Origin: Thermodesulfobacteriota bacterium
Lineage (GTDB): Bacteria; Desulfobacterota; Desulfobacteria; Desulfobacterales; C00003060
Reading direction: 5' to 3'
Assembly (NCBI GenBank): GCA_034189385.1
Contig: JAXHVD010000023.1
Span: forward strand, 1-64,000
DNA: 64,000 nt
Of this stretch, positions 1-64,000 are shown in pieces. Position numbers and translations under genes: made by a program. The first letter of the stretch is position 1. Each line of letters opens with the position of its first letter. The notes under the pieces are model-generated. The model was not told where the DNA came from and made no database searches. It saw nothing but the letters and a program-made list of their open reading frames with translations.

Positions 1-38
1 TGTGAATCCACTCCATGATCTTGCCCATCTATCATCAT
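1..38 (-). CDS. 5' end of a gene running off the left edge of the window (MMIDGQDHGVDS...), product unknown
   Basis: GGAGGTG Shine-Dalgarno directly before ATG-ATG at 38/35 on the minus strand; frame is open to position 1. Confidence 0.45.
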   Translation of the reverse strand, partial: MMIDGQDHGVDS

Positions 39-343
39 CGCACCTCCTCAAAAAAAGAATCAGTGCTCAACATGACACGCATCCATGGGCTTGTGAAGAT
101 GGGGTTGGTTGGACGCTTACACATCGTCTTCTATCCCTTGCCAACCATGACAAGCCCACAAGGAATCGCTGAACCATCATTGGGAAAAATGCCCAATCAC
201 CGTGTCCGCGCTGTGAAAAAACGGCTTGCAGCCCAGTTTTTGGGGTGAACCAAGAACGGGACAAAAACCTGGCAGGTGCTCAAAAGGAGACGGTACAGTC
301 TTTGTGGGTCTACGTCTACCCTCCACCAAGGGGCAAAATTAAA

Positions 344-372
344 TTTACTTATATACAATTATATGATATCAT
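344..372 (+). promoter_or_regulatory. Putative sigma70 promoter for the 441 gene
   Basis: TTTACT-17 bp-TATCAT with an extended -10 TG, in an AT-rich patch. Confidence 0.5.
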
Positions 373-440
373 AAAAAAATGAAACTGCTGCTGACTTCTT
401 TTGACAAAAAAAGAGCCAGGGCACAGGGAGTAGGTCGGAA

Positions 441-1085
441 ATGAAGAAGGCCTTTTTCGTACTCATAGCCTTTGCGTTCCTGATCCCCTCACACGAGAAG
501 GCAGGGGCCTGCGAACCTCTTCTGATTCACGATGCCAGTTCCCAGGTAACCTATGACAGTCTTACTGGGCGGTATTGGTACTACGACCTCGTAAGATTTA
601 CGAACATGAGCTATGATCAACAGATGGCAGAGATTAGAACCATACAGGTAGACGGCTTCCCAGGCCGTTGGCATATGGCTACCTATGAAGAGATGGAGGA
701 ATTGTGGTACCACAGCGCTGAGACGATTTTTTCCAGTTTTGCCCTCACCAGGGACGACCCTTCCCATCACCAGCAGTACGCCGACGGCAGGTATGATGAA
801 CGTCACCCCCAACAGGCCCAGGCCCATTTCTTTGCCGAGGTCCGCCTCATAGATGGGACCACCTATGAAAAATCACAACTAAATCACAACATACATCCAG
901 ATAGCGCTGGCGTTGATGTATTGGGGGCGTGGGTGATATACGAAGATTCCTCTGGAGGACCAGGATCTCCGGCAGGCAAAGCACTGCCTGCCATCATGCT
1001 GCTGCTCTCAGACCCTGAGGGTTCCAGAGATCCCTATTGGGCTAGTTCGGTAAATCGGAGGTCTTCCTATAAGACCGCGAACTGA
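441..1085 (+). CDS. Secreted hypothetical protein with a DxxTGxxW...WxxxTxxE segment (DUF1566/Lcl-like) and a C-terminal LPAIMLLL hydrophobic patch
   Basis: Signal peptide MKKAFFVLIAFAFL; RBS; YDSLTGRYW and WHMATYEEM motifs. Confidence 0.6.
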   Translation: MKKAFFVLIAFAFLIPSHEKAGACEPLLIHDASSQVTYDSLTGRYWYYDLVRFTNMSYDQQMAEIRTIQVDGFPGRWHMATYEEMEELWYHSAETIFSSFALTRDDPSHHQQYADGRYDERHPQQAQAHFFAEVRLIDGTTYEKSQLNHNIHPDSAGVDVLGAWVIYEDSSGGPGSPAGKALPAIMLLLSDPEGSRDPYWASSVNRRSSYKTAN

Positions 1086-1134
1086 TAGGGCCTTTTCGAC
1101 CTGGCCCCGCGCCGCAATGCCCCCCAAAGGTCTA

Positions 1135-1953
1135 TCATAGACTCCCCTTGACCCTGATGGTTTGACCTACCGTAGCCTTGAAATAGGTCCGGGCATCTTG
1201 CTGGTTTACGGCGATTTCAAGAAGGTTGCGACTGCCCATGACGCAGATCGCCCCCCCCTTCTTGACCGAGTCGTAGGACGTTGAAAGCCCCTGGATAGTG
1301 GACCTTCCAAGGCGGATGACAAGATCCGCCCACGCCCCTTCCCCTTTAAACCTTTCCAAGGTTTGCGCATCAATGTTGGTGACAAGATTTCCGAAATGAT
1401 CTATCGATAGGACCCTTCCCACCAGCTCCCCGAGGGACGAAAGATAAGGGGTGGGGATGTCAAGGGTGGTCACGTCAGCGACTGCGACTTCTTCTCCCAG
1501 GCTGGGCATGGGAGCCCCCCTTGAAAGGTGGGCGGCCACCGGGGCAAGGATATCGCGGCCGTGGAAGGTGCTGCTAACTGGTTTTAGAAAGTACGTTTCA
1601 TTGGTTACAGTAAAGACGCCATCGACCTTTCCGCCTTCCATGACGAGGCTCAACACCCCGTTGTCTGGGGCAACAAAAAAGCGGCCTTCTTTTTTGATAC
1701 AGATGATCCTTCTCTTTCCGCCCACACCTGGATCCACGACGATCACGTGAATGGAGCCTTTCGGAAAATACCGAAAGGACGTCTTGATGACCAGGGCGGC
1801 CTCCGTGATGGCGTGTCTGGATATGTTGTGCGTGATATCAACTAGTTGAACCCTGCTGTTAATGGAGAGAATGACGCCCTTCATGACGCCCACGTACTCA
1901 TCCTGGAGGCCAAAGTCGCTGAGCAGGGTGATGATCGGGATTGCCTTTGTCAT
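1135..1953 (-). CDS. SAM hydroxide adenosyltransferase / SAM-dependent chlorinase-fluorinase family (DUF62)
   Basis: Motifs TLLSDFG, VVDPGVG, PDNG, STFHGRD, IDHFGN. Confidence 0.9.
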   Translation of the reverse strand: MTKAIPIITLLSDFGLQDEYVGVMKGVILSINSRVQLVDITHNISRHAITEAALVIKTSFRYFPKGSIHVIVVDPGVGGKRRIICIKKEGRFFVAPDNGVLSLVMEGGKVDGVFTVTNETYFLKPVSSTFHGRDILAPVAAHLSRGAPMPSLGEEVAVADVTTLDIPTPYLSSLGELVGRVLSIDHFGNLVTNIDAQTLERFKGEGAWADLVIRLGRSTIQGLSTSYDSVKKGGAICVMGSRNLLEIAVNQQDARTYFKATVGQTIRVKGSL

Positions 1954-1984
1954 AGGAGCCAGCCTTCAAGACAACTTTCAGGGT

Positions 1985-3031
1985 TTACTTGAAAAGCCCC
2001 TGTTGCATGGAGAGGCCAAAATGCCGAAAGGCTTTTTCCGTGACCTTCCGCCCTGACGATGTGCGGGTCAGAAAACCGGTCTTGAGCAGATAGGGCTCTA
2101 CCACATCTACCAATGTATCAGACTCTTCATGAAGGGTGGCTGCAATGGCCTCGATCCCCACAGGCCCACCTTTGTAAAAGTCGATAATGGCCTTTAAGAA
2201 CTTCCTGTCCAGGATGGTGAGGCCCTTTTCGTCCACGCCCTCCAGGGCCAGGGCTTCGCAGACCGTGTCTTTGTGGGCGACGCCGTCGCCCCTGACCTGG
2301 GCAAAGTCTCTGACCCTTTTTAAGAGGCGGTTCACGATCCGCGGTGTCCCCCTGGCTCTGCGGGCGATTTCATACGAGCCTTCTGCTTCTACCGTAAAGT
2401 CCAAAAGAGCGGCCGAGCGCTTTGCAATGCGAACCAAATCCTCATCAGCGTAAAAATCGAGAGTCCTGAAGATGCCAAAGCGTTCACGCAGGGGGGCGGA
2501 GAGCAACCCGGCTCTTGTGGTGGCCCCGACCAGGACAAAACGGGCCAGGCGGTACCGATGGCTCCTGGCATGAACCCCCTTGTCAAAAATGAAGTCCACG
2601 GCAAAGTCCTCCATGGCTGGATAGAGAAATTCCTCAACCACTCTAGGCAGCCGGTGGATCTCGTCGATAAACAGGACGTCCCCTTCTTCCAGGTGGGTCA
2701 AGATGCCCAACAGATCACCGCCCTTCTCAAGGGCCGGACCGCTGGTAACGGTGATACTGACGCCCATCTCCTGGGCAATGATGTGGGCCAGGGTTGTCTT
2801 GCCGAGACCTGGGGGGCCATGAAAGAGGATGTGATCGGGAGGTTCTTTTCGCTTCAAGGCCGCCTGAATGGCAATAGAAAGGGTCTCTACGACCTCGCCT
2901 TGCCCTATGTATTCATCTAGGGTTTTTGGCCTGAGGCTCACATAGTCTGACGTCTCTCCGGCCGGCCCTTCCTTCTCGGAAAGAAAATGGCCGTTTCCCA
3001 CATTAACTGTTTGTGACTTCTCTCCCGCCAT
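1985..3031 (-). CDS. ruvB: Holliday junction branch migration helicase RuvB
   Basis: [12 protein letters not shown], Walker [29 protein letters not shown]. Confidence 0.97.
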
Positions 3032-3648
3032 CAGAAGGCTTCTCCGCGGTAGACCTCTTCAAAGAGCTCTTCTGCCGTGGAAATAGTGCTGTTCCTCTTT
3101 AGGGCCTCTGTGATCATCACCTTGGCCTCCCTGACCTTATGGCCCAACTGCTTGACCAAGACCTCCTGGACCTGTTTGGTGAAGTCCTCCACCTCCATGG
3201 CCTCGACAGGCCTGTCAGGGGATCGGATCAAGGCAAACTTGGCCACCTTTCCTTCCAGGGTGGCCAAGATCTTCTGGGCTGTTCGGTTGCCGATCCCTTT
3301 GAGGCGTTTCAGATAGGCCACGTCCCTGGACTCTATGGCCCTGGCAATGTCGCGAACAGGGGCCGTAAGGGCCTGCGCAGCCTTTATGGGTCCAATATCC
3401 TCCACCGATATAAAACGACCGAAAAACTCCCGCTCCACCTCCAGGTTGAAACCTATGAGGATCGGTTTGGGCTGCCGCTCCGTCTGATGATAATAGATGT
3501 ACAAGGAGAGCTCATCACCGGTATTCTTGGAGTCGATCGATTCTCTAACCATGACGGGGAGGAGTATTTCATAGCCCACCTGGTTGGCCAACAGTAGAAT
3601 GCGGTCCTCTTCCTTTCTGAGTAGCTTACCTTCAAGATAACCGATCAC
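3031..3648 (-). CDS. ruvA: Holliday junction DNA-binding protein RuvA
   Basis: MIGYLEG, VGYEI, two HhH motifs ([17 protein letters not shown]); lies between ruvC and ruvB. Confidence 0.93.
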
Positions 3649-3662
3649 CGTGTTGCTCCCCT

Positions 3663-4151
3663 TTATTGGACATGCCTGAGCAGACCCACCAGTGCCAGGG
3701 CGAGGGCGTCGGAGGCATGAGAGGGCGTGATGGCCCTGTCTCTTTTCAAAAAGTGCCGGACCGCTCGTTCCATCTGGGCCTTGTTAGCGTTACCGTTGCC
3801 GGTGAGAACCTGTTTGGCTTCCCGTGCCGGAAGTTCCACACTCTGCAAGCCCGTCTGAGCCCCGGCCACCAGAATGACACCAGAAACCTTGCCAAGGGCA
3901 ATACCCGATTTGGGGTATTGCTTCAAGGAAAAGACATCCTCGATGACCATGAGGTTGGGTCTTTCGGCGTTCAGGATAGAAGAGAGCTCGGAAAAAATGC
4001 GATTGAGTCGAATGGCCAAGGATTCGGCCTTGTGGGTTCGAATCGTGCCGAAGGTATATCGCTCTATTCGGGAACCAGCACCCTCCACGATCCCAAAACC
4101 GGTATTTGCCAAACCGGGATCTATGCCGATAACCTTGAGTGGGGATTTCAA
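3663..4151 (-). CDS. ruvC: Crossover junction endodeoxyribonuclease RuvC
   Basis: IGIDPGLANTGFG, IEDVF, GNGNANKAQM, HASDALALA. Confidence 0.95.
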   Translation of the reverse strand: MKSPLKVIGIDPGLANTGFGIVEGAGSRIERYTFGTIRTHKAESLAIRLNRIFSELSSILNAERPNLMVIEDVFSLKQYPKSGIALGKVSGVILVAGAQTGLQSVELPAREAKQVLTGNGNANKAQMERAVRHFLKRDRAITPSHASDALALALVGLLRHVQ

Positions 4152-4181
4152 GGGTTGTATTTTATATTCGCAGATTATCTG

Positions 4182-5072
4182 TTACGGAAATGTCTTTAGT
4201 TTCTTCTGGGCGATTTTTGCCTCATTGGACTCCGGGTATTTGCGCACCAGTTCCCTCAGGATAAGCTTGGCATTATCCGTATCGCCCAGGTTCGAGAACG
4301 CGAACCCCTGCTTGAGAAGGGCACTGGGCACCTTGTTCCCTTTGGGGTGGTCTTCAATCACCTTCTGGTATTCCAGGATGGCCTTTTCGTACCACTTGTC
4401 TCTGTAATAGACCTCCCCAATCCAGAATCGAGCACTGTCTGCCTTTTCGGATTTGGGGTATCTCTGCACGAATGCCTGAAACAAGCGCCTAGCCTCCTCA
4501 TAGGCCCCCTGGTCAAAGCTCTGCTTGGCGTCCTTGTAGAGCTCGTCAGGTGTCTTGTTGTCACCAGCATCTTTTTGGCCCTGTTTGGTCTCCCCTTGTC
4601 CTGAAGAGACCGATTTCTCAGACCGCTCCATGCCCAGGTATTGTTCCAATCGAACAATGCGATCCAAATTAATTTGGGCCTCCCTTGCCCGGCCATTTGA
4701 CTGGTCTTCCTGTTTGCCCTTCCACTCGGCCAACCCATCCAAGCTCTGCTGGATCTCGTGTCTGTTCTCTTCCATTCGGCCGCCAAGTTCCTGGATCTCT
4801 TCCCTAAGGTCCTGCATGAGAGCGTTCAGTTCAGCGTGCTTGGTCCGATACACGTCGTCAAATTGCTCCTGTCCTTGGCGGCATTTCTCTATTTCAGAAC
4901 GAAGGGCATCCCTGTCGGCGGCAGCCTCTCTGTTCTCTGTCACGACCTTCCGTTTCAGGGCCACAAATCGTGTGTTGACCACCGCCACATCTTCTTGCAT
5001 GGCGCAGCCGACGACAACCATGAAAAGGGTGGAAATCAGCACTGCCCTACCGGTCACGATTCTAACATTCAT
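4182..5072 (-). CDS. cpoB: Tol-Pal associated coiled-coil/TPR protein CpoB (YbgF); start probably ATG 5072
   Basis: Lipoprotein-like signal (VVGC), coiled coil, C-terminal TPRs; follows pal. Confidence 0.88.
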   Translation of the reverse strand: MNVRIVTGRAVLISTLFMVVVGCAMQEDVAVVNTRFVALKRKVVTENREAAADRDALRSEIEKCRQGQEQFDDVYRTKHAELNALMQDLREEIQELGGRMEENRHEIQQSLDGLAEWKGKQEDQSNGRAREAQINLDRIVRLEQYLGMERSEKSVSSGQGETKQGQKDAGDNKTPDELYKDAKQSFDQGAYEEARRLFQAFVQRYPKSEKADSARFWIGEVYYRDKWYEKAILEYQKVIEDHPKGNKVPSALLKQGFAFSNLGDTDNAKLILRELVRKYPESNEAKIAQKKLKTFP

Positions 5073-5257
5073 GATGGCCCCCTCAAGACCCTTCACGGCC
5101 GGTCCCGAAGCTCTGAGACCTTTGCACAACACCTTGCTCCCTTTTTCCTATAACGTTGGTGACCATTCAATGGGGTTTCTCAATATGAAAAGCGCTCCAC
5201 CCCCCAGAGCCTTTTGCCGGCCCAAAGGTTCTTGGATGCCCTACCCCCTGATGGAGT

Positions 5258-5854
5258 CTATTGTATCACGAATTGTGCCCGTCTGTTCTTGGCCCAGGCC
5301 CTCTCGCTGTGACCAGGATCAATCGGTTTTTCCTCTCCGAAGCTGACCGTGGTCAGGCCCTTTGGCTCCACACCAAGATCGACCAGATAGGTCATGACGC
5401 TTTGAGCCCGTCGGTCCCCAAGGGCTAGGTTATACGCTGTCGTTCCCCGTTCATCGCAATGGCCCTCGATAGTCACCTGAACCCCAGGATGGGCCTTCAG
5501 CCATTTTGCATTACGTCTGAGGATCTCCTTTCCTTCTGGAAGGAGCCTTGATCTATCGAACTCAAAGTAAATGTGATCATTTAAGAATCTTGTACGTTCA
5601 GCCCTCTCCTCATGTTCCCTGCGCGATTTGGCCTCCTCGCGCAGCTGCTCTTCACGCAGCCGCTGTTCTTCCATAGCCTTTCGAGCCTTTTCAGCCTCGG
5701 CCATGGCCGCCAGACGTTTGGCCTCAGCTTCCTCTTCACATGGGACCACACCAGGCTCTGATACCACTTGCTTCTTTGCGCAGGAAGCTTGAAACACGAA
5801 CGCGGAGATAACCAGCAGGAGGATTGCCAAACCCACCCAAAAATTCCTTGTCAT
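5258..5854 (-). CDS. pal: Peptidoglycan-associated lipoprotein Pal
   Basis: Lipobox ASC; OmpA domain IYFEFD, IEGHCDERG, YNLALGDRRA, WAKNRRA. Confidence 0.95.
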   Translation of the reverse strand: MTRNFWVGLAILLLVISAFVFQASCAKKQVVSEPGVVPCEEEAEAKRLAAMAEAEKARKAMEEQRLREEQLREEAKSRREHEERAERTRFLNDHIYFEFDRSRLLPEGKEILRRNAKWLKAHPGVQVTIEGHCDERGTTAYNLALGDRRAQSVMTYLVDLGVEPKGLTTVSFGEEKPIDPGHSERAWAKNRRAQFVIQ

Positions 5855-5980
5855 ATGATTTCACCTCCTTTGGAGAAGAACAAAAAGGGGCAGCCACATG
5901 CCATCATTTGATTTTTCATTTCTAATTACTTGAAACTGTGCAAAAAGTCAATGACCAACTTGCACAAATTGAAGGGCCCT

Positions 5981-7318
5981 TTAGTCGCCTGACAGACGTG
6001 GTGACCAGCAAGGGGCTGTCTGCTCACCTCCAAGGGTGAGCAGGGGTCGTTGATTTTCACCATTTGCATTCATGACAAAAATGGCGGAGCGTCCTAATCT
6101 GGTAGAACTGAAGGCGATGAGGCTGCCGTCTGGTGACCACGTTGGAGACTCGTTTTGTCCGGCTTCTTGGGTGAGTTGAATCGGGCCCCTTCCGTCTGGG
6201 CTGATGAGATAGATGTCCATATGGCCGAGCTCACCAAGCCCAGTGTAGGCGATGTAGTCGCCCACTGGCGACCATCGGGGACAGGTGTTGTATTTGCCTT
6301 GAAAGGTGAGCCTCCTGGGCTTTCCATCCTTGCTGTTCTGAATATAGAGTTGGGGGCTGCCTGACCGGTTGGAAACAAAGGCAAGCGCCTGGCCGTCCGG
6401 GGACCAGGAGGGGGAGACATCAATGCCCCAATATTTAGTCAACCTTTTGATCATTTTTCCTTTTCCTGAAAGTAGATAGAGATTTGGATTGCCCTCGTAA
6501 GATAGAGATGCTGCCAGGGCGAACTTCCCGGGCATCCATGCCGGCGTCATGCTTGAGCCCTTAAAAGAGAGGACCGTGCCCTGTTTCTCTTTGATGTTTC
6601 TCACATAGATGTCTGGTTTGCCGTTTCGGTAGTCTGTATAGGCGAGCCAGTGGCCATCTGTGGACCAGGCTGGAGAGAGAGTGATGGTTTCAGTATTGGT
6701 GAACTGAGTGGGATCGTGGCCATCAAAATCGGCGATGTAGATCTCTTTATGGCCTGTGGTGGTGGAGATAAATGCGATCTGTGTATCAAAGATCCCCTCA
6801 TGGCCAGTGAGAGCGTGGACAATCTCATTGCAGAACCGACGGATCATCCGACGGTGGTCCTTGAGCTTGCCTGTGTACCGCTTGCCAATAATGAGATGGC
6901 CGCCAAAGGTATCAAAGAGGCGAAGCTCTACTTTAAGACGGTCTTTCTGATAGGCAAATCCGCCTTTAACCAGGAGTTCAGCACCTACCACCGTCCAGTC
7001 TTTGAAATGGATCGCGCTGTCCGTAAGGGTGGCCACCTGAGGGTCTTCCAGAAAGCTTTCGCGGTCTAGAATTTTAAAAAAGCCTGTAAAATCAATTGTT
7101 TCTGAAAGGAGATCGGCAAGCTTTTGGGTCAAGTCCTCCTCTTTGTTCCCAGAACCCAGGTCCTGAAACAGAGGCACGGCCGTGGGGATCTTACGCAGGT
7201 AAGGAGCTGTAATGTCGAGGTATACACGTCCCTGGCAAGGGGTGCCTGAACCGGTCAACATCCCCAGCAAGAGGACCAGTATGGCTGTTTGACGAATGGA
7301 CCAGCAGGGCCTTCCCAT
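5981..7318 (-). CDS. tolB: Tol-Pal beta-propeller protein TolB
   Basis: TolB N domain plus repeated SPxWSPDG (PD40) motifs. Confidence 0.95.
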   Translation of the reverse strand: MGRPCWSIRQTAILVLLLGMLTGSGTPCQGRVYLDITAPYLRKIPTAVPLFQDLGSGNKEEDLTQKLADLLSETIDFTGFFKILDRESFLEDPQVATLTDSAIHFKDWTVVGAELLVKGGFAYQKDRLKVELRLFDTFGGHLIIGKRYTGKLKDHRRMIRRFCNEIVHALTGHEGIFDTQIAFISTTTGHKEIYIADFDGHDPTQFTNTETITLSPAWSTDGHWLAYTDYRNGKPDIYVRNIKEKQGTVLSFKGSSMTPAWMPGKFALAASLSYEGNPNLYLLSGKGKMIKRLTKYWGIDVSPSWSPDGQALAFVSNRSGSPQLYIQNSKDGKPRRLTFQGKYNTCPRWSPVGDYIAYTGLGELGHMDIYLISPDGRGPIQLTQEAGQNESPTWSPDGSLIAFSSTRLGRSAIFVMNANGENQRPLLTLGGEQTAPCWSPRLSGD

Positions 7319-7325
7319 AATGGGC

Positions 7326-8201
7326 TTATGGCCTCCTTTTCATTTCCGAAGGGTTGAACCTGAAGCCTATCTCATAGTATGGATGCAGGAACCCCTTGGG
7401 CAGGGGCGGTAAAGGATCAGATTTCTTCACTGCCTTGACGGCAGAGGCATCAAAATACTTACTTCCCGAGCGCTTTTCAAACCAGATATCTTGTATCTCA
7501 CCATTTTTCATGATCTTCATGATGATGACTGCTTCTGGATTTGACGCATCTGTATCCAATTTTTCTGAATAGGCCCAGTTTTTTCTGATCCTGTCCCATA
7601 TTTCGGCATGATAAATATCAAGAAGGTCTAAGGTCTTCTTGCTCATGCCAGTTTTTCTCCCTTTACCACCTGCCTGAACGCCGGAGGCTCCCCTCTTGAC
7701 TTGCTCCTCCAGTTTGTCAATGGCTTGAACCACAGGGCGAGGCCTTGACCTATCGGCCCGCTTTTCTATTTTGGCAATGGCCTTTGTGATCACCTTTGAC
7801 ACATCATAACTCTTTTTTTTCAGAGATCTTTTGACCTGCAACGGCTTAGGGGCCACGGATACCGTTTCTTTGGGTGGAGAGGCCGAAACGACCGCTGATT
7901 CCTCTTTAGACCGGATCGGTTCAGTTTTTTGGGAGGGGGCCGTCTTGACCATCTCAGCAGGTGGCGTCACCGTTGCGGGAGTCTGGCCTTGAGGTGAAGG
8001 CCCCTGGGGCTCGAGCTCGGCCTCAGGCAGGCTCACCAAGTCCACCTCAACAGTGGTGGGCAGGTGGCGGGGTGTAAACCGTAACTCGGGCAAAAACACC
8101 ATCCCCGATAACAACAGGGCATGACAAAGCATGGAAAGGAAGATCATTCTGATCCATGCTCGATCTCTGTCATCCATCTGGTTCAATGCCGTGACAAGCA
8201 T
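7326..8201 (-). CDS. tolA: TolA / TonB C-terminal domain protein
   Basis: N-terminal TM helix with SxxxH (SMLCH), Pro/Lys-rich linker, KRSGSKYFDASAVKAV; lies between tolR and tolB. Confidence 0.85.
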   Translation of the reverse strand: MLVTALNQMDDRDRAWIRMIFLSMLCHALLLSGMVFLPELRFTPRHLPTTVEVDLVSLPEAELEPQGPSPQGQTPATVTPPAEMVKTAPSQKTEPIRSKEESAVVSASPPKETVSVAPKPLQVKRSLKKKSYDVSKVITKAIAKIEKRADRSRPRPVVQAIDKLEEQVKRGASGVQAGGKGRKTGMSKKTLDLLDIYHAEIWDRIRKNWAYSEKLDTDASNPEAVIIMKIMKNGEIQDIWFEKRSGSKYFDASAVKAVKKSDPLPPLPKGFLHPYYEIGFRFNPSEMKRRP

Positions 8202-8293
8202 GCATTCAACTCGTCTGAGTCAACATGTCGGATAGCACAAGATGCGGCCGTCGAACCTGGAGGGGGGACTGGGAAGGTGGACACGGGAGAACA

Positions 8294-8716
8294 TTATCGC
8301 GTCTTGTGCGTCTCTTTTAAGGGCTCTGTGACCATCCCGAGTTTCTCAATGCCAGCCATCTTTACTTCTGAAATCACTCGTACTACAACTCCGTACGGAA
8401 CAGTCCTGTCTGCTCGCAGGTAAACTTTCTGGTCCGCACGGCCCTCCAAGATCTTCTTTATCTTTACCTGAAGGGCTTCCAGTGCCACCTTGTAGTCGTT
8501 GATGTAAATCTGCTGGCTTCCGTCTATGGAAATGGTCAAATGGTCCTTTTCCGCAGGCAGGGGCTTTGAAGTGGTTTGAGGCAATGAGACGTTCACCCCT
8601 TGCATCATCATGGGGGCCGTTACCATAAAAATGATCAGTAGCACCAACATGACATCCACCAAGGGGGTCACATTGATGTCTGACATAAAACGGTCGTGGC
8701 CATTACCCGGACCCAT
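8294..8716 (-). CDS. tolR: TolR
   Basis: INVTPLVDVMLVLLIIFMVTAP; YLRADRTVPYG. Confidence 0.93.
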   Translation of the reverse strand: MGPGNGHDRFMSDINVTPLVDVMLVLLIIFMVTAPMMMQGVNVSLPQTTSKPLPAEKDHLTISIDGSQQIYINDYKVALEALQVKIKKILEGRADQKVYLRADRTVPYGVVVRVISEVKMAGIEKLGMVTEPLKETHKTR

Positions 8717-9446
8717 GCTCCCTGCTTCCCTTTCGTATGATCAACTGCCGTTCGAGCAGGTTTAGAAAATCGGCCGAGAAATTGTGCATTTCTGCCTCCA
8801 AGACACGGACCTTGTTGCTGAAATAATTGTAGGCCACCACAGCCGGGATGGCAGCAGCCAGCCCCGCGGCCGTGGCTATCAATGCCTCAGAAATGCCTGG
8901 TGCCACCACCGCCAAACTGGCAGAGCCCATGAGGCCGATGCCCCGAAAGGCGTTCATGATCCCCCACACCGTGCCGAAAAGCCCAATGAAAGGCGTGGTA
9001 TTGCCGGTGGTTGCCAAAAACGGCAGAGCCTTTGTCAACGCAGTGAGCTCTGCGTTTACGGCACGGCGAAGTGCCCGCTTAATATTGTCCACCGTTGCCA
9101 CGTCATGGTTGGGTGTGGTCCCTTTTTCCTTTTCAACGTCCAGATGAGGGGACTGCGGCTTGTTTACTTTCTTGAGTTCTCCATAGGCTACACGAAACAC
9201 CCTTGCCAGGGGCGTATACCGGAGCTCTTTGGAGGCCGAAAAGGCCTTGGACAGACTGGCCCGCGACCAGAAGAGGTCCAGAAATCGCACGGACTCTTTC
9301 TGGGCCTTTCTGATGAGGCGGTACTTGGTAAATATGATGGCCCAAGAGGTCACGGAAAAAAATAGGAGAAGAAGAAGAACAAAACGGACCATTGGCCCGG
9401 ATTGCAGAATCATCTGCACTATGTCGCTGCTAGTAAAGATAGGCAT
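8703..9446 (-). CDS. tolQ: TolQ; start probably ATG 9446 rather than 9566
   Basis: FLATTGNTTPFIGLFGTVWGIM, VAPGISEALIATAAGL. Confidence 0.93.
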   Translation of the reverse strand: MPIFTSSDIVQMILQSGPMVRFVLLLLLFFSVTSWAIIFTKYRLIRKAQKESVRFLDLFWSRASLSKAFSASKELRYTPLARVFRVAYGELKKVNKPQSPHLDVEKEKGTTPNHDVATVDNIKRALRRAVNAELTALTKALPFLATTGNTTPFIGLFGTVWGIMNAFRGIGLMGSASLAVVAPGISEALIATAAGLAAAIPAVVAYNYFSNKVRVLEAEMHNFSADFLNLLERQLIIRKGSREHGSG

Positions 9447-9879
9447 GGAAGTTATTTGGTCAGGCAACCCGGCTTGGTGGGCAGGCCCCGGAAGCCATTG
9501 AATGAGACAAGCCTGTAACCCTGTACCATGGCCGGACCAACCCCTGCGGGGCCAAAATTTGCCCAAAATTTGCGAGGATAGTTACATAAGGCTTTCCGAG
9601 GTGTCAAGTCAATTTCCGGTTGCCTTCATGGGGCCTATTGTATAGATAATGGTGGTGCTTCAACGAGTGGGGGGTCCTGTGCTTCATAGGCAAGAAACGT
9701 CTTGCCGATTGCTAAGGGGCCCCAGAGAGTGGCCTCCTTGGCAAAGGAAGGTTCTCGCCTTTTTCTCCAAAGGAGACTAATATATTCATATATTTACACA
9801 AATTCAGGCGTGACGGCGTGGGTGCCCGTTGAAGCCTATTTGTGTTTTAGGACGCTCTGGGTAGGAGGCAGCCTCTGAT

Positions 9880-10455
9880 ATGATGAAAGCCATAGCCAAT
9901 TTGCTTTTTGAAGCCAGGATCTTGAAAGAGATCCCGCGATCTGGATTTCATTTCTTGGGGTCAGGCCGCGAATCAGTGGCTGAACATACCTTTCTTACCA
10001 CCTTTGTGGGATATGTGTTGTCCCAGATGCTGCCGGCTGCGGACCCCCTGAAGACAGTCCAGATGTGTTTGATACATGATCTTGGTGAGGCCCGGACCGG
10101 GGACCTGAATTACGTTCAAAAGAAGTATGTCGCCTCAGACGAAGTAAAGGCCATGGCAGACCTCACTGGAAGCGTCCCCTTCGGCCCAGCCATGGGGGAA
10201 CTCTTTGACGCCTTTCGCAAAGGTGAAACCTTGGAAGCTCGGCTTGCTCACGATGCGGACCAACTGGCCCTCATAGTGGAGTTAAAGGCCTTGGGCGACA
10301 CAGGATACAAGGGGCCAGAGACCTGGCTGCCCCACGTCGTTGCGCGACTCCAAACAGACGTTGGCAAAGGCCTGGCAAAAGAGATCTTGAAAACCACTTC
10401 AGACGCGTGGTGGTTGGAGGAAAAGGACAATGGCCCAGCAGGTGATGACACTTGA
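9880..10455 (+). CDS. HD-domain phosphohydrolase (YfbR/HDDC2-like)
   Basis: ESVAEHT, LIHDLGEARTGD, HDADQL. Confidence 0.88.
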   Translation: MMKAIANLLFEARILKEIPRSGFHFLGSGRESVAEHTFLTTFVGYVLSQMLPAADPLKTVQMCLIHDLGEARTGDLNYVQKKYVASDEVKAMADLTGSVPFGPAMGELFDAFRKGETLEARLAHDADQLALIVELKALGDTGYKGPETWLPHVVARLQTDVGKGLAKEILKTTSDAWWLEEKDNGPAGDDT

Positions 10456-11461
10456 GTCGATTGTAGGCCAGCCACGGGTCATGGGCATCTTGACCCGAAT
10501 GCTTCACAACCATCGGCTTGCCCACGCCTTGCTCTTTACCGGTATGGATGGAGTGGGCAGGCAAACCACTGCCAAGGCATTGGCCATGGCCCTTAACTGC
10601 CTGAATCCCGCGGGGGTGTCGGCATGCGCAGAGTGTCCTTCCTGTCGGAAGGTGGCTACCGGCAATCATCCCGATGTCATCGTTTTAAAGCCCCGTGGGG
10701 CTTCTATCAAGATTGACCAGGTGCGCTCTTTGCGCAAGCACTTGAGGTTTGCTCCCCTAGAGGGGGGGCGGCGCATCATTATCATCAATGACGGACAGAC
10801 CATGAAGGCTGAGGCCTCTAATGCATTACTAAAGATACTGGAAGAACCACCCAATAACACGCACATTATTGTGACGGCACCTGAGACCAGTGATTTGTTG
10901 CCGACTATTGTTTCCAGATGTCAGCACCTCGCCTTTCGGCCTATTGCTCCAGCAGAGATTGCAGCGGTCCTAGTTGCCAGGCAGGGGCTTGATCGAGACA
11001 CGGCGATCACCCTTTCCCTGTTGGCCGGAGGAAGTCTGGGAAGGGCCCTTGCCGCCGACGCAGAGCAATGGATCACTTGGCGACAAGATCTTCTTCAACG
11101 TGTTCACTCCATTTCAGATTCAACAAAACCAACGGCAGCCCTTTTTGACTTTGCCCAAAGCCTGGCCCGTGATAAGGATAGGCTGGAAGATGCACTGGGT
11201 GTGATTATCATGTGGTTTAGAGACGCTCTGATGTGCAAGTTTGTTCCTGAAAAGGTCCTTAATAGGGATTTCTTGAAAGAGATACAGACCCTATCAGAAG
11301 AACTCTCAGTAGATGAACTTCTGCAAAAGATGGCAGCAGCCTTTGCTACCCAGACAGCCATCTTGAGAAACGTGAATGCTCGCCTTGCCCTAGATGTCAT
11401 GATGATGCGTCTGCGTTCAGGTCATTCAGCATGGCAGGACTCTGGGGCCAAAAGGGTATAA
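10430..11461 (+). CDS. holB: DNA polymerase III subunit delta'
   Basis: HALLFTG, CxxC..CxxC zinc module, HPDV, NALLKILEEPP, TIVSRCQ. Confidence 0.94.
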   Translation: MAQQVMTLESIVGQPRVMGILTRMLHNHRLAHALLFTGMDGVGRQTTAKALAMALNCLNPAGVSACAECPSCRKVATGNHPDVIVLKPRGASIKIDQVRSLRKHLRFAPLEGGRRIIIINDGQTMKAEASNALLKILEEPPNNTHIIVTAPETSDLLPTIVSRCQHLAFRPIAPAEIAAVLVARQGLDRDTAITLSLLAGGSLGRALAADAEQWITWRQDLLQRVHSISDSTKPTAALFDFAQSLARDKDRLEDALGVIIMWFRDALMCKFVPEKVLNRDFLKEIQTLSEELSVDELLQKMAAAFATQTAILRNVNARLALDVMMMRLRSGHSAWQDSGAKRV

Positions 11462-11580
11462 AGGGAGCGGATTGGGGGTCCTCCTTTGAAACATGGAGGC
11501 CTGTTAGAGCCTTGTTTATCCTGAGAGCGCCCCAATAAAGGTCTCGTCCTGTAAGGCTTAGATAAGAAGAAAGAGGAACG

Positions 11581-12375
11581 ATGGCTAAGACTGTTGGCAT
11601 AAAATTCAGACCCCAGGGCAAGGTCTACGATTTTGACGTAGGCCACTTTGTCCTCTCACCGGAGAGTCATGTGATTGTGGAGACAGAGAAGGGTCTGGCC
11701 TTTGGCACCGTTGTCACACCGCCTCGGCCTTACGGGGAGTTGGATGCCAAGGCCCCATCGAAGAAGGTCTATCGTCTGGCCAATGACCGGGATGTGAGGC
11801 AACACAAGAAAAACCTGGAGCTGGAGAAGACCTCATACGCATATTGCCTGGAGTGTATCAAGAAGTTGGGACTTGAGATGAATCTTATCTCCGTTGAGGC
11901 ACTCTTTGACAGGACGAAACTCACTTTTTACTACACGGCTAATGGCCGTGTTGATTTTCGCGAGCTCGTCAAGATGTTGGTGAAGGCTTACAAAGTGCGC
12001 ATCGAGATGCGCCAAATAGGAGTCCGTAATCGAGCGAAGATGTGTGGGGCCCTCGGACGGTGCGGCCGTGAACTTTGTTGTTCTTCTTTTATCGGTGATT
12101 TTCATCCGGTGTCGATCAAGATGGCCAAAGAGCAAGGTCTGTCACTAAACCCCAGCAAGATTTCGGGGCTGTGTGGTCGGCTCATGTGCTGTTTGGGCTT
12201 TGAGTATGCCACTTATTGTGATCTTAAAGGTAAGTTCCCTAATGTAGGAAAAGTGGTGAAGACGAAGAGGGGACGGGGGAAGGTTATTCGTCACAACATC
12301 TTAGAGGAGTCGCTGACGATACAGCTTGAAGGAAACGAAGAAATAGACATACACTTAGATGAGATCATCGGGTAG
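11581..12375 (+). CDS. ricT: PSP1-domain protein (RicT/YaaT family)
   Basis: RVDFRELV, RIEMRQIG, CGRELCC, KISGLCGRLMCCL; conserved holB-yaaT-metG order. Confidence 0.9.
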   Translation: MAKTVGIKFRPQGKVYDFDVGHFVLSPESHVIVETEKGLAFGTVVTPPRPYGELDAKAPSKKVYRLANDRDVRQHKKNLELEKTSYAYCLECIKKLGLEMNLISVEALFDRTKLTFYYTANGRVDFRELVKMLVKAYKVRIEMRQIGVRNRAKMCGALGRCGRELCCSSFIGDFHPVSIKMAKEQGLSLNPSKISGLCGRLMCCLGFEYATYCDLKGKFPNVGKVVKTKRGRGKVIRHNILEESLTIQLEGNEEIDIHLDEIIG

Positions 12376-12494
12376 CAGGATACCTCCTTGGGCCGTGTAC
12401 GGCCCGTGCAGCTCACGCCTTTATCAGTTGAATCGGAGGTGCCGTGGATTTTTCAACGTGACCCGGGCTGACGAGTCTCTCAGAAGGGAGTAAT

Positions 12495-14414
12495 ATGTTT
12501 GAGCCATTTTATGTAACCACACCCATTTACTATGTAAATGCTAGACCCCACATAGGTCATGCTTACACGACCATTGTGGCAGATGTGGTGAATCGATTTC
12601 AGTCCATGGGCGGGCAGGACACCTACTTTCTCACAGGAACTGATGAACATGGTGACAAGGTAGTCCGTGCAGCCAAGGCAGAGGGGCTGAGCCCTCTCAC
12701 CTATGCCGATCAAATTAGCCAGCTCTTCAGGAGCCTGTGGCCAGAGCTGGACATAGCATACGATCATTTTATACGCACGACGGACCATGCTCACATGAGT
12801 GTTGTCAAAGAGGTTCTGAAGAAGATTTACGACTCAGGCGATATTTACTTCAGTGAATACGAAGGGGCCTATTGCTTCGGCTGCGAGCGATTCTATACGG
12901 AGCGGGAGTTGGAAGACGGAAAGTGCCCTGACCATAAAACCGTTCCAGAGGTTATTAAGGAATCTAACTATTTCTTCAAAATGAGCCGGTACCAGAACTG
13001 GCTCATTGACCACATCAACACCCATCCCGAGTTCATTACTCCCCAACGGTATAGAAATGAAGTACTTTCCTTTTTGAGGGAGCCTTTGGAGGATTTGTGC
13101 ATATCCCGTCCCAAGAGCCGGCTTCAGTGGGGGATCACACTGCCCTTTGATGAAAGGTATGTGACTTACGTTTGGTTTGATGCCCTTCTGAATTATGTCT
13201 CTGCCCTGGGATATCCCGATGGCGAGAACTTCATCAAGTTCTGGCCTGCAGTCCATCACGTGGTGGCCAAGGACATCCTTAAACCCCACGGCATATACTG
13301 GCCCATTATGCTAAAGGCTGCCGGCCTGCCATTGTACCGCCAGCTCCATGTTCACGGATATTGGAATGTGGACGAGAGCAAGATGTCGAAAAGTCTCGGC
13401 AACGTAGTGGACCCTCTGGGATTGAAGAATGTTTATGGGGTGGACACCTTTCGATACTACTTACTTCGGGAAATGGTCTTTGGTCTTGATTCCAGCTTTA
13501 GCGAGGAAGGCCTCATTCAGCGCATTAATTCTGATTTGGCCAATGACCTTGGGAACCTATTCAGCCGAAGCCTGACCATGGTCCACAAGTACCTGCAAGG
13601 GGTTGTGCCGAAAGGCGACACCGTGCCCCAAAGCAGCTTAGACCTGGATATGAAATCCGATGCCCTCAGGGCCGTTGAGGAATATGAAGAGGCCATGGAA
13701 GGCTTCGCATTCCACAAGGCCTTGATGGCCATTTGGGAGTTTATCAATGCCATCAACAAATACATTGACGTGACTGCACCCTGGGAACTTGCCAAAAAAG
13801 AATCCCAGCACCAACTGCTGGGTGTGGTGCTTTATAATATCCTGGAAGGGCTTCGTGTCATCGCCGGACTCTTGTATCCGATCATGCCGCGGGCTTCCCA
13901 GGTGATGCAAGAGCATTTGGGAATGGCCTCGGCAGGAAGGGTTGCGTCATTAGAGAACCTCAAGGTCTGGGGAAAAACCGGATCTGGGACGAAGCTTCCA
14001 AAGACGGTGACCCTGTTTCCGCGGATTGATCTAGACCGGGGAGCCAAGGGCCGGGAGGCCGGCCCTGTGGAGGAGACACCGGCCGCCACTAAACCCGAGA
14101 TCCCCATGAAGACTTTTCAAAAAATGGATCTTCGCGTTGCTACAATCCGTGACGCCGAGCCTGTGCCAAGATCCAAGGGCCTTTTGAAACTGAAAGTCGA
14201 TGCAGGAGAGGAGCGGACCATCGTTGCAGGTATCGCTAAAGACTACGACCCTGAAGACCTCATCGGAAAACAGGTGGTCATTGTAGCGAATCTTAAGCCT
14301 ATGAAATTGATGGGCATCCTGTCTCAGGGGATGGTCTTGACTGCCGGGGACAAGGGGGCCTGTTCAGTGGTCACTGTGGACGTTGCCGTTGAACCAGGCA
14401 CACCTTTGGGGTAG
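12495..14414 (+). CDS. metG: Methionine-tRNA ligase with C-terminal tRNA-binding domain
   Basis: YVTTPIYYVN..PHIGH, KMSKS, CxxC knuckle, C-terminal VANLKP OB domain. Confidence 0.98.
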   Translation: MFEPFYVTTPIYYVNARPHIGHAYTTIVADVVNRFQSMGGQDTYFLTGTDEHGDKVVRAAKAEGLSPLTYADQISQLFRSLWPELDIAYDHFIRTTDHAHMSVVKEVLKKIYDSGDIYFSEYEGAYCFGCERFYTERELEDGKCPDHKTVPEVIKESNYFFKMSRYQNWLIDHINTHPEFITPQRYRNEVLSFLREPLEDLCISRPKSRLQWGITLPFDERYVTYVWFDALLNYVSALGYPDGENFIKFWPAVHHVVAKDILKPHGIYWPIMLKAAGLPLYRQLHVHGYWNVDESKMSKSLGNVVDPLGLKNVYGVDTFRYYLLREMVFGLDSSFSEEGLIQRINSDLANDLGNLFSRSLTMVHKYLQGVVPKGDTVPQSSLDLDMKSDALRAVEEYEEAMEGFAFHKALMAIWEFINAINKYIDVTAPWELAKKESQHQLLGVVLYNILEGLRVIAGLLYPIMPRASQVMQEHLGMASAGRVASLENLKVWGKTGSGTKLPKTVTLFPRIDLDRGAKGREAGPVEETPAATKPEIPMKTFQKMDLRVATIRDAEPVPRSKGLLKLKVDAGEERTIVAGIAKDYDPEDLIGKQVVIVANLKPMKLMGILSQGMVLTAGDKGACSVVTVDVAVEPGTPLG

Positions 14415-14567
14415 CAACATGTATCCTTCCTGGCATCTGGGGGTTGGTCCAGTCCGACTAAGGCTCCCAAACAGTGAGCATCTTTGACGCCAGACTCCCC
14501 CAAGCGCTTTTCTCCCAAAAGGCTCAATGTCCTTCGCAAAAGACTTTTCACGAAACGGTCAAGATTT

Positions 14568-14723
14568 GGTAACGTTCAGCAGTTGAGGCAAAGCCTCTTA
14601 CATTTCCATCCACACCAATAGTCTGGGCTACCTAGGGGCACTGGATGCCGAAGAGAAGCGATTCGCCCTATCTGAAAGTTATCTGTTCAGACATACACGA
14701 TGTCACAACTTTTGAACGTTACT
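14568..14723. mobile_element. MITE family A, copy 1 (156 bp, internally shorter)
   Basis: Ends GGTAACGTTCAGCAGTT...AACTTTTGAACGTTACT; flanks CAAGATTT/CAAGAGTT (7/8 TSD); interior homologous to 29318-29520. Confidence 0.85.
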
Positions 14724-14748
14724 CAAGAGTTACGGTCTAGAAAATACT

Positions 14749-15288
14749 ATGAAGGGATCAAGGGGGACGACTGGGGTGGCACCTTCAAAAGATGGGAGTC
14801 CGCAACGCGACCAGTTTGTTGGGGTCATCTCTGATACCCATGGTCATCTGCGACTTGAAGGGATTAAGGCTTTTGAGCAGGTGGATCTCATCATTCACGC
14901 CGGGGATATCGGCAGGCCGGACGTGCTAGAGGCACTGCACGCCTTAGCTCCTGTCCACGCTGTGCGAGGAAATATGGACACAGGCAGTTGGGCCCGCAAG
15001 CTTCCTGAAACACGGGTCGTAGAAGTGGGTGAGGCCTTGCTCTATGTCATTCACGATGTACAGGACCTAGACCTGGATCCGGAAGCGGCAGGCCTCAGTG
15101 CTGTCATAAGTGGCCACACGCACAGACCATTGATAGAGAGACAAGGGGGGATACTCTTTCTAAACCCCGGTACAGCTGGAGCCTTTACGTCTCGGCCCAC
15201 AGTGGCCCTGCTTCGTGCGCGGGGAAAGTCTCTCCGAGCAGAATTACTCGAACTGAACGCATGGGGATTCAGGAAGAGGTCTCTTTGA
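14749..15288 (+). CDS. Metallophosphoesterase (YfcE family)
   Basis: ISDTHG, HAGDI, VRGNMD, SGHTH, LNPG. Confidence 0.9.
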   Translation: MKGSRGTTGVAPSKDGSPQRDQFVGVISDTHGHLRLEGIKAFEQVDLIIHAGDIGRPDVLEALHALAPVHAVRGNMDTGSWARKLPETRVVEVGEALLYVIHDVQDLDLDPEAAGLSAVISGHTHRPLIERQGGILFLNPGTAGAFTSRPTVALLRARGKSLRAELLELNAWGFRKRSL

Positions 15289-15320
15289 TGCTTCTAGACA
15301 TGGACTCTAAAAGACCTCTT
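15272..15320. terminator. Inverted repeat between convergent genes, possible terminator
   Basis: GAAGAGGTCT...AGACCTCTTC; long loop and no clear U tract. Confidence 0.35.
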
Positions 15321-15374
15321 CATGAGCGGTGAAGGCCGATTGAAAAAGAAGATGCCTTTGTCGCTGTACATACA

Positions 15375-17267
15375 CTAGTACGGCTTAGTCAAAGATACAG
15401 GAACGTCATAGGCCTTGAAACTGGAAGGCGATATGTTGTCACCATAAAGGTCCTTGGCCTCAAGGAGGACCTCCCTGTGCATCTTGATCATGTCAAAGAT
15501 CTCCTTTGGGATATCACTCGTCTCCTGGTGATAAAAGTCTTCTACAATGTCAAGTTTTTCCAAAAGTTCGGGCACCCGGGTGACGAACTGAAGTTCATAT
15601 TGATCTCGGGAATAGCCCTCACCCAACTCCTTCTTAAAGAGCTTGGCCAAATCGTCATATATAGGAATGAAGCCGATGGGCGTTGCAAGGGCTCCAACTT
15701 TGTCTGCGATCCTCCTCTCTATCCACCTAATCCAGACCTTCTTGTCCATCTTGGTGTTCATGAAATTTCCTGAATCATCTCTTAGGAAGTAATTAACGTA
15801 GAATATCTTTGGCGTTTCCTTTAATCCCTTGGCAAATTCGATGTGGTTCTTCAGGTACCTGCCGATGGCAATTGAGACAAATTCCTTGTTGGCCATGGGG
15901 TTGATAATGACCTTGGTGCTGGACCCTCCAACGGTTGCAGCAGTCGGTTCAGATTCGATACTTGCAGCATAAAACACGCCCTGTACCCAACCGTAGGACT
16001 GTAACACTGGCATCGGTCTTTTTGAGCTGCGCCCCCCGTAGACGATACCATCGAGACCGACGACCTGCGTGGGGTCATAGTTCTCAATTCCTTCCAAGGC
16101 AACACAGAATCGAGCATTGTCGTGGGAGACAGGAATCAATTTGCCCTTTCTGTCCTTCTTGCCTTGCCACCACTGGCCCGAGTGGTTGCGGCCCCTCAGG
16201 GGGATGCGGACATCCCCCATGCCCTGCCAATAGGGCCTTCCGCGAACATCAAGGACATTTGAAAATATGATTTCTCCCGGCTTGACAAGGAGTTCATGGA
16301 TATAGGGATCGTCCTGTGGGTTCACATCCTTGATGACACCAAACATCCCCTTTTCTACGTTGGCAGCGTAGGCCTTACCATCTCTTTTCCGAACATGGGC
16401 GAGGTCGTCTCCCACTATCTGGAATAACATGGATGTGGAAGTCTTACCGCACCAACTTGGAAAGGCACCGGCGATGTATGTGGTTCCCGTTCCTTCGTAG
16501 CTTGGAATACCGGCAATGAGAAAGTGCTCTGAAAGCCAATCTTCCCGTGCAGCCTTGCGGATTGCCAGGCGGTGAGCCAGCTTCTTTGCAGCCACCGTAT
16601 TTCCCGCATATTGGGTGTTAGCACTATAAACAAAGTTCTTCTTTAGATCTATGAAGATCCTGCGAAGGTCCACCTCGTGGCTGACGCCGTTTTCTAAGGC
16701 CCCTGCAGAATGCAAGAAGGCAAAGAAGTCGTCTTTGCTCTTTTCAGTTTTAAACAGCTCATATCCCTGTCGATATAAAATGTCCTCACTATGGGCCACG
16801 TAAAACGAGTCCGTTACCTGAACACAAGGGATGGCAAACTCCGTCCCCAATGGCCCTAGAGAGTAAAAACTCACAATCATCTCTTTCCCGCGCATGATGC
16901 GGTTCATGACCTGGTCTATTTCGTATAGGCCCTCTTGTGTGTCTATGGAATTTAAAGCTGGACCCAGTGGTGTTTTGCCTGAGACAAGAAACCTGGTGTT
17001 TGCCGGGTCCCTGCCCTGATCTTCATATCCATCATAGTGTATGGTATGGCCCGGCATGATGAGCGGGCTTTCCTCGCCTTCACGAATGGCCTGCGTACGG
17101 ATATAGTGCATGTCTTCAGGAGAACCGGTGGAGACAAAGACAGAGTCGGGTTGAAATTTTAAAATAGCATCGGCGATCAGCTCATTTAAAGGAGCGTTGT
17201 CCAGTACTTTCAGTCTTTTTAAATTCTCCGCATCTAATCTGCGTTTGAGCACCCTGGCAACTGTCAT
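15375..17267 (-). CDS. pckG: Phosphoenolpyruvate carboxykinase (GTP); start probably ATG 17267
   Basis: QVTDSFYVAHS, YAGN, WLSEH, GAFPSWCGKT, VGDDLA, EKGMFG, NARF, YGGR. Confidence 0.9.
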   Translation of the reverse strand: MTVARVLKRRLDAENLKRLKVLDNAPLNELIADAILKFQPDSVFVSTGSPEDMHYIRTQAIREGEESPLIMPGHTIHYDGYEDQGRDPANTRFLVSGKTPLGPALNSIDTQEGLYEIDQVMNRIMRGKEMIVSFYSLGPLGTEFAIPCVQVTDSFYVAHSEDILYRQGYELFKTEKSKDDFFAFLHSAGALENGVSHEVDLRRIFIDLKKNFVYSANTQYAGNTVAAKKLAHRLAIRKAAREDWLSEHFLIAGIPSYEGTGTTYIAGAFPSWCGKTSTSMLFQIVGDDLAHVRKRDGKAYAANVEKGMFGVIKDVNPQDDPYIHELLVKPGEIIFSNVLDVRGRPYWQGMGDVRIPLRGRNHSGQWWQGKKDRKGKLIPVSHDNARFCVALEGIENYDPTQVVGLDGIVYGGRSSKRPMPVLQSYGWVQGVFYAASIESEPTAATVGGSSTKVIINPMANKEFVSIAIGRYLKNHIEFAKGLKETPKIFYVNYFLRDDSGNFMNTKMDKKVWIRWIERRIADKVGALATPIGFIPIYDDLAKLFKKELGEGYSRDQYELQFVTRVPELLEKLDIVEDFYHQETSDIPKEIFDMIKMHREVLLEAKDLYGDNISPSSFKAYDVPVSLTKPY

Positions 17268-17715
17268 AAAAAATTCCTCCCTGATACTTAAGATGCTTGC
17301 ACACCCTCTTCCCTCCACTGGATCGCCACACAGGCCTCCAAGGCGGCAGGGTTGGCCTTGGCTCCCCTCTTCTGATCAGGTGGCTCCAAAGCTTGGGACG
17401 GACCTTTAACATGTTGTGATTGCACTGGCAATGAAATTATCCCCCTGGCTGCCAAAATCTGACCATGCCACGGCCAGCGATCCCCTCCTGCGATTCTTAT
17501 TTGGATTTCAGGAGAAGAAGGTGTTTGCAGCGCCGTCTTATGGGATTAAAGTGGGTCGTTCCTTTGCCCCGGGGGCTCTAATGGGGAACAGGAGGTGCTG
17601 GCAGGCCTTTGACCCATCTTCAGCCTTCTTCCATAAATCGGAAAACTGGGCCTAACAGCGTCAAATAGTAAAGCCTTTCCCAGCCTCGTAGGCCCCTCAC
17701 CAAGGGGAAGGATCT

Positions 17716-20364
17716 TCAACAGGTGGCCAAGGCCTCTTTGATCTCTTCCTTGATCCCCGCCACCTCCTCAGGGTTGTCCACTTTTTGGCCGTCGAAATCC
17801 CGCACGTAGAAAACATCCACCACCTGATCCACTTTTGTGGCAATCTTGGCAACCCAGATGTCCAGCCTTAAATGGAAAAGGGTACTCGTGATTTTGTACA
17901 GGAGCCCTAGGCTGTCATGGGTATGAATCTCTATAACAGTAAAAAAATCCGAGCTCTCATTGTCCACAATAATCTTGTCAGTCTGGACTTTGTCCGTCTG
18001 CTTGGGCAACGTCCTTTGTGCGGACTTATAGGCTTTCCCCTTCTGGTCCAGTGCCGCAGGAAGGGCCAACTCCCCTGCCAAGGCAGCCTTCATATCCTTG
18101 TTGACACGCGCCCAGGTGTCGTCTTCCAGGATGGTGTCGGGCGGGGCCTTGACCTGGAAGATGTCCAGGGCAATGTGATTTCGCCACGTATAGATCTGGG
18201 CACTCAGGATCTGGACATTATTGAGGGTGAATACCCCTGCAATGGTCGAAAAAAGCCCGGGGAAGTCCTTGGCACAGATGGTGGCCGTTCTGTAGTTTTG
18301 CCCCTTACTGGTTTCCACTTCCAATACAAAGGGACTTTGGCCAAGCCTATGATAAAGCGCCATGTGACGGACCATGTCTTGAGGGGGCATATACAACAGA
18401 TAGCGGGGGGATAGATGGTCGAAAAGGGCCTCAAGTTCTCTTTCTGGCATGGACAGCGCTCCCTGGAAAACGGCTTTCCTCTTTTTTTCTATGACGTCTG
18501 CAGCGGCTGGAGTGGCTAGCTCTCCTGTTTTGAGGACGTGGTAGACCTTGGAGTAAAGCTCTTTGAGCAATGCTGCTTTCCAATCATTCCATGCCTTGGG
18601 CCCCGTAGCCTTTGAGTCGGCTACCGTAAGCAAATACAGCATGTTCAAGTGCTCAATGTCAGGGAAGTTTCTGGCGCACTGGACCACGACTTTCTCATCG
18701 TTGATGTCTCTTCGTGTGGCCGTGTGTACCAGGAGAAGATGGTGAAGCACCAGAAAAGAAACGGCTTGGACATCTGTATCAGGAAACGCCATCCTCTTGA
18801 GGATGCGCGTTACGATTTCCGCTCCTTTAGCGCAGTGATGATCGTGATCATCCTCGGCCTTGCCAATGTCATGAAAAAGTCCGGCCCAAAGGAGAAGCCG
18901 AGGGCTGCCTATCTCACTGAAGAGCTTTTCGCAGAGGCTTTCGTTACCATCAGTCTCGGCATCGCGGAACTCTTTCAAGGTCTGCACGGTCCGCAGGGAG
19001 TGTTTGTCCACAGGATGGACGTGATACTCATCATACTGAATCCGGTTGGTAATCCCCTCCATTTCCGGGATGAGGGCAGCCATCATTCCGGTGTTCAACA
19101 GTTCATTTAGGACATTAGAGGGGCCGTTAGGGGCAGCCAGAATCTGTTCAAATGACTTGACAACCTTCCGGGCCCCCCGGAATTGGTCATCGATCAGGTG
19201 CAAGAACTCTTTGACAAGGCGACTTGCTCCTGCGGTCAGAGGATGTCCACGAAGGGCGCTTTTCTCAAATATGCCGATCAAAAGGTGGGGGTTCTCAAGG
19301 ATGGCCTCTGGAGATTCGAACTCCAGGCAGTCTTGGACAACTTCTATGCCCCGTGTCAACACCCGCCGTGGGGCCTTCTTTCTGCCAGGCTTTTTTCTCG
19401 CACTCGCTGCCTTTCCCAGAAATGCGAGGTGTCGATGCTTTAAGAAGTCCATTTGTCCATGGAGGGTACCCAGGAATCTTTCTACCCCTTGTTGTCCGTT
19501 TTCCTGTCTGAAACCCAGAGATCGCGCAAGCTTTATCTGATATTCGAAGTATAGCTGGTCGCATTTGCGCCCACTGAGATGGTGCAGCCAATTTCTCACC
19601 ATCCTAATGAATGAGAGCGCTTCGTCGAGACCGTTAAACTCATCGTGAGACAGGTGCCCAAAAAACTCCAGGTCTCTCGGTTCGCCAATATCGTATAAGG
19701 CCCTGGCCACCCAGAGCATGGCATGGTAGTCTCTGAGGCCACCGTGGCCCTCTTTCAGGTTAGGTTCCAAAAGATAAGTGGAATCTCCGAACCGGGCGTG
19801 GCGGCTCTTATTCCTTTCTGCAAGCCAGTCTATGTATGCTCGTCTGCGCCTGCCAAGGACCTTATCCCGCAGCCGATCCATGAGGTCTGAATATGGGGAG
19901 GAGATACCGCACAGAAATCTAGCATCAAAGAGGGAAGTCAATACCTCAAAGTCTTGGGAGGCCAGCGTCGAACATTCCTTGAGAGAACGGATAGCATAGC
20001 TCACATCAAGGCCCATGTCCCAAAGGGGATAGAAGACCTCTTGAATAAGCCCTTTTGCTTCTTCGGGGATCGTCTTCTTGAAAAGCAGGAGAAGATCCAC
20101 ATCGGAGTGGATGCACTGTTCTTTTCTTCCGTAACCGCCCAGTGCAATGAGGGCATAGGGGTTTTTGTCTACCCGTATCTGTGGACCGATTGCACTTCTG
20201 GTGTAGCTTTCTCGAAAGTAATCGTCCAGGATCCCCGCATGACGTTCCAAAAAAGTCGGTTCTTTACCCTTGAGGAAACGGGTAATTAACCTCTCTTTCT
20301 CTTTCTGTAGCACGTTGATTGGGAGGTCCGCCTGGTTCATGGGCATTATAAGGAAACGCCTCAA
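17716..20364 (-). CDS. glnD: [Protein-PII] uridylyltransferase / uridylyl-removing enzyme
   Basis: ALGGYGR..SDVD, EPNLKEGHGGLRD, HD motif FHDIGK, two ACT domains. Confidence 0.97.
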   Translation of the reverse strand: MRRFLIMPMNQADLPINVLQKEKERLITRFLKGKEPTFLERHAGILDDYFRESYTRSAIGPQIRVDKNPYALIALGGYGRKEQCIHSDVDLLLLFKKTIPEEAKGLIQEVFYPLWDMGLDVSYAIRSLKECSTLASQDFEVLTSLFDARFLCGISSPYSDLMDRLRDKVLGRRRRAYIDWLAERNKSRHARFGDSTYLLEPNLKEGHGGLRDYHAMLWVARALYDIGEPRDLEFFGHLSHDEFNGLDEALSFIRMVRNWLHHLSGRKCDQLYFEYQIKLARSLGFRQENGQQGVERFLGTLHGQMDFLKHRHLAFLGKAASARKKPGRKKAPRRVLTRGIEVVQDCLEFESPEAILENPHLLIGIFEKSALRGHPLTAGASRLVKEFLHLIDDQFRGARKVVKSFEQILAAPNGPSNVLNELLNTGMMAALIPEMEGITNRIQYDEYHVHPVDKHSLRTVQTLKEFRDAETDGNESLCEKLFSEIGSPRLLLWAGLFHDIGKAEDDHDHHCAKGAEIVTRILKRMAFPDTDVQAVSFLVLHHLLLVHTATRRDINDEKVVVQCARNFPDIEHLNMLYLLTVADSKATGPKAWNDWKAALLKELYSKVYHVLKTGELATPAAADVIEKKRKAVFQGALSMPERELEALFDHLSPRYLLYMPPQDMVRHMALYHRLGQSPFVLEVETSKGQNYRTATICAKDFPGLFSTIAGVFTLNNVQILSAQIYTWRNHIALDIFQVKAPPDTILEDDTWARVNKDMKAALAGELALPAALDQKGKAYKSAQRTLPKQTDKVQTDKIIVDNESSDFFTVIEIHTHDSLGLLYKITSTLFHLRLDIWVAKIATKVDQVVDVFYVRDFDGQKVDNPEEVAGIKEEIKEALATC

Positions 20365-20413
20365 GGCGCAAGGCCGGATACCTCAAGTTCTATGCCCTGT
20401 GCCTTGAACTGGA

Positions 20414-22065
<1,652 letters not shown>

Positions 22066-22105
22066 AGCCTATTTGCCCCTCCATGAGGAACATGGAAGAC
22101 CAAAA

Positions 22106-22121
22106 AGCAACACCTGTGCCA
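22106..22121 (-). promoter_or_regulatory. Sigma54 (-24/-12) promoter for amtB-glnK-glnD
   Basis: TGGCAC-AGGTG-TTGCT on the minus strand, matching TGGCAC-N5-TTGCW, about 40 bp before amtB. Confidence 0.85.
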
Positions 22122-22203
22122 AGCCCATGAGCAGGGGAAAAGATGTTGCGAATTCAGAGGCCTATGCATATAACGGCGGACGAATTTCTGGACGACCGCC
22201 AAA

Positions 22204-22244
22204 ACGATAATGTCGTAAACGGGGCAGTTTAATACATAGTTGTA
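22204..22244. promoter_or_regulatory. Candidate upstream activator sites for a sigma54 enhancer-binding protein
   Basis: Two short palindromes ACGA-taatg-TCGT and TACA-tagt-TGTA, about 85-125 bp upstream of the -24 element. Confidence 0.45.
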
Positions 22245-22293
22245 GTTTTAGGCCTTCAGGGTACTCTGGGATTGGCCTGGGCAAGTGTGGGCC

Positions 22294-23583
22294 TTAGGAC
22301 CGTTCAGCCAAAGACACATAGTCTCTTTGTGGGGCCCCGGTATAGATCTGGCGGGGGCGGTGCATTTTCCAGTGGCGATCGTCCATGCTCTCCTTCCATT
22401 GACTAATCCATCCGGGCAGGCGTCCTATAGCAAACATGACGGTGAACATGTTGAGCGGAATACCCATGGCCCGCAGCAACACGCCACTGTAAAAATCTAT
22501 GTTCGGATAGAGGTTGTGGTCGATGAAGTAGGGATCCTTCACCGCCACTTCTTCCAGCCTCTTGGCAAGATCTAGAAGAGGGTCTTTTTGAGTGACCTTT
22601 CCCAAGACCTTGTGGCAAATCTCCTTCATAATTCGCCCCCTTGGGTCGTAAGTCTTATAGACCCTGTGGCCGAATCCCATAAGCCGAAAAGGGTCCTTCT
22701 TGTCCTTGGCTCGGGCTATGAAGGGGGCCATATCACCTCCACTTTCGTAGATCTGGTTCAGCATTTCCACTACGGCCTGGTTGGCACCGCCATGGAGAGG
22801 CCCCCAGAGGGCACAGATGCCTGCAGAAATGGCGGCGTAGAGATTCACCTTGGCACTTCCCACCATACGGACTGCGGCGGCAGAACAGTTCTGTTCGTGG
22901 TCCGCATGGAGGATCCAGAACACATTCAACGCCTTCACAAAATCCTCGTCTATGGTGTAGGGTCGTACAGGCGAATCGAACATCATGTTCAGAAAGTTCG
23001 CCGGATACGTCAGGTCATGCCTGGGATAGACCACCCTGTGGCCCCTAAAGATCTTGTAGGACATGGCGGCCATGGTCCGTACTTTGGACAGTAACCTCGT
23101 GACCGTAATATTGATCTCTTCTTCCTCGCTTCGTTCAGGTATCTCAGGATAGAAGGCTCGCAGGGCATTGACCATGGAAGATAGGATACCCATAGGATGG
23201 GTCCACCTGGGGAAGTGCTCAAAGAACGCCCTCATGTCCTCATGGACAAGGGAGTGGTCATTTAAGAGCACCGAGAAGCTGTTTAACGCCTCCTGCGTCG
23301 GCAGCTCCCCGTTTATTAACAGGTAGACTGTCTCAACAAAGGTGGAATTCTCCGCCAGGTGCTCCACAGGAATGCCTCGATACCTGAGAATCCCTTTTTC
23401 TCCATCCACGAAGGTGATAGCGCTCCGGCAGCTGGCTGTGTTCGCGAATCCCGTATCCAATGTGACCAAACCGGTTTCCTGGCGTAGTCTGGAAATGTCG
23501 ATGGCCCTTTCCCCCTCTGACCCGGTGATAATGGGCAGTTCGAAGGTCTTGCCGTCTACCATAAGCTTTGCTGTATCTTCCAT
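22294..23583 (-). CDS. gltA: Citrate synthase (Si type); start ATG 23583
   Basis: GILRYRG, HADHEQNCS, GPLHGGAN, GFGHRVYK, YPNIDFYSG, RPRQIY. Confidence 0.96.
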   Translation of the reverse strand: MEDTAKLMVDGKTFELPIITGSEGERAIDISRLRQETGLVTLDTGFANTASCRSAITFVDGEKGILRYRGIPVEHLAENSTFVETVYLLINGELPTQEALNSFSVLLNDHSLVHEDMRAFFEHFPRWTHPMGILSSMVNALRAFYPEIPERSEEEEINITVTRLLSKVRTMAAMSYKIFRGHRVVYPRHDLTYPANFLNMMFDSPVRPYTIDEDFVKALNVFWILHADHEQNCSAAAVRMVGSAKVNLYAAISAGICALWGPLHGGANQAVVEMLNQIYESGGDMAPFIARAKDKKDPFRLMGFGHRVYKTYDPRGRIMKEICHKVLGKVTQKDPLLDLAKRLEEVAVKDPYFIDHNLYPNIDFYSGVLLRAMGIPLNMFTVMFAIGRLPGWISQWKESMDDRHWKMHRPRQIYTGAPQRDYVSLAERS

Positions 23584-23670
23584 GTCGTTATACCTCTCTC
23601 GATTTAAGGACAGCCTGGGCCATGAGAACAAATATGTAGGTGGCCCTGGCTGGAAACAAGCAGAAGGCCC

Positions 23671-25197
23671 CTATCGGTACAGACGATAGTCCACCCCGTG
23701 TCTTTTGGCCTTATAAGCGAATTTCCGCTCCGTCGTTTTTAGGATCTGAGCGGCCTTTGCCATATTACCCCGCGTGGTTTTCAATGCGTCAATAATCATT
23801 TCCCTCTCCAGGTTTGCCAACGCATCCTCCAAGGATCTCCCCAGCACGGTATCAGATTCCTCTGCCGTCTGCACAGTGGCAGGCAGGTGGTAACTGTGGA
23901 CAACCCCTTCTTCACAGATGAGCACCGCCCGCTCAATGCAATTCTCGAGCTCCCGCACATTGCCCGGCCAATGGTATTGCATGAGCATGTCAATGGCAGG
24001 CGTGGAAAAGCGGCGAATGTCTTTGTGATTCTCCTTGGCATATCGCTCCAGAAAATGGTCCGCCAGCAGCAAGATATCTGTCTTACGCTCCCTCAAAGGG
24101 GGCATATAGATGGGGAACACATTCAACCTATAATAAAGGTCCCCCCGAAACGTCTCGTCTTCCACTCCCTGCTCCAGATTCTTGTTTGTGGCAGCGATGA
24201 TGCGCACATCGACCTTGATGGTCTCGTATCCGCCGACCCGTTCGAACTCCTTTTCCTGAAGGACACGCAAGAGTTTCACCTGCACGTCCATGCCAACGGA
24301 GCCGATCTCGTCCAAGAAGATGGTCCCCTTATTGGCCAGTTCGAACTTCCCTCTCTTCTGCCGGATGGCGCCAGTAAAGGCCCCCTTCTCGTGGCCGAAG
24401 AGCTCGCTCTCAATGAGGTTGGACGGCAGGGCTGCACAGTTGACCTTCACAAAGGGACTCTTTGCCCTTAGACTGTTGTAATGGATGGCATTGGCACCCA
24501 GTTCCTTGCCGGTGCCACTCTCTCCCCGGATCAGGACGGTGGCATTGCTCTTAGATACCTGGGAGATCATCTGAAAGACCTCCCGCATCTTATTGCTATT
24601 ACCTATGATATTGGTAATACGAAACTTGCTTGAGAGCTCTTGTCGAAGTCGGCGGTTTTCTTCTCTTAACTGGTCTTTCTCCAGCTGAATGGTCTCCAGA
24701 TTGATGACATGGTGGGCAATCATCGTGGCAGTGATGGAAAGTAACCTCATCCCATCCTTTAATGAATAGTCTTTGTCAAAGGGACGGTCCACACTCAAGG
24801 CCCCCACTACCTGATTGCCCTTCTTGACAGGAACGCACATAAATGAGAGCTCTTTATCGTGGACAGCCTTTCTCGTGGCCGTGCGGTTCAAAAACAGAGG
24901 TTCCTCGCTAATCTTGGGCACCACCAGTGCGCTTCCCGTTTCAATCACACGGCCCGTAATCCCTTCGCCCATCTTGTATTTGCCTTTTGCCATGGCAGCC
25001 TTGGAAAGGCCGTGGGCGACCTCAATGCTGATCTCATTTCGCAGGGGGTTGAGAATGGTAATGGTCCCCCGTTCCATCTCCAAGGAACTAGAAAGAAGGT
25101 CTAAGACCTTATAAAGGGAATTTTTTAGGTCCAGGCTAACGTTAAGGACCTTGCTGATTTCATACAAAAAGGTGACTTCTTCCAGTGTCTTCAACAC
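23671..25197 (-). CDS. NifA-like sigma54-dependent activator (GAF-AAA+-HTH)
   Basis: N-terminal GAF ([16 protein letters not shown]), [19 protein letters not shown]-like [15 protein letters not shown], Fis-type HTH. Confidence 0.92.
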
Positions 25198-25901
25198 GAC
25201 CTCTTTGTCTATTATGCCTCTACAAGGACCGCTTCCGCAAAAAGAGGCTCAACCCCTTTGAAAAACCGAAGAAAGATCACAATGAACGCTCGAAAGAGTG
25301 ATCGAAAGGTCTTCTGGCTTGAGTTATGTGACTGCCATCCGTCAGGCTGGGAGGGCCTCTTTACCGTCTGTCCTCGCCAGACCTGTCAGAGGATACAAGA
25401 CCATGGGTGAATGGGACCCAACTATATGTCAGCCCCTGCTCATTGTCAATGTATGGACAGGCCTACTACAAGCCTTTGCAGTGTTTTTCTATCCCTATCG
25501 CCTCCCCAAAAGGCTCGTTTCTGCCCTGTTTTTTGGCCCTTCAACTCCGGCTGCGGGGGAGTGCATTGGAGACTCACGCTAGTGTGGTGTCTCAGCAATA
25601 CCCTTAAAAAGTAGCGTGTCGCCATCAAGCCACCTTGGAACGAGCACTGGTTCAAATTCTCATTCATTTTTTTGGCGAAACCTCCGATACTTTGTGATAA
25701 AATAATAAAATTTGGGTTGGGCCCGTCCATGGGAGACGGGCTAGAAGGACTTTTTTTGTCTGACGGCTTTTTCTTTTGTCATGTTCCGCGCTATTTCTTC
25801 ATCTTGAGGATTTCCACAGGGTTGATGCTTAAGCTACTGCCTATGGAAAAAGAAGGGGCAATCCTCGTGTACTGTCTGGAGACAAAATGGGAACAGGCGC
25901 C

Positions 25902-27878
25902 ATGAGACCCAGAGAGAGGATAGGCGTCTATATTTGTGAATGCGGGCCGAACATTAAAGAGGCCGTCCATATAGACGACGTCGTCCACTTCGCACAGGGC
26001 CTGGAAGACGTTATTTTTGCCAAGGTTTTCGGCTTGCTGTGTTCCAGCGAAGGCAAAGAGCTCATCGCCAGAGACATTAAGGCTCAGAAACTGACCAGGG
26101 TGGTCATTGCGGCTTGCTCCCCCAAAGAGCATGAGATGACTTTTAGGCAAGCCCTAGAGAAGGGGGGCCTTAACCCCTTTCTTTTGCAGATGGCCAACAT
26201 TAGAGAGCAATGTGCCTGGGTGATAGACGATAAAGACCTGGCCACGGAAAAGTCAAAGGCCATGATTGCCGCAGCAATTCAAAGGGTTGTCTATCACGAA
26301 CCCCTTGAGACCAGAGAGATAACATGCCAGGCCGACGTCCTGGTAGTAGGGGCTGGCGTGGCCGGGATAAGTGCTGCCCTGGCACTGGCCCAGAAGAGAA
26401 GAAAAGTCTATCTGGTGGAAAAGTCGCCCTGCATTGGAGGAAAGGTGGCACGGTACGAAGAGATCTTTCCTCATCTGGAGTGCGCTTCTTGTGTGCTTGA
26501 TCCCATCTTAGATGAAGTATTGCATCATGACCATATAGAGGTCCTCACGCTTAGTGAGCCCCAAGAGGCCCTGGGGTTCTATGGAAATTTCGTGGTCAAG
26601 GTACACAAGAAGGCAAGATACATCAATGCCGAAACGTGCATCGGCTGCGGGGCCTGCGTGGAGGTTTGTCCGGTCAAGGTGGCAAATGAGTACAACGAGG
26701 GACTCGATGAGCGAAAGGCTGTCTACATCCCTTATGCAGGTGCCCTGCCGAATGTGGCAGTTATAGACTGGGAACATTGTCTTCGGGGGCAAGGCGAGGC
26801 GTGCCATGCCTGCAAGGAGGCCTGTCCCTTCGGTTGTGTCGACTATGAAGAAAAGGATCAAATCCTAGCGTTGAAGGTCGGCGCCATCGTCCTTGCCACG
26901 GGATTTGACATCTTTGATCCGAGGAAGGCTCCTCAGTACGGATATGGGGAGATTGAAGGTATCTATACCAGCCTTGAATTTGAAAGACTGTTAAGTTCCA
27001 CAGGCCCCACGGAGGGCCAGCTCTTGTTGAAAAATGGCACCCCTCCTCACAACATCGCCCTGGTCCATTGTGTTGGTTCAAGGACCAGCAGGTTCTATAC
27101 ACATTGTTCCGGGGTCTGCTGTATGTATTCACTAAAATTTGCCCATCAAGCCATGGAAAAATTGCCAGGGGTTTCCATTAAGGAGTTTTACTCCGATCTG
27201 TGCTTATGGGGTAAGGAATCACAAGGCTTTTTCAACAGGGTCTCCCAAGAAAATGGCATAGAACTGATGCGTATGCAGGGACCTGATGCCATAGAGATGG
27301 TCGAAAAGGATGGACACATTTTGATCAAATATACCGATGTCTGTGGAGCGGTCCAAGAAACGCCCTCTGATATGGTGGTGTTGGCCCCGGCCATGGAAGG
27401 GGCCACCGGGGCACAGCAATTGGCCGAAATCTTTGACATATCCCAGGGCAAAGAGGGCTTTTTTGTGGAAGAACACGCCACAGTGGCGCCTGTGTCAACG
27501 GCCCGGGACGGGGTGTTTCTTGCAGGCTGTGCCAGGGGGCCAGAGGATATCCCAGGCTCTGTCACAGAGGGCCAGGCCGCTGCAGGGGCCATTCTGTCAC
27601 GTCTTATCCCCGGGGAGAAGTTGGCCCTTGAGCCCATGACGGCGGAGCTAGATGAGGGCCTTTGTTCTGGGTGCAAAATATGTGTTGGCCTTTGTCCTTA
27701 CAGGGCCATCACATACGATGATATCAGAAAACGGATTACCATCAATGAAGTGCTGTGCAGGGGCTGTGGCGTCTGTCCCGCGGCCTGTCCCAGCGGAGCC
27801 ATCAAGGCCCACCATTTTACGGATATGGAGATTTGTGCTGAGATAGAAGGGCTCTTTCAAGAGGCACTGGACAGGTGA
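25902..27878 (+). CDS. hdrA: Heterodisulfide reductase subunit A-like flavoprotein (single FAD); start probably ATG 25902
   Basis: IGVYICECG, ACSP, ANIREQCAW, GAGVAG, LEFER, HCVGSR, CSGVCCMYSLK, inserted and C-terminal ferredoxin domains. Confidence 0.93.
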   Translation: MRPRERIGVYICECGPNIKEAVHIDDVVHFAQGLEDVIFAKVFGLLCSSEGKELIARDIKAQKLTRVVIAACSPKEHEMTFRQALEKGGLNPFLLQMANIREQCAWVIDDKDLATEKSKAMIAAAIQRVVYHEPLETREITCQADVLVVGAGVAGISAALALAQKRRKVYLVEKSPCIGGKVARYEEIFPHLECASCVLDPILDEVLHHDHIEVLTLSEPQEALGFYGNFVVKVHKKARYINAETCIGCGACVEVCPVKVANEYNEGLDERKAVYIPYAGALPNVAVIDWEHCLRGQGEACHACKEACPFGCVDYEEKDQILALKVGAIVLATGFDIFDPRKAPQYGYGEIEGIYTSLEFERLLSSTGPTEGQLLLKNGTPPHNIALVHCVGSRTSRFYTHCSGVCCMYSLKFAHQAMEKLPGVSIKEFYSDLCLWGKESQGFFNRVSQENGIELMRMQGPDAIEMVEKDGHILIKYTDVCGAVQETPSDMVVLAPAMEGATGAQQLAEIFDISQGKEGFFVEEHATVAPVSTARDGVFLAGCARGPEDIPGSVTEGQAAAGAILSRLIPGEKLALEPMTAELDEGLCSGCKICVGLCPYRAITYDDIRKRITINEVLCRGCGVCPAACPSGAIKAHHFTDMEICAEIEGLFQEALDR

Positions 27879-27881
27879 GAG

Positions 27882-28292
27882 ATGAAGGGCTTTGAACCCA
27901 AGATTGTCGGGTTTCTCTGTAACTGGTGTTCTTACGAGGGCGCCGATGCTGCGGGCAGGGCGCGAAAATCTTATCCGGCAAACCTCCGGGTCGTAAAGGT
28001 GATGTGTAGCGGAAGGACGGATCCCCAATTCATCCTGCAGGCATTTAAGGTTGGCGCCGACGGGGTCCTTATCCTAGGGTGTCACCCTGGGGACTGTCAC
28101 TACAAAGAAGGCAATCTTCAGACACTCAAGAGATACGCGGTGTTGAAGGAGATGCTTCCACAGCTGGGCATAGAATCAGAGAGGTTGAGGCTTGACTGGA
28201 TCTCCGCTAGCGAGGGAGACAAGTTCGCTCAGGTGGTCTCTGACATGGTTGAACAAGTCAGGCAGCTTGGGCCTCTGGTGCGCCCATCATGA
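27882..28292 (+). CDS. mvhD: MvhD / FlxD-like 2Fe-2S subunit
   Basis: FLCNWCSY, VMCSGR, GCHPGDCHY, WISASEG. Confidence 0.93.
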   Translation: MKGFEPKIVGFLCNWCSYEGADAAGRARKSYPANLRVVKVMCSGRTDPQFILQAFKVGADGVLILGCHPGDCHYKEGNLQTLKRYAVLKEMLPQLGIESERLRLDWISASEGDKFAQVVSDMVEQVRQLGPLVRPS

Positions 28293-28350
28293 CGAGGCCT
28301 CTCGTGTCAGGTTCTGTTCTGGAGGTCTTTTTTTTCGGGGTTCGTAACAT

Positions 28351-29322
28351 ATGAGTAAGAAACAAAAAATCGCCTTTTATTGGTGTTCAAGCTGCGGCGG
28401 GTGCGAGGAATCGGTCATCGATTTGGGCCAGGATATCCTAAAGGTGGCTGGGGCTGTAGAAATCGTTTTTTGGCCGGTGGCCATGGATTTCAAATATGCC
28501 GATCTTGCCGCAATTCACGACAACGAGATTGCCGTCACGCTGATCAACGGATCCATCAGGACCGATGAACAGGAGCATATGGCCAAGGTATTGCGAAAGA
28601 AGTCCAAATTGCTCATGGCGCACGGAAGCTGTGCCCATTTGGGTGGCATCGTGGGGTTGGCGAATTTTTTTGAAGCTGCTGAGGTATTGGGCAGGTCCTA
28701 CAAAGAGGTCCCGTCAGTCCATAATCCTCAAGGGGTACTGCCCCAGAAAAAGAAAGTGGAATCGGGAAGGGAGCTCACACTTCCAGGTTTCCATGATACG
28801 GTCAGGACCCTGGACCAGACAGTACCGGTGGATTACTACATCCCTGGTTGTCCTCCAACACCGGAGCTCGTCAAGGATGCGATCATGATGGTGTTAGAGG
28901 ACAGACTTCCCCCCAGGGGAAGCGTGTTGGCTGACAGGAAAGCACTGTGCGAGACATGTCCTCGAAGAGATAGCAGGCCTGACAAGGTGAAGATAAGTGC
29001 CCTGCGGAGGGTCTACGAAATAGAATGGGATCCTCATCGGTGTTTCTTGGACCAGGGTATTATCTGCCTGGGCCCCGCTACAAGGGGGGGCTGCATGGCG
29101 CGGTGCATCCAGGCAAACATGCCCTGTCGGGGTTGCTTTGGACCGACGGACAATGTCCTGGACCAGGGGGCAAAGTGTGTCTCTTTTCTGGCGGCTATCC
29201 TTGATTCAACGGACGAGGAGGAATTGCAGACGATGGCAAAGGCCATTCCTGATCCTGCTGGATTGTTCTACAGATACAGCCTTCCGTCGTCACTTCTCAG
29301 AAGGAAGGTAAGCATTTGGTAA
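28351..29322 (+). CDS. mvhG: F420-non-reducing [NiFe] hydrogenase small subunit
   Basis: CSSCGGCEES, GSCAHLGG, PGCPP, CLGPATRGGC, PCRGCFG. Confidence 0.92.
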   Translation: MSKKQKIAFYWCSSCGGCEESVIDLGQDILKVAGAVEIVFWPVAMDFKYADLAAIHDNEIAVTLINGSIRTDEQEHMAKVLRKKSKLLMAHGSCAHLGGIVGLANFFEAAEVLGRSYKEVPSVHNPQGVLPQKKKVESGRELTLPGFHDTVRTLDQTVPVDYYIPGCPPTPELVKDAIMMVLEDRLPPRGSVLADRKALCETCPRRDSRPDKVKISALRRVYEIEWDPHRCFLDQGIICLGPATRGGCMARCIQANMPCRGCFGPTDNVLDQGAKCVSFLAAILDSTDEEELQTMAKAIPDPAGLFYRYSLPSSLLRRKVSIW

Positions 29323-29520
29323 CGTTCAAAAGTTTAGGCAAAGCGTCTTAGCAGGCAGTTAATAAGGATAGGGAGGATCGCTGAACGTAGGCATACAGCC
29401 ATTTCCATCCACACCAATGGGATGGGCGACTTAAAGGCATTGGATGGCGAAGAGAAGCGAATCGCCCTATCCCGAATGTCTATTCAGAGAAATAGACTGT
29501 CACAACTTCTGAACGTTATG
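29318..29520. mobile_element. MITE family A, copy 2 (203 bp), inserted at the mvhG stop codon
   Basis: Ends GGTAACGTTCAAAAGTT...AACTTCTGAACGTTATG; perfect 8-bp TSD AAGCATTT at 29310-29317 and 29521-29528. Confidence 0.88.
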
Positions 29521-29597
29521 AAGCATTTAGTTGTTCGCAAGACAGAGTTTTTGAAAGTGCTTATAATGTTACAAAGAAAGATAAACGGACGGAGCTT

Positions 29598-31052
29598 ATG
29601 AGTCGACGTATCACCATTGACCCCATAACAAGATTGGAAGGCCACGGCAAGATTGATGTCTTTCTTGACGGCAACGGCGATGTAGAACGTGCCTATTTGC
29701 AGGTGCCGGAATACAGAGGTTTTGAGAAGTTCTGCGAGGGAAGGGCCGCAGAAGAAATGCCCACGCTTACGCAGAAGATTTGCGGGGTCTGCCCCACGGC
29801 CCACCATATTGCCTCTGTTAAGGCATTGGATGATCTTTTTGCGGTGGAGCCGCCTCCTGCTGCCATAAAGATACGGGAGCTCATGCACAATGCATTTGTT
29901 TTTGAGGATCATCTGTTACACTTCTTTTTTCTAGGAGGCCCAGATTTTCTGGTCGGCCCTGAGGCCCCCAGTGCTGAGAGAAACATCCTTGGCGTTATAG
30001 GCAAAGTGGGCCTGGAAATGGGAAAGAAGATCATTGACATACGGGAAAGAGTGCGGGCTGTGAATGGGACCATTAGCGGCGGTGCCCTTTATCCTGTTTG
30101 TGGCCTTCCAGGCGGCGTTTCAAAGCCTCTTACCGAGCAAGAGAAGGCAGAAATAGCGGGGGTGGCAGAAGATGCCGTGGGGTTTGCGATACTTGCATTG
30201 GAGATATTCCGCGACAAGGTCCTCAAGGACAAAAGGTATGCTGAATGGCTAACGGATGACCTCTTCTCCCATAGAACCTATTACATGGGCCTAGTGGATA
30301 GTGACGGGAAGGTAAATTTCTACGATGGGAAGATCAGGGTCGTCGATCCCGACGGAAAGGTGTTTGTAGCCTTTGAGGTAAATGACTATTTGAAGCACCT
30401 GGAGGAACGGGTTGAACCATGGAGCTACATGAAAATGCTCTATTTGAAAGGCATCGGCTGGAAGGGGTTCGTTGATGGGAAAGACAGTGGGGTGTACCGC
30501 GTTGGCCCCCTTGCACGCTTGAATGCCGCTGACGGCATGGCCACGCCTTTGGCTGAGGCCGAATACGAGAAGATGTTTGATCTCTTTTCAGGCAAACCTG
30601 TCCACAACACCTTGGCCTACCATTGGGCCAGGCTTATCGAGGTCTTATATGCAGCGGAAAGGATGGTACAACTCGCCAAGGATGAAGAACTCACCGATGC
30701 CAAGGTGAGAAATCTGCCCAGTCAGACTCCCAAGGAGGGCTTCGGAGTCTGTGAAGCCCCCAGAGGCACTCTTTTTCACCATTACGAAACAGACGACAGG
30801 GCAATCATAGAGAAACTGAACCTATTGGTTGGTACGCAAAACAGCGCCGCAGCCATTTGTATGTCCATCGAAAAGGCCGCCTGTGCCTTGATAAAGGGCG
30901 GCAAGGTCTCGGATAGCACACGAAATATCATAGAGATGGCATACCGAGCTTATGATCCCTGTCTCGCCTGCGCCACCCACTGGATTGAAGGAAAGCGGGC
31001 AGGGATGATTCACATATACAACCATGAACAGGAATTGATACAGGTCCTTTAA
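29598..31052 (+). CDS. mvhA: [NiFe] hydrogenase large subunit, group 3c-like
   Basis: TRLEGH, RGFEKF, L1 QKICGVC, EAPRGTL, L2 YDPCLACATH plus a C-terminal extension. Confidence 0.93.
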   Translation: MSRRITIDPITRLEGHGKIDVFLDGNGDVERAYLQVPEYRGFEKFCEGRAAEEMPTLTQKICGVCPTAHHIASVKALDDLFAVEPPPAAIKIRELMHNAFVFEDHLLHFFFLGGPDFLVGPEAPSAERNILGVIGKVGLEMGKKIIDIRERVRAVNGTISGGALYPVCGLPGGVSKPLTEQEKAEIAGVAEDAVGFAILALEIFRDKVLKDKRYAEWLTDDLFSHRTYYMGLVDSDGKVNFYDGKIRVVDPDGKVFVAFEVNDYLKHLEERVEPWSYMKMLYLKGIGWKGFVDGKDSGVYRVGPLARLNAADGMATPLAEAEYEKMFDLFSGKPVHNTLAYHWARLIEVLYAAERMVQLAKDEELTDAKVRNLPSQTPKEGFGVCEAPRGTLFHHYETDDRAIIEKLNLLVGTQNSAAAICMSIEKAACALIKGGKVSDSTRNIIEMAYRAYDPCLACATHWIEGKRAGMIHIYNHEQELIQVL

Positions 31053-31075
31053 CAAAATACCTAAAGCGAGGAGAG

Positions 31076-31306
31076 ATGATTATGGCGGTAGAAGTCTTGG
31101 ATACTCTTGGTTTGAAATGCCCGCAGCCGGTTCTAAAAATAGCGGTGAAGGCCCCGGACATGAAGCCCGGTGACATTCTGGAAATACTAGGGGACTGCCC
31201 AACCTTTGAGAAGGATGTGCGTACCTGGTGCGAGCGGCTCGGCAAGCTTTTCCTCTCCATTAAGGATGAAGGGGGGGACCAAAAGCGCATCCAGATACAG
31301 TTCTAG
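31076..31306 (+). CDS. TusA/SirA family sulfur carrier
   Basis: LDTLGLKCPQPVL, PGDILEILGD. Confidence 0.9.
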   Translation: MIMAVEVLDTLGLKCPQPVLKIAVKAPDMKPGDILEILGDCPTFEKDVRTWCERLGKLFLSIKDEGGDQKRIQIQF

Positions 31307-31545
31307 GAATTTAGGCGCCACGCCTCCTTTTCTCCCAGGGGAGGAGGCTAAAAACGATCTTTAGAACCATGGCCAACCAAAGGGGCTCTGGGCTGGCGCA
31401 GATACAAAGGACGGGGACTCTTTTCCCCGATGGTATGAAAAAGGCCTGCCACGAGTTGGAAATCCAGGCTGAAGAACGAAGGGCAACGCCACCAGGGCCA
31501 ATCCCTTTCTTAAGCAGGAGATTGCTGCGTGGAGGCGTGGCACCA

Positions 31546-31605
31546 GATACGACGGGCTGTGGAGATGTCTTCCATGGGGGCTTCATCTATGGTGTGGTGC
31601 AAAAG
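31546..31605 (+). pseudogene. Fragment of a PfkB-family carbohydrate kinase
   Basis: DTTGCGDVFHGGFIYG matches the PfkB C-terminal signature; there is no room for a full gene. Confidence 0.65.
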
Positions 31606-31958
31606 ATTCCTTCCTGGTCCAGACCGGGTTCTTATAAGGCACCGGTCACTATTTTCCTGTTACGCCAAGGCCGGACGCAATCTCCTTGGCAAGACAGGGT
31701 TTTTGAAAACGCTTGTGTTTGACGAAAAAGCCAACGACAGAACCACGGACGCTCTAAAAACACGAAGCCACGCCTCGTTATAAGGGGCAAGCTGCGAGGC
31801 ACGAAAAGGGGGAAGCCTGGACCAACTGAAAGACCTGGTTGACAGTTACATAAGCCATCCATACAATGGGTTGACAAAGGCTGAAGGTGCTATACGGCAT
31901 CTTCACGGGGGCACTCCATGGGTTATTAAAACACTCTTCGTTACAAGGGCTTTTTCTT

Positions 31959-33257
31959 ATGACGGGAAAAGTGAGGGTCAGTTCTGGAGTCAGCCACCTA
32001 GACCGTCTTCTGGGCGGCCTTTTCATCGGCGATAACGTGGTCTGGCATGATGATGCGGGCTATCTGGCTTCACCTTTCTGCCTGAGTTTTCTCCAAACTT
32101 GCCTAGCTCTACAGAAGCCTGTTATTTACGTTAGCTTTGACCGGTCTCCCAAGAATCTCCTGGACAAATTAGGGGGCCTGGCTGAAAGCCGGGACCTCAC
32201 CATCCTTGACGGCTTCACCTGCGGCAGAGGCCGCGGCAGTTCCATCTTCATGAAGTTCTATGAGGAACCCGACTCTGAACAGCTCTGCCAGATCCAGATG
32301 ATCGATAAGCCTAGAGACGTGGACCATGTGATGGAAAGCATCTACGGGCTCCATGAGACTCTCCATGGCGATGTCCGCCTCATATTCGAAAGCATGACCG
32401 GGATGCAGAAAATGTGGGGAGGCGAGGACGCCATCCTGAAATTCTATTCCCACTCCTGCCCCAGGCTCTATGAGCTGGATACGATTGCTTACTGGATTAT
32501 GGAGACATTGGCTCATACGCAGACACTCAGGGCGCAGATCAATCAGATCGCACAGGTTGCCATTGATCTTTCTATAAAGAGGGGCACGACGATACTCACT
32601 ATTCTCAAGGCTGAGAATCGCGGGATAGAGGGTGCCCGTGAACCACATCGGTACTGGACCAAGGACCTTGCGATCACCTTTGACAAGGAGAAGTATGCCG
32701 GTAATCAATGGAACCTTGGCCTTCGCATCAAAGAACTTCGGGTCAAGCGAGGGTTGTCCCAGGCAGAGCTGGCAAAGCTCGTGGGGGTTACGGCCAGCAC
32801 CATCTCTCAGGTGGAGGCCAACATTATATACCCTTCTCTGCCCGCACTATTGAAAATGGCAGAGGTCCTGGCCGTGGACATCGGCTCCGTCTTCCAACGG
32901 GCTGTGGAAAGGGAAGAAAGGATGATTTTCCCAGCGGCTGAGGCCGTGAGTGTGGGTTTTCCCAACCTGCCTAAGGGGGCACTGGAAGGGAGACTCCTAA
33001 CAGCCCCTGATTTCCACGGAAAGATGGAACCCTATCTCATTGACATCGAGCCTGACCGCGATGTCCCAACCCATTTTTTCTTTCACAAGGGAGAAGAGGT
33101 GGGCTATCTTCTCTCGGGCAGGCTCAGGATGTCTGTGAATAAGGCTGTCTATACCCTTCGGGCAGGCGACGTGGTTTACTTGACTTCAGAGATGCCAAGT
33201 GAGTGGAGAAATCCTGGTCCCAACCTGGCAAGATTACTATGGATTAAATCAAGATAA
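31959..33257 (+). CDS. Transcriptional regulator with a degenerate KaiC/RecA-like N domain, XRE HTH and cupin; start probably ATG 31959
   Basis: VSSGVSHLDRLLGG, YVSFD; LGLRIKELR..SQAELA..STISQVE; HKGEEVGYLLSG. Confidence 0.85.
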   Translation: MTGKVRVSSGVSHLDRLLGGLFIGDNVVWHDDAGYLASPFCLSFLQTCLALQKPVIYVSFDRSPKNLLDKLGGLAESRDLTILDGFTCGRGRGSSIFMKFYEEPDSEQLCQIQMIDKPRDVDHVMESIYGLHETLHGDVRLIFESMTGMQKMWGGEDAILKFYSHSCPRLYELDTIAYWIMETLAHTQTLRAQINQIAQVAIDLSIKRGTTILTILKAENRGIEGAREPHRYWTKDLAITFDKEKYAGNQWNLGLRIKELRVKRGLSQAELAKLVGVTASTISQVEANIIYPSLPALLKMAEVLAVDIGSVFQRAVEREERMIFPAAEAVSVGFPNLPKGALEGRLLTAPDFHGKMEPYLIDIEPDRDVPTHFFFHKGEEVGYLLSGRLRMSVNKAVYTLRAGDVVYLTSEMPSEWRNPGPNLARLLWIKSR

Positions 33258-33321
33258 GAAAAAGGGTTCAGATGCCATTCGCAATCAGTTCTTGTGCATG
33301 GCATATTTATCGCTTTTTTTG

Positions 33322-33336
33322 TTTAGTAAAACTAAA
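33322..33336. promoter_or_regulatory. Palindromic operator candidate
   Basis: TTTAGT-AAA-ACTAAA perfect inverted repeat in the AT-rich gap between the XRE gene and the 33404 gene. Confidence 0.55.
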
Positions 33337-33403
33337 TATATTCTTGCAAATTGTTAGTCTGTATGATATTTTAAATTGGCTATACCACTAGAAGGAGGTC
33401 TAA

Positions 33404-33820
33404 ATGGCACATAAAATATCAAAAAGAATTAGTGTTTTTGAATTTGGATGTGAGGCACCCCTCCGGTTTTTTGAACATTGTACGCAATGCCCTCGCTTTG
33501 GCGATGATTGTCCAGACCTGGCCTTGGGCAAAGAGATCCTTCGTGGGAAGAAGAAGGTGGCCTATGGTGATAACCAAGGAGAAGACACCATTTCCGCTAA
33601 CGCCTTTAATTGCCTGGCCCCACTCTACTACTTTGAGCGTAGCCGAAAAAAATGCGGCCACGCCGGTCGTTGCCGAGAAGAAGGGCTCCTATTAGCACTA
33701 TTGGACGGGAAGAAGACCTTAGACTATTCCCGCAAAGACCCGGCAGAGCTTCCTGTGGTGCGACGACGCAAGAAGGCTAAGGCTGTAATAGCTGAGGCCC
33801 AGGAAGTGGCTGCTTCCTGA
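33404..33820 (+). CDS. Small Cys-rich hypothetical protein with an internal duplication
   Basis: Strong RBS AGGAGG; two FxCxAPLxxFE...C...C halves. Confidence 0.75.
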   Translation: MAHKISKRISVFEFGCEAPLRFFEHCTQCPRFGDDCPDLALGKEILRGKKKVAYGDNQGEDTISANAFNCLAPLYYFERSRKKCGHAGRCREEGLLLALLDGKKTLDYSRKDPAELPVVRRRKKAKAVIAEAQEVAAS

Positions 33821-36800
33821 CAAGTTCCAATGAACCCAAGAAAGCCTTGACTTGGGACGCCAGTTGGCTGTCGGTGAACCCCTTGACGCTGATGGCATGC
33901 CGATAGCAGGTGGCCGCGCATACCCCACACCCTTTGCAGGCCACGTCAACTGGTCGTACCTTCCGTCCATTTGGTGTCTCAACGATCTGTAAGGCCTCAA
34001 AAGGACACAGGGCCACACAGAGACCACACCCTCGACAGGCATCTTCATCCACAGTGGCAATCACACCTTCAGTGACGATGGAGTCCTGTGAGAGCAGGGC
34101 CCCTGCTCGGGCTGCAGCAGCTTGGGCTTGAGCAATGGTCTCCTCAATGGGCTTGGGATAGTGGGAAAGTCCGGCCAGAAAGATTCCGTCCGTGGCCACA
34201 TCCACCGGTCTGAGCTTGACATGGGCCTCCAGAAAGAAACCCTCCTGGTTCATGGAAACCTTATAGAGCCGGGACAGCGTCTCCTGATCCCTACAAGGGA
34301 TGATGGCCGATGCAAGGGTGACGATGTCCGCCTCTATCTCCACATCACACCCAAGGGCTTGATCCTTTAAAGAAACCGTTAACTTCCCGTTGTGACGCTC
34401 AACCGTCGGTTTTTCTGCCAGGTCATAGCGCAGGAACACAATCCCTTTTGACCGGGCTTCTGTATAAATATCTTCCCGGAGCCCGTAGGTGCGGACATCA
34501 CGATAGAGGATGTAGACATCCATATCAGGGTTGCATTCTTTTAGCCTCAAGGCGCTTTCAACGGAATGGGTGCAGCACACCTTGCTACAGTAAGGCCTTG
34601 CCGGTTCTCTTGAGCCCACACACTGGATGAACACTGCGGTCTTAATGTGTCGGAACCTGCTGGAGTCTTTCAACATCTCCCCGTCGAGTTCCAAGGCGAG
34701 ATAGACGTTCGCGTCCTTTTTGTAGAGATATTCCTGCGGCTCATAGGCCTGCCCTCCGCTGGCCAAGATGGCAGCGCCATGGGGTACTTCTGTCTCCTTG
34801 CCTTCACGGTCAACAACAACGGAGGTGAAGTTTCCCACAAACCCGGATGCGGCCTTGACCGTGCTTTGAAGATGAACATGGACTGACGGATGCTCTTCGA
34901 TGGAGCGCACTAGTTTCTCAAGATAAGGCCGGACCTCTTCGCCCTTCCAAGTGCGATAGAGTCTCCTGGCCTGGCCCCCCAAGTGGTCGCTCTGCTCCAC
35001 CAAATGGGCTTCGTAGCCCTGCTCGGCCAGATTCAGCGCACTCGTCATCCCTGCCACACCACCGCCCACGACCAGGCAGGATTTCGTCACTGGCACCCTC
35101 GGTTCAGCTAAGGGGTTGATGAGGCTTGCCCTAGCCGCAGCCATGCGAACGAGGTCTTTTGCCTTCTCCGTGGCCTGTTCCGGATCATGGGCATGAACCC
35201 AGGAACACTGGTCTCGGATGTTGGCCATCTCAAAGAGATACTTATTCAGCCCGGCCTCTCGCAAGGTCTCTCTGAACAGGGGCTCATGGGTCCTGGGAGA
35301 ACAAGAGGCCACCACCACACGATTGAGGCCATGGGTATCGATAGCCCCCTTTATCTTCTCCTGCACATCAGCAGAGCAGGCAAAAAGCTCATCTGAGGTC
35401 CACACCACGTTCGGTAGGGTCTTGGCATATTCAGCCACTTCTGGAACACGGACAACGCCTCCGATGTTGATGCCGCAATGGCATACAAAGACACCAATCC
35501 TGGGCGCCTCGGCTGCCACGTCTCTCTCCTCCGGATAGGATGTCACTTTGGTGAGGCTATGTCGGGCATCAGATAGGGCAGCCGATATGGCACCGGCCGC
35601 AGCGCTTGCCTCCATTACCGATTGGGGGATATCTTTCGGCCCTTGAAAGGCGCCACAGACGTAGACGCCAGGTCTGGCCGTCAAGACAGGAGTGAAGCTC
35701 GTGGTAGCGCCAAAATGGTAATGATCCAATGGGATCCCCAATGTAGCGGTCAGGCCCTGGACGTCACGAGAGGTCCCCAGGCCCACGGAGAGGACCATCA
35801 GGTCAAAGGCCTCTCGCACGCGCTTTGAGGTCTCATCAGTGTATTGGACAAGGAGGTCTTGGGTGTGATCCTCTTGAGTCACTGTATCGATCCTGGACCT
35901 GACGAATCGTATCCCTATCTCCTGTTTGGCCCGATTGTAGAATTTCTCAAAGTCCTTACCGTGGCTCCTCATATCCATATAAAAGATGGCCGTGTCAAGC
36001 TCATAGGGCGCATGCTCTTTTGCCAGCATCGCTTCCTTGATGGCGTACATGCAGCACACCGACGAGCAGTAGCCCCTACCGACAGAAGGATCCCTTGAGC
36101 CGACACACTGGATCCAGCCTATCTTCTTTGGTTCCTTGCCATCAGAAGGCCTCCGGACATGGCCTTGAAAAGGACCGGTGGCTGAAAGGATTCGTTCGAA
36201 TTCCATACTCGTGACCACATTGGGAAACTGGCCGTATCCGTACGTGCCCTTAATGGTTGGATCAAAGGGCTCAAATCCAGTGGCCAGCACTACTGCCCCC
36301 ACCTCCAACTCTAACGACACCTCCTTTTGGTCAAAATCAATGGCCTGGGCCTTACAAACCCTTTCACACTGTTTGCACTCTCGTCTTGTCAAGAAGAGAC
36401 AGGCCGTGGGATCTACATGATAGGCCGCTGGTATGGCTTGCGGATAGTCGATGTGCAAGGCCTTTGTAGTGGAAAGCCCTTCGTTGTAGCCGTCCTCAAT
36501 GACGACGGGGCAGTAGGCCGAACAAGTCCCACAGCACGTACACTGATGAGGATCAACGTAACGTGGCCGCTGCGATACAGTGGCGACAAAGTGTCCAGCT
36601 TCACCTTCCAGGCTCTGGACGCTTGTTGAGGCGAGGATCTGGACGTTGGGGTGACGGTCGCATTCGTTGAGTTTAGGGGCCAGCATACACATGGAACAGT
36701 CATTGGTGGGGAAAGTCTTATCCAGTTGCCCCATCCTTCCGCCAATGGCTGATGCGCTGTCAACGAGGTAGACAGAAAAACCTGAATTGGCCAAGTCCAA

Positions 36801-36878
36801 GGCTGCCTGGATGCCGGCGATGCCTCCGCCGATGACCATCACAGCTCCGATCACCTTGTTGTTATTGGAATCAGTCAT
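33777..36878 (-). CDS. Large double-FAD HdrA-like protein (BamE-like architecture)
   Basis: Two Rossmann motifs (GGGIAG, GGGVAG), DKTFPTNDCSMC, two QCVGSR..YCSxVCC modules, IGVFVCHCG, C-terminal 2x4Fe-4S. Confidence 0.92.
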   Translation of the reverse strand: MTDSNNNKVIGAVMVIGGGIAGIQAALDLANSGFSVYLVDSASAIGGRMGQLDKTFPTNDCSMCMLAPKLNECDRHPNVQILASTSVQSLEGEAGHFVATVSQRPRYVDPHQCTCCGTCSAYCPVVIEDGYNEGLSTTKALHIDYPQAIPAAYHVDPTACLFLTRRECKQCERVCKAQAIDFDQKEVSLELEVGAVVLATGFEPFDPTIKGTYGYGQFPNVVTSMEFERILSATGPFQGHVRRPSDGKEPKKIGWIQCVGSRDPSVGRGYCSSVCCMYAIKEAMLAKEHAPYELDTAIFYMDMRSHGKDFEKFYNRAKQEIGIRFVRSRIDTVTQEDHTQDLLVQYTDETSKRVREAFDLMVLSVGLGTSRDVQGLTATLGIPLDHYHFGATTSFTPVLTARPGVYVCGAFQGPKDIPQSVMEASAAAGAISAALSDARHSLTKVTSYPEERDVAAEAPRIGVFVCHCGINIGGVVRVPEVAEYAKTLPNVVWTSDELFACSADVQEKIKGAIDTHGLNRVVVASCSPRTHEPLFRETLREAGLNKYLFEMANIRDQCSWVHAHDPEQATEKAKDLVRMAAARASLINPLAEPRVPVTKSCLVVGGGVAGMTSALNLAEQGYEAHLVEQSDHLGGQARRLYRTWKGEEVRPYLEKLVRSIEEHPSVHVHLQSTVKAASGFVGNFTSVVVDREGKETEVPHGAAILASGGQAYEPQEYLYKKDANVYLALELDGEMLKDSSRFRHIKTAVFIQCVGSREPARPYCSKVCCTHSVESALRLKECNPDMDVYILYRDVRTYGLREDIYTEARSKGIVFLRYDLAEKPTVERHNGKLTVSLKDQALGCDVEIEADIVTLASAIIPCRDQETLSRLYKVSMNQEGFFLEAHVKLRPVDVATDGIFLAGLSHYPKPIEETIAQAQAAAARAGALLSQDSIVTEGVIATVDEDACRGCGLCVALCPFEALQIVETPNGRKVRPVDVACKGCGVCAATCYRHAISVKGFTDSQLASQVKAFLGSLELVRKQPLPGPQLLQP

Positions 36879-36966
36879 TCAGCGGCACTCTCATTACCCA
36901 GTGCACATGCTTCCGAAAGTTGCATCATGGCTTGTGCGTGTCTGTGGTTCTAGGCACGACCACGCA

Positions 36967-37341
36967 TTAGTCTTCCACCAACTCCAGGGCCCCTGAATTA
37001 CACCACCTGACGCACGAGGGGCTTGGAGGGATGCCACAGAAATCGCACTTGAGGGGAAATCCGGTTTCAGCCTCGATAAAGAAGGGTTTTTCCGGACAGG
37101 AGGCCCTGCAGATGAGGCACATATTGTAGGTTTGGTCGCCGATGACCAGGTCATTCTTAGACGTGCAGGCAGCATCCACAAAGGGACCTGCGATGGTGGG
37201 AAAATAGGTGGAGCCTTCTCGAAATACCCTGATTCTGGCCCTTCTGGGGTTGGCAACACCGGCCACGTGGTTCAGGGAACAGGCGATTTCGCAATGCCTG
37301 CAACCGGTGCATTTGGTATGATCGATCTTTATCCTTGGCAT
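36967..37341 (-). CDS. 4Fe-4S protein, BamC-like
   Basis: CTGCRHCEIAC, NPRRARIRV, AGPF..AAC, CLICRASCP, ETGFPLKCDFC, CVRWC, which I recognise as the BamC pattern. Confidence 0.8.
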   Translation of the reverse strand: MPRIKIDHTKCTGCRHCEIACSLNHVAGVANPRRARIRVFREGSTYFPTIAGPFVDAACTSKNDLVIGDQTYNMCLICRASCPEKPFFIEAETGFPLKCDFCGIPPSPSCVRWCNSGALELVED

Positions 37342-37353
37342 GGTCGTCTTTCT

Positions 37354-39168
37354 TTACAACTCCAAAGCATCCAAGGTCCCCGGAAGGGGGGCACCCCCCT
37401 CGTTCCATCCTCGAAGACGATAATAGACTGGGAGCATCTCCTCCACTTTGCTCGTGTGTCCCTGGGCCGGACCTTCCAACAGCGGCTCTTTTACGAATCT
37501 TTCCGGCAGGACGTCATGGGTGTGGTCAAAGCCAGCCTCCATGTTGAAGCACCGCTCCTGATTCCAGATCCGCTCGCCGATTCTTAGAAGATCTTCTGCC
37601 CGATACTCCGTGCCCAAGCAGCTGTTGATCATGGGGACAAAGTTTTTGAACTTCAGCCCCATGAGGGGCCAGTTGCACAGGCCCAGGGAGTCCATGACCG
37701 CCGTCATGTCCTGGTATTGCTTGACCAGTTCTGGCTTGCCCTCTGTGCTTAGGGGATCCAACTCCTCATGGACGTGGAGGACCTCGTCAATAAAGGTGTA
37801 GGCATAGAGATGCTGGGGGCCATAGTTCGACGTGGCAAAATGGAGCCCCATGCCTTGGATGGCACGGGGGTCAAAAGGGGCCATGGGGATGCCCTTTACG
37901 CCCATGAACCGCTTGGGCTGGCCATATTCGACAGCCAAGGCCTGTCCGCCTTTTCCGATCCGTTTGGCATGCCCCTTTTTTGTGGCCATAAGGGTCAAGG
38001 CTTGCAAAAGATCGTCCCCTTCGCCGAATCTGAATTCAAGTTTCAGGTCCTCCTTTGAGGCATTTCCCTTTTCCACCAGCTCCATGGCCGTGGCCACGGT
38101 GCCCCCTGCTGCCAGGGGATCCAACCCCATTTCCCCGCAAATCACGTTCGCCATGGCAATGGTCGTGAGGTCCCGGATACCGCAGTTAAGGCCAAGGGCG
38201 CCAATGGCCAGAAAGGTGGGTGCCATGCCCTTGCCCTTAAAGAGGGGGCCCATGACATCGGCCTTCTTGATGCAGGCAATGGGACAGGCAAAACAGGCCC
38301 TGCTTCTCAAGGCAAAGAGCCGAGGCAGCGTCTCGGTTTCAATGTGCTTTGATTCCGCCAGTGTGGGGGCCTTGAAGTTTTCAAAGGGCAATATGGCCTT
38401 TTGGTGACAGCGGTCTGCAAAAAAGGCAGAACCCAAAGTGAACATGGACCTTGAGGTGAGCGGCGCGCTGTTCAACTTGTTGATCAGGGTGGTGACGGCC
38501 TGCACAAAACGATCGCCATCAGCCACGGTAAGGGAGTGGCTTCCTCTGACGGCCAGGGCCTTCAGGTTCTTAGATCCCATGACGGCGCCAATTCCGGCTC
38601 CCCCAACAGAGAGAAACCCATCGTTGATGACGTTTGCCAGAGGGATCTCTTTCTCTCCAGCCGGGCCCACAGAGAGAAGATAGGTCTCCCGGCCTGCCCA
38701 TTTGTCCCCCAAACCGGCCTTGAACATCTCTTCTGTCTCAGAGGTGGTTCTGCCCCAGTACTCCAGGGCCGGCTGGATGCTGATCTTGTCCTCCAGAATC
38801 GACAAAATGACCGGCGAATCAGCCTTGCCCTCCATGATAATCATGTCAAATCCGGCAAATTTCAGTTCCGCGCCAAAGTGCCCCCGCAACTTGGCACAGG
38901 CAATGGTTCCGGACAGAGCGCTCTTCGTAACCACATTGCACGATGCGCCCGTCACCGCCCCTGTTCCCGCCAGTGGGCCGGAGACAAAAATAATCTTGTT
39001 CTCGGCAGACAAAGGGTCTACCTGGGGGCTGATCTCTTCAGAAAGAATCTTGACGCCGAGTCCCCGCCCCCCCAGAAACCGCTCCATGAGAGACGGGGAA
39101 ACGTCTTCAATGTGAAAGTCCTTTTTGCTCAGATTGACCCTAAGGCATCGGCCGGTCCAGCCATCCAT
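37354..39168 (-). CDS. Aldehyde:ferredoxin oxidoreductase family protein with degenerate W-pterin and catalytic motifs
   Basis: FLGGRGLG, ELKFAGFD, GAVMGSKNLKA, CFACPIAC, DSLGLC, YYRLRGW; canonical PEYE, RAAGR and DxxGLD are altered. Confidence 0.88.
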   Translation of the reverse strand: MDGWTGRCLRVNLSKKDFHIEDVSPSLMERFLGGRGLGVKILSEEISPQVDPLSAENKIIFVSGPLAGTGAVTGASCNVVTKSALSGTIACAKLRGHFGAELKFAGFDMIIMEGKADSPVILSILEDKISIQPALEYWGRTTSETEEMFKAGLGDKWAGRETYLLSVGPAGEKEIPLANVINDGFLSVGGAGIGAVMGSKNLKALAVRGSHSLTVADGDRFVQAVTTLINKLNSAPLTSRSMFTLGSAFFADRCHQKAILPFENFKAPTLAESKHIETETLPRLFALRSRACFACPIACIKKADVMGPLFKGKGMAPTFLAIGALGLNCGIRDLTTIAMANVICGEMGLDPLAAGGTVATAMELVEKGNASKEDLKLEFRFGEGDDLLQALTLMATKKGHAKRIGKGGQALAVEYGQPKRFMGVKGIPMAPFDPRAIQGMGLHFATSNYGPQHLYAYTFIDEVLHVHEELDPLSTEGKPELVKQYQDMTAVMDSLGLCNWPLMGLKFKNFVPMINSCLGTEYRAEDLLRIGERIWNQERCFNMEAGFDHTHDVLPERFVKEPLLEGPAQGHTSKVEEMLPVYYRLRGWNEGGAPLPGTLDALEL

Positions 39169-39237
39169 GATCTAACACTCCAAAAATAGGTCTTGGATCA
39201 AGCCCTAAAGCACCAGGGCTTGATCCTGTCACCTTCC

Positions 39238-39444
39238 CTAAGCAGCCCCTTTCAACCACTCGGCGGTCTTGTCTTGAAGGGCCTTTTGACCAAAATATAT
39301 ACACGCTGTCTTGCAACAAGTACACCCAATACATTCGTCTGTCTCCACGTAAATGGAACCCTGCTGGTCCTTGATGGCGTGAACAGCACACACCCTCATG
39401 GCATAGCAGTCCTTGCAATTATGCCTGCAGATCACGTTAAGCAT
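39238..39444 (-). CDS. Small ferredoxin-like 4Fe-4S protein
   Basis: CRHNCKDC..VC and CIGCTCCKTAC; RBS AAGGAG. Confidence 0.8.
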   Translation of the reverse strand: MLNVICRHNCKDCYAMRVCAVHAIKDQQGSIYVETDECIGCTCCKTACIYFGQKALQDKTAEWLKGAA

Positions 39445-39468
39445 GGTTTTCTCCTTTCCTCTTGCTGA

Positions 39469-41034
39469 TCATCCTAAGATCTTGTCGATCTCTTCCTTAT
39501 CCGAATCCATCACATAGGGGATACCAGATATCTCCGAAGCTTCTCTTGTGAGAGCGACAAGATCATTTCTTTCAATATACTGAAGGGCGAATTTCCTCTC
39601 CCCTGCCATGAGCTGCTGGAGCCCTTGACGCAGGCGGTCTACATAGGAATAGAGGCCGATGGCACCAGGTGGGAGTTTTCCGAAATCGGTCCCGAAGCGT
39701 TCTTTCAAATGAGCCCCAACGGCAAAGAGCTTCAAATATCCTGTCTCCAGGTCCTCACCCTCCAGGTCCATCTTTTTGGCCATGAGTTTGCCGTGGGTCT
39801 TTCCCACCATGGCTGCCGTCATCATGGCCCGTCCCAGGCAGATGGCCTTCACGTAAGGGGCTCCCAACGCCAAGGCCTTGAAGATGTGATCCTCAAGGGA
39901 AAGCCCACCAGCCATGGCGATAGGTGGAATATAGGCGCCCTTGGCACTGAGACGCTCACAGATCTGGTACATCAGACACTCCAGTTCAACGGTAGGGATG
40001 CCCCATTCGTTCATCATCCGCCAGGGGCTCATACCAGTACCGCCTCCTGCGCCGTCTATGGTCAAGAGATCGATCTTGGCGTCAGAAGAGTACTTGATGG
40101 CCCTGGCAAGGTCTGCGGGGCGATAGGCGCCGGTCTTAAGAGTCACATATTTTGCCCCCGCGCCACGAAGGTGTTCCACAGCGGCAAGGAAGCTCTCTTC
40201 ATCCACCATCCCGAGCCTTGAATGCCTTTCAAATTCTGTGATGCCGCCAGCCTCGAAGGCCTTTTGGGCCGCCGGATTGGTCGGGTCGGGCAAGACGATA
40301 TAGCCGCGTTCCTTGAGCTGCAGGGCCCTTTCCAGGGAGGGCAGTTTCACTTCTCCACCAATGTCCTTGGCCCCCTGGCCCCATTTGAGCTCAAAGATCT
40401 CGATGCCGAGCTTTTCTATGACATACTCCGGAACGCCAAGCTTGGTATCCTCCACATTGGCCTGAACAATGATACCACCCTTTCCATCGTACCATCTCCT
40501 GTAGGCTTCTACCCGGCGTTCCATCTCAGGCGATCTAGCGATCTTGCCGTTGCTGAATTCAGCCTGGGGGTCCATGCCGCAGATGTTTTCGCCGGCAACG
40601 ACGATGATACCAGAGATGGCTGCTCCCACAGCCATGTCTTCCCAGTTGACCCGGGCAATCTCAGTGGACCCTACGGCACCGGTAAAGACGGGGAAATCCA
40701 TCTTGATACTACCATCAGCGCCCACAGCAGTGTTACAGTCTACGGCAGGAAAGGTGGCGACATCGGGGTCGGCCTCAACACCAACGGCCCCCACGCAGGT
40801 CCCCTGGATGTTAAAATGCGAGAAATCTATGGGATAGTCCTTCTCACTGCCTGCGGTAATTTTTCCAAAGGGTTGAGGATAGATAACCTCCCGCCCCTTG
40901 AGGGCGGAACGCCCGATCTCACAGGGACCCTCACAACCATCCAGGCAGGTCACACAAATCCCTGACACAGGGGCTGGGGCGACCCTGGTGTTCGTCACCG
41001 TGGCTGCACTTCGATTCGGTTTGCTAAATGACAT
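39469..41034 (-). CDS. FMN-binding glutamate synthase family protein (stand-alone synthase domain); start ATG 41034
   Basis: CVTCLDGCEGPC, ELKWGQGAKDIGGE, LKTGAY, TIDGAGGGTGMSP, MAGG, KALALGA; no glutamine amidotransferase domain. Confidence 0.9.
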   Translation of the reverse strand: MSFSKPNRSAATVTNTRVAPAPVSGICVTCLDGCEGPCEIGRSALKGREVIYPQPFGKITAGSEKDYPIDFSHFNIQGTCVGAVGVEADPDVATFPAVDCNTAVGADGSIKMDFPVFTGAVGSTEIARVNWEDMAVGAAISGIIVVAGENICGMDPQAEFSNGKIARSPEMERRVEAYRRWYDGKGGIIVQANVEDTKLGVPEYVIEKLGIEIFELKWGQGAKDIGGEVKLPSLERALQLKERGYIVLPDPTNPAAQKAFEAGGITEFERHSRLGMVDEESFLAAVEHLRGAGAKYVTLKTGAYRPADLARAIKYSSDAKIDLLTIDGAGGGTGMSPWRMMNEWGIPTVELECLMYQICERLSAKGAYIPPIAMAGGLSLEDHIFKALALGAPYVKAICLGRAMMTAAMVGKTHGKLMAKKMDLEGEDLETGYLKLFAVGAHLKERFGTDFGKLPPGAIGLYSYVDRLRQGLQQLMAGERKFALQYIERNDLVALTREASEISGIPYVMDSDKEEIDKILG

Positions 41035-41065
41035 AGTCCAATCCTCCTTCACTCAGTTTTCTGAC

Positions 41066-41103
41066 AAAAAAAAAGCCCAACTGTCCTCGTGGGACGGTTG
41101 GAC
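41066..41103 (-). terminator. Intrinsic terminator (attenuator) in the leader of the glutamate-synthase-family operon
   Basis: GTCCAACCGTCC-cacga-GGACAGTTGGGC followed by 9 T. Confidence 0.9.
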
Positions 41104-41140
41104 GTCTCTGTCGTCACTTGAGATGATACCCCATTGTACC
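41101..41140 (-). promoter_or_regulatory. ANTAR-binding dual hexaloop hairpin RNA element
   Basis: P1 GGTAC-AATGGG-GTATC and P2 GAC-AGAGAC-GTC; both loops have A1 and G4; the 3' arm of P2 is the 5' start of the terminator. Confidence 0.88.
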
Positions 41141-41156
41141 TCTCAAGCCGGGCCAA

Positions 41157-41185
41157 CTTCTAACTAAAAAGTCCATCCCTGTCAA
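41157..41185 (-). promoter_or_regulatory. Sigma70 promoter of the ANTAR-controlled operon
   Basis: TTGACA-17 bp-TAGAAG just upstream of P1. Confidence 0.7.
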
Positions 41186-41368
41186 GTCTATTATGGTGCC
41201 GAAGACTGGACAAAGAGAAAACGCCTTGAGCAGGTGCCAATGAGTCCGGCCAAAGGGGGAAGGCCCACGGGGCGCATGGCATCCAGACCGTCCCCCTGAC
41301 AGGGCCTTGACGCCCTCTTCAGATGTGTGTCATCGTCGCCTAGCGGAGACCCATCTGTCCGGGCCTTG

Positions 41369-42064
41369 TCACACTTCCTCAGTTAAAATAATGGCTTCTG
41401 AGACCTCTCTCATGGACTTACGCGTATCCATGCTCCGCCGTTGAATCCACCGATAGGCGTCCGGACCCGACAAACCCCGACGGGTCATCAACAGGTCTTT
41501 AGCCCGCTCGATTAGCTTTCGGGCCTGCAGCTCCTCTTGAATGACCTTGGTCTTGACCATGAGTTCGGTGTTTTCTATGGCTACAGCCGCCTCATTGGCC
41601 ACGGTGGTCAGCACATTCTCCTCGGTCTCTGTAAACTCGTGGGGTGACGACGTATAGCAGTTGATCACGCCGATCACTCTGTCTTTGACCACCATGGGCA
41701 CACTGAGCACAGAGACCAGCCCCTCCTTTTCGGCCAGCTCCTTTTCCTTAAAATCGGGCTCTTCCAGCACGTTCAGACAGGACCTGGGGCGTCTGGTCTG
41801 GGCCACCTGCCCCACAATGCCCTCGCCCATCTTGAGGGACCGCTCCTTTAAGTAGGCCTCGCTAATGCTCTGGGTGGCCCGAAGCTTTAAGACATTGTCG
41901 TTATCATCCAGCAGCCATAGGGAGCATATCGTGGAATGCATGGTCTCGGCCGTGACAGTGACCACAAGGCGCAAGATGTCTTCAATGTACCGATCAGAAG
42001 CAATGGCCTTGCTGATTCTGCTCAGGGCCTCTATGTGCCTTTCAACGGCTTGCTCTTCCCCCAT
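41369..42064 (-). CDS. GAF + ANTAR one-component RNA antiterminator; start probably ATG 42064
   Basis: GAF (GEGIVGQVA, SVPM..VIGVIN); ANTAR RKLIERAKDLLM..AYRWIQRRSMDTRKSMREVSEAI. Confidence 0.93.
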   Translation of the reverse strand: MGEEQAVERHIEALSRISKAIASDRYIEDILRLVVTVTAETMHSTICSLWLLDDNDNVLKLRATQSISEAYLKERSLKMGEGIVGQVAQTRRPRSCLNVLEEPDFKEKELAEKEGLVSVLSVPMVVKDRVIGVINCYTSSPHEFTETEENVLTTVANEAAVAIENTELMVKTKVIQEELQARKLIERAKDLLMTRRGLSGPDAYRWIQRRSMDTRKSMREVSEAIILTEEV

Positions 42065-42071
42065 GATGCAA

Positions 42072-42100
42072 AATATATTGAAACGTAGAAGCCTTGTCAA
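42072..42100 (-). promoter_or_regulatory. Sigma70 promoter for the GAF-ANTAR gene (probably leaderless)
   Basis: TTGACA-17 bp-TATATT ending 7 nt before ATG 42064. Confidence 0.7.
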
Positions 42101-42155
42101 CCTACCCTCCCCCAGCCCTTGCCATCAGGGAAGGGGGGGCATGGTCGTGCACTGA

Positions 42156-43193
42156 TCAGTAGGCTTCATAGGCCAACTGCGGCAGGATCGATTCGTCAAA
42201 AAGCCTGGCTTCCACATCTACGCCAAAGAAATCAGCCACTGGTTGCAGGATTTCCGGGTTGGTCTTCCACACCGTGCGGCCTGCCTCTAAGACCACCTCA
42301 ACCCCTTTCTTGGTCATCTTGCCGAGGGGCCGACGACAGGGGCCACCAGGCATTCCAAGGATGGCCATCAAGGTCTTGGCGCCAAGGGGATTTCTGGCAC
42401 GGCAGCCCACGGTGCCATGAGGGGTTTCTTCCTGGGTCTTCACGGTCACAATCCCAAAGAGGGGTTTTAGTGCAAGCATCAGTTTTTCTGCCTCGGCCAC
42501 GTTGCCTTCATTGGCCAGGGTAGTCATATCCTGCACGGCCTTGGGTGCGATATTGGAGGCCACGGAGATCGCGCCACTGGCCTTGATGGCCGGATCGGTC
42601 ATCATGGTAAAGGTCTTGTCATCGTCTCCAGACAGGATGGTAAAGGCAGGCCCGCAGCATTCACGGGTGCGCTTCATATTGTCCAAGTTGCCCGTAGCTT
42701 CTTTTACTATGTTGACATTGGAAAATTGTTTATCGAGTATAGCAAGGTCTTCGGGCAAAAGCTGGGCACCGGTCCGTCCCGGGATGACATAGGGGATGAT
42801 CTGAATCTGGGGATACTTCTCTGCCACGGGGGCCACATATTCCCGGCGTATCTCAAGGGAACTGGGTCCATTGTAATAGGGATCCACGAGCAAGGCTGCG
42901 TCGGCGCCCACGTGCACCGCGTGCTCTGTGCTTTCCAGGGTTTCCCTGGTATTGTTGCTTCCCGTTCCTGCAATGGTCTGACACTTCCCCTTACACTTTT
43001 CGGCCACCACCCGAATGACTTCATTGTGTTCTTGCCAGCTTAAGGTGGGGCTTTCACCTGTCGTTCCCACCGCCAGGATGCCACTGATGCCTCCTGCAAT
43101 CTGAAACTCCGCCAGTTTTTCCAACGCCCCGTAATCCACCTCATGGCCGTCCGTAAATGGCGTCATAAGCGCCGTGTACGCCCCGCTAAACAT
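42156..43193 (-). CDS. dapA: 4-hydroxy-tetrahydrodipicolinate synthase; start ATG 43193
   Basis: GTTGESPT, IAGTGSN, PYYN, YVIPGRTG, VKEATG, LSGDD; lysine riboswitch upstream. Confidence 0.93.
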   Translation of the reverse strand: MFSGAYTALMTPFTDGHEVDYGALEKLAEFQIAGGISGILAVGTTGESPTLSWQEHNEVIRVVAEKCKGKCQTIAGTGSNNTRETLESTEHAVHVGADAALLVDPYYNGPSSLEIRREYVAPVAEKYPQIQIIPYVIPGRTGAQLLPEDLAILDKQFSNVNIVKEATGNLDNMKRTRECCGPAFTILSGDDDKTFTMMTDPAIKASGAISVASNIAPKAVQDMTTLANEGNVAEAEKLMLALKPLFGIVTVKTQEETPHGTVGCRARNPLGAKTLMAILGMPGGPCRRPLGKMTKKGVEVVLEAGRTVWKTNPEILQPVADFFGVDVEARLFDESILPQLAYEAY

Positions 43194-43223
43194 CTTGGCA
43201 CCTCCTTTGGCTAAGGGTCCCTC

Positions 43224-43255
43224 AAAAAAAAACAGCCGGAGCGTTCTCCGACTGT
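43224..43255 (-). terminator. Riboswitch expression-platform terminator
   Basis: ACAGTCGGAG-aacg-CTCCGGCTGT followed by a T tract. Confidence 0.85.
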
Positions 43256-43262
43256 GACTGAC

Positions 43263-43440
43263 CAAGAGAGCGCTCCACGATAAGACCGTGACAGTCCCAA
43301 GGATCTTATCCTCAGGCCCAGCCCCCTTTCATGACAGGCCAAAAGCGGACTTCGGCGGTACATCCTTTGAGCGCAAGATCAAATGCCGGGGCCTGTCCCC
43401 CTCTCTAGCGCTTACTCATAAGCACCGCGCCTCAACTCTG
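43263..43440 (-). ncRNA. Lysine riboswitch (L-box)
   Basis: Ordered blocks GAGGCGCG, ATGAGTA, AAAGG, GCCGAAG, CTGGG, ACTGTCA, TGGAGCGCT; upstream of dapA; TTGACA at about 43474-43479. Confidence 0.92.
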
Positions 43441-43509
43441 GTTCAGAATTACCCTAGAAGATGAGATGCCAAGTGTCAAGAAAAAAAGTGGGTTATGCTC
43501 CCGTCATCC

Positions 43510-44031
43510 TCATGATCTTAGCGTAGCAATCAGCTTGTGGGGGTCAAGGAGGATCTCCATGGCGTGCTTGATATGGGTCACCACAATGTCGGCCTCGAGC
43601 ATGGCCTTTTTACTGCTTCCTTCGCCCTGAATAGTGCACAGGGACAGCCGGGCGACCTTAAACATCTCTACATCAATGTTTCCATTGCCTACACATACGG
43701 TACGCTCTGGCCCGATCGATTCAACGAAGGTCCTTTTGTCTTGCGCTTTCTCGGTGAGGACAGCTTGAATATATGGAAAGTCCTTAAAGGTTTGTGCAAG
43801 GGTGCCCTTGGTATCGCCTGAAAGCACAAAAATCCTAAATCCAGCTCTGCTCAAGGCCTCGAAGCCCTCTACGACGCCGGGAATGAACTCGCCCGATTCG
43901 GTGATCGTGCCGTTCAGATCCAGAACGACATTTTCCAGTTCAAAGCTCCCGTGGCCTGGGATGACAATAGGTTTCACTTCTCTTGCCTGTGGATAGACTG
44001 CCATATCCATAAAGGGACTGCAATGCCCCAT
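43510..44031 (-). CDS. Soluble P-type-ATPase-like HAD hydrolase; start may be GTG 43977
   Basis: VLDLNGTI, LSGDT, VGNGNID, ATLR C-terminus. Confidence 0.85.
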   Translation of the reverse strand: MGHCSPFMDMAVYPQAREVKPIVIPGHGSFELENVVLDLNGTITESGEFIPGVVEGFEALSRAGFRIFVLSGDTKGTLAQTFKDFPYIQAVLTEKAQDKRTFVESIGPERTVCVGNGNIDVEMFKVARLSLCTIQGEGSSKKAMLEADIVVTHIKHAMEILLDPHKLIATLRS

Positions 44032-44080
44032 GAACCGGCCTGACGCCGACTTCCGTTCATCTGCCTGGATCTATATAAGG

Positions 44081-44563
44081 CTATACGAATCTCCCATCGT
44101 CTTTAGATGTGGAGAGCTTGTGGACATTTTCCTCCAGCCATCCCACCTTATCCACTTTCCGTATGTCGAACTGTGGCACATAAGGCTTGATATCTAGAAG
44201 AGGTGTCCCATCCACAATGTCCATGTCTTGTATATGCAGCACGTTTTCTTCCACCCCTACGAGCCGAACCACGGACATGCCGATGGCGTTTGGTCTGCTT
44301 GGGCCTCTCATGGCAAAGACCCCGTGTGATTGACCATCCATAAATGGCTTGACTTTCAGGGCCGATTCCTTGGACAGATGAAAGTGGTATATCAAGATGA
44401 TGTGAGAAAACCCTTCAAGGTCTGTTAATCCTACAACATATTCAGGAAAAACTTCAACCCTTCCCGCGATCCCTTCAGCACCTGCCGGTTGTATGGGTGT
44501 TCCCTTGGGTTCTTTAAAGGGCGAATGAATGATTCCGATGGGCCTGTATGTGATCTCGTCCAT
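44081..44563 (-). CDS. trmO: tRNA (m6t6A37) methyltransferase TrmO/TsaA family
   Basis: PIGIIHSPF, LEGFSH, GVFAMR..RPNAIG, DGTPLLDIKPY. Confidence 0.92.
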   Translation of the reverse strand: MDEITYRPIGIIHSPFKEPKGTPIQPAGAEGIAGRVEVFPEYVVGLTDLEGFSHIILIYHFHLSKESALKVKPFMDGQSHGVFAMRGPSRPNAIGMSVVRLVGVEENVLHIQDMDIVDGTPLLDIKPYVPQFDIRKVDKVGWLEENVHKLSTSKDDGRFV

Positions 44564-44709
44564 GATGGCCCCTCCTGTGGACGTGGATAGTTACGATACC
44601 AGACCCGACTTATACGCCCTTTGAAAGTACTTGACAACGTTGAGCCCACGGGCATGATAAAAAATGTACGCTTGCGCGAGATAAAAAAAGGGCCACAGGA
44701 GGGGAACAT

Positions 44710-45132
44710 ATGGAAGAAGTCCTACGACAGGCAATGGTGAAGAGAGTGAAAGAAGAACCTTTTGCTCGGAAGATGAATCTTGAACTCGTTGAATTGAATG
44801 ACGGTCATTCAGTGGTGGAGATGACGTTTACAGAAGACATGGAAAACATCTTCGGAATGGCCCATGGTGGGGCCGTTTTTGCGCTGATTGATGAGGCCTT
44901 TGAAACGGCTTCTAATTCTCACGGCACCGTGGCAGTGGCCCTGAACATGAATATCACCTACACTGCGGCTGCCACACCAGGGGCGCGATTGAGGGCAGAG
45001 GCACAGGAGCTGAACCGTACGCCTCGCACAGCCACCTATGACATAAAGGTAACGGACGAAAATCAGACCTTGATGGCAGTGTGTCAGGCCCTTGTCTACC
45101 GGAAAAAGAGTAGGCTGCCTTTCTTGGAATGA
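44710..45132 (+). CDS. PaaI-family hotdog thioesterase
   Basis: NIFGMAHGGAVFALIDEAF..ASNS; upstream TTGACA...CATGAT and RBS. Confidence 0.9.
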   Translation: MEEVLRQAMVKRVKEEPFARKMNLELVELNDGHSVVEMTFTEDMENIFGMAHGGAVFALIDEAFETASNSHGTVAVALNMNITYTAAATPGARLRAEAQELNRTPRTATYDIKVTDENQTLMAVCQALVYRKKSRLPFLE

Positions 45133-45807
45133 AAACAGCTACTATTACCCCATGTGGTACCATGACCCCATGGGCAAGGACCTGTGGGCCTGAAAATTGG
45201 GCATCGTATTGCATTTGAGGGGAACCTTTGTTAGGCTTCGCCCTTCGTTGATGAAATCGCAACAAGTCATCACCCCGGTGGAAAACCAGGGTCCAGAAAC
45301 ATGTTAGCGGTTTAAACTGACTGCTCAAGGGTCGCAGCCCAACCAACCATTTTGAAATAAAGGCTAGAAACGTGCCAAGGCTTCGAGGAGACGGAATAAC
45401 CCTGGTTTGGGCCTTTTCTATGCAATGGAAGCCTGGGGATGGGGAAATCCGCTTCTCTGCGGCCTCCAATGCCTTTAGTAGCTGTGCGGAGAGAGTGGGT
45501 GGCAATGGCTGTAGGCCTTCGTTCAGCGAATTTCCCCATCCCTCTGTTGCCAAATCTGAGGGGCACAAGTCTTGTCACAGGTCCTATTAGCGGAAATAAG
45601 GGGGGCGAAACTTGAGCTTGAGTTACTCGATCCCGGCTGTTGCCGGAATGATGTAAGGTGGCCATTTTGGACTCTTTACGATTTCTTATTTTTTTGACCG
45701 CAAAGGGAAACCGCCTGGCTGGGAGCATGGTCAGGGTACCGACTCTTTGACCAAGCTCGCTGAATGGCCTGTGGGGGGCTGAGGTAGATGCATAGGGAGG
45801 ATATCCT

Positions 45808-46683
45808 TTGAATCAGTTCAACAAAACGGCGAAGCCTGGTTCAAGAAAACAGTCCAAGTCTTGGACCCTCCTTGTCGTTGGAGATCTGGGCAACACGGTC
45901 TCCTTTCGCCTGAGCAAACCCTTGCTCGTTGCGCTCACGGTCTGCGCGGCAACGGTCTTCATCTTGATCGTCTTTTTGACGGTTTCCTCTCTGCGGGTGC
46001 GCGTGGAGAACGGGGAGCTCAAAAGGGAGCTGGGTCAGATAAGGGCACAGCTTGCTGCGGCCAAGGAAGACAAAGACGAGGCGCTGGTGCGGTTGATGCT
46101 GAAAGAGGGTCCGGTGAAATCCGATGAGAAAGATGGCGAATCTATCCAGAAATCCAAGCCGTCCGACGAGGTATCTGAAAGCCCCATATCACCTGCCCCT
46201 TCCGGCAAAGAAAGAGAAGCCGAGGCCTCCGAGGAAATAAAAACGGTGGCTGAGGCCTCGCCTGCCAAACCCATGGAAAGGAGCGAAGAGACACAGCCGG
46301 CCTTGGCCGGGGGTGTTTCCGTGGACAGGCTGGAAATCCGGCCAGCAGATGAGGGCCATTTTCTGGAGTATCGATTCGTCGTTAAAAACATTGATCCACA
46401 AGGGAGAAGAATGAAGGGATACACCTTCGTGGTCCTGCAACCTCGGGAGGGCTCTGAGGCGCAGCCCGCAGTGTCTCCATCGACTTCGTTGGATGCCGGA
46501 AGGCCTGCCATCTTTAAGAAGGGGCAGTATTTTTCCATTACCCGATTTAAGCCCGTTCAAGGTACCTTTCCCGGTGCGGCGGCAATGGAACCGTTTAAGA
46601 CCGCCACTGTCTACGTCTATTCTGAGACCGGGAGTCTTTTGGCGGAGCAGGTTTACCAGGTGGACCAGTTGTCTGGCTCTTAA
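45808..46683 (+). CDS. Single-pass membrane protein with coiled coil, low-complexity linker and C-terminal beta domain (bactofilin-adjacent)
   Basis: RBS GGAGG before TTG; TM segment; coiled coil; precedes bactofilin. Confidence 0.7.
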   Translation: MNQFNKTAKPGSRKQSKSWTLLVVGDLGNTVSFRLSKPLLVALTVCAATVFILIVFLTVSSLRVRVENGELKRELGQIRAQLAAAKEDKDEALVRLMLKEGPVKSDEKDGESIQKSKPSDEVSESPISPAPSGKEREAEASEEIKTVAEASPAKPMERSEETQPALAGGVSVDRLEIRPADEGHFLEYRFVVKNIDPQGRRMKGYTFVVLQPREGSEAQPAVSPSTSLDAGRPAIFKKGQYFSITRFKPVQGTFPGAAAMEPFKTATVYVYSETGSLLAEQVYQVDQLSGS

Positions 46684-46727
46684 GCACGGGGGCGGGCCGG
46701 TCCCGGTCCGCTTTCAAAAAGGGGCAC

Positions 46728-47099
46728 ATGATGAAGGATAAAAAGGCAGGGCTTTCTATCATAGACAAAGGTTGCAAAGTGAAAGGTACCGCGCATGTAG
46801 AGGGAAAGCTGATCGTTATTGGGACCCTTGAGGGGACCCTTGAGGGAGATACTGTCGTGACGGCTCAAGGCAGCCATGTGATGGCTGACGTAAAGGTCCG
46901 AGAGATGGTCATCGGGGGCAAGTTTGAAGGCGATGTGACAGCCTATGAGAATGTAAGATTGCTGAAAACAGGAGAATTCACCGGAAAGGTCTTTTGCAGG
47001 AACATCGACGTCGAGCCTGGTGGCCAGTTAAACGGAAGCGTCAAGATCCTGGAAGCCGACGATGAGACGCTTAGGTCTGACACCAAGGGGTCTGGTTGA
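46728..47099 (+). CDS. Bactofilin (polymer-forming cytoskeletal protein)
   Basis: SIIDKGCKVKG, GxxEG repeats, VEPGGQLNG. Confidence 0.9.
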   Translation: MMKDKKAGLSIIDKGCKVKGTAHVEGKLIVIGTLEGTLEGDTVVTAQGSHVMADVKVREMVIGGKFEGDVTAYENVRLLKTGEFTGKVFCRNIDVEPGGQLNGSVKILEADDETLRSDTKGSG

Positions 47100-47129
47100 T
47101 CTGTCAGCCCTTCCAGGGCAGACGTCTTT

Positions 47130-47357
47130 TTAGACACGTCACCCCTTTCCCTCAAAGCCTAGAGTAACCGCTTGGCCTTCTACGATGACGGGGACCTTTC
47201 GCTTTCCACTGGAGTACTCTAGCATCACGTCGAGTTGTTCCGGGTCACGGATGACGTTTAGGTACTCTACCTCCTTGCCTGCCTTTGAATAGGCCTCACG
47301 GGCTGCCGTCGTGAAGGGTCACGTATCTTTACCAAAAATAAGAACCTTGTCAGACAT
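47130..47357 (-). CDS. Glutaredoxin-like selenoprotein with two Sec codons (UXX-star type), 75 aa; absent from the ORF track
   Basis: RBS GAGAGGGGG-ac-ATG; MSDKVLIFGKDT-U-PFTTAARE...RKVPVIVEG..LGFEGKG-U-RV-TAA; TGA at 47319-47321 and 47139-47141, each followed by a hairpin. Confidence 0.88.
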
Positions 47358-47491
47358 GTCCCCCCTCTCCATGTTTGCCGTGATATAGTTCCAAGATCTT
47401 TCAATGATGCCAGAAATCTCTACCAGTCGTTGCACTGGTTGTCAATTCTTGACGGGCTTTTGCCCAAACAAGAATTCCTTTGAGCGGGCAT

Positions 47492-47638
47492 TAAGGCGTC
47501 TTTTGCCAACAAATGTTGGCGAAGTGGAAGACTTGCGATGTCAACTGCTTGATCCGCCGCGGCGGAGAGTATAGCGCAAAGCTTCACTACGTGCGACATC
47601 GCCTGGAGCGAGCCCTATATTTGTCAAAAAGCGCTTTA
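47492..47638. mobile_element. Short inverted-repeat element (MITE/REPIN-like, family C)
   Basis: TAAGGCGTCTTTTGCCAA versus the reverse complement of the right end TAAAGCGCTTTTTGACAA (14/18); central CCGCCGCGGCGG palindrome shared with 54647-54675. Confidence 0.6.
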
Positions 47639-47867
47639 GCCCAAGCGAAAAGGGATTTGGGCAACAGCCCGTTGGGACCTTTCCGCCACTCTTTCCAAGG
47701 TTCAGTTTGGCCTTCTTGAGACTTGTGAAGACAAGATGGGCATGGTAAGTGTATACTTGCACTGTATCAGAGGCGAAGAAGGGTAAGGCGCAAGGCTCAG
47801 GATAAGGGTGTCTTTGCGCCTTCATTCTGTTTAGGCCCCCAAACATCCGTCATAGACCTTCATACGT

Positions 47868-50800
47868 ATGGCACATACAAGACTCTATATGGGAATCGAC
47901 ATCGGTTCCGTGAGCCTGAACATCGTTGTTGTAGATGAGGCGGCAGATATTAAGACGTCCATTTACAGGCGCACGGAGGGGCAGCCTATGGCCATGCTCC
48001 TAGACTCCCTGGAGAAGCTTGGCGGCCCCATGGATTCCTTTGAGGGGGTCGTGGCCACTGGAAGTGGCCGAAAACTGGTAGGCCGTGTCCTCAACGTTCC
48101 AGATGTAAATGAGATCGTCACCCAAGCCACGGCGGCATGTCATTTTCATCCTCGCGTGCGCACCATCATTGAGATCGGCGGACAGGATTCTAAACTTGTC
48201 TTTGTGGATCGAGACGCCAAGACTGGTGCACCCGTGATCATCGATCACGTGTTGAATGAAGTGTGCGCGGCCGGCACAGGCTCCTTTCTGGATCTGCAGG
48301 CCCAGCGCCTGGGGATGACCATCGAAGACCTCGGCGCCCTGGCTCTTTGTTCCAAGCATCCAGCCAGGATTTCCGGCCGGTGCAGTGTTTTCGCCAAAAG
48401 CGACATGGTCCACCTGCTCCAGGAAGGGACCCCCAAGGCCGATATTGTTGCAGGTCTCTGCAGCGCCCTTGCCTTGAATTTCATTACCAATCTCGGCAAG
48501 GGAAAACCCTTTCCCAAACCGATCCTGTTTCAGGGGGGCGTGGCTGCCAACCCTGGGGTGGTGAATGCCTTTGAAAAATGCCTGGGGCTGGACCCTGGCG
48601 ACCTCACGATCCCAGAACATTTTCTTGTCATGGGTGCCTTTGGTTCGGCCCTCATGGCCAAGGGCCTGACAGGTGGCTTGAACCAGTCTAGGACAGGGCT
48701 GATTAAAAGGATAAAAGAAGCCCTGGACAGGGCCCAGGACCGTCCTCGCAAAGCGCAGATGAAGCCCCTGGTCCGCAGAAGGGATAAGAGGGAGACCTCG
48801 GATCATTATTACGGAATTGGGCAAGGCGACAGTGTCGAGGTGTTCCTCGGAGTTGACATCGGCGCAGTGAGCACCAATATCGTGCTCATTGATAGAAAGG
48901 GACAACTCAAGGCCAAGCAGTACTGGTACACCCGGGGAGAGCCCGTAGACACCGTTCGATCGGGCCTTGAGGAAATGGCTGATCAGGTAGGGCAGGCAGT
49001 CCGCGTGTGTGGTGTCGGGGTTACGGGGAGCGGCCGTTACTTTATCGGAGATTTTGTGGGAGCAGACGTGGTGATCAACGAGATCTCAGCCCAGGCCCGT
49101 GCTGCCATGCACCTTGACCCCGATGTCGACACCATTATCGAGATCGGCGGGCAGGATTCCAAGTACATCCGGTGCAAAAATGGCCGCGTCATTGACTTTG
49201 AGATGAACAAGGTCTGCGCAGCAGGCACTGGCTCTTTCTTGGAAGAACAGGCTGCCCGTCTTAAGGTGCCTATCCGCCGGACCTTCAGCGAGTTGGCCTT
49301 TTCTTCCAGCACGCCGGCAGATCTTGGTGCGCGATGCACCGTGTTTATGGAGTCCGACCTGATTCATCACCAACAGACTGGGGAAACCTTAAGCGATCTG
49401 ACTGCAGGGCTTTCCTATGCCATTGCCCAAAACTATCTGGAAAAGGTCGTTGGCACAAAAAGGATTGGCGACCACATCGTCTTTCAGGGAGGGGTCGCTG
49501 CCAACCAAAGCGTTGCTGCCGCCTTTGAGAACATCTTAGAAAAAGCCCTTGTCACCGTTGAGCATCATAACGTCACGGGGGCCCTAGGCGCTGCGCTAGC
49601 AGCCAGAGACCGTGAACAGGCCTCCAGTCGGTTTGCCGGGTTTCACTTAAAGGATCGCCCCTATGAGGTAAAGACCTTTGAATGCCAGAAATGCCCTAAT
49701 CTGTGTCGTATCCATCAGATCTATATAGATGGCAGATTGCGTTCTTATTACGGGAGCCTGTGCGGGCGATATGAAAGGTCTTCTGACCACACCGGTTATG
49801 CCCATCTGCCGGACCTTTTTGAGGAACGGCAGAATCGTCTCTTGGAAGGCTTTGACAAAGAAGACTTGAAAGGAGGATCTGCACAAATCATCGGGATTCC
49901 AAATGTCCTAAGCTTCTTTGATTATCTTCCCTTTTGGATGGCGTTTCTAAAAACCTTGGGCCACCCCGTGCTCCTTTCAGAGGGCACGAACAAGACCTTG
50001 ATCCAAAGAGGGCTGTCTTGCGTTCCCTCTGAGACCTGTTTTCCCATCAAGGCCGTTTATGGCCACATAAGAGATTTGGTCTCAAAAGGGGCAGACCTAG
50101 TCTTGCTCCCCTGCGAGACCGATCATCCCACAGGCAACGACACCTCTGGCAGCTTTAATTGCCCTTACATGCAGTCCATGCCCTACATGGTAAAGGCAGC
50201 CATGGGTTCAGAAGTAGCACTCCTGGCGCCGGTCATACGGTGGCGGGAGCGCCGACAGGTGGTTGACCGCGCACTGCTGGGCATTGGCAGATCTCTGGGC
50301 CACAGGGCAGAAAGGACCAAAGAGGCCATAGCCGCCGGCCGCAGAGCCCAGGCACGGTTTGAGAACTGGCGCCAGGATCGGGGCAAGGAGATCCTGGCCT
50401 CCCTGGGCCCTCAAGACCGGTGCTTGGTCTTGTTGGGCAAATCTCACAACATATTCGATCCCGGCCTGAATCTTCATCTGGCTAGAAAGCTTAGACGCCA
50501 CGGGCAACGGACCATCCCCTTTGATATGCTTCCCCTGGACGACGTGACCCTGCCTCAAGGTTATGACAACGTTGTCTGGAAGAATACCCGTGATCTTCTT
50601 AAGGCATGCCTGTTGACGCGCTATGATCAGCGGCTGTTCCCGGTGCTGCTGACGAATTTCGGGTGCGGGCCAGATTCTTTTTTCATGAAGTACATGGAAG
50701 CTGAACTTACAGACAAGCCATATCTCGTCTTAGAGGTGGACGACCACACAGGAGATGCCGGGATGGTCACCCGTATCGAGGCATTCCTGGATACGCTCGA

Positions 50801-52148
50801 TGGCTTGCCAAGCAAGGGGGGGCAGAGGCCCCAACCTCTGAATCTGGTCATCAGGGCAAGGGAAAGAACAGTGGACCGCTTTGGGCCAGATCCTCAGGTG
50901 CTGAAGCTTTTGGAGAATCGGACGCTCTATTTTCCGTATGTGTCGCGGGCCTTTTCCACGATAGTGGAGGCGGCCTTCCGGTCCATGGGACTTGAGGCCG
51001 AGGTGCTTCCTGAACCCGATGACGAGACCGAATACATGGGACGACAGGTTACCTCAGGCAGGGAGTGTCATCCCTTTATTGTCACCTGCGGAGATTTCGT
51101 GAAATTGACTCGCAGGCCTGAATTCGATCCTGAACGCACTGCGATCTGGATGGCAAACTACGATGGAGCCTGTAGGTTTTCTCAATACGGCATCGGACAC
51201 GCCGATCTTTTCAGGCGCCTGGGGTTTTCCGAGGTGCCCGTCATTGCCCCACTTACCTCTACCCGCTATGACGAGTTCTCAGGGCTTTTCGGTCTGCGTT
51301 TTACCCAACGGCTTTGGCAAGGTTGGCTGGCCGCTGAGGTCCTTGAAAGGATTCGACTCCACGTGCGTCCCTATGAAAAGAAGGCAGGTGACACGGATCG
51401 GGTCTTTGGGGTCGGCATCCAAGGTATTGCCAGTGCCGTGGCCCAACCTAATGGAAGGCACTCCCAGTGGAGTCGCAGAGTCCTTGAGGATCTGACACGT
51501 TCTGTGAACGCTCTTTCGGCCGTGCCCGTTGACCGATCTGAGAAAAGGCCGACCATTGGCATCCTGGGAGAGTTTTACACGGTCCTGAATCGTTGGGCCA
51601 ACCACGATCTTATACGAACCCTTGAAGGCCTTGGGGTTGAAGTGATCACCCACGGCCTAACGGTGACCAATTTTTTTACCCTTTTTTCAAACCACTATTA
51701 CCACAGGAACTGCCTGAAAAGGGGTAAAGTGGGGGCTGCCTTGTACTATTTTCTCCGGAACCAATGGATCATGTCGTGGGTTAGGCGGATAGAAGCATAC
51801 CTGCCGGAGGCCCTTCGACCTTTTAAGACCCTTGACAGTAGAACCGTGCTTCGTGAAGTTGAACCCTTTATTCATTATGATATTGATCCCGTCCTCGCCA
51901 CTTTTACAGCTCGCGTGCGGGGCTTTGCCGCTTCAGGCGTCTCTGGCCTCTGCAACCTGTTTGTGCTCAACTGTATGCTGGGAAACGTTTCAGTACCGAT
52001 CTTCAAAAATGCCCTCAAGGCCCATCAGAATCTCCCCGTGCTCCATGCCGTTTACGATGGACAGAAGCAAACCAACATGCTCACCAGGATAGAGGCCTTC
52101 GTCCACCAGGCCAAGCTTCATCAGGAGCACCATGCTCATGGGGGCTGA
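47868..52148 (+). CDS. Fused acyl-CoA dehydratase activase (two BadF/BcrAD ASKHA ATPase domains plus DUF2229/dehydratase-like domains)
   Basis: GIDIGS/GVDIGA, ATGSGR/VTGSGR, EIGGQDSK, CAAGTGSF and RCxVF each twice; ETCFPIK, NFGCGPD, RIEAF. Confidence 0.92.
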   Translation: MAHTRLYMGIDIGSVSLNIVVVDEAADIKTSIYRRTEGQPMAMLLDSLEKLGGPMDSFEGVVATGSGRKLVGRVLNVPDVNEIVTQATAACHFHPRVRTIIEIGGQDSKLVFVDRDAKTGAPVIIDHVLNEVCAAGTGSFLDLQAQRLGMTIEDLGALALCSKHPARISGRCSVFAKSDMVHLLQEGTPKADIVAGLCSALALNFITNLGKGKPFPKPILFQGGVAANPGVVNAFEKCLGLDPGDLTIPEHFLVMGAFGSALMAKGLTGGLNQSRTGLIKRIKEALDRAQDRPRKAQMKPLVRRRDKRETSDHYYGIGQGDSVEVFLGVDIGAVSTNIVLIDRKGQLKAKQYWYTRGEPVDTVRSGLEEMADQVGQAVRVCGVGVTGSGRYFIGDFVGADVVINEISAQARAAMHLDPDVDTIIEIGGQDSKYIRCKNGRVIDFEMNKVCAAGTGSFLEEQAARLKVPIRRTFSELAFSSSTPADLGARCTVFMESDLIHHQQTGETLSDLTAGLSYAIAQNYLEKVVGTKRIGDHIVFQGGVAANQSVAAAFENILEKALVTVEHHNVTGALGAALAARDREQASSRFAGFHLKDRPYEVKTFECQKCPNLCRIHQIYIDGRLRSYYGSLCGRYERSSDHTGYAHLPDLFEERQNRLLEGFDKEDLKGGSAQIIGIPNVLSFFDYLPFWMAFLKTLGHPVLLSEGTNKTLIQRGLSCVPSETCFPIKAVYGHIRDLVSKGADLVLLPCETDHPTGNDTSGSFNCPYMQSMPYMVKAAMGSEVALLAPVIRWRERRQVVDRALLGIGRSLGHRAERTKEAIAAGRRAQARFENWRQDRGKEILASLGPQDRCLVLLGKSHNIFDPGLNLHLARKLRRHGQRTIPFDMLPLDDVTLPQGYDNVVWKNTRDLLKACLLTRYDQRLFPVLLTNFGCGPDSFFMKYMEAELTDKPYLVLEVDDHTGDAGMVTRIEAFLDTLDGLPSKGGQRPQPLNLVIRARERTVDRFGPDPQVLKLLENRTLYFPYVSRAFSTIVEAAFRSMGLEAEVLPEPDDETEYMGRQVTSGRECHPFIVTCGDFVKLTRRPEFDPERTAIWMANYDGACRFSQYGIGHADLFRRLGFSEVPVIAPLTSTRYDEFSGLFGLRFTQRLWQGWLAAEVLERIRLHVRPYEKKAGDTDRVFGVGIQGIASAVAQPNGRHSQWSRRVLEDLTRSVNALSAVPVDRSEKRPTIGILGEFYTVLNRWANHDLIRTLEGLGVEVITHGLTVTNFFTLFSNHYYHRNCLKRGKVGAALYYFLRNQWIMSWVRRIEAYLPEALRPFKTLDSRTVLREVEPFIHYDIDPVLATFTARVRGFAASGVSGLCNLFVLNCMLGNVSVPIFKNALKAHQNLPVLHAVYDGQKQTNMLTRIEAFVHQAKLHQEHHAHGG

Positions 52149-52327
52149 GTGTTGGCATTTTTCTGAAAATATTGACTGCGCCCAACGTGCTCACAGAGGG
52201 AGCAAAAGGGACTTTTTTTGTGAAACCATCAACCAAGAACTGGGAAGGGTCGGCAACTAGGGACCTCCTCTTTGAACGGGGAGCCCGTTGACATTTGAAT
52301 ATGAGGTGTTACATTTACAACTTTGAT

Positions 52328-52612
52328 ATGAAATCCACAAACAAACATCCACTCAGCAGACGCCTGACTATTTCTAACGAATTGGGGCTCCACGCCCGGG
52401 CGGCAGCCAAGATCGCCCGGTTGGCCGAAACCGCCCAATCCAAGGTCGTTATCATCAAGGATGGGCAAGAGGCAGATGGCGCCGATATGCTCGATATCAT
52501 GAGCCTCTATTGTCCCTGCGGAACAGAGGTGACTGTGGAAATCACTGATTCCACCGACGCAGAGGTGTTGAACCGGATTGCGCAGCTCATCGAAGCCGGC
52601 TTCGGAGAATGA
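52328..52612 (+). CDS. ptsH: Phosphocarrier protein HPr; start ATG 52328
   Basis: GLHARAAA (His15), GFGE C-terminus; overlaps ptsI. Confidence 0.92.
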   Translation: MKSTNKHPLSRRLTISNELGLHARAAAKIARLAETAQSKVVIIKDGQEADGADMLDIMSLYCPCGTEVTVEITDSTDAEVLNRIAQLIEAGFGE

Positions 52613-54399
52613 TAGAAATGCCTACCACTGTATCAAAAAACCTCTCCCTTCAGGGCATTGGCGCATCTCCCGGCATTGCCATTGGCAAAGCCTATCTCCT
52701 AGAGCAAAAAAACATTGACGTCATTGAAAAACGCTTTATCCCTTCGGAAAAAATCGGTTCTGAAATAAATCGTTTCAAGGAGGCTGTGAAGAAGGCCCAG
52801 GAAGACCTTCGCAAGATCATTGAAGAGGTCCCTGACGAATATCGTGATCACATCTACATCCTCGATACCCATATGATGCTGCTCACAGACAGGATGATCT
52901 ACGATGGAACGATTCAACACATCAAGGAGAAGAATCTGAATGCTGAACGGGCCTTGAAGATGGCCGTGGACCAAGTGCAGGCCATTTTCAAGAAGATGCC
53001 TGATCCGTATTTCCGCGAGAGGGCATCAGACGTTGTCCATGCCTCCAAGCTCATTCTGGAGCATCTCCTGGGAACGGGCCCGTCAAAGGTTTCCGACATT
53101 GACAAACGGGTCATCATTGTCGCCCACGATCTCTCCCCGGCAGAGACGACCCAGATCCAGCTGGAAAAGGTCAAGGCCTTTGTGACAGATCTGGGTGGCC
53201 AGACTTCCCATACCGGGATCATTGCGCGATCCTTTGAGATCCCAGCAGTACTCGGCCTGGGAGGTGCAACGCAGCAGATTCAGACCGATGACCTCATTAT
53301 TGTAGATGGTAACGCAGGGATTGTGATTGTCGATCCCGACGATGAGACACTCACACGGCACCATGAGCGGAAGGATCTTTTCGAACAGTTTCAGGCCAGA
53401 GTCACCCGCACCAGTCATCTGCCAGCAGAAACAAAAGACGGCCATCGGTTGACTGTGGCCGCCAATATTGAGCTACTAGAAGAAGTCGTGTCCGCTATAG
53501 ATCATGGTGGGGACGGCATTGGACTGTACCGCACTGAGTTCCTCTACCTGAACCAGCCGACCCTGCCCTCAGAGCAGGAGCTCTTTGATAATTACAGGGA
53601 CCTGGCCGATATCATGGGTGACCAGCAAGTCACTATACGAACATTGGATATTGGAGGGGACAAATTTGCCAGTGGCGTTTCTTTGGCCGGTGAAATGAAC
53701 CCTGCTTTGGGCCTCAGGGCCATCCGGTTCTGCCTCCAATCGCCAGATATCTTCAGGACCCAACTGCGGGCCATACTCAGGGCGGCCCATTTTGGGAACG
53801 TTCGAATCATGTTTCCCATGATATCCCAAGTGGAGGAGATTATTGAGGCAAAGCGCATGCTGGCCGAGGCTGCAGAGTCCCTGGCCAAGGAGGGTCTCCT
53901 CTTTAGGGAGGATATTCAAATAGGTGCCATGATAGAGGTCCCTTCAGCGGTGATCATGGCTGATATTTTGGCCGAAGAGGTTGATTTTTTTAGTATTGGC
54001 ACCAACGATCTTATTCAGTACTCTCTTGCCATCGACCGGATCAACAAGCACGTTTCAGGGCTATACCAGCCCCTGCACCCTGCTGTATTGCGGATGATCC
54101 ACCGTGTGGTGGAGAGTGCCAAGGCAGCAGACATAGAGGTCAATCTGTGTGGAGAGATGGCGGCAGACCCTGTCAATATTCCGGTATTGCTCGGTTTGGA
54201 GCTGGATGCTATTAGCATGAATCCCATCTCTATTCCTGCCATCAAGAGTCTGGTTCGTACACTCGATTTTGAAGAGTCAAGGTCCTTTGTACAGGAGGTT
54301 TTTAAGCAGGCGACGGCATCTAAGGTCCGGCATCTTATTCAGGAAACATATGGAAAGTCGTTTGAAATGGCCACCTTCTTTCAGTCCGGTGGGGCCTAG
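52609..54399 (+). CDS. ptsI: PEP-protein phosphotransferase (enzyme I)
   Basis: GIGASPGIAIG, GGQTSHTGI, GIGLYRTEF, NPALGLRAIR, FSIGTNDL, CGEMA. Confidence 0.96.
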   Translation: MIEMPTTVSKNLSLQGIGASPGIAIGKAYLLEQKNIDVIEKRFIPSEKIGSEINRFKEAVKKAQEDLRKIIEEVPDEYRDHIYILDTHMMLLTDRMIYDGTIQHIKEKNLNAERALKMAVDQVQAIFKKMPDPYFRERASDVVHASKLILEHLLGTGPSKVSDIDKRVIIVAHDLSPAETTQIQLEKVKAFVTDLGGQTSHTGIIARSFEIPAVLGLGGATQQIQTDDLIIVDGNAGIVIVDPDDETLTRHHERKDLFEQFQARVTRTSHLPAETKDGHRLTVAANIELLEEVVSAIDHGGDGIGLYRTEFLYLNQPTLPSEQELFDNYRDLADIMGDQQVTIRTLDIGGDKFASGVSLAGEMNPALGLRAIRFCLQSPDIFRTQLRAILRAAHFGNVRIMFPMISQVEEIIEAKRMLAEAAESLAKEGLLFREDIQIGAMIEVPSAVIMADILAEEVDFFSIGTNDLIQYSLAIDRINKHVSGLYQPLHPAVLRMIHRVVESAKAADIEVNLCGEMAADPVNIPVLLGLELDAISMNPISIPAIKSLVRTLDFEESRSFVQEVFKQATASKVRHLIQETYGKSFEMATFFQSGGA

Positions 54400-54566
54400 C
54401 ATGGGGGCTCTTCACCCAGAAGCCACGGCAGATGGCCTTCTGTAGTCCCATAGAGGCACTTCTGTCTACCTTCGACGCAACGATCCATTCTGGCACATGG
54501 GTTTGACTTTTCTTTGAGGCCCCTTAGATGGCCCCGAGACCAATAGACTCCAGGTGTTCTGTCATT

Positions 54567-54770
54567 GAGACCTTTGCAGAACCCCTTCTCACTTGATTCT
54601 GTGATCTATTTGACCCTTTTTCGGCCTTGTTCCCTAAATCGCGAAAACTCTCCGCCTGAGGCGGATCAAACAGTTCACGATTTACCCACTATAGTGGGCC
54701 GCTCACAGCAGCCGAATGGGTGCCCCAAATAGCTCACAATGACCGTTCGAAAGCGTTATGCAAAGCTCTC
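54567..54770. mobile_element. MITE family B (204 bp)
   Basis: TIR GAGACCTTTGCAGAAC / GTTATGCAAAGCTCTC (14/16); perfect 5-bp TSD TCATT on both sides. Confidence 0.8.
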
Positions 54771-54860
54771 TCATTGATAAAGGTAGCCCTAAGCCAACAC
54801 CCCATGGCGCCTGCCATTACTGCGATTACGGCGTCTTTTCAAATAGTTAGGTGGTTAACC

Positions 54861-55322
54861 ATGGCACACACAAAGACTGTATGCCAAAATCGAAAGGCAC
54901 GGCACGACTATTTCATTCTGGATGAATATGAGGCCGGTATGGTCTTGCTCGGTACGGAGATCAAATCTTTGCGACTGGGACGGGCCAATCTCAAGGACAG
55001 CTATGCGGAAATCCGAGGTGGCGAAATCTTCCTCCATAACATGCACATAGGGGCATATCCCTTTGCGGCCCACGGGAATCACCCCCCCTTAAGGACACGC
55101 AAACTCCTCTTGCACAAGGACGAAATCAAGCGCCTTACAGGGAAAGTAAAGGAGAGGGGCCAGACCCTTATTCCCCTTCGGGTTTACCTTAAGGGCGGCA
55201 AGGCGAAAATTCTCTTGGCCTTGGCCAAGGGGAAGCGAAAATACGACAAGCGCGAAGCCATCCGAAAGCGGGACGAAAAACGGGACATGGAGCGCGAAAA
55301 AGGAAACATCAGAAAAAGTTGA
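54861..55322 (+). CDS. smpB: SsrA-binding protein; true start ATG 54861
   Basis: NRKARHDY, EAGMVLLGTEIKSLR, RKLLLHK, GKRKYDKRE. Confidence 0.97.
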   Translation: MAHTKTVCQNRKARHDYFILDEYEAGMVLLGTEIKSLRLGRANLKDSYAEIRGGEIFLHNMHIGAYPFAAHGNHPPLRTRKLLLHKDEIKRLTGKVKERGQTLIPLRVYLKGGKAKILLALAKGKRKYDKREAIRKRDEKRDMEREKGNIRKS

Positions 55323-55346
55323 CACTGCAATGAATGGGTATATAAT
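55319..55346 (+). promoter_or_regulatory. Sigma70 promoter of ssrA, overlapping the smpB stop
   Basis: TTGACA-16 bp-TATAAT. Confidence 0.8.
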
Positions 55347-55409
55347 ATAGGTATAATCGTCTGGGTAAGTGACAGTGGGACGATCTTTATGACCAGCCTT
55401 TGTGATCAT

Positions 55410-55765
55410 GGGGGCGAAATGGCTTCGACGGGAATATGGAAGCATAGGTTGCATACCGAGCGCCTGCCGGCTCGTAAAAATGGCGGGACCTAAAATAATC
55501 GCAGACGATTATAACTACGCTTTAGCCGCGTAAAGTAGGCTAACGTCCTGCCGGATTTTTCCTGCGGACCCGGACAGGGCGTCGAACAGCAGGATAGCCT
55601 CTAGTGATTGCTTGTTACGCGAGGGGCGAACTTCATAACAAGCTAGCGCCTCTAGCATCCTGCCTGAAGGAACCTGGAGGGGCGAATATTTAAATTCAGG
55701 CTATGTATGTAGAAGCCTATGTGGAATATTGTCGGACGCGGGTTCGACTCCCGCCGCCTCCACCA
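55410..55765 (+). ncRNA. ssrA: tmRNA; tag peptide ADDYNYALAA at 55501-55533
   Basis: 5' GGGGGCGAAATGGCTTCGAC, 3' GCGGGTTCGACTCCCGCCGCCTCCACCA; follows smpB. Confidence 0.97.
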
Positions 55766-56239
55766 ATTTATTCCTGGTATTGCAACAGCTAGTCCTTCCT
55801 AGCCCCGCCCGATTACGGTGTCAATCCGGTGCCGCATGGTCTTATTTACGTTCCCATCGCACTATGGGGAAACGTCTATCCTCTTTCTTTGTTTCACAAA
55901 AACCCTTTTCCGCTTTTTCAACCACCTCCCTTGTGTTAATATATCAAATAAGGCCTTGCTATCATGGTCCGGGAGGCCAGGATCCGTTTTGAGCCAGGGC
56001 TTGGCTCTTTTTCAGGGTGAGGGCTCTTGAAACTGCTCTGTCCATGGAAAAAGAAGAGGAACAAAATTCTAAACTTCCATGAACCCTCCGGAGCCATGAA
56101 AATGCAGCATCTCATCAGGAGGATTTTGAGATTCACCATTTCTCCCTCCGCTTGTGGTGGCAATGCGTGGCCTACCATACTTGCGCAATTCCGGTTCAAC
56201 CCTGCGAGAGGGTGACCGGGCAGGAAAGAGAGGAATCAA

Positions 56240-56923
56240 ATGGGCGTCAGGATACTGGTTGCTGATGACGATGAGCATATCCGTAACCTGCTAGCCGAGT
56301 TCATGCGAAAAAACGGTTATCAGCACGACATGGCCGAGAGTGTAAACAGCGCATTGTCCTTCATTCAGAACAACGATTATGACATGATCTTGACGGACAA
56401 GAACATGCCCGATATGGAAGGGAACCCTGAGGGCGGGATGACCCTGTTGAAATATGCCAAAGAGCATATGCCTTCAACGGAGATCATTATGATTACGGGT
56501 CATGCTACCATGGAGACCGCCATTGAAGCCATCAAGCTGGGCGCCTTCGATTTCATTATGAAGCCATTCTCTCTCAATGATTTAGAAGAGAAGATCAAAA
56601 GAGTATTGGAATACAGGGGCTTCGTTAACTCGGGAGACACCATCCAGATGTACAGAACCTTTCATAATCAACTGTTAAAGGTACTGGAAAACAGAGATGA
56701 CCTGCCAGAGGATCAACTTCGCCAGATGTTAAGGGTCCTTGGGGCGAGGATAGACAACGTCTTCGGCACGCGGAAGTATTACGAAACGATCATCCATTCA
56801 CAGTCGGAAGCACTAGAGAAAATCGCTGGGTACATAGAACTTCTCAAGGACGCGTTCCCCAAACAGAGCCGGTATAAAACGGTTGTTGAGAAGATCTGGG
56901 AAGAGTCAAAGAAGCGGATATAG
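56240..56923 (+). CDS. Response regulator receiver with an uncharacterised helical C-terminus
   Basis: ILVADDDE, ILTDKNMP, MITGHA, FIMKPF. Confidence 0.88.
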   Translation: MGVRILVADDDEHIRNLLAEFMRKNGYQHDMAESVNSALSFIQNNDYDMILTDKNMPDMEGNPEGGMTLLKYAKEHMPSTEIIMITGHATMETAIEAIKLGAFDFIMKPFSLNDLEEKIKRVLEYRGFVNSGDTIQMYRTFHNQLLKVLENRDDLPEDQLRQMLRVLGARIDNVFGTRKYYETIIHSQSEALEKIAGYIELLKDAFPKQSRYKTVVEKIWEESKKRI

Positions 56924-56950
56924 ATGTTGACACTTCTTGCCCTTCCAGGC

Positions 56951-58735
56951 TCACAAATTCAGGTTGTTCAATAACGCCCCCAATTCCAATGTCACAGTGC
57001 TGACAAAGCAGCTTCCGCCGCCTCCGCCACCACCGGTATCATCGTCATCGGGGGAACGTGCCGGAGAGCCGGTGAAACCTGGCCCACCAACGTCAACGAT
57101 GATGCTGTTCGTGCTGTTAAAATCGTCATCGCCACGATCACCATCTACAAAGTTCAGCCAGATCACATTCTCTTCAAATTCTGCCCCTGTCGTACCATCG
57201 TTGAAGAATTCATACCACCGACGTCCTTGCTCAGTCGGCATGGGCCCATACTTCCAGTAGGTGCTGGGACGGGCATCAACGGGGAGAAAGATCCCCACTG
57301 TAGTTTCTCTTTCGCCAAGAGGCAGTTGAATAGTGAAGTCAAAGAACCCCCATTCGAATGCGATGTCTTCGGGCACACTCTCCACACCCTCAGACGGGCT
57401 TCCCCCTACCTTCAGGGCTCCAAAACGGTGTTGATCATTGGGCAAGGCTATGGTGTAGTAATAATCATCTGTGCCGTCTCCATCAGTGTCTACGGAACCC
57501 GAAAGGACGTGGGGCTGGTCAGAGTCAGCCAAGCCGTCTTTGTTCCCGTCGTAACTCTCATCGGTTCCGTCTGGGCCCCACTCATCTGCGTCAGGGGCTC
57601 CATCTCCATCACCGTCGCTACGAAACACGGCCGTAATCATCTTGTCACCATCCATGGTAACAGTCATCTTGCTCAAGTCCGGGTCTGCGACATCAGCCCC
57701 TCCAAAACCATCAAACGTCCAGCCAGCATCAGCTTCCGTGCTTATTTCCACAAGGGCACCGGCATCATAAGTGCCGCCCTCAGGATCAAGCATGACAGCG
57801 CCTTGGCCAACGATGTCGAGCGTCAGAGTATACTCCAGTCCGGCAGCTACCCCTGTGCCGCTTACAGCAAGAGTTACGGAGTGTTGATCCTGATCATTGG
57901 ATGCAATGTCAAAAAAATCGTTGAATGTCCCGGTGGTGGTTGGAGTAAAACGAACCGTTAACGAGCAGCTTTCTCCTGGGCTGAGACTCTTGCCCGAGCA
58001 GTCATCTGTTTCAATGCTGAATGGAGTTGCAAGCGTTCCGACAGAACCGATGATGAGGCCATCATCACCATCGTTGGCCATGGTCACCTTTGCCTCTGAA
58101 AAGCCGCCCTCGGTTATACTGCCAAACGGCAGCTGAAGATCGTCGTACGGATCTAAGGAATCTGTTACGGCTATTGTAGGCCAGGGGACACTAAATGTAA
58201 GGTCATCAAAATACGTATAATAATCTCCTGTGTAGCTGCCAAATTCAATCTTCTTGATGAGTAGTCCAGTGCTAGGAGAAATGTCTAGAAAACTATCGCC
58301 AGGTGAGCCAAAAGGGCCTCTCTTTTTGCCGTGTTGATCATAGTAGAAGACCTGAAAAGGACTACCTGCTCCGTAAATACTTATGTAGTCAACGGGGTTC
58401 GCGAACTCCGCCGTGCAATAGCATATATCGAAATTCAACCAATGATAATGGTCGCCTATGATTCTACCTCCTACGACATTATTCCACGAAAATGCCCGAC
58501 TATCTCCATAGGCATAGGCATTGTTGTCGTCTACCAGTGGGCTATCTGGGTACACACCGTGACAATCGAATGTCACTCCCCACGCAGCATAGGCATCTGT
58601 TATTGTTGTGGCGTGTCCGACTGCAGTTCCATCGGGTAAGTGGTCAAAATCAATGGTTTTCAGTTCAGCCCCTACGTAGCCTGAGTTCCACAAAACCAGT
58701 ATCCAGAGCAACAAGAAGCAAAAGGATTGTCTCAT
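56951..58735 (-). CDS. Secreted multi-domain surface protein (Ig-like/choice-of-anchor D, InlB-B-like repeat, acidic Ca-binding loops, choice-of-anchor-U-like domain, polyGly-CF tail); start probably ATG 58735
   Basis: Signal peptide; LSPGESCSLTVRFTPT; GWTFDGFGG..VTMDGDK; YWKYGP..WYEF..VDGDRGDDD; GGGGGGGSCFVST. Confidence 0.75.
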   Translation of the reverse strand: MRQSFCFLLLWILVLWNSGYVGAELKTIDFDHLPDGTAVGHATTITDAYAAWGVTFDCHGVYPDSPLVDDNNAYAYGDSRAFSWNNVVGGRIIGDHYHWLNFDICYCTAEFANPVDYISIYGAGSPFQVFYYDQHGKKRGPFGSPGDSFLDISPSTGLLIKKIEFGSYTGDYYTYFDDLTFSVPWPTIAVTDSLDPYDDLQLPFGSITEGGFSEAKVTMANDGDDGLIIGSVGTLATPFSIETDDCSGKSLSPGESCSLTVRFTPTTTGTFNDFFDIASNDQDQHSVTLAVSGTGVAAGLEYTLTLDIVGQGAVMLDPEGGTYDAGALVEISTEADAGWTFDGFGGADVADPDLSKMTVTMDGDKMITAVFRSDGDGDGAPDADEWGPDGTDESYDGNKDGLADSDQPHVLSGSVDTDGDGTDDYYYTIALPNDQHRFGALKVGGSPSEGVESVPEDIAFEWGFFDFTIQLPLGERETTVGIFLPVDARPSTYWKYGPMPTEQGRRWYEFFNDGTTGAEFEENVIWLNFVDGDRGDDDFNSTNSIIVDVGGPGFTGSPARSPDDDDTGGGGGGGSCFVSTVTLELGALLNNLNL

Positions 58736-58869
58736 AGAATGTCTTCTAAACTCTGGGCCTTTATAAGGGCTGCGCCCAGAGGCCGATTCTGCCACCGTCG
58801 GTGAGGGGCGACGTTTAGCAACCAATTGCCCCACTCAGTGTAGAGACTACGATGGAAGAGCTGATCAGA

Positions 58870-60462
58870 TTACGGACTCTTTGTTTCCCGCACGATCTCT
58901 TCATATTCAGAATGCCCATGCAGATTTGTTAGATCCTCATCTATCATTGCCCACCTCCGGGCCGCCTCATCCACGGCGACCGTCTTCTTCAGGTAAGACA
59001 AACTTCGGCCCACATCCTTCTGCAGGGCATAAAGGCATGCCAAATTGTAGTAGGAGTCAACGTGGTTGGGCGTTATCTTAAGGGCTTTCTCGAGTGCCTT
59101 GCTGGCTGCGCCATAGTTCTTCTCTTTAATATAAATCACCCCAACATTGTTCAAAGCCGCAACAAGATTGGGGGAAATTTCCAGAGCAGCTTCGTACAAC
59201 TCCTTGGCCTCTTGGAGCAACCCCTTCTTCTGAAGGGCAAGTCCCCGGCTGTACAAGGCAGTGCCCTTTTCAGGATCCGCTTTCGTTGCCAGGCCCTGCT
59301 GGAGTTTTTGTCTCTCTTCTTTTTTCTCCTCTTCCTCATTGCGGACACGGGCGACCTGCCCTGTCTGTTTCTTCGTGGTCCCCGCACCTTGGGACTTCAC
59401 ATCCTTTTTATCGATGCTCGTTGCAGCCACCTTCACAGAATCAGCGCCACCAGAAGGCTTTCCTACTTCACGGGCAGGCACATTTTTAATTCCGGGGTCA
59501 GCTGACCGAACCTGTGGGGCCTCAAGTGCCTCGCCCCTTCCGGCAGGAGACTTTACATCATTCTTGTCCATGCTCGTTGCAGCCACCTTCACAGAATCAG
59601 CGCCATCAGAAGGCTTTCCTACTTCACGGGCAGGCACATTTTTAATTCCGGGGTCAGCTGACCGAACCTGTGGGGCCTCAAGTGCCTCGTCCCTTCCGGC
59701 AGGAGACTTTACATCATTCTTGTCCATGCTCGTTGCAGCCACCTTCACAGAATCAGCGCCATCAGAAGGCTTTCCTACTTCACGGGCAGGCACGTTTTTA
59801 ATTCGGCGCCGAACTGACGGAATCTGTGGGGCCTCAAATGCCTCGTCCCTTCCGGCAGGAGCGGGCCTCACGACACGATTTCCTTCGTCTGTCCCTATCT
59901 TTGCAAGGGCCCTGTAAGCATTATAGGTCAGATATTTGTCTTCACTAGCCAACAAGTGGTCTAACTGTGGAATGGTTTCTTGGTCGCCAATTTCCCCGAT
60001 GGCCCATATGATGGGATACTTTTCTGTCTCCTGCTCCAGCAATTCTACTAGTGCCGGTAAGGCCTCCCTGCTCTTTGTCTTCCCCAGGACCTCAACGGCC
60101 GAATGGCGAATCTGGGGGTCTTTATGTTTCAGCTTTTCGATCAAGGCTGCCGCAGGGACCTCTGTCCTCTGTCCCAGCTCTGCCAGGGCATTGAGAAGGC
60201 TCAATGTGGCCTCTTTGGATTCCATTCCGTTGCGCAACAACGCCACCATAATGGTAACAGCCTTCTTTTCGTTATCTCTGCTCACAAGAGGGCCCATGAG
60301 GCTCAACGGGAAGCCCGGTCCTCTTGAGATCCTGTCAATGGCTTCTTTCTTCACGATGGCATTGGGACTTCGCAGATCAGCCAAGTCCCCTTCGGTAACG
60401 GTTGTGCAACTGGAAACCAATATGGACAGAATCAAGGCGAAAAAGACCGATGACAGTCTCAT
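58870..60462 (-). CDS. Lipoprotein with HEAT repeats, three 52-aa repeats and C-terminal TPRs; start probably ATG 60462
   Basis: Lipobox LVSSC; AVEVLG..ALPALVELL HEAT repeats; ALNNVGVIY and YYNLACLY TPRs. Confidence 0.85.
   Translation of the reverse strand: MRLSSVFFALILSILVSSCTTVTEGDLADLRSPNAIVKKEAIDRISRGPGFPLSLMGPLVSRDNEKKAVTIMVALLRNGMESKEATLSLLNALAELGQRTEVPAAALIEKLKHKDPQIRHSAVEVLGKTKSREALPALVELLEQETEKYPIIWAIGEIGDQETIPQLDHLLASEDKYLTYNAYRALAKIGTDEGNRVVRPAPAGRDEAFEAPQIPSVRRRIKNVPAREVGKPSDGADSVKVAATSMDKNDVKSPAGRDEALEAPQVRSADPGIKNVPAREVGKPSDGADSVKVAATSMDKNDVKSPAGRGEALEAPQVRSADPGIKNVPAREVGKPSGGADSVKVAATSIDKKDVKSQGAGTTKKQTGQVARVRNEEEEKKEERQKLQQGLATKADPEKGTALYSRGLALQKKGLLQEAKELYEAALEISPNLVAALNNVGVIYIKEKNYGAASKALEKALKITPNHVDSYYNLACLYALQKDVGRSLSYLKKTVAVDEAARRWAMIDEDLTNLHGHSEYEEIVRETKSP
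59393..59860. repeat. Tandem repeat, three near-identical 156-bp units, in frame
   Basis: ATGCTCGTTGCAGCCACC recurs at 59414, 59570 and 59726. Confidence 0.95.
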
Positions 60463-60481
60463 GACAGTTCCTCTTGGTTTC

Positions 60482-62587
60482 TCATGACCTTCTTGTGCTG
60501 GTAGATAGTTCACTGCCGTAATGGCCGCAATAGTACTGATGATAGAGGTGCTTTCCTTTTTCAACGGAACACCTGTTCAGGATAAAGCCCAAGGGCTTAA
60601 TGTGGGCCTTTGTCATAACATCTATTAATTCGCTGACGGCCCGACGCGTTGTCTTTTCACTTGCCAGTACGATGATGGAAGCATCCACATACTTGGCCAT
60701 CACCAAGGCGTCACTCTTGACGAAGAGGGGTGCTGAGTCTATGATCACCACTTCGAACCGGCTCTTCAGGTCTGGCATAAGCTGGCCCATTTTGCCTGAG
60801 TCAATCAGCGCCGCCGGATCATCAAAAGGGGGCCCACCAGGAATCATGCTCAAGCCTTCCACCTGAGTTGTTTGAATCGCCTTATCGACAGAGGCCTTGC
60901 CTTGCAGCAAATCGGTTATACCCACCTTGTTCGGCAGGTTCAAATAAGCGTGCAGATTTGGTCTTCGGAGATCCATATCAACAATCACCACCTTTTTCCC
61001 TTGACGGGCAAAAGAAATCCCCAGGTTCAGTACGGTGGTTGATTTTCCTTCTTCCGGGCCGGCAGAGGTGATCAGAAGGCTTCTTGAGGGTGTTCCGTTC
61101 ATGATTGGGTAGTTTCGTATACTTCGGTACGACTCAAAAAGGGGATCATTGGCGTCCTTGGCTGAAATCAAAGACAACGTCTTTGGCTTAAACTTAGGAA
61201 CCGTCCCCATTAAGACGATAGGCCTAAATTCCTTGATATCGTCGGCTGTTCTGACGGTGTCGTCCAGGTATTCCATGGTGAAGGCAAGGCCAATTCCAAA
61301 GATCAGCCCCAAAAAAAGGCCTAGTACCCCATTTAAGGTCTTGTTTGGGCTGACCGGAAAAAGGGGCCTTACTGCTGGTTCAACGACCCTGATTTCAGAC
61401 AGGGTGGCAGCTTCAGCCATCCCGATTTGATATAAGGAATCTAGAAGGGCGCTATAACTCTGGTGTGTCACATTGAGCTCCATGTCAAGGCCTGCCTGTT
61501 TATAGACCTTGCCGGGCAGTTCCCCAAAGGCCGTAAAATACTTGTCTATGTCTGCATTCACCCCTTTCAAGTGGGCTTCCAGTGAAGCGATCTTTCTCTG
61601 AAGTTCCGTCAAGGCCGGTGCAGAGGATCGATATATGTCTATTTCCTTCTCAAGTTCCGCCTCGGCCACCTTGATCTGTTCCCTGAGGGAAAGAACCTGG
61701 GGATGCCTCTCCGTCAGATTGGACCTGGCCTGGGTGAGCTGAAGACCAAGCTCTGTGAGCCTCTTCTTGAGAACTTCAATGTGTGGGTTTTCCTTCAGCG
61801 TAGAGGCTGAAAGAAACTCAGGACTCTGGGTGGCCAACTGTTCCTTTAATCGGCTGAGGCTTGCACGGGCTTCGTCCAAGTCAATAATATTGTCTTCTTT
61901 CTCTTTCATCAGTTCGGTCATCTTCTCAGCCGCCAGTTTTGTCTCGATTTCCAGGTCGAGGGTTTGCTCTTGCTTCTTGAAATCGGCCATCCTCTTGAGG
62001 GCTGCGTTGTAACGGTCTTTCACCTTATTCATCTGGTCTTCCAGAAAGACCCTTGCATTCCTGTATTCAGCTCGCACCTGGCTCTGATTTTGTTCGACCA
62101 TGATCTCAGCAAGGGTATTGGCCATCATCATCGCTTCCTGCGGATGGCGAGAAGCCCCCTTGATCTGCAAGACGTCTGTGCCTTGATACTGGCTGATGCT
62201 AATCCTTGGCATGGGGGAGAGCTTCCCTTTGATCGAAGAAATGGCCCCGGTCTGAGTCAGCTTATCGCCATGGATCAAACGGCCTTCTTCATCCCTCAAC
62301 TGCAGTCGAAAGATCATCTTCTCCATATACGGCCGGGAGGCGGCCAAGACCTTGTTAACGTCTACATCGCTGCTGGTGGTCAACATGGGAGAAAGGCTGG
62401 ATAAGCCGATATTTCCGAGCCCAATGTCGCCCTTCTTGGCCTTCATCATCAGGATCTTAGATGAGGCTTCGTACGATGGTGTCATCAAATAGCTCCCTGT
62501 CACGACGACAAGGGTCACCACCATCAGGGCCTGAAGGATGACCCACCTTCTTCTCCGAATAACCTCCCATATCCTTGCTAGTTCCAT
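60482..62587 (-). CDS. wzc: Polysaccharide co-polymerase / tyrosine autokinase (Wzc/GumC)
   Basis: Two TM segments, coiled coil, PVSP, TSAGPEEGKST, VDMDLRRP, IIDSAP, Tyr-rich tail. Confidence 0.92.
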   Translation of the reverse strand: MELARIWEVIRRRRWVILQALMVVTLVVVTGSYLMTPSYEASSKILMMKAKKGDIGLGNIGLSSLSPMLTTSSDVDVNKVLAASRPYMEKMIFRLQLRDEEGRLIHGDKLTQTGAISSIKGKLSPMPRISISQYQGTDVLQIKGASRHPQEAMMMANTLAEIMVEQNQSQVRAEYRNARVFLEDQMNKVKDRYNAALKRMADFKKQEQTLDLEIETKLAAEKMTELMKEKEDNIIDLDEARASLSRLKEQLATQSPEFLSASTLKENPHIEVLKKRLTELGLQLTQARSNLTERHPQVLSLREQIKVAEAELEKEIDIYRSSAPALTELQRKIASLEAHLKGVNADIDKYFTAFGELPGKVYKQAGLDMELNVTHQSYSALLDSLYQIGMAEAATLSEIRVVEPAVRPLFPVSPNKTLNGVLGLFLGLIFGIGLAFTMEYLDDTVRTADDIKEFRPIVLMGTVPKFKPKTLSLISAKDANDPLFESYRSIRNYPIMNGTPSRSLLITSAGPEEGKSTTVLNLGISFARQGKKVVIVDMDLRRPNLHAYLNLPNKVGITDLLQGKASVDKAIQTTQVEGLSMIPGGPPFDDPAALIDSGKMGQLMPDLKSRFEVVIIDSAPLFVKSDALVMAKYVDASIIVLASEKTTRRAVSELIDVMTKAHIKPLGFILNRCSVEKGKHLYHQYYCGHYGSELSTSTRRS

Positions 62588-62687
62588 GAATCCACTCCTA
62601 CCAGGTCTCAATGCCTCCTGCCCACTGAGGCCTCGGCTCTATGAGCCGGAGGCCCTCAGGGGTGGGGGGGGGTGGAAACTAGGTTCT

Positions 62688-63761
62688 CTATTCATCAACG
62701 TAAACGAATCTCGATTCTGCTCCCTCAAACACCTCTTTGGCAGCATCTCCCCAAACAATCGTTCGTGCCAAGGTGTAGAACGGCTGCAGGATGTGAGACA
62801 GTCGAACGGCAGCTCGCTCCACATCGGCAAACCTGCCGCTGGCCACGTAGACAATGTCCCCGCGCTCCAAAGAAATATTGGCCCCAAAGCCCATTTGCGT
62901 CGCGTTCACTTGCATGATCTCAGGCTCGCTTAAATTGCCGCGCATTACCAGTATGGCGCCTTTATTGGCATCCCGAGTGAAACCGCCCGCCTCGGCAATG
63001 GCCCCAAGGAGGGTCAGCCTGTCTCGGATTGGAATGGCCGACTGGGTGTTCACCTCTCCAAGGACAAAGACCTTTTGGTCTTTGTTGTTAGGGATGTAAA
63101 TGACGTCATGGGACAACAGGGGAATGTTTTCTTCAGTATTTCCCTTTTCGATCAGTTCCAAAAAGTTGACCAGCAAGATTTTCCCATCTCTCACGACATA
63201 GGCCCCACCAAGGTAGGCGTCTAAGGTGATACCACCGGCCGCGGAGATGGCCTCCAAAAGGCTGAAGTCGTTTTTCATACAGTATACGCCTGGACTCGTC
63301 ACCTGGCCTAAGACGAACACTTTGTGGCTCTGGTATTCGGTAATTCGCACAACGACTTTAGGGTCTTTGATAAAGCTCGCAAGCTCCTTTTGGATCTTGT
63401 CCCTGAGTTGAAACTGGGTCAATCCAGCAGCCTCAACGTCCTCAATGAGGTAGTATAAGATCTTCCCCAGAGGACTGATGGTTGTCTCCATCTTCAGCTC
63501 ATCGTGGCGAAAAACAGAGATTTCTACTGTATCGCCCGGTCCGAGGAGGTACTCGGAAGGTTGGCGATTCTTCAGTTTTTTCGCCATGGAGAGGTTTTGC
63601 TTGACCGTCTTGACGGGAGAACTCTCCATAGATGTTCTTGGGGGAGACGTTTCCTGCGTGGGGGAAGCGCTATTCAAAGACTGGCAGCCCCCTTGGCAAC
63701 ACCAAAGAATCAAAGAAAGAATCACAAATGACAAACGGCACGTCGACTTACAGTTCCACAT
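62688..63761 (-). CDS. wza: Polysaccharide export protein (Wza-like, SLBB repeats)
   Basis: YLLGPGDTVEISVF, VFVLGQV/VLGEV, LLEAISAAGG, GDIVYV. Confidence 0.9.
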   Translation of the reverse strand: MWNCKSTCRLSFVILSLILWCCQGGCQSLNSASPTQETSPPRTSMESSPVKTVKQNLSMAKKLKNRQPSEYLLGPGDTVEISVFRHDELKMETTISPLGKILYYLIEDVEAAGLTQFQLRDKIQKELASFIKDPKVVVRITEYQSHKVFVLGQVTSPGVYCMKNDFSLLEAISAAGGITLDAYLGGAYVVRDGKILLVNFLELIEKGNTEENIPLLSHDVIYIPNNKDQKVFVLGEVNTQSAIPIRDRLTLLGAIAEAGGFTRDANKGAILVMRGNLSEPEIMQVNATQMGFGANISLERGDIVYVASGRFADVERAAVRLSHILQPFYTLARTIVWGDAAKEVFEGAESRFVYVDE

Positions 63762-64000
63762 TTTTCCTTCTCTACGCGATCTTTGCCTGCACATCGGCAA
63801 AGGGCGGTCAGGCGTTAGGGCTTCCCTTATTTTCTAGTTTATTGATTTATACGACATTTTACTCGGTTTCAATTGTGATAACTACGGATTTTGTGGGTGA
63901 AAATAGCTTATTTTAATATAGGGAAACTACTAATGTAGAGGGCGCATCCAACAGCCTTGGTCACTAAGTGTTCTAATTTGCAGTGAAGATGACACATTGC

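What the first reader, a model, noticed from the sequence alone, without database searches (positions are those of the whole stretch)
33777..42064. Candidate new system: ANTAR-gated operon joining a stand-alone glutamate-synthase FMN domain to a pseudo-AOR, a BamC-like FeS protein and a double-FAD HdrA
Seen, in minus-strand order: GAF-ANTAR gene, promoter, dual hairpin and terminator, FMN glutamate-synthase-family gene, 68-aa ferredoxin, AOR-like gene, BamC-like gene, 1033-aa HdrA. Gaps between the last five genes are 24, 69, 12 and 88 bp. The synthase lacks an amidotransferase domain, and no GltD or glutaminase gene is in the window. HdrA module 1 keeps the bifurcation-linked Glu and Lys (MEFER, CCMYAIK), while module 2 does not (LELDG, CCTHSVE). 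Known: AOR-family + BamC + HdrA-like subunits form the core of class II benzoyl-CoA reductase, and ANTAR proteins often regulate nitrogen genes. Inference: a BCR-like electron-transfer chassis may serve a glutamine-independent reductive amination (or glutamate oxidation) enzyme, possibly driven by flavin bifurcation and H2 from the converging Mvh-HdrA. I know no description of this combination, but I cannot search.
Basis: partly seen in the sequence, partly recalled or inferred. Interest (0 to 1): 0.85.

Follow-up and report, generated by a model that had tools for sequence, protein, structure and literature searches.

The report
Nitrogen-regulated flavin/pseudo-AOR redox operon
A conserved operon in uncultured anaerobic bacteria joins an untested relative of glutamate synthase's flavin core to a tungsten-enzyme shell that has lost its catalytic residues and to electron-supply parts like those of the aromatic-ring-reducing complex, probably as a way to build glutamate from free ammonia.

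Summary
Observation confirmed: six genes, gaps, ANTAR dual hairpin overlapping a terminator, HdrA motifs. FMN gene + ferredoxin + AOR-like + BamC-like is conserved across Desulfobacterota (FMN+Fd upstream in 26 of 26 loci long enough; BamC-like 31 of 31; HdrA 25 of 29); relatives often add MvhD, HdrC and NuoE/F/G-like or GltD-like genes. The AOR is one clade derived from intact AORs, not BamB: four Arg and Tyr427 are lost in 33 of 33 (kept in 62 of 62 controls), all four cluster Cys kept. The FMN protein keeps glutamate-synthase motifs, lacks the [3Fe-4S] motif, has an N-terminal four-Cys motif, and usually occurs without this chassis. Corrections: the genome has a separate split glutamate-synthase cluster; HdrA asymmetry is the known BamE pattern and is not conserved; the hydrogenase link is not conserved (0 of 36); no BamD. 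GDH-family genes are scarce in operon genomes (8 of 31 versus 89 of 101). Best reading: Fe-S-fed, glutamine-independent glutamate formation (about 0.45); chemistry, complex and bifurcation untested. Ten paper searches found no description. The scan reported this system before on another genome (e1-3572604).

The parts
42072..42100 (-). sigma-70-like promoter of the ANTAR gene (11 of 12 consensus)
41369..42064 (-). GAF-ANTAR antiterminator, 231 aa
   Evidence: Pfam GAF and ANTAR; directly upstream of the operon in 8 of 26 related loci with enough upstream DNA
41157..41185 (-). possible internal promoter: perfect -35, weak -10
   Evidence: read from sequence; not called by the scan
41066..41140 (-). 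ANTAR dual-hexaloop leader (P1 41140-41125, P2 41112-41101) overlapping an intrinsic terminator
   Evidence: same layout before the FMN gene in 12 of 37 related loci; 49 of 49 cells paired in 7 leaders, 2 pairs with two-sided change
39469..41034 (-). stand-alone glutamate-synthase-like FMN barrel, 521 aa, N-terminal C-x2-C-x3-C-x3-C motif, no [3Fe-4S] motif
39238..39444 (-). 68-aa probable 2[4Fe-4S] ferredoxin; travels with the FMN gene, also without the AOR
   Evidence: NCBIfam DmsB-type middle clusters
37354..39168 (-). AOR-family protein with intact [4Fe-4S] ligands but lacking the conserved Arg76/182/186/444, Asn93, Glu313, Tyr427 equivalents (AOR*)
36967..37341 (-). BamC-like three-cluster Fe-S protein, 124 aa
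   Evidence: best solved match BamC 4Z3W_E, 107 bits, next 45 bits
33777..36878 (-). fused double HdrA of BamE type, 1033 aa; Glu228/Lys281 in module 1, Asp732/Glu774 in module 2; Cys where most relatives have TGA (Sec)
   Evidence: BamE layout from bioRxiv 10.64898/2026.04.10.717634
33404..33820 (+). 138-aa Cys-rich ORF converging on the operon (44-bp overlap with hdrA); recurrent neighbour
   Evidence: homologs in 9 other loci; no Pfam or Atlas hit
31887..33257 (+). KaiC/RecA-like + HTH + cupin regulator; recurrent neighbour of the FMN gene family

Best explanation
A nitrogen-regulated operon for a modular redox machine. Catalytic head: the FMN/[4Fe-4S] protein, a widespread stand-alone relative of the glutamate-synthase synthase domain, with its own small ferredoxin; most likely it reduces 2-iminoglutarate formed from 2-oxoglutarate and free ammonia, acting as an Fe-S-fed substitute for assimilatory glutamate dehydrogenase (inferred, untested). 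Adaptor: AOR* plus the BamC-like protein, recruited from an intact AOR-BamC-HdrA-MvhD-HdrC cluster; AOR* most likely lost the tungstopterin and serves as scaffold and Fe-S relay (residue loss shown, cofactor loss inferred). Electron supply: a BamE-type HdrA, in relatives fed by MvhD with NuoE/F/G-like (Bfu) or GltD-like parts; this end is exchangeable and is truncated after hdrA in this genome (shown). Control: the GAF-ANTAR protein lets transcription pass the leader terminator (motif shown, signal unknown). My odds by step: one co-regulated unit 0.9; FMN protein acts on 2-oxoglutarate/glutamate 0.65; without glutamine 0.45; AOR* without pterin 0.65; stable complex with HdrA 0.5; true bifurcation 0.3; H2 from the neighbouring Mvh 0.15.
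For: Synteny: FMN+Fd upstream of AOR* in 26 of 26 loci with at least 2.2 kb upstream (16 of them picked through AOR or BamC, not through Fd), BamC-like 31 of 31, HdrA 25 of 29, MvhD 16 of 23, HdrC 16 of 23, NuoF-like 14 of 23; no FMN gene in the 71 other metagenome AOR loci (many short). AOR*: one clade, SH-aLRT 100, inside the intact AOR+BamC-like group, 99 (quick tree); R76, N93, G95, R182, R186, Y427, R444, C447 kept in 62 of 62 intact AORs and 0 of 33 AOR*, E313 in 4 of 33, four Cys in 33 of 33; 17 of the top 150 representatives keep at most one of four Arg, with differing replacements; its sister L131 is also degenerate and sits on the same chassis beside formate-dehydrogenase genes. FMN protein: E149, Q191, K217, Q220, K223, G226-G227, R243, K300, DGxxGGTG invariant in 96 of 96, aligned to GltB2 and through it to solved GltS; family in 158 of 301 phylum genomes; nitrogen genes near 29 of 44 FMN loci without AOR*; upstream regulators are ANTAR, NifA-like or NrpR; direct FMN-NuoE-NuoF-NuoG-FMN cluster in L247. 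GDH family in 8 of 31 operon genomes against 89 of 101 in an order-wide sample.
Against: No activity, expression or binding is shown. The FMN protein is distant from GltS: no sequence hit in PDB, hhalign probability to GltB2 only 10%, nearest folds are 2-hydroxy-acid oxidases with GltS at rank 23. A second GltB2-type gene is present in 32 of 36 genomes tested, and this genome also has a GDH-family gene. FMN homologs without AOR* often lie beside gdhA (12 of 44), so the family is not simply a GDH substitute; the GDH contrast is confounded by kinship and smaller genomes. In the main subclade the replacement residues of AOR* are themselves invariant (120 of 120 at S76, C77, K93, R95, H97), and single Arg losses are common in the family, so a remodelled pterin site is not excluded. 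Glutamate formation does not need very low potential (GltS FMN about -240 mV, PMC8097209), yet in BCRII the BamC branch is the low-potential one. No BamD/HdrB partner in the operon except one locus (L207). G189, G350 and G379 have the four core genes without hdrA.
Confidence: 0.45

Rival explanations
1. AOR* still binds a W/Mo-bis-pterin in a remodelled pocket and is a second catalytic subunit with new chemistry (for instance releasing ammonia from, or reducing, a nitrogen-pathway substrate) on the low-potential branch.
For: Replacement residues invariant in 120 of 120 close relatives, with new basic side chains K93 and R95; D343, D489, R430, K82 and H448 equivalents kept; BamB lacks second-shell residues yet binds W, and WOR5 replaces one conserved Arg (PMC12096430); MoaC in 27 of 31 operon genomes.
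Against: Four Arg lost together and bulky residues at G95 and S94 in 33 of 33; BamB keeps the R76 and R186 equivalents; replacements differ between AOR* subclades and one member lacks His448; no Cys322-type ligand; the FMN family mostly works without AOR*.
Confidence: 0.25
2. The FMN protein is an alternative synthase subunit that borrows the amidotransferase (GltB1) and GXGXG parts of the split glutamate synthase encoded elsewhere; the operon only supplies a different electron input.
For: Split cluster on C9; a GltB1 homolog found in 22 of 36 genomes with this query; glnA often nearby.
Against: Those clusters carry their own GltB2; the FMN protein lacks the SPPxH loop region and the C-terminal cluster motif of GltB2; GltB1 not found with this query in 14 of 36 genomes.
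Confidence: 0.15
3. The system runs oxidatively: glutamate (or another amino or 2-hydroxy acid) is oxidised at the FMN and the electrons are lifted to NAD(P)+ by confurcation with reduced ferredoxin at HdrA.
For: Nearest folds are lactate/glycolate oxidases; a high-potential substrate would explain the need for an HdrA module; family members lie beside gdhA.
Against: Regulators and neighbours (ANTAR, NrpR, amtB, PII, glnA) point to assimilation under nitrogen shortage (PMC3369931); sequence motifs are those of GltS.
Confidence: 0.12
4. The genes share regulation only: the FMN-ferredoxin pair and the AOR*-BamC-HdrA block are separate units in one nitrogen island.
For: FMN+Fd occur without AOR* (6 loci); the HdrA slot is filled by different paralogs.
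Against: Order and strand fixed in all informative loci across several families, gaps of 12 to 88 bp; no AOR* locus with enough upstream DNA lacks the FMN gene.
Confidence: 0.1

Closest known systems
Class II benzoyl-CoA reductase Bam[(BC)2DEFGHI]2 (Geobacter metallireducens; bioRxiv 10.64898/2026.04.10.717634; PDB 4Z3W for BamBC)
   Same: AOR-family subunit + three-cluster BamC + fused double HdrA with Lys at the first FAD only and a Cys pair near it; in relatives MvhD and NuoE/F/G-like genes as BamF/G/H/I.
   Different: AOR subunit comes from the true-AOR clade, lacks BamB's Cys ligand and the pterin-pocket Arg; no BamD; an FMN enzyme and a ferredoxin are added; nitrogen control; no aromatic context; tail is variable.
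Glutamate synthase synthase domain (Synechocystis Fd-GltS 1OFD, Azospirillum alpha-GltS 1EA0) and split GltB2
   Same: FMN barrel; E-x-K-x-x-Q-G-A-K, following GG, Arg, Lys and DG-x-x-GGTG motifs.
   Different: Stand-alone, very distant; no amidotransferase, central or GXGXG domain; no [3Fe-4S] motif; new N-terminal four-Cys motif and an invariant RHSR motif.
Aldehyde:ferredoxin oxidoreductases (P. furiosus AOR 1AOR; class IV WOR 9MQX)
   Same: Same fold (TM 0.94), about 41% identity, all four cluster ligands, His448.
   Different: Glu313, Tyr427 and four Arg lost. PMC12096430 states that all known members carry W/Mo-bis-pterin; the passages read there and in PMC13328260 mention no such clade.
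ANTAR antitermination (EutV type; PMC3369931)
   Same: Dual hexaloop with A1/G4, second hairpin overlapping a terminator; ANTAR targets before glutamate synthase genes were already predicted there.
   Different: GAF input domain with unknown ligand; only part of the operon copies use ANTAR (others NifA-like or NrpR).

Membership tests
Class II benzoyl-CoA reductase | BamB-type catalytic subunit with Cys322 tungsten ligand | tested here: not met
   143 bits to BamB vs 497 to AOR; F319-L320 at the aligned place; clade apart from BamB-like rows
Class II benzoyl-CoA reductase | BamC three-cluster subunit | tested here: met
Class II benzoyl-CoA reductase | BamE: fused HdrA dimer, Lys at first FAD, none at second | tested here: met
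   not conserved in most relatives
Class II benzoyl-CoA reductase | BamD (HdrBC/HdrD-like high-potential outlet) in the cluster | tested here: not met
   none in the window operon; relatives have HdrC alone or HdrC-GltD, one has HdrB; CCG proteins lie on other contigs
Class II benzoyl-CoA reductase | BamF/G/H/I homologs in the cluster | tested here: inconclusive
   absent from the window operon; MvhD 16 of 23 and NuoF-like 14 of 23 in relatives
Class II benzoyl-CoA reductase | benzoyl-CoA reduction | not testable with these tools
   needs assay
AOR sensu stricto | second-shell Thr243, Glu313, Tyr427, His448 | tested here: not met
   S247, L320, F432, H453 in the window protein (residue set from PMC13328260, PMC12096430)
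AOR sensu stricto | four [4Fe-4S] Cys ligands | tested here: met
   33 of 33
AOR sensu stricto | bound W/Mo-bis-pterin | not testable with these tools
   sequence argues against; metal analysis needed
Glutamate synthase | FMN (beta/alpha)8 synthase domain with GltS motifs | tested here: met
   Pfam 50 bits over cut-off; which residues bind 2-oxoglutarate is recalled, not found in a paper
Glutamate synthase | [3Fe-4S] motif after the barrel | tested here: not met
   0 of 96 homologs; present in the genome's GltB2
Glutamate synthase | amidotransferase and GXGXG domains in the gene or operon | tested here: not met
   such genes lie on C9
Glutamate synthase | glutamate formation from 2-oxoglutarate | not testable with these tools
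   needs assay
ANTAR target RNA | two hexaloop hairpins with A1 and G4, second overlapping a terminator | tested here: met
   definition from PMC3369931
HdrA-type electron bifurcation | Glu356/Lys409 at the FAD plus high- and low-potential outlets | tested here: inconclusive
   residues met in module 1; no high-potential outlet in this operon; activity untested

The most novel reading that the evidence does not exclude
A BCRII-type HdrA/Bfu chassis in which the tungsten enzyme has become a cofactor-free Fe-S scaffold couples ATP-free ammonia assimilation to electron bifurcation: glutamate formation at a new FMN/[4Fe-4S] enzyme is either the high-potential sink that lets NAD(P)H reduce ferredoxin, or is pulled by low-potential electrons at very low ammonia.
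Probability: 0.2. Interest if true: 0.9.

Novelty: new variant of a known kind. Interest (0 to 1): 0.68.

Why it matters
It would add a third entry route for ammonia beside GS/GOGAT and GDH in energy-starved sediment anaerobes, give a function to a flavoprotein family found in about half of the Desulfobacterota genomes sampled, and provide a first case of an AOR-family pseudoenzyme. It also shows the BCRII electron-supply chassis used with a head unrelated to aromatic reduction, which matters for annotation: aor, bamC and hdrA hits of this kind are no markers of aldehyde or aromatic metabolism. The stand-alone FMN protein and the four-gene form make the central claims cheap to test.

Tried and rejected
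Complex prediction of the FMN protein (residues 20-415) with AOR* (1-600): no verdict. RNA runs: none listed. H2 link to the neighbouring Mvh-HdrA: MvhA/G in 0 of 36 related loci, within the stretches fetched. HdrA asymmetry as a system feature: rejected. Descent of AOR* from BamB: rejected. A decaying pseudogene: rejected, open frames and 73-98% identity in the 120 best hits. Strict NrpR-operator and sigma-54 patterns (recalled): 0 of 37 leaders, so those two regulators rest on gene adjacency only. MoaC co-occurrence does not discriminate (27 of 31). PDB sequence search of the FMN family: nothing real. Pfam GATase_2 found nothing in the genome, and the C9 gltB1 is named from its position and N-terminal Met-Cys only. 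The careful tree did not finish; the quick tree is quoted. Paper searches: (swamped by an unrelated word); none listed a description of the operon, of AOR* or of this FMN family. The largest supplementary table of PMC13328260 could not be read and might list AOR* sequences; bioRxiv supplements were not seen.


Full report
1. Observation. All six genes, their order, strand and gaps are as described. Families: GAF+ANTAR, Glu_synthase (50 bits, partial), AFOR_N+AFOR_C, Fe-S, HdrA. The leader holds two hairpins with A1/G4 hexaloops, the second sharing its 3' arm with a terminator; this is the motif defined in PMC3369931 (passages read), which also predicted ANTAR targets before glutamate synthase genes. 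A genome-wide pattern scan gave 9 hits against 3, 0, 1 in shuffles, this one with the strongest terminator. The same layout precedes the FMN gene in 12 of 37 related loci, but in only 2 of the 13 among them that carry the AOR gene; seven leaders chosen for the motif pair in 49 of 49 cells with two two-sided changes, 26 of 500 shuffles reaching that. The internal promoter is weak.

2. Conservation. I gathered 36 other loci with this AOR type, through the AOR, the FMN gene (13), the ferredoxin (22) and the BamC-like gene (64). FMN gene and ferredoxin lie upstream in 26 of 26 with at least 2.2 kb upstream (10 were picked through the ferredoxin, 16 were not); BamC-like follows in 31 of 31, HdrA in 25 of 29, MvhD and HdrC in 16 of 23 each, NuoF-like in 14 of 23; MvhA/MvhG in 0 of 36. 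Two loci end about 310 bp upstream and are uninformative. The tail varies: NuoE/F/G-like genes, an HdrC-GltD fusion, or a membrane Fe-S protein with HdrB; G189, G350 and G379 stop after the BamC-like gene. Upstream regulators are ANTAR (8 of 26), a NifA-like activator or NrpR, and glnA, PII, amtB or glnD are often close. None of 71 other metagenome AOR loci has the FMN gene. The BamC-like query matched 33 of 401 genomes of the class, close copies being concentrated in two families; named hits are Desulfobacterales and Deltaproteobacteria MAGs. Kin are not independent.

3. The AOR-like protein. It is closest to P. furiosus AOR (497 bits) and far from BamB (143 bits), with the AOR fold (TM 0.94). 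By P. furiosus numbering R76, N93, G95, R182, R186, Y427, R444 and C447 are kept in 62 of 62 intact AORs and in 0 of 33 operon proteins; E313 in 4 of 33; the four cluster Cys, D343, R430 and D489 in 33 of 33; H448 in 32 of 33. T243/E313/Y427/H448 and the Mg ligands N93/A183 are from PMC13328260 and PMC12096430 (passages and one section each read); the role of the Arg in pterin binding is recalled. BamB keeps the R76 and R186 equivalents. The operon proteins form one clade (SH-aLRT 100), sister to L131, inside a group of intact AORs that are followed by BamC-like genes, several also by HdrA, MvhD and HdrC (quick tree, 47 rows). So the chassis is older than the loss. L131 is degenerate in another way and lies beside formate-dehydrogenase and FrhB-like genes, without the FMN gene. 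Among the best 150 representatives at 50% identity, 17 keep at most one of the four Arg (one is a fragment), with differing replacements, while 18 keep two and 52 three (fast alignment). Against a plain scaffold: in the 120 closest relatives the replacements are invariant.

4. The FMN protein. The family is in 105 of 151 genomes of the order and 158 of 301 of the phylum, mostly without AOR*. Of 44 such loci, 29 have ANTAR, gdhA, glnA, PII or amtB nearby, 12 gdhA; L247 wires it directly to NuoE/F/G-like genes, as earlier scan notes said. The model is an FMN barrel (pLDDT 76) nearest to 2-hydroxy-acid oxidases (Z about 23), GltS 1OFD at Foldseek rank 23. Motifs that align with GltB2 and solved GltS are invariant in 96 of 96; the N-terminal four Cys are in all that reach them; the [3Fe-4S] motif is in 0 of 96. 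That these motifs bind 2-oxoglutarate is recalled; my search for the residue numbers found no paper. GltS architecture and FMN potential are from PMC8097209 (passages). This genome has a separate split glutamate-synthase cluster on C9, and 32 of 36 tested genomes have another GltB2-type gene. GDH-family genes are in 8 of 31 operon genomes against 89 of 101 in an order-wide sample; this genome has them.

5. HdrA. Module 1 keeps the Glu356/Lys409 equivalents, module 2 does not. This is the BamE pattern of the 2026 BCRII structure (bioRxiv 10.64898/2026.04.10.717634, parts 1-3 of 8 and passages read), where BamC-BamB is the low-potential branch and BamD the high one. Such fused HdrAs have four more long paralogs in this genome. 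The window's copy is 67% identical to one on C23 and 47-59% to operon HdrAs elsewhere, 10 of 12 of which keep Lys in both modules; most have an in-frame TGA at the second Cys. The HdrA slot is thus exchangeable, and the asymmetry is no mark of the system.

6. Mechanism. Most likely: under nitrogen shortage the ANTAR protein opens the operon; electrons from NAD(P)H or ferredoxin enter through HdrA and its partners, pass BamC-like, AOR* and the small ferredoxin to the N-terminal cluster and FMN, which reduces 2-iminoglutarate made from free ammonia. Shown: anatomy, conservation, residue loss, regulatory motif. Inferred: substrate, direction, assembly, bifurcation. One tension is open: glutamate formation needs no very low potential, so it would fit better as the high-potential sink, like the heterodisulfide at -140 mV (PMC9304861, passages), while the BCRII wiring puts BamC on the low branch.

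7. Known systems and novelty. It works like a BCRII or class IV WOR modular assembly but is no member: BamB and BamD tests fail. It is no AOR by second-shell residues and no canonical GltS by cluster motif and domains. The ten paper searches listed no description; 'glutamate' does not occur in the main text of the WOR classification, the Bfu survey or the BCRII preprint. The library lacks most subscription journals. The scan noted the same system on another genome (e1-3572604), read there as an altered tungsten enzyme, which I keep as first rival.

8. Verdict. Real, conserved and, as far as I could search, undescribed; a new variant of modular HdrA/Bfu assemblies with two parts of interest in their own right, a probable AOR pseudoenzyme and an uncharacterised glutamate-synthase-like family. 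Interest 0.68.

Noticed in passing
window 43261-43443 (-): Lysine riboswitch ahead of a dihydrodipicolinate synthase gene; ordinary.
   Followed up: yes
window 33404-33820 (+): 138-aa Cys-rich ORF with an internal repeat, found with the KaiC-like/HTH/cupin gene beside the operon in 9 other loci; no Pfam or Atlas match.
   Followed up: partly
window 31887-33257 (+): KaiC/RecA-like + HTH_3 + cupin protein that accompanies the FMN gene family in 19 of 44 loci without AOR*; a candidate nitrogen regulator.
   Followed up: partly
L131 4513-14207: A second degenerate AOR with BamC-like, HdrA, MvhD, FrhB-like, formate-dehydrogenase and HdrC genes and no FMN gene; sister of the AOR* clade.
   Followed up: partly
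L217-L220 (G797, G576, G090, G763): Intact AOR + BamC-like + very long HdrA (up to about 1500 aa) + MvhD + Fe-S protein + HdrC + second HdrA: an uncharacterised candidate bifurcating AOR complex.
   Followed up: partly
L247 (G241) 7171-13955: Two FMN-family genes flanking NuoE/NuoF/NuoG-like genes on one strand.
   Followed up: no
P0123-P0125, P0128-P0132, P0135, P0161: Further AOR-family representatives that keep four Cys but have lost most pocket residues; contexts unknown.
   Followed up: no
window 17716-25197 (-) and 25887-31306 (+): glnD, PII, amtB, citrate synthase and a NifA-like activator form a nitrogen island with the operon; an HdrA-MvhD-MvhG-MvhA-TusA block lies inside it in this genome only among the loci seen.
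   Followed up: partly
G000 C9 1225-10279: Split glutamate-synthase cluster whose probable GltB1 escapes Pfam GATase models.
   Followed up: partly
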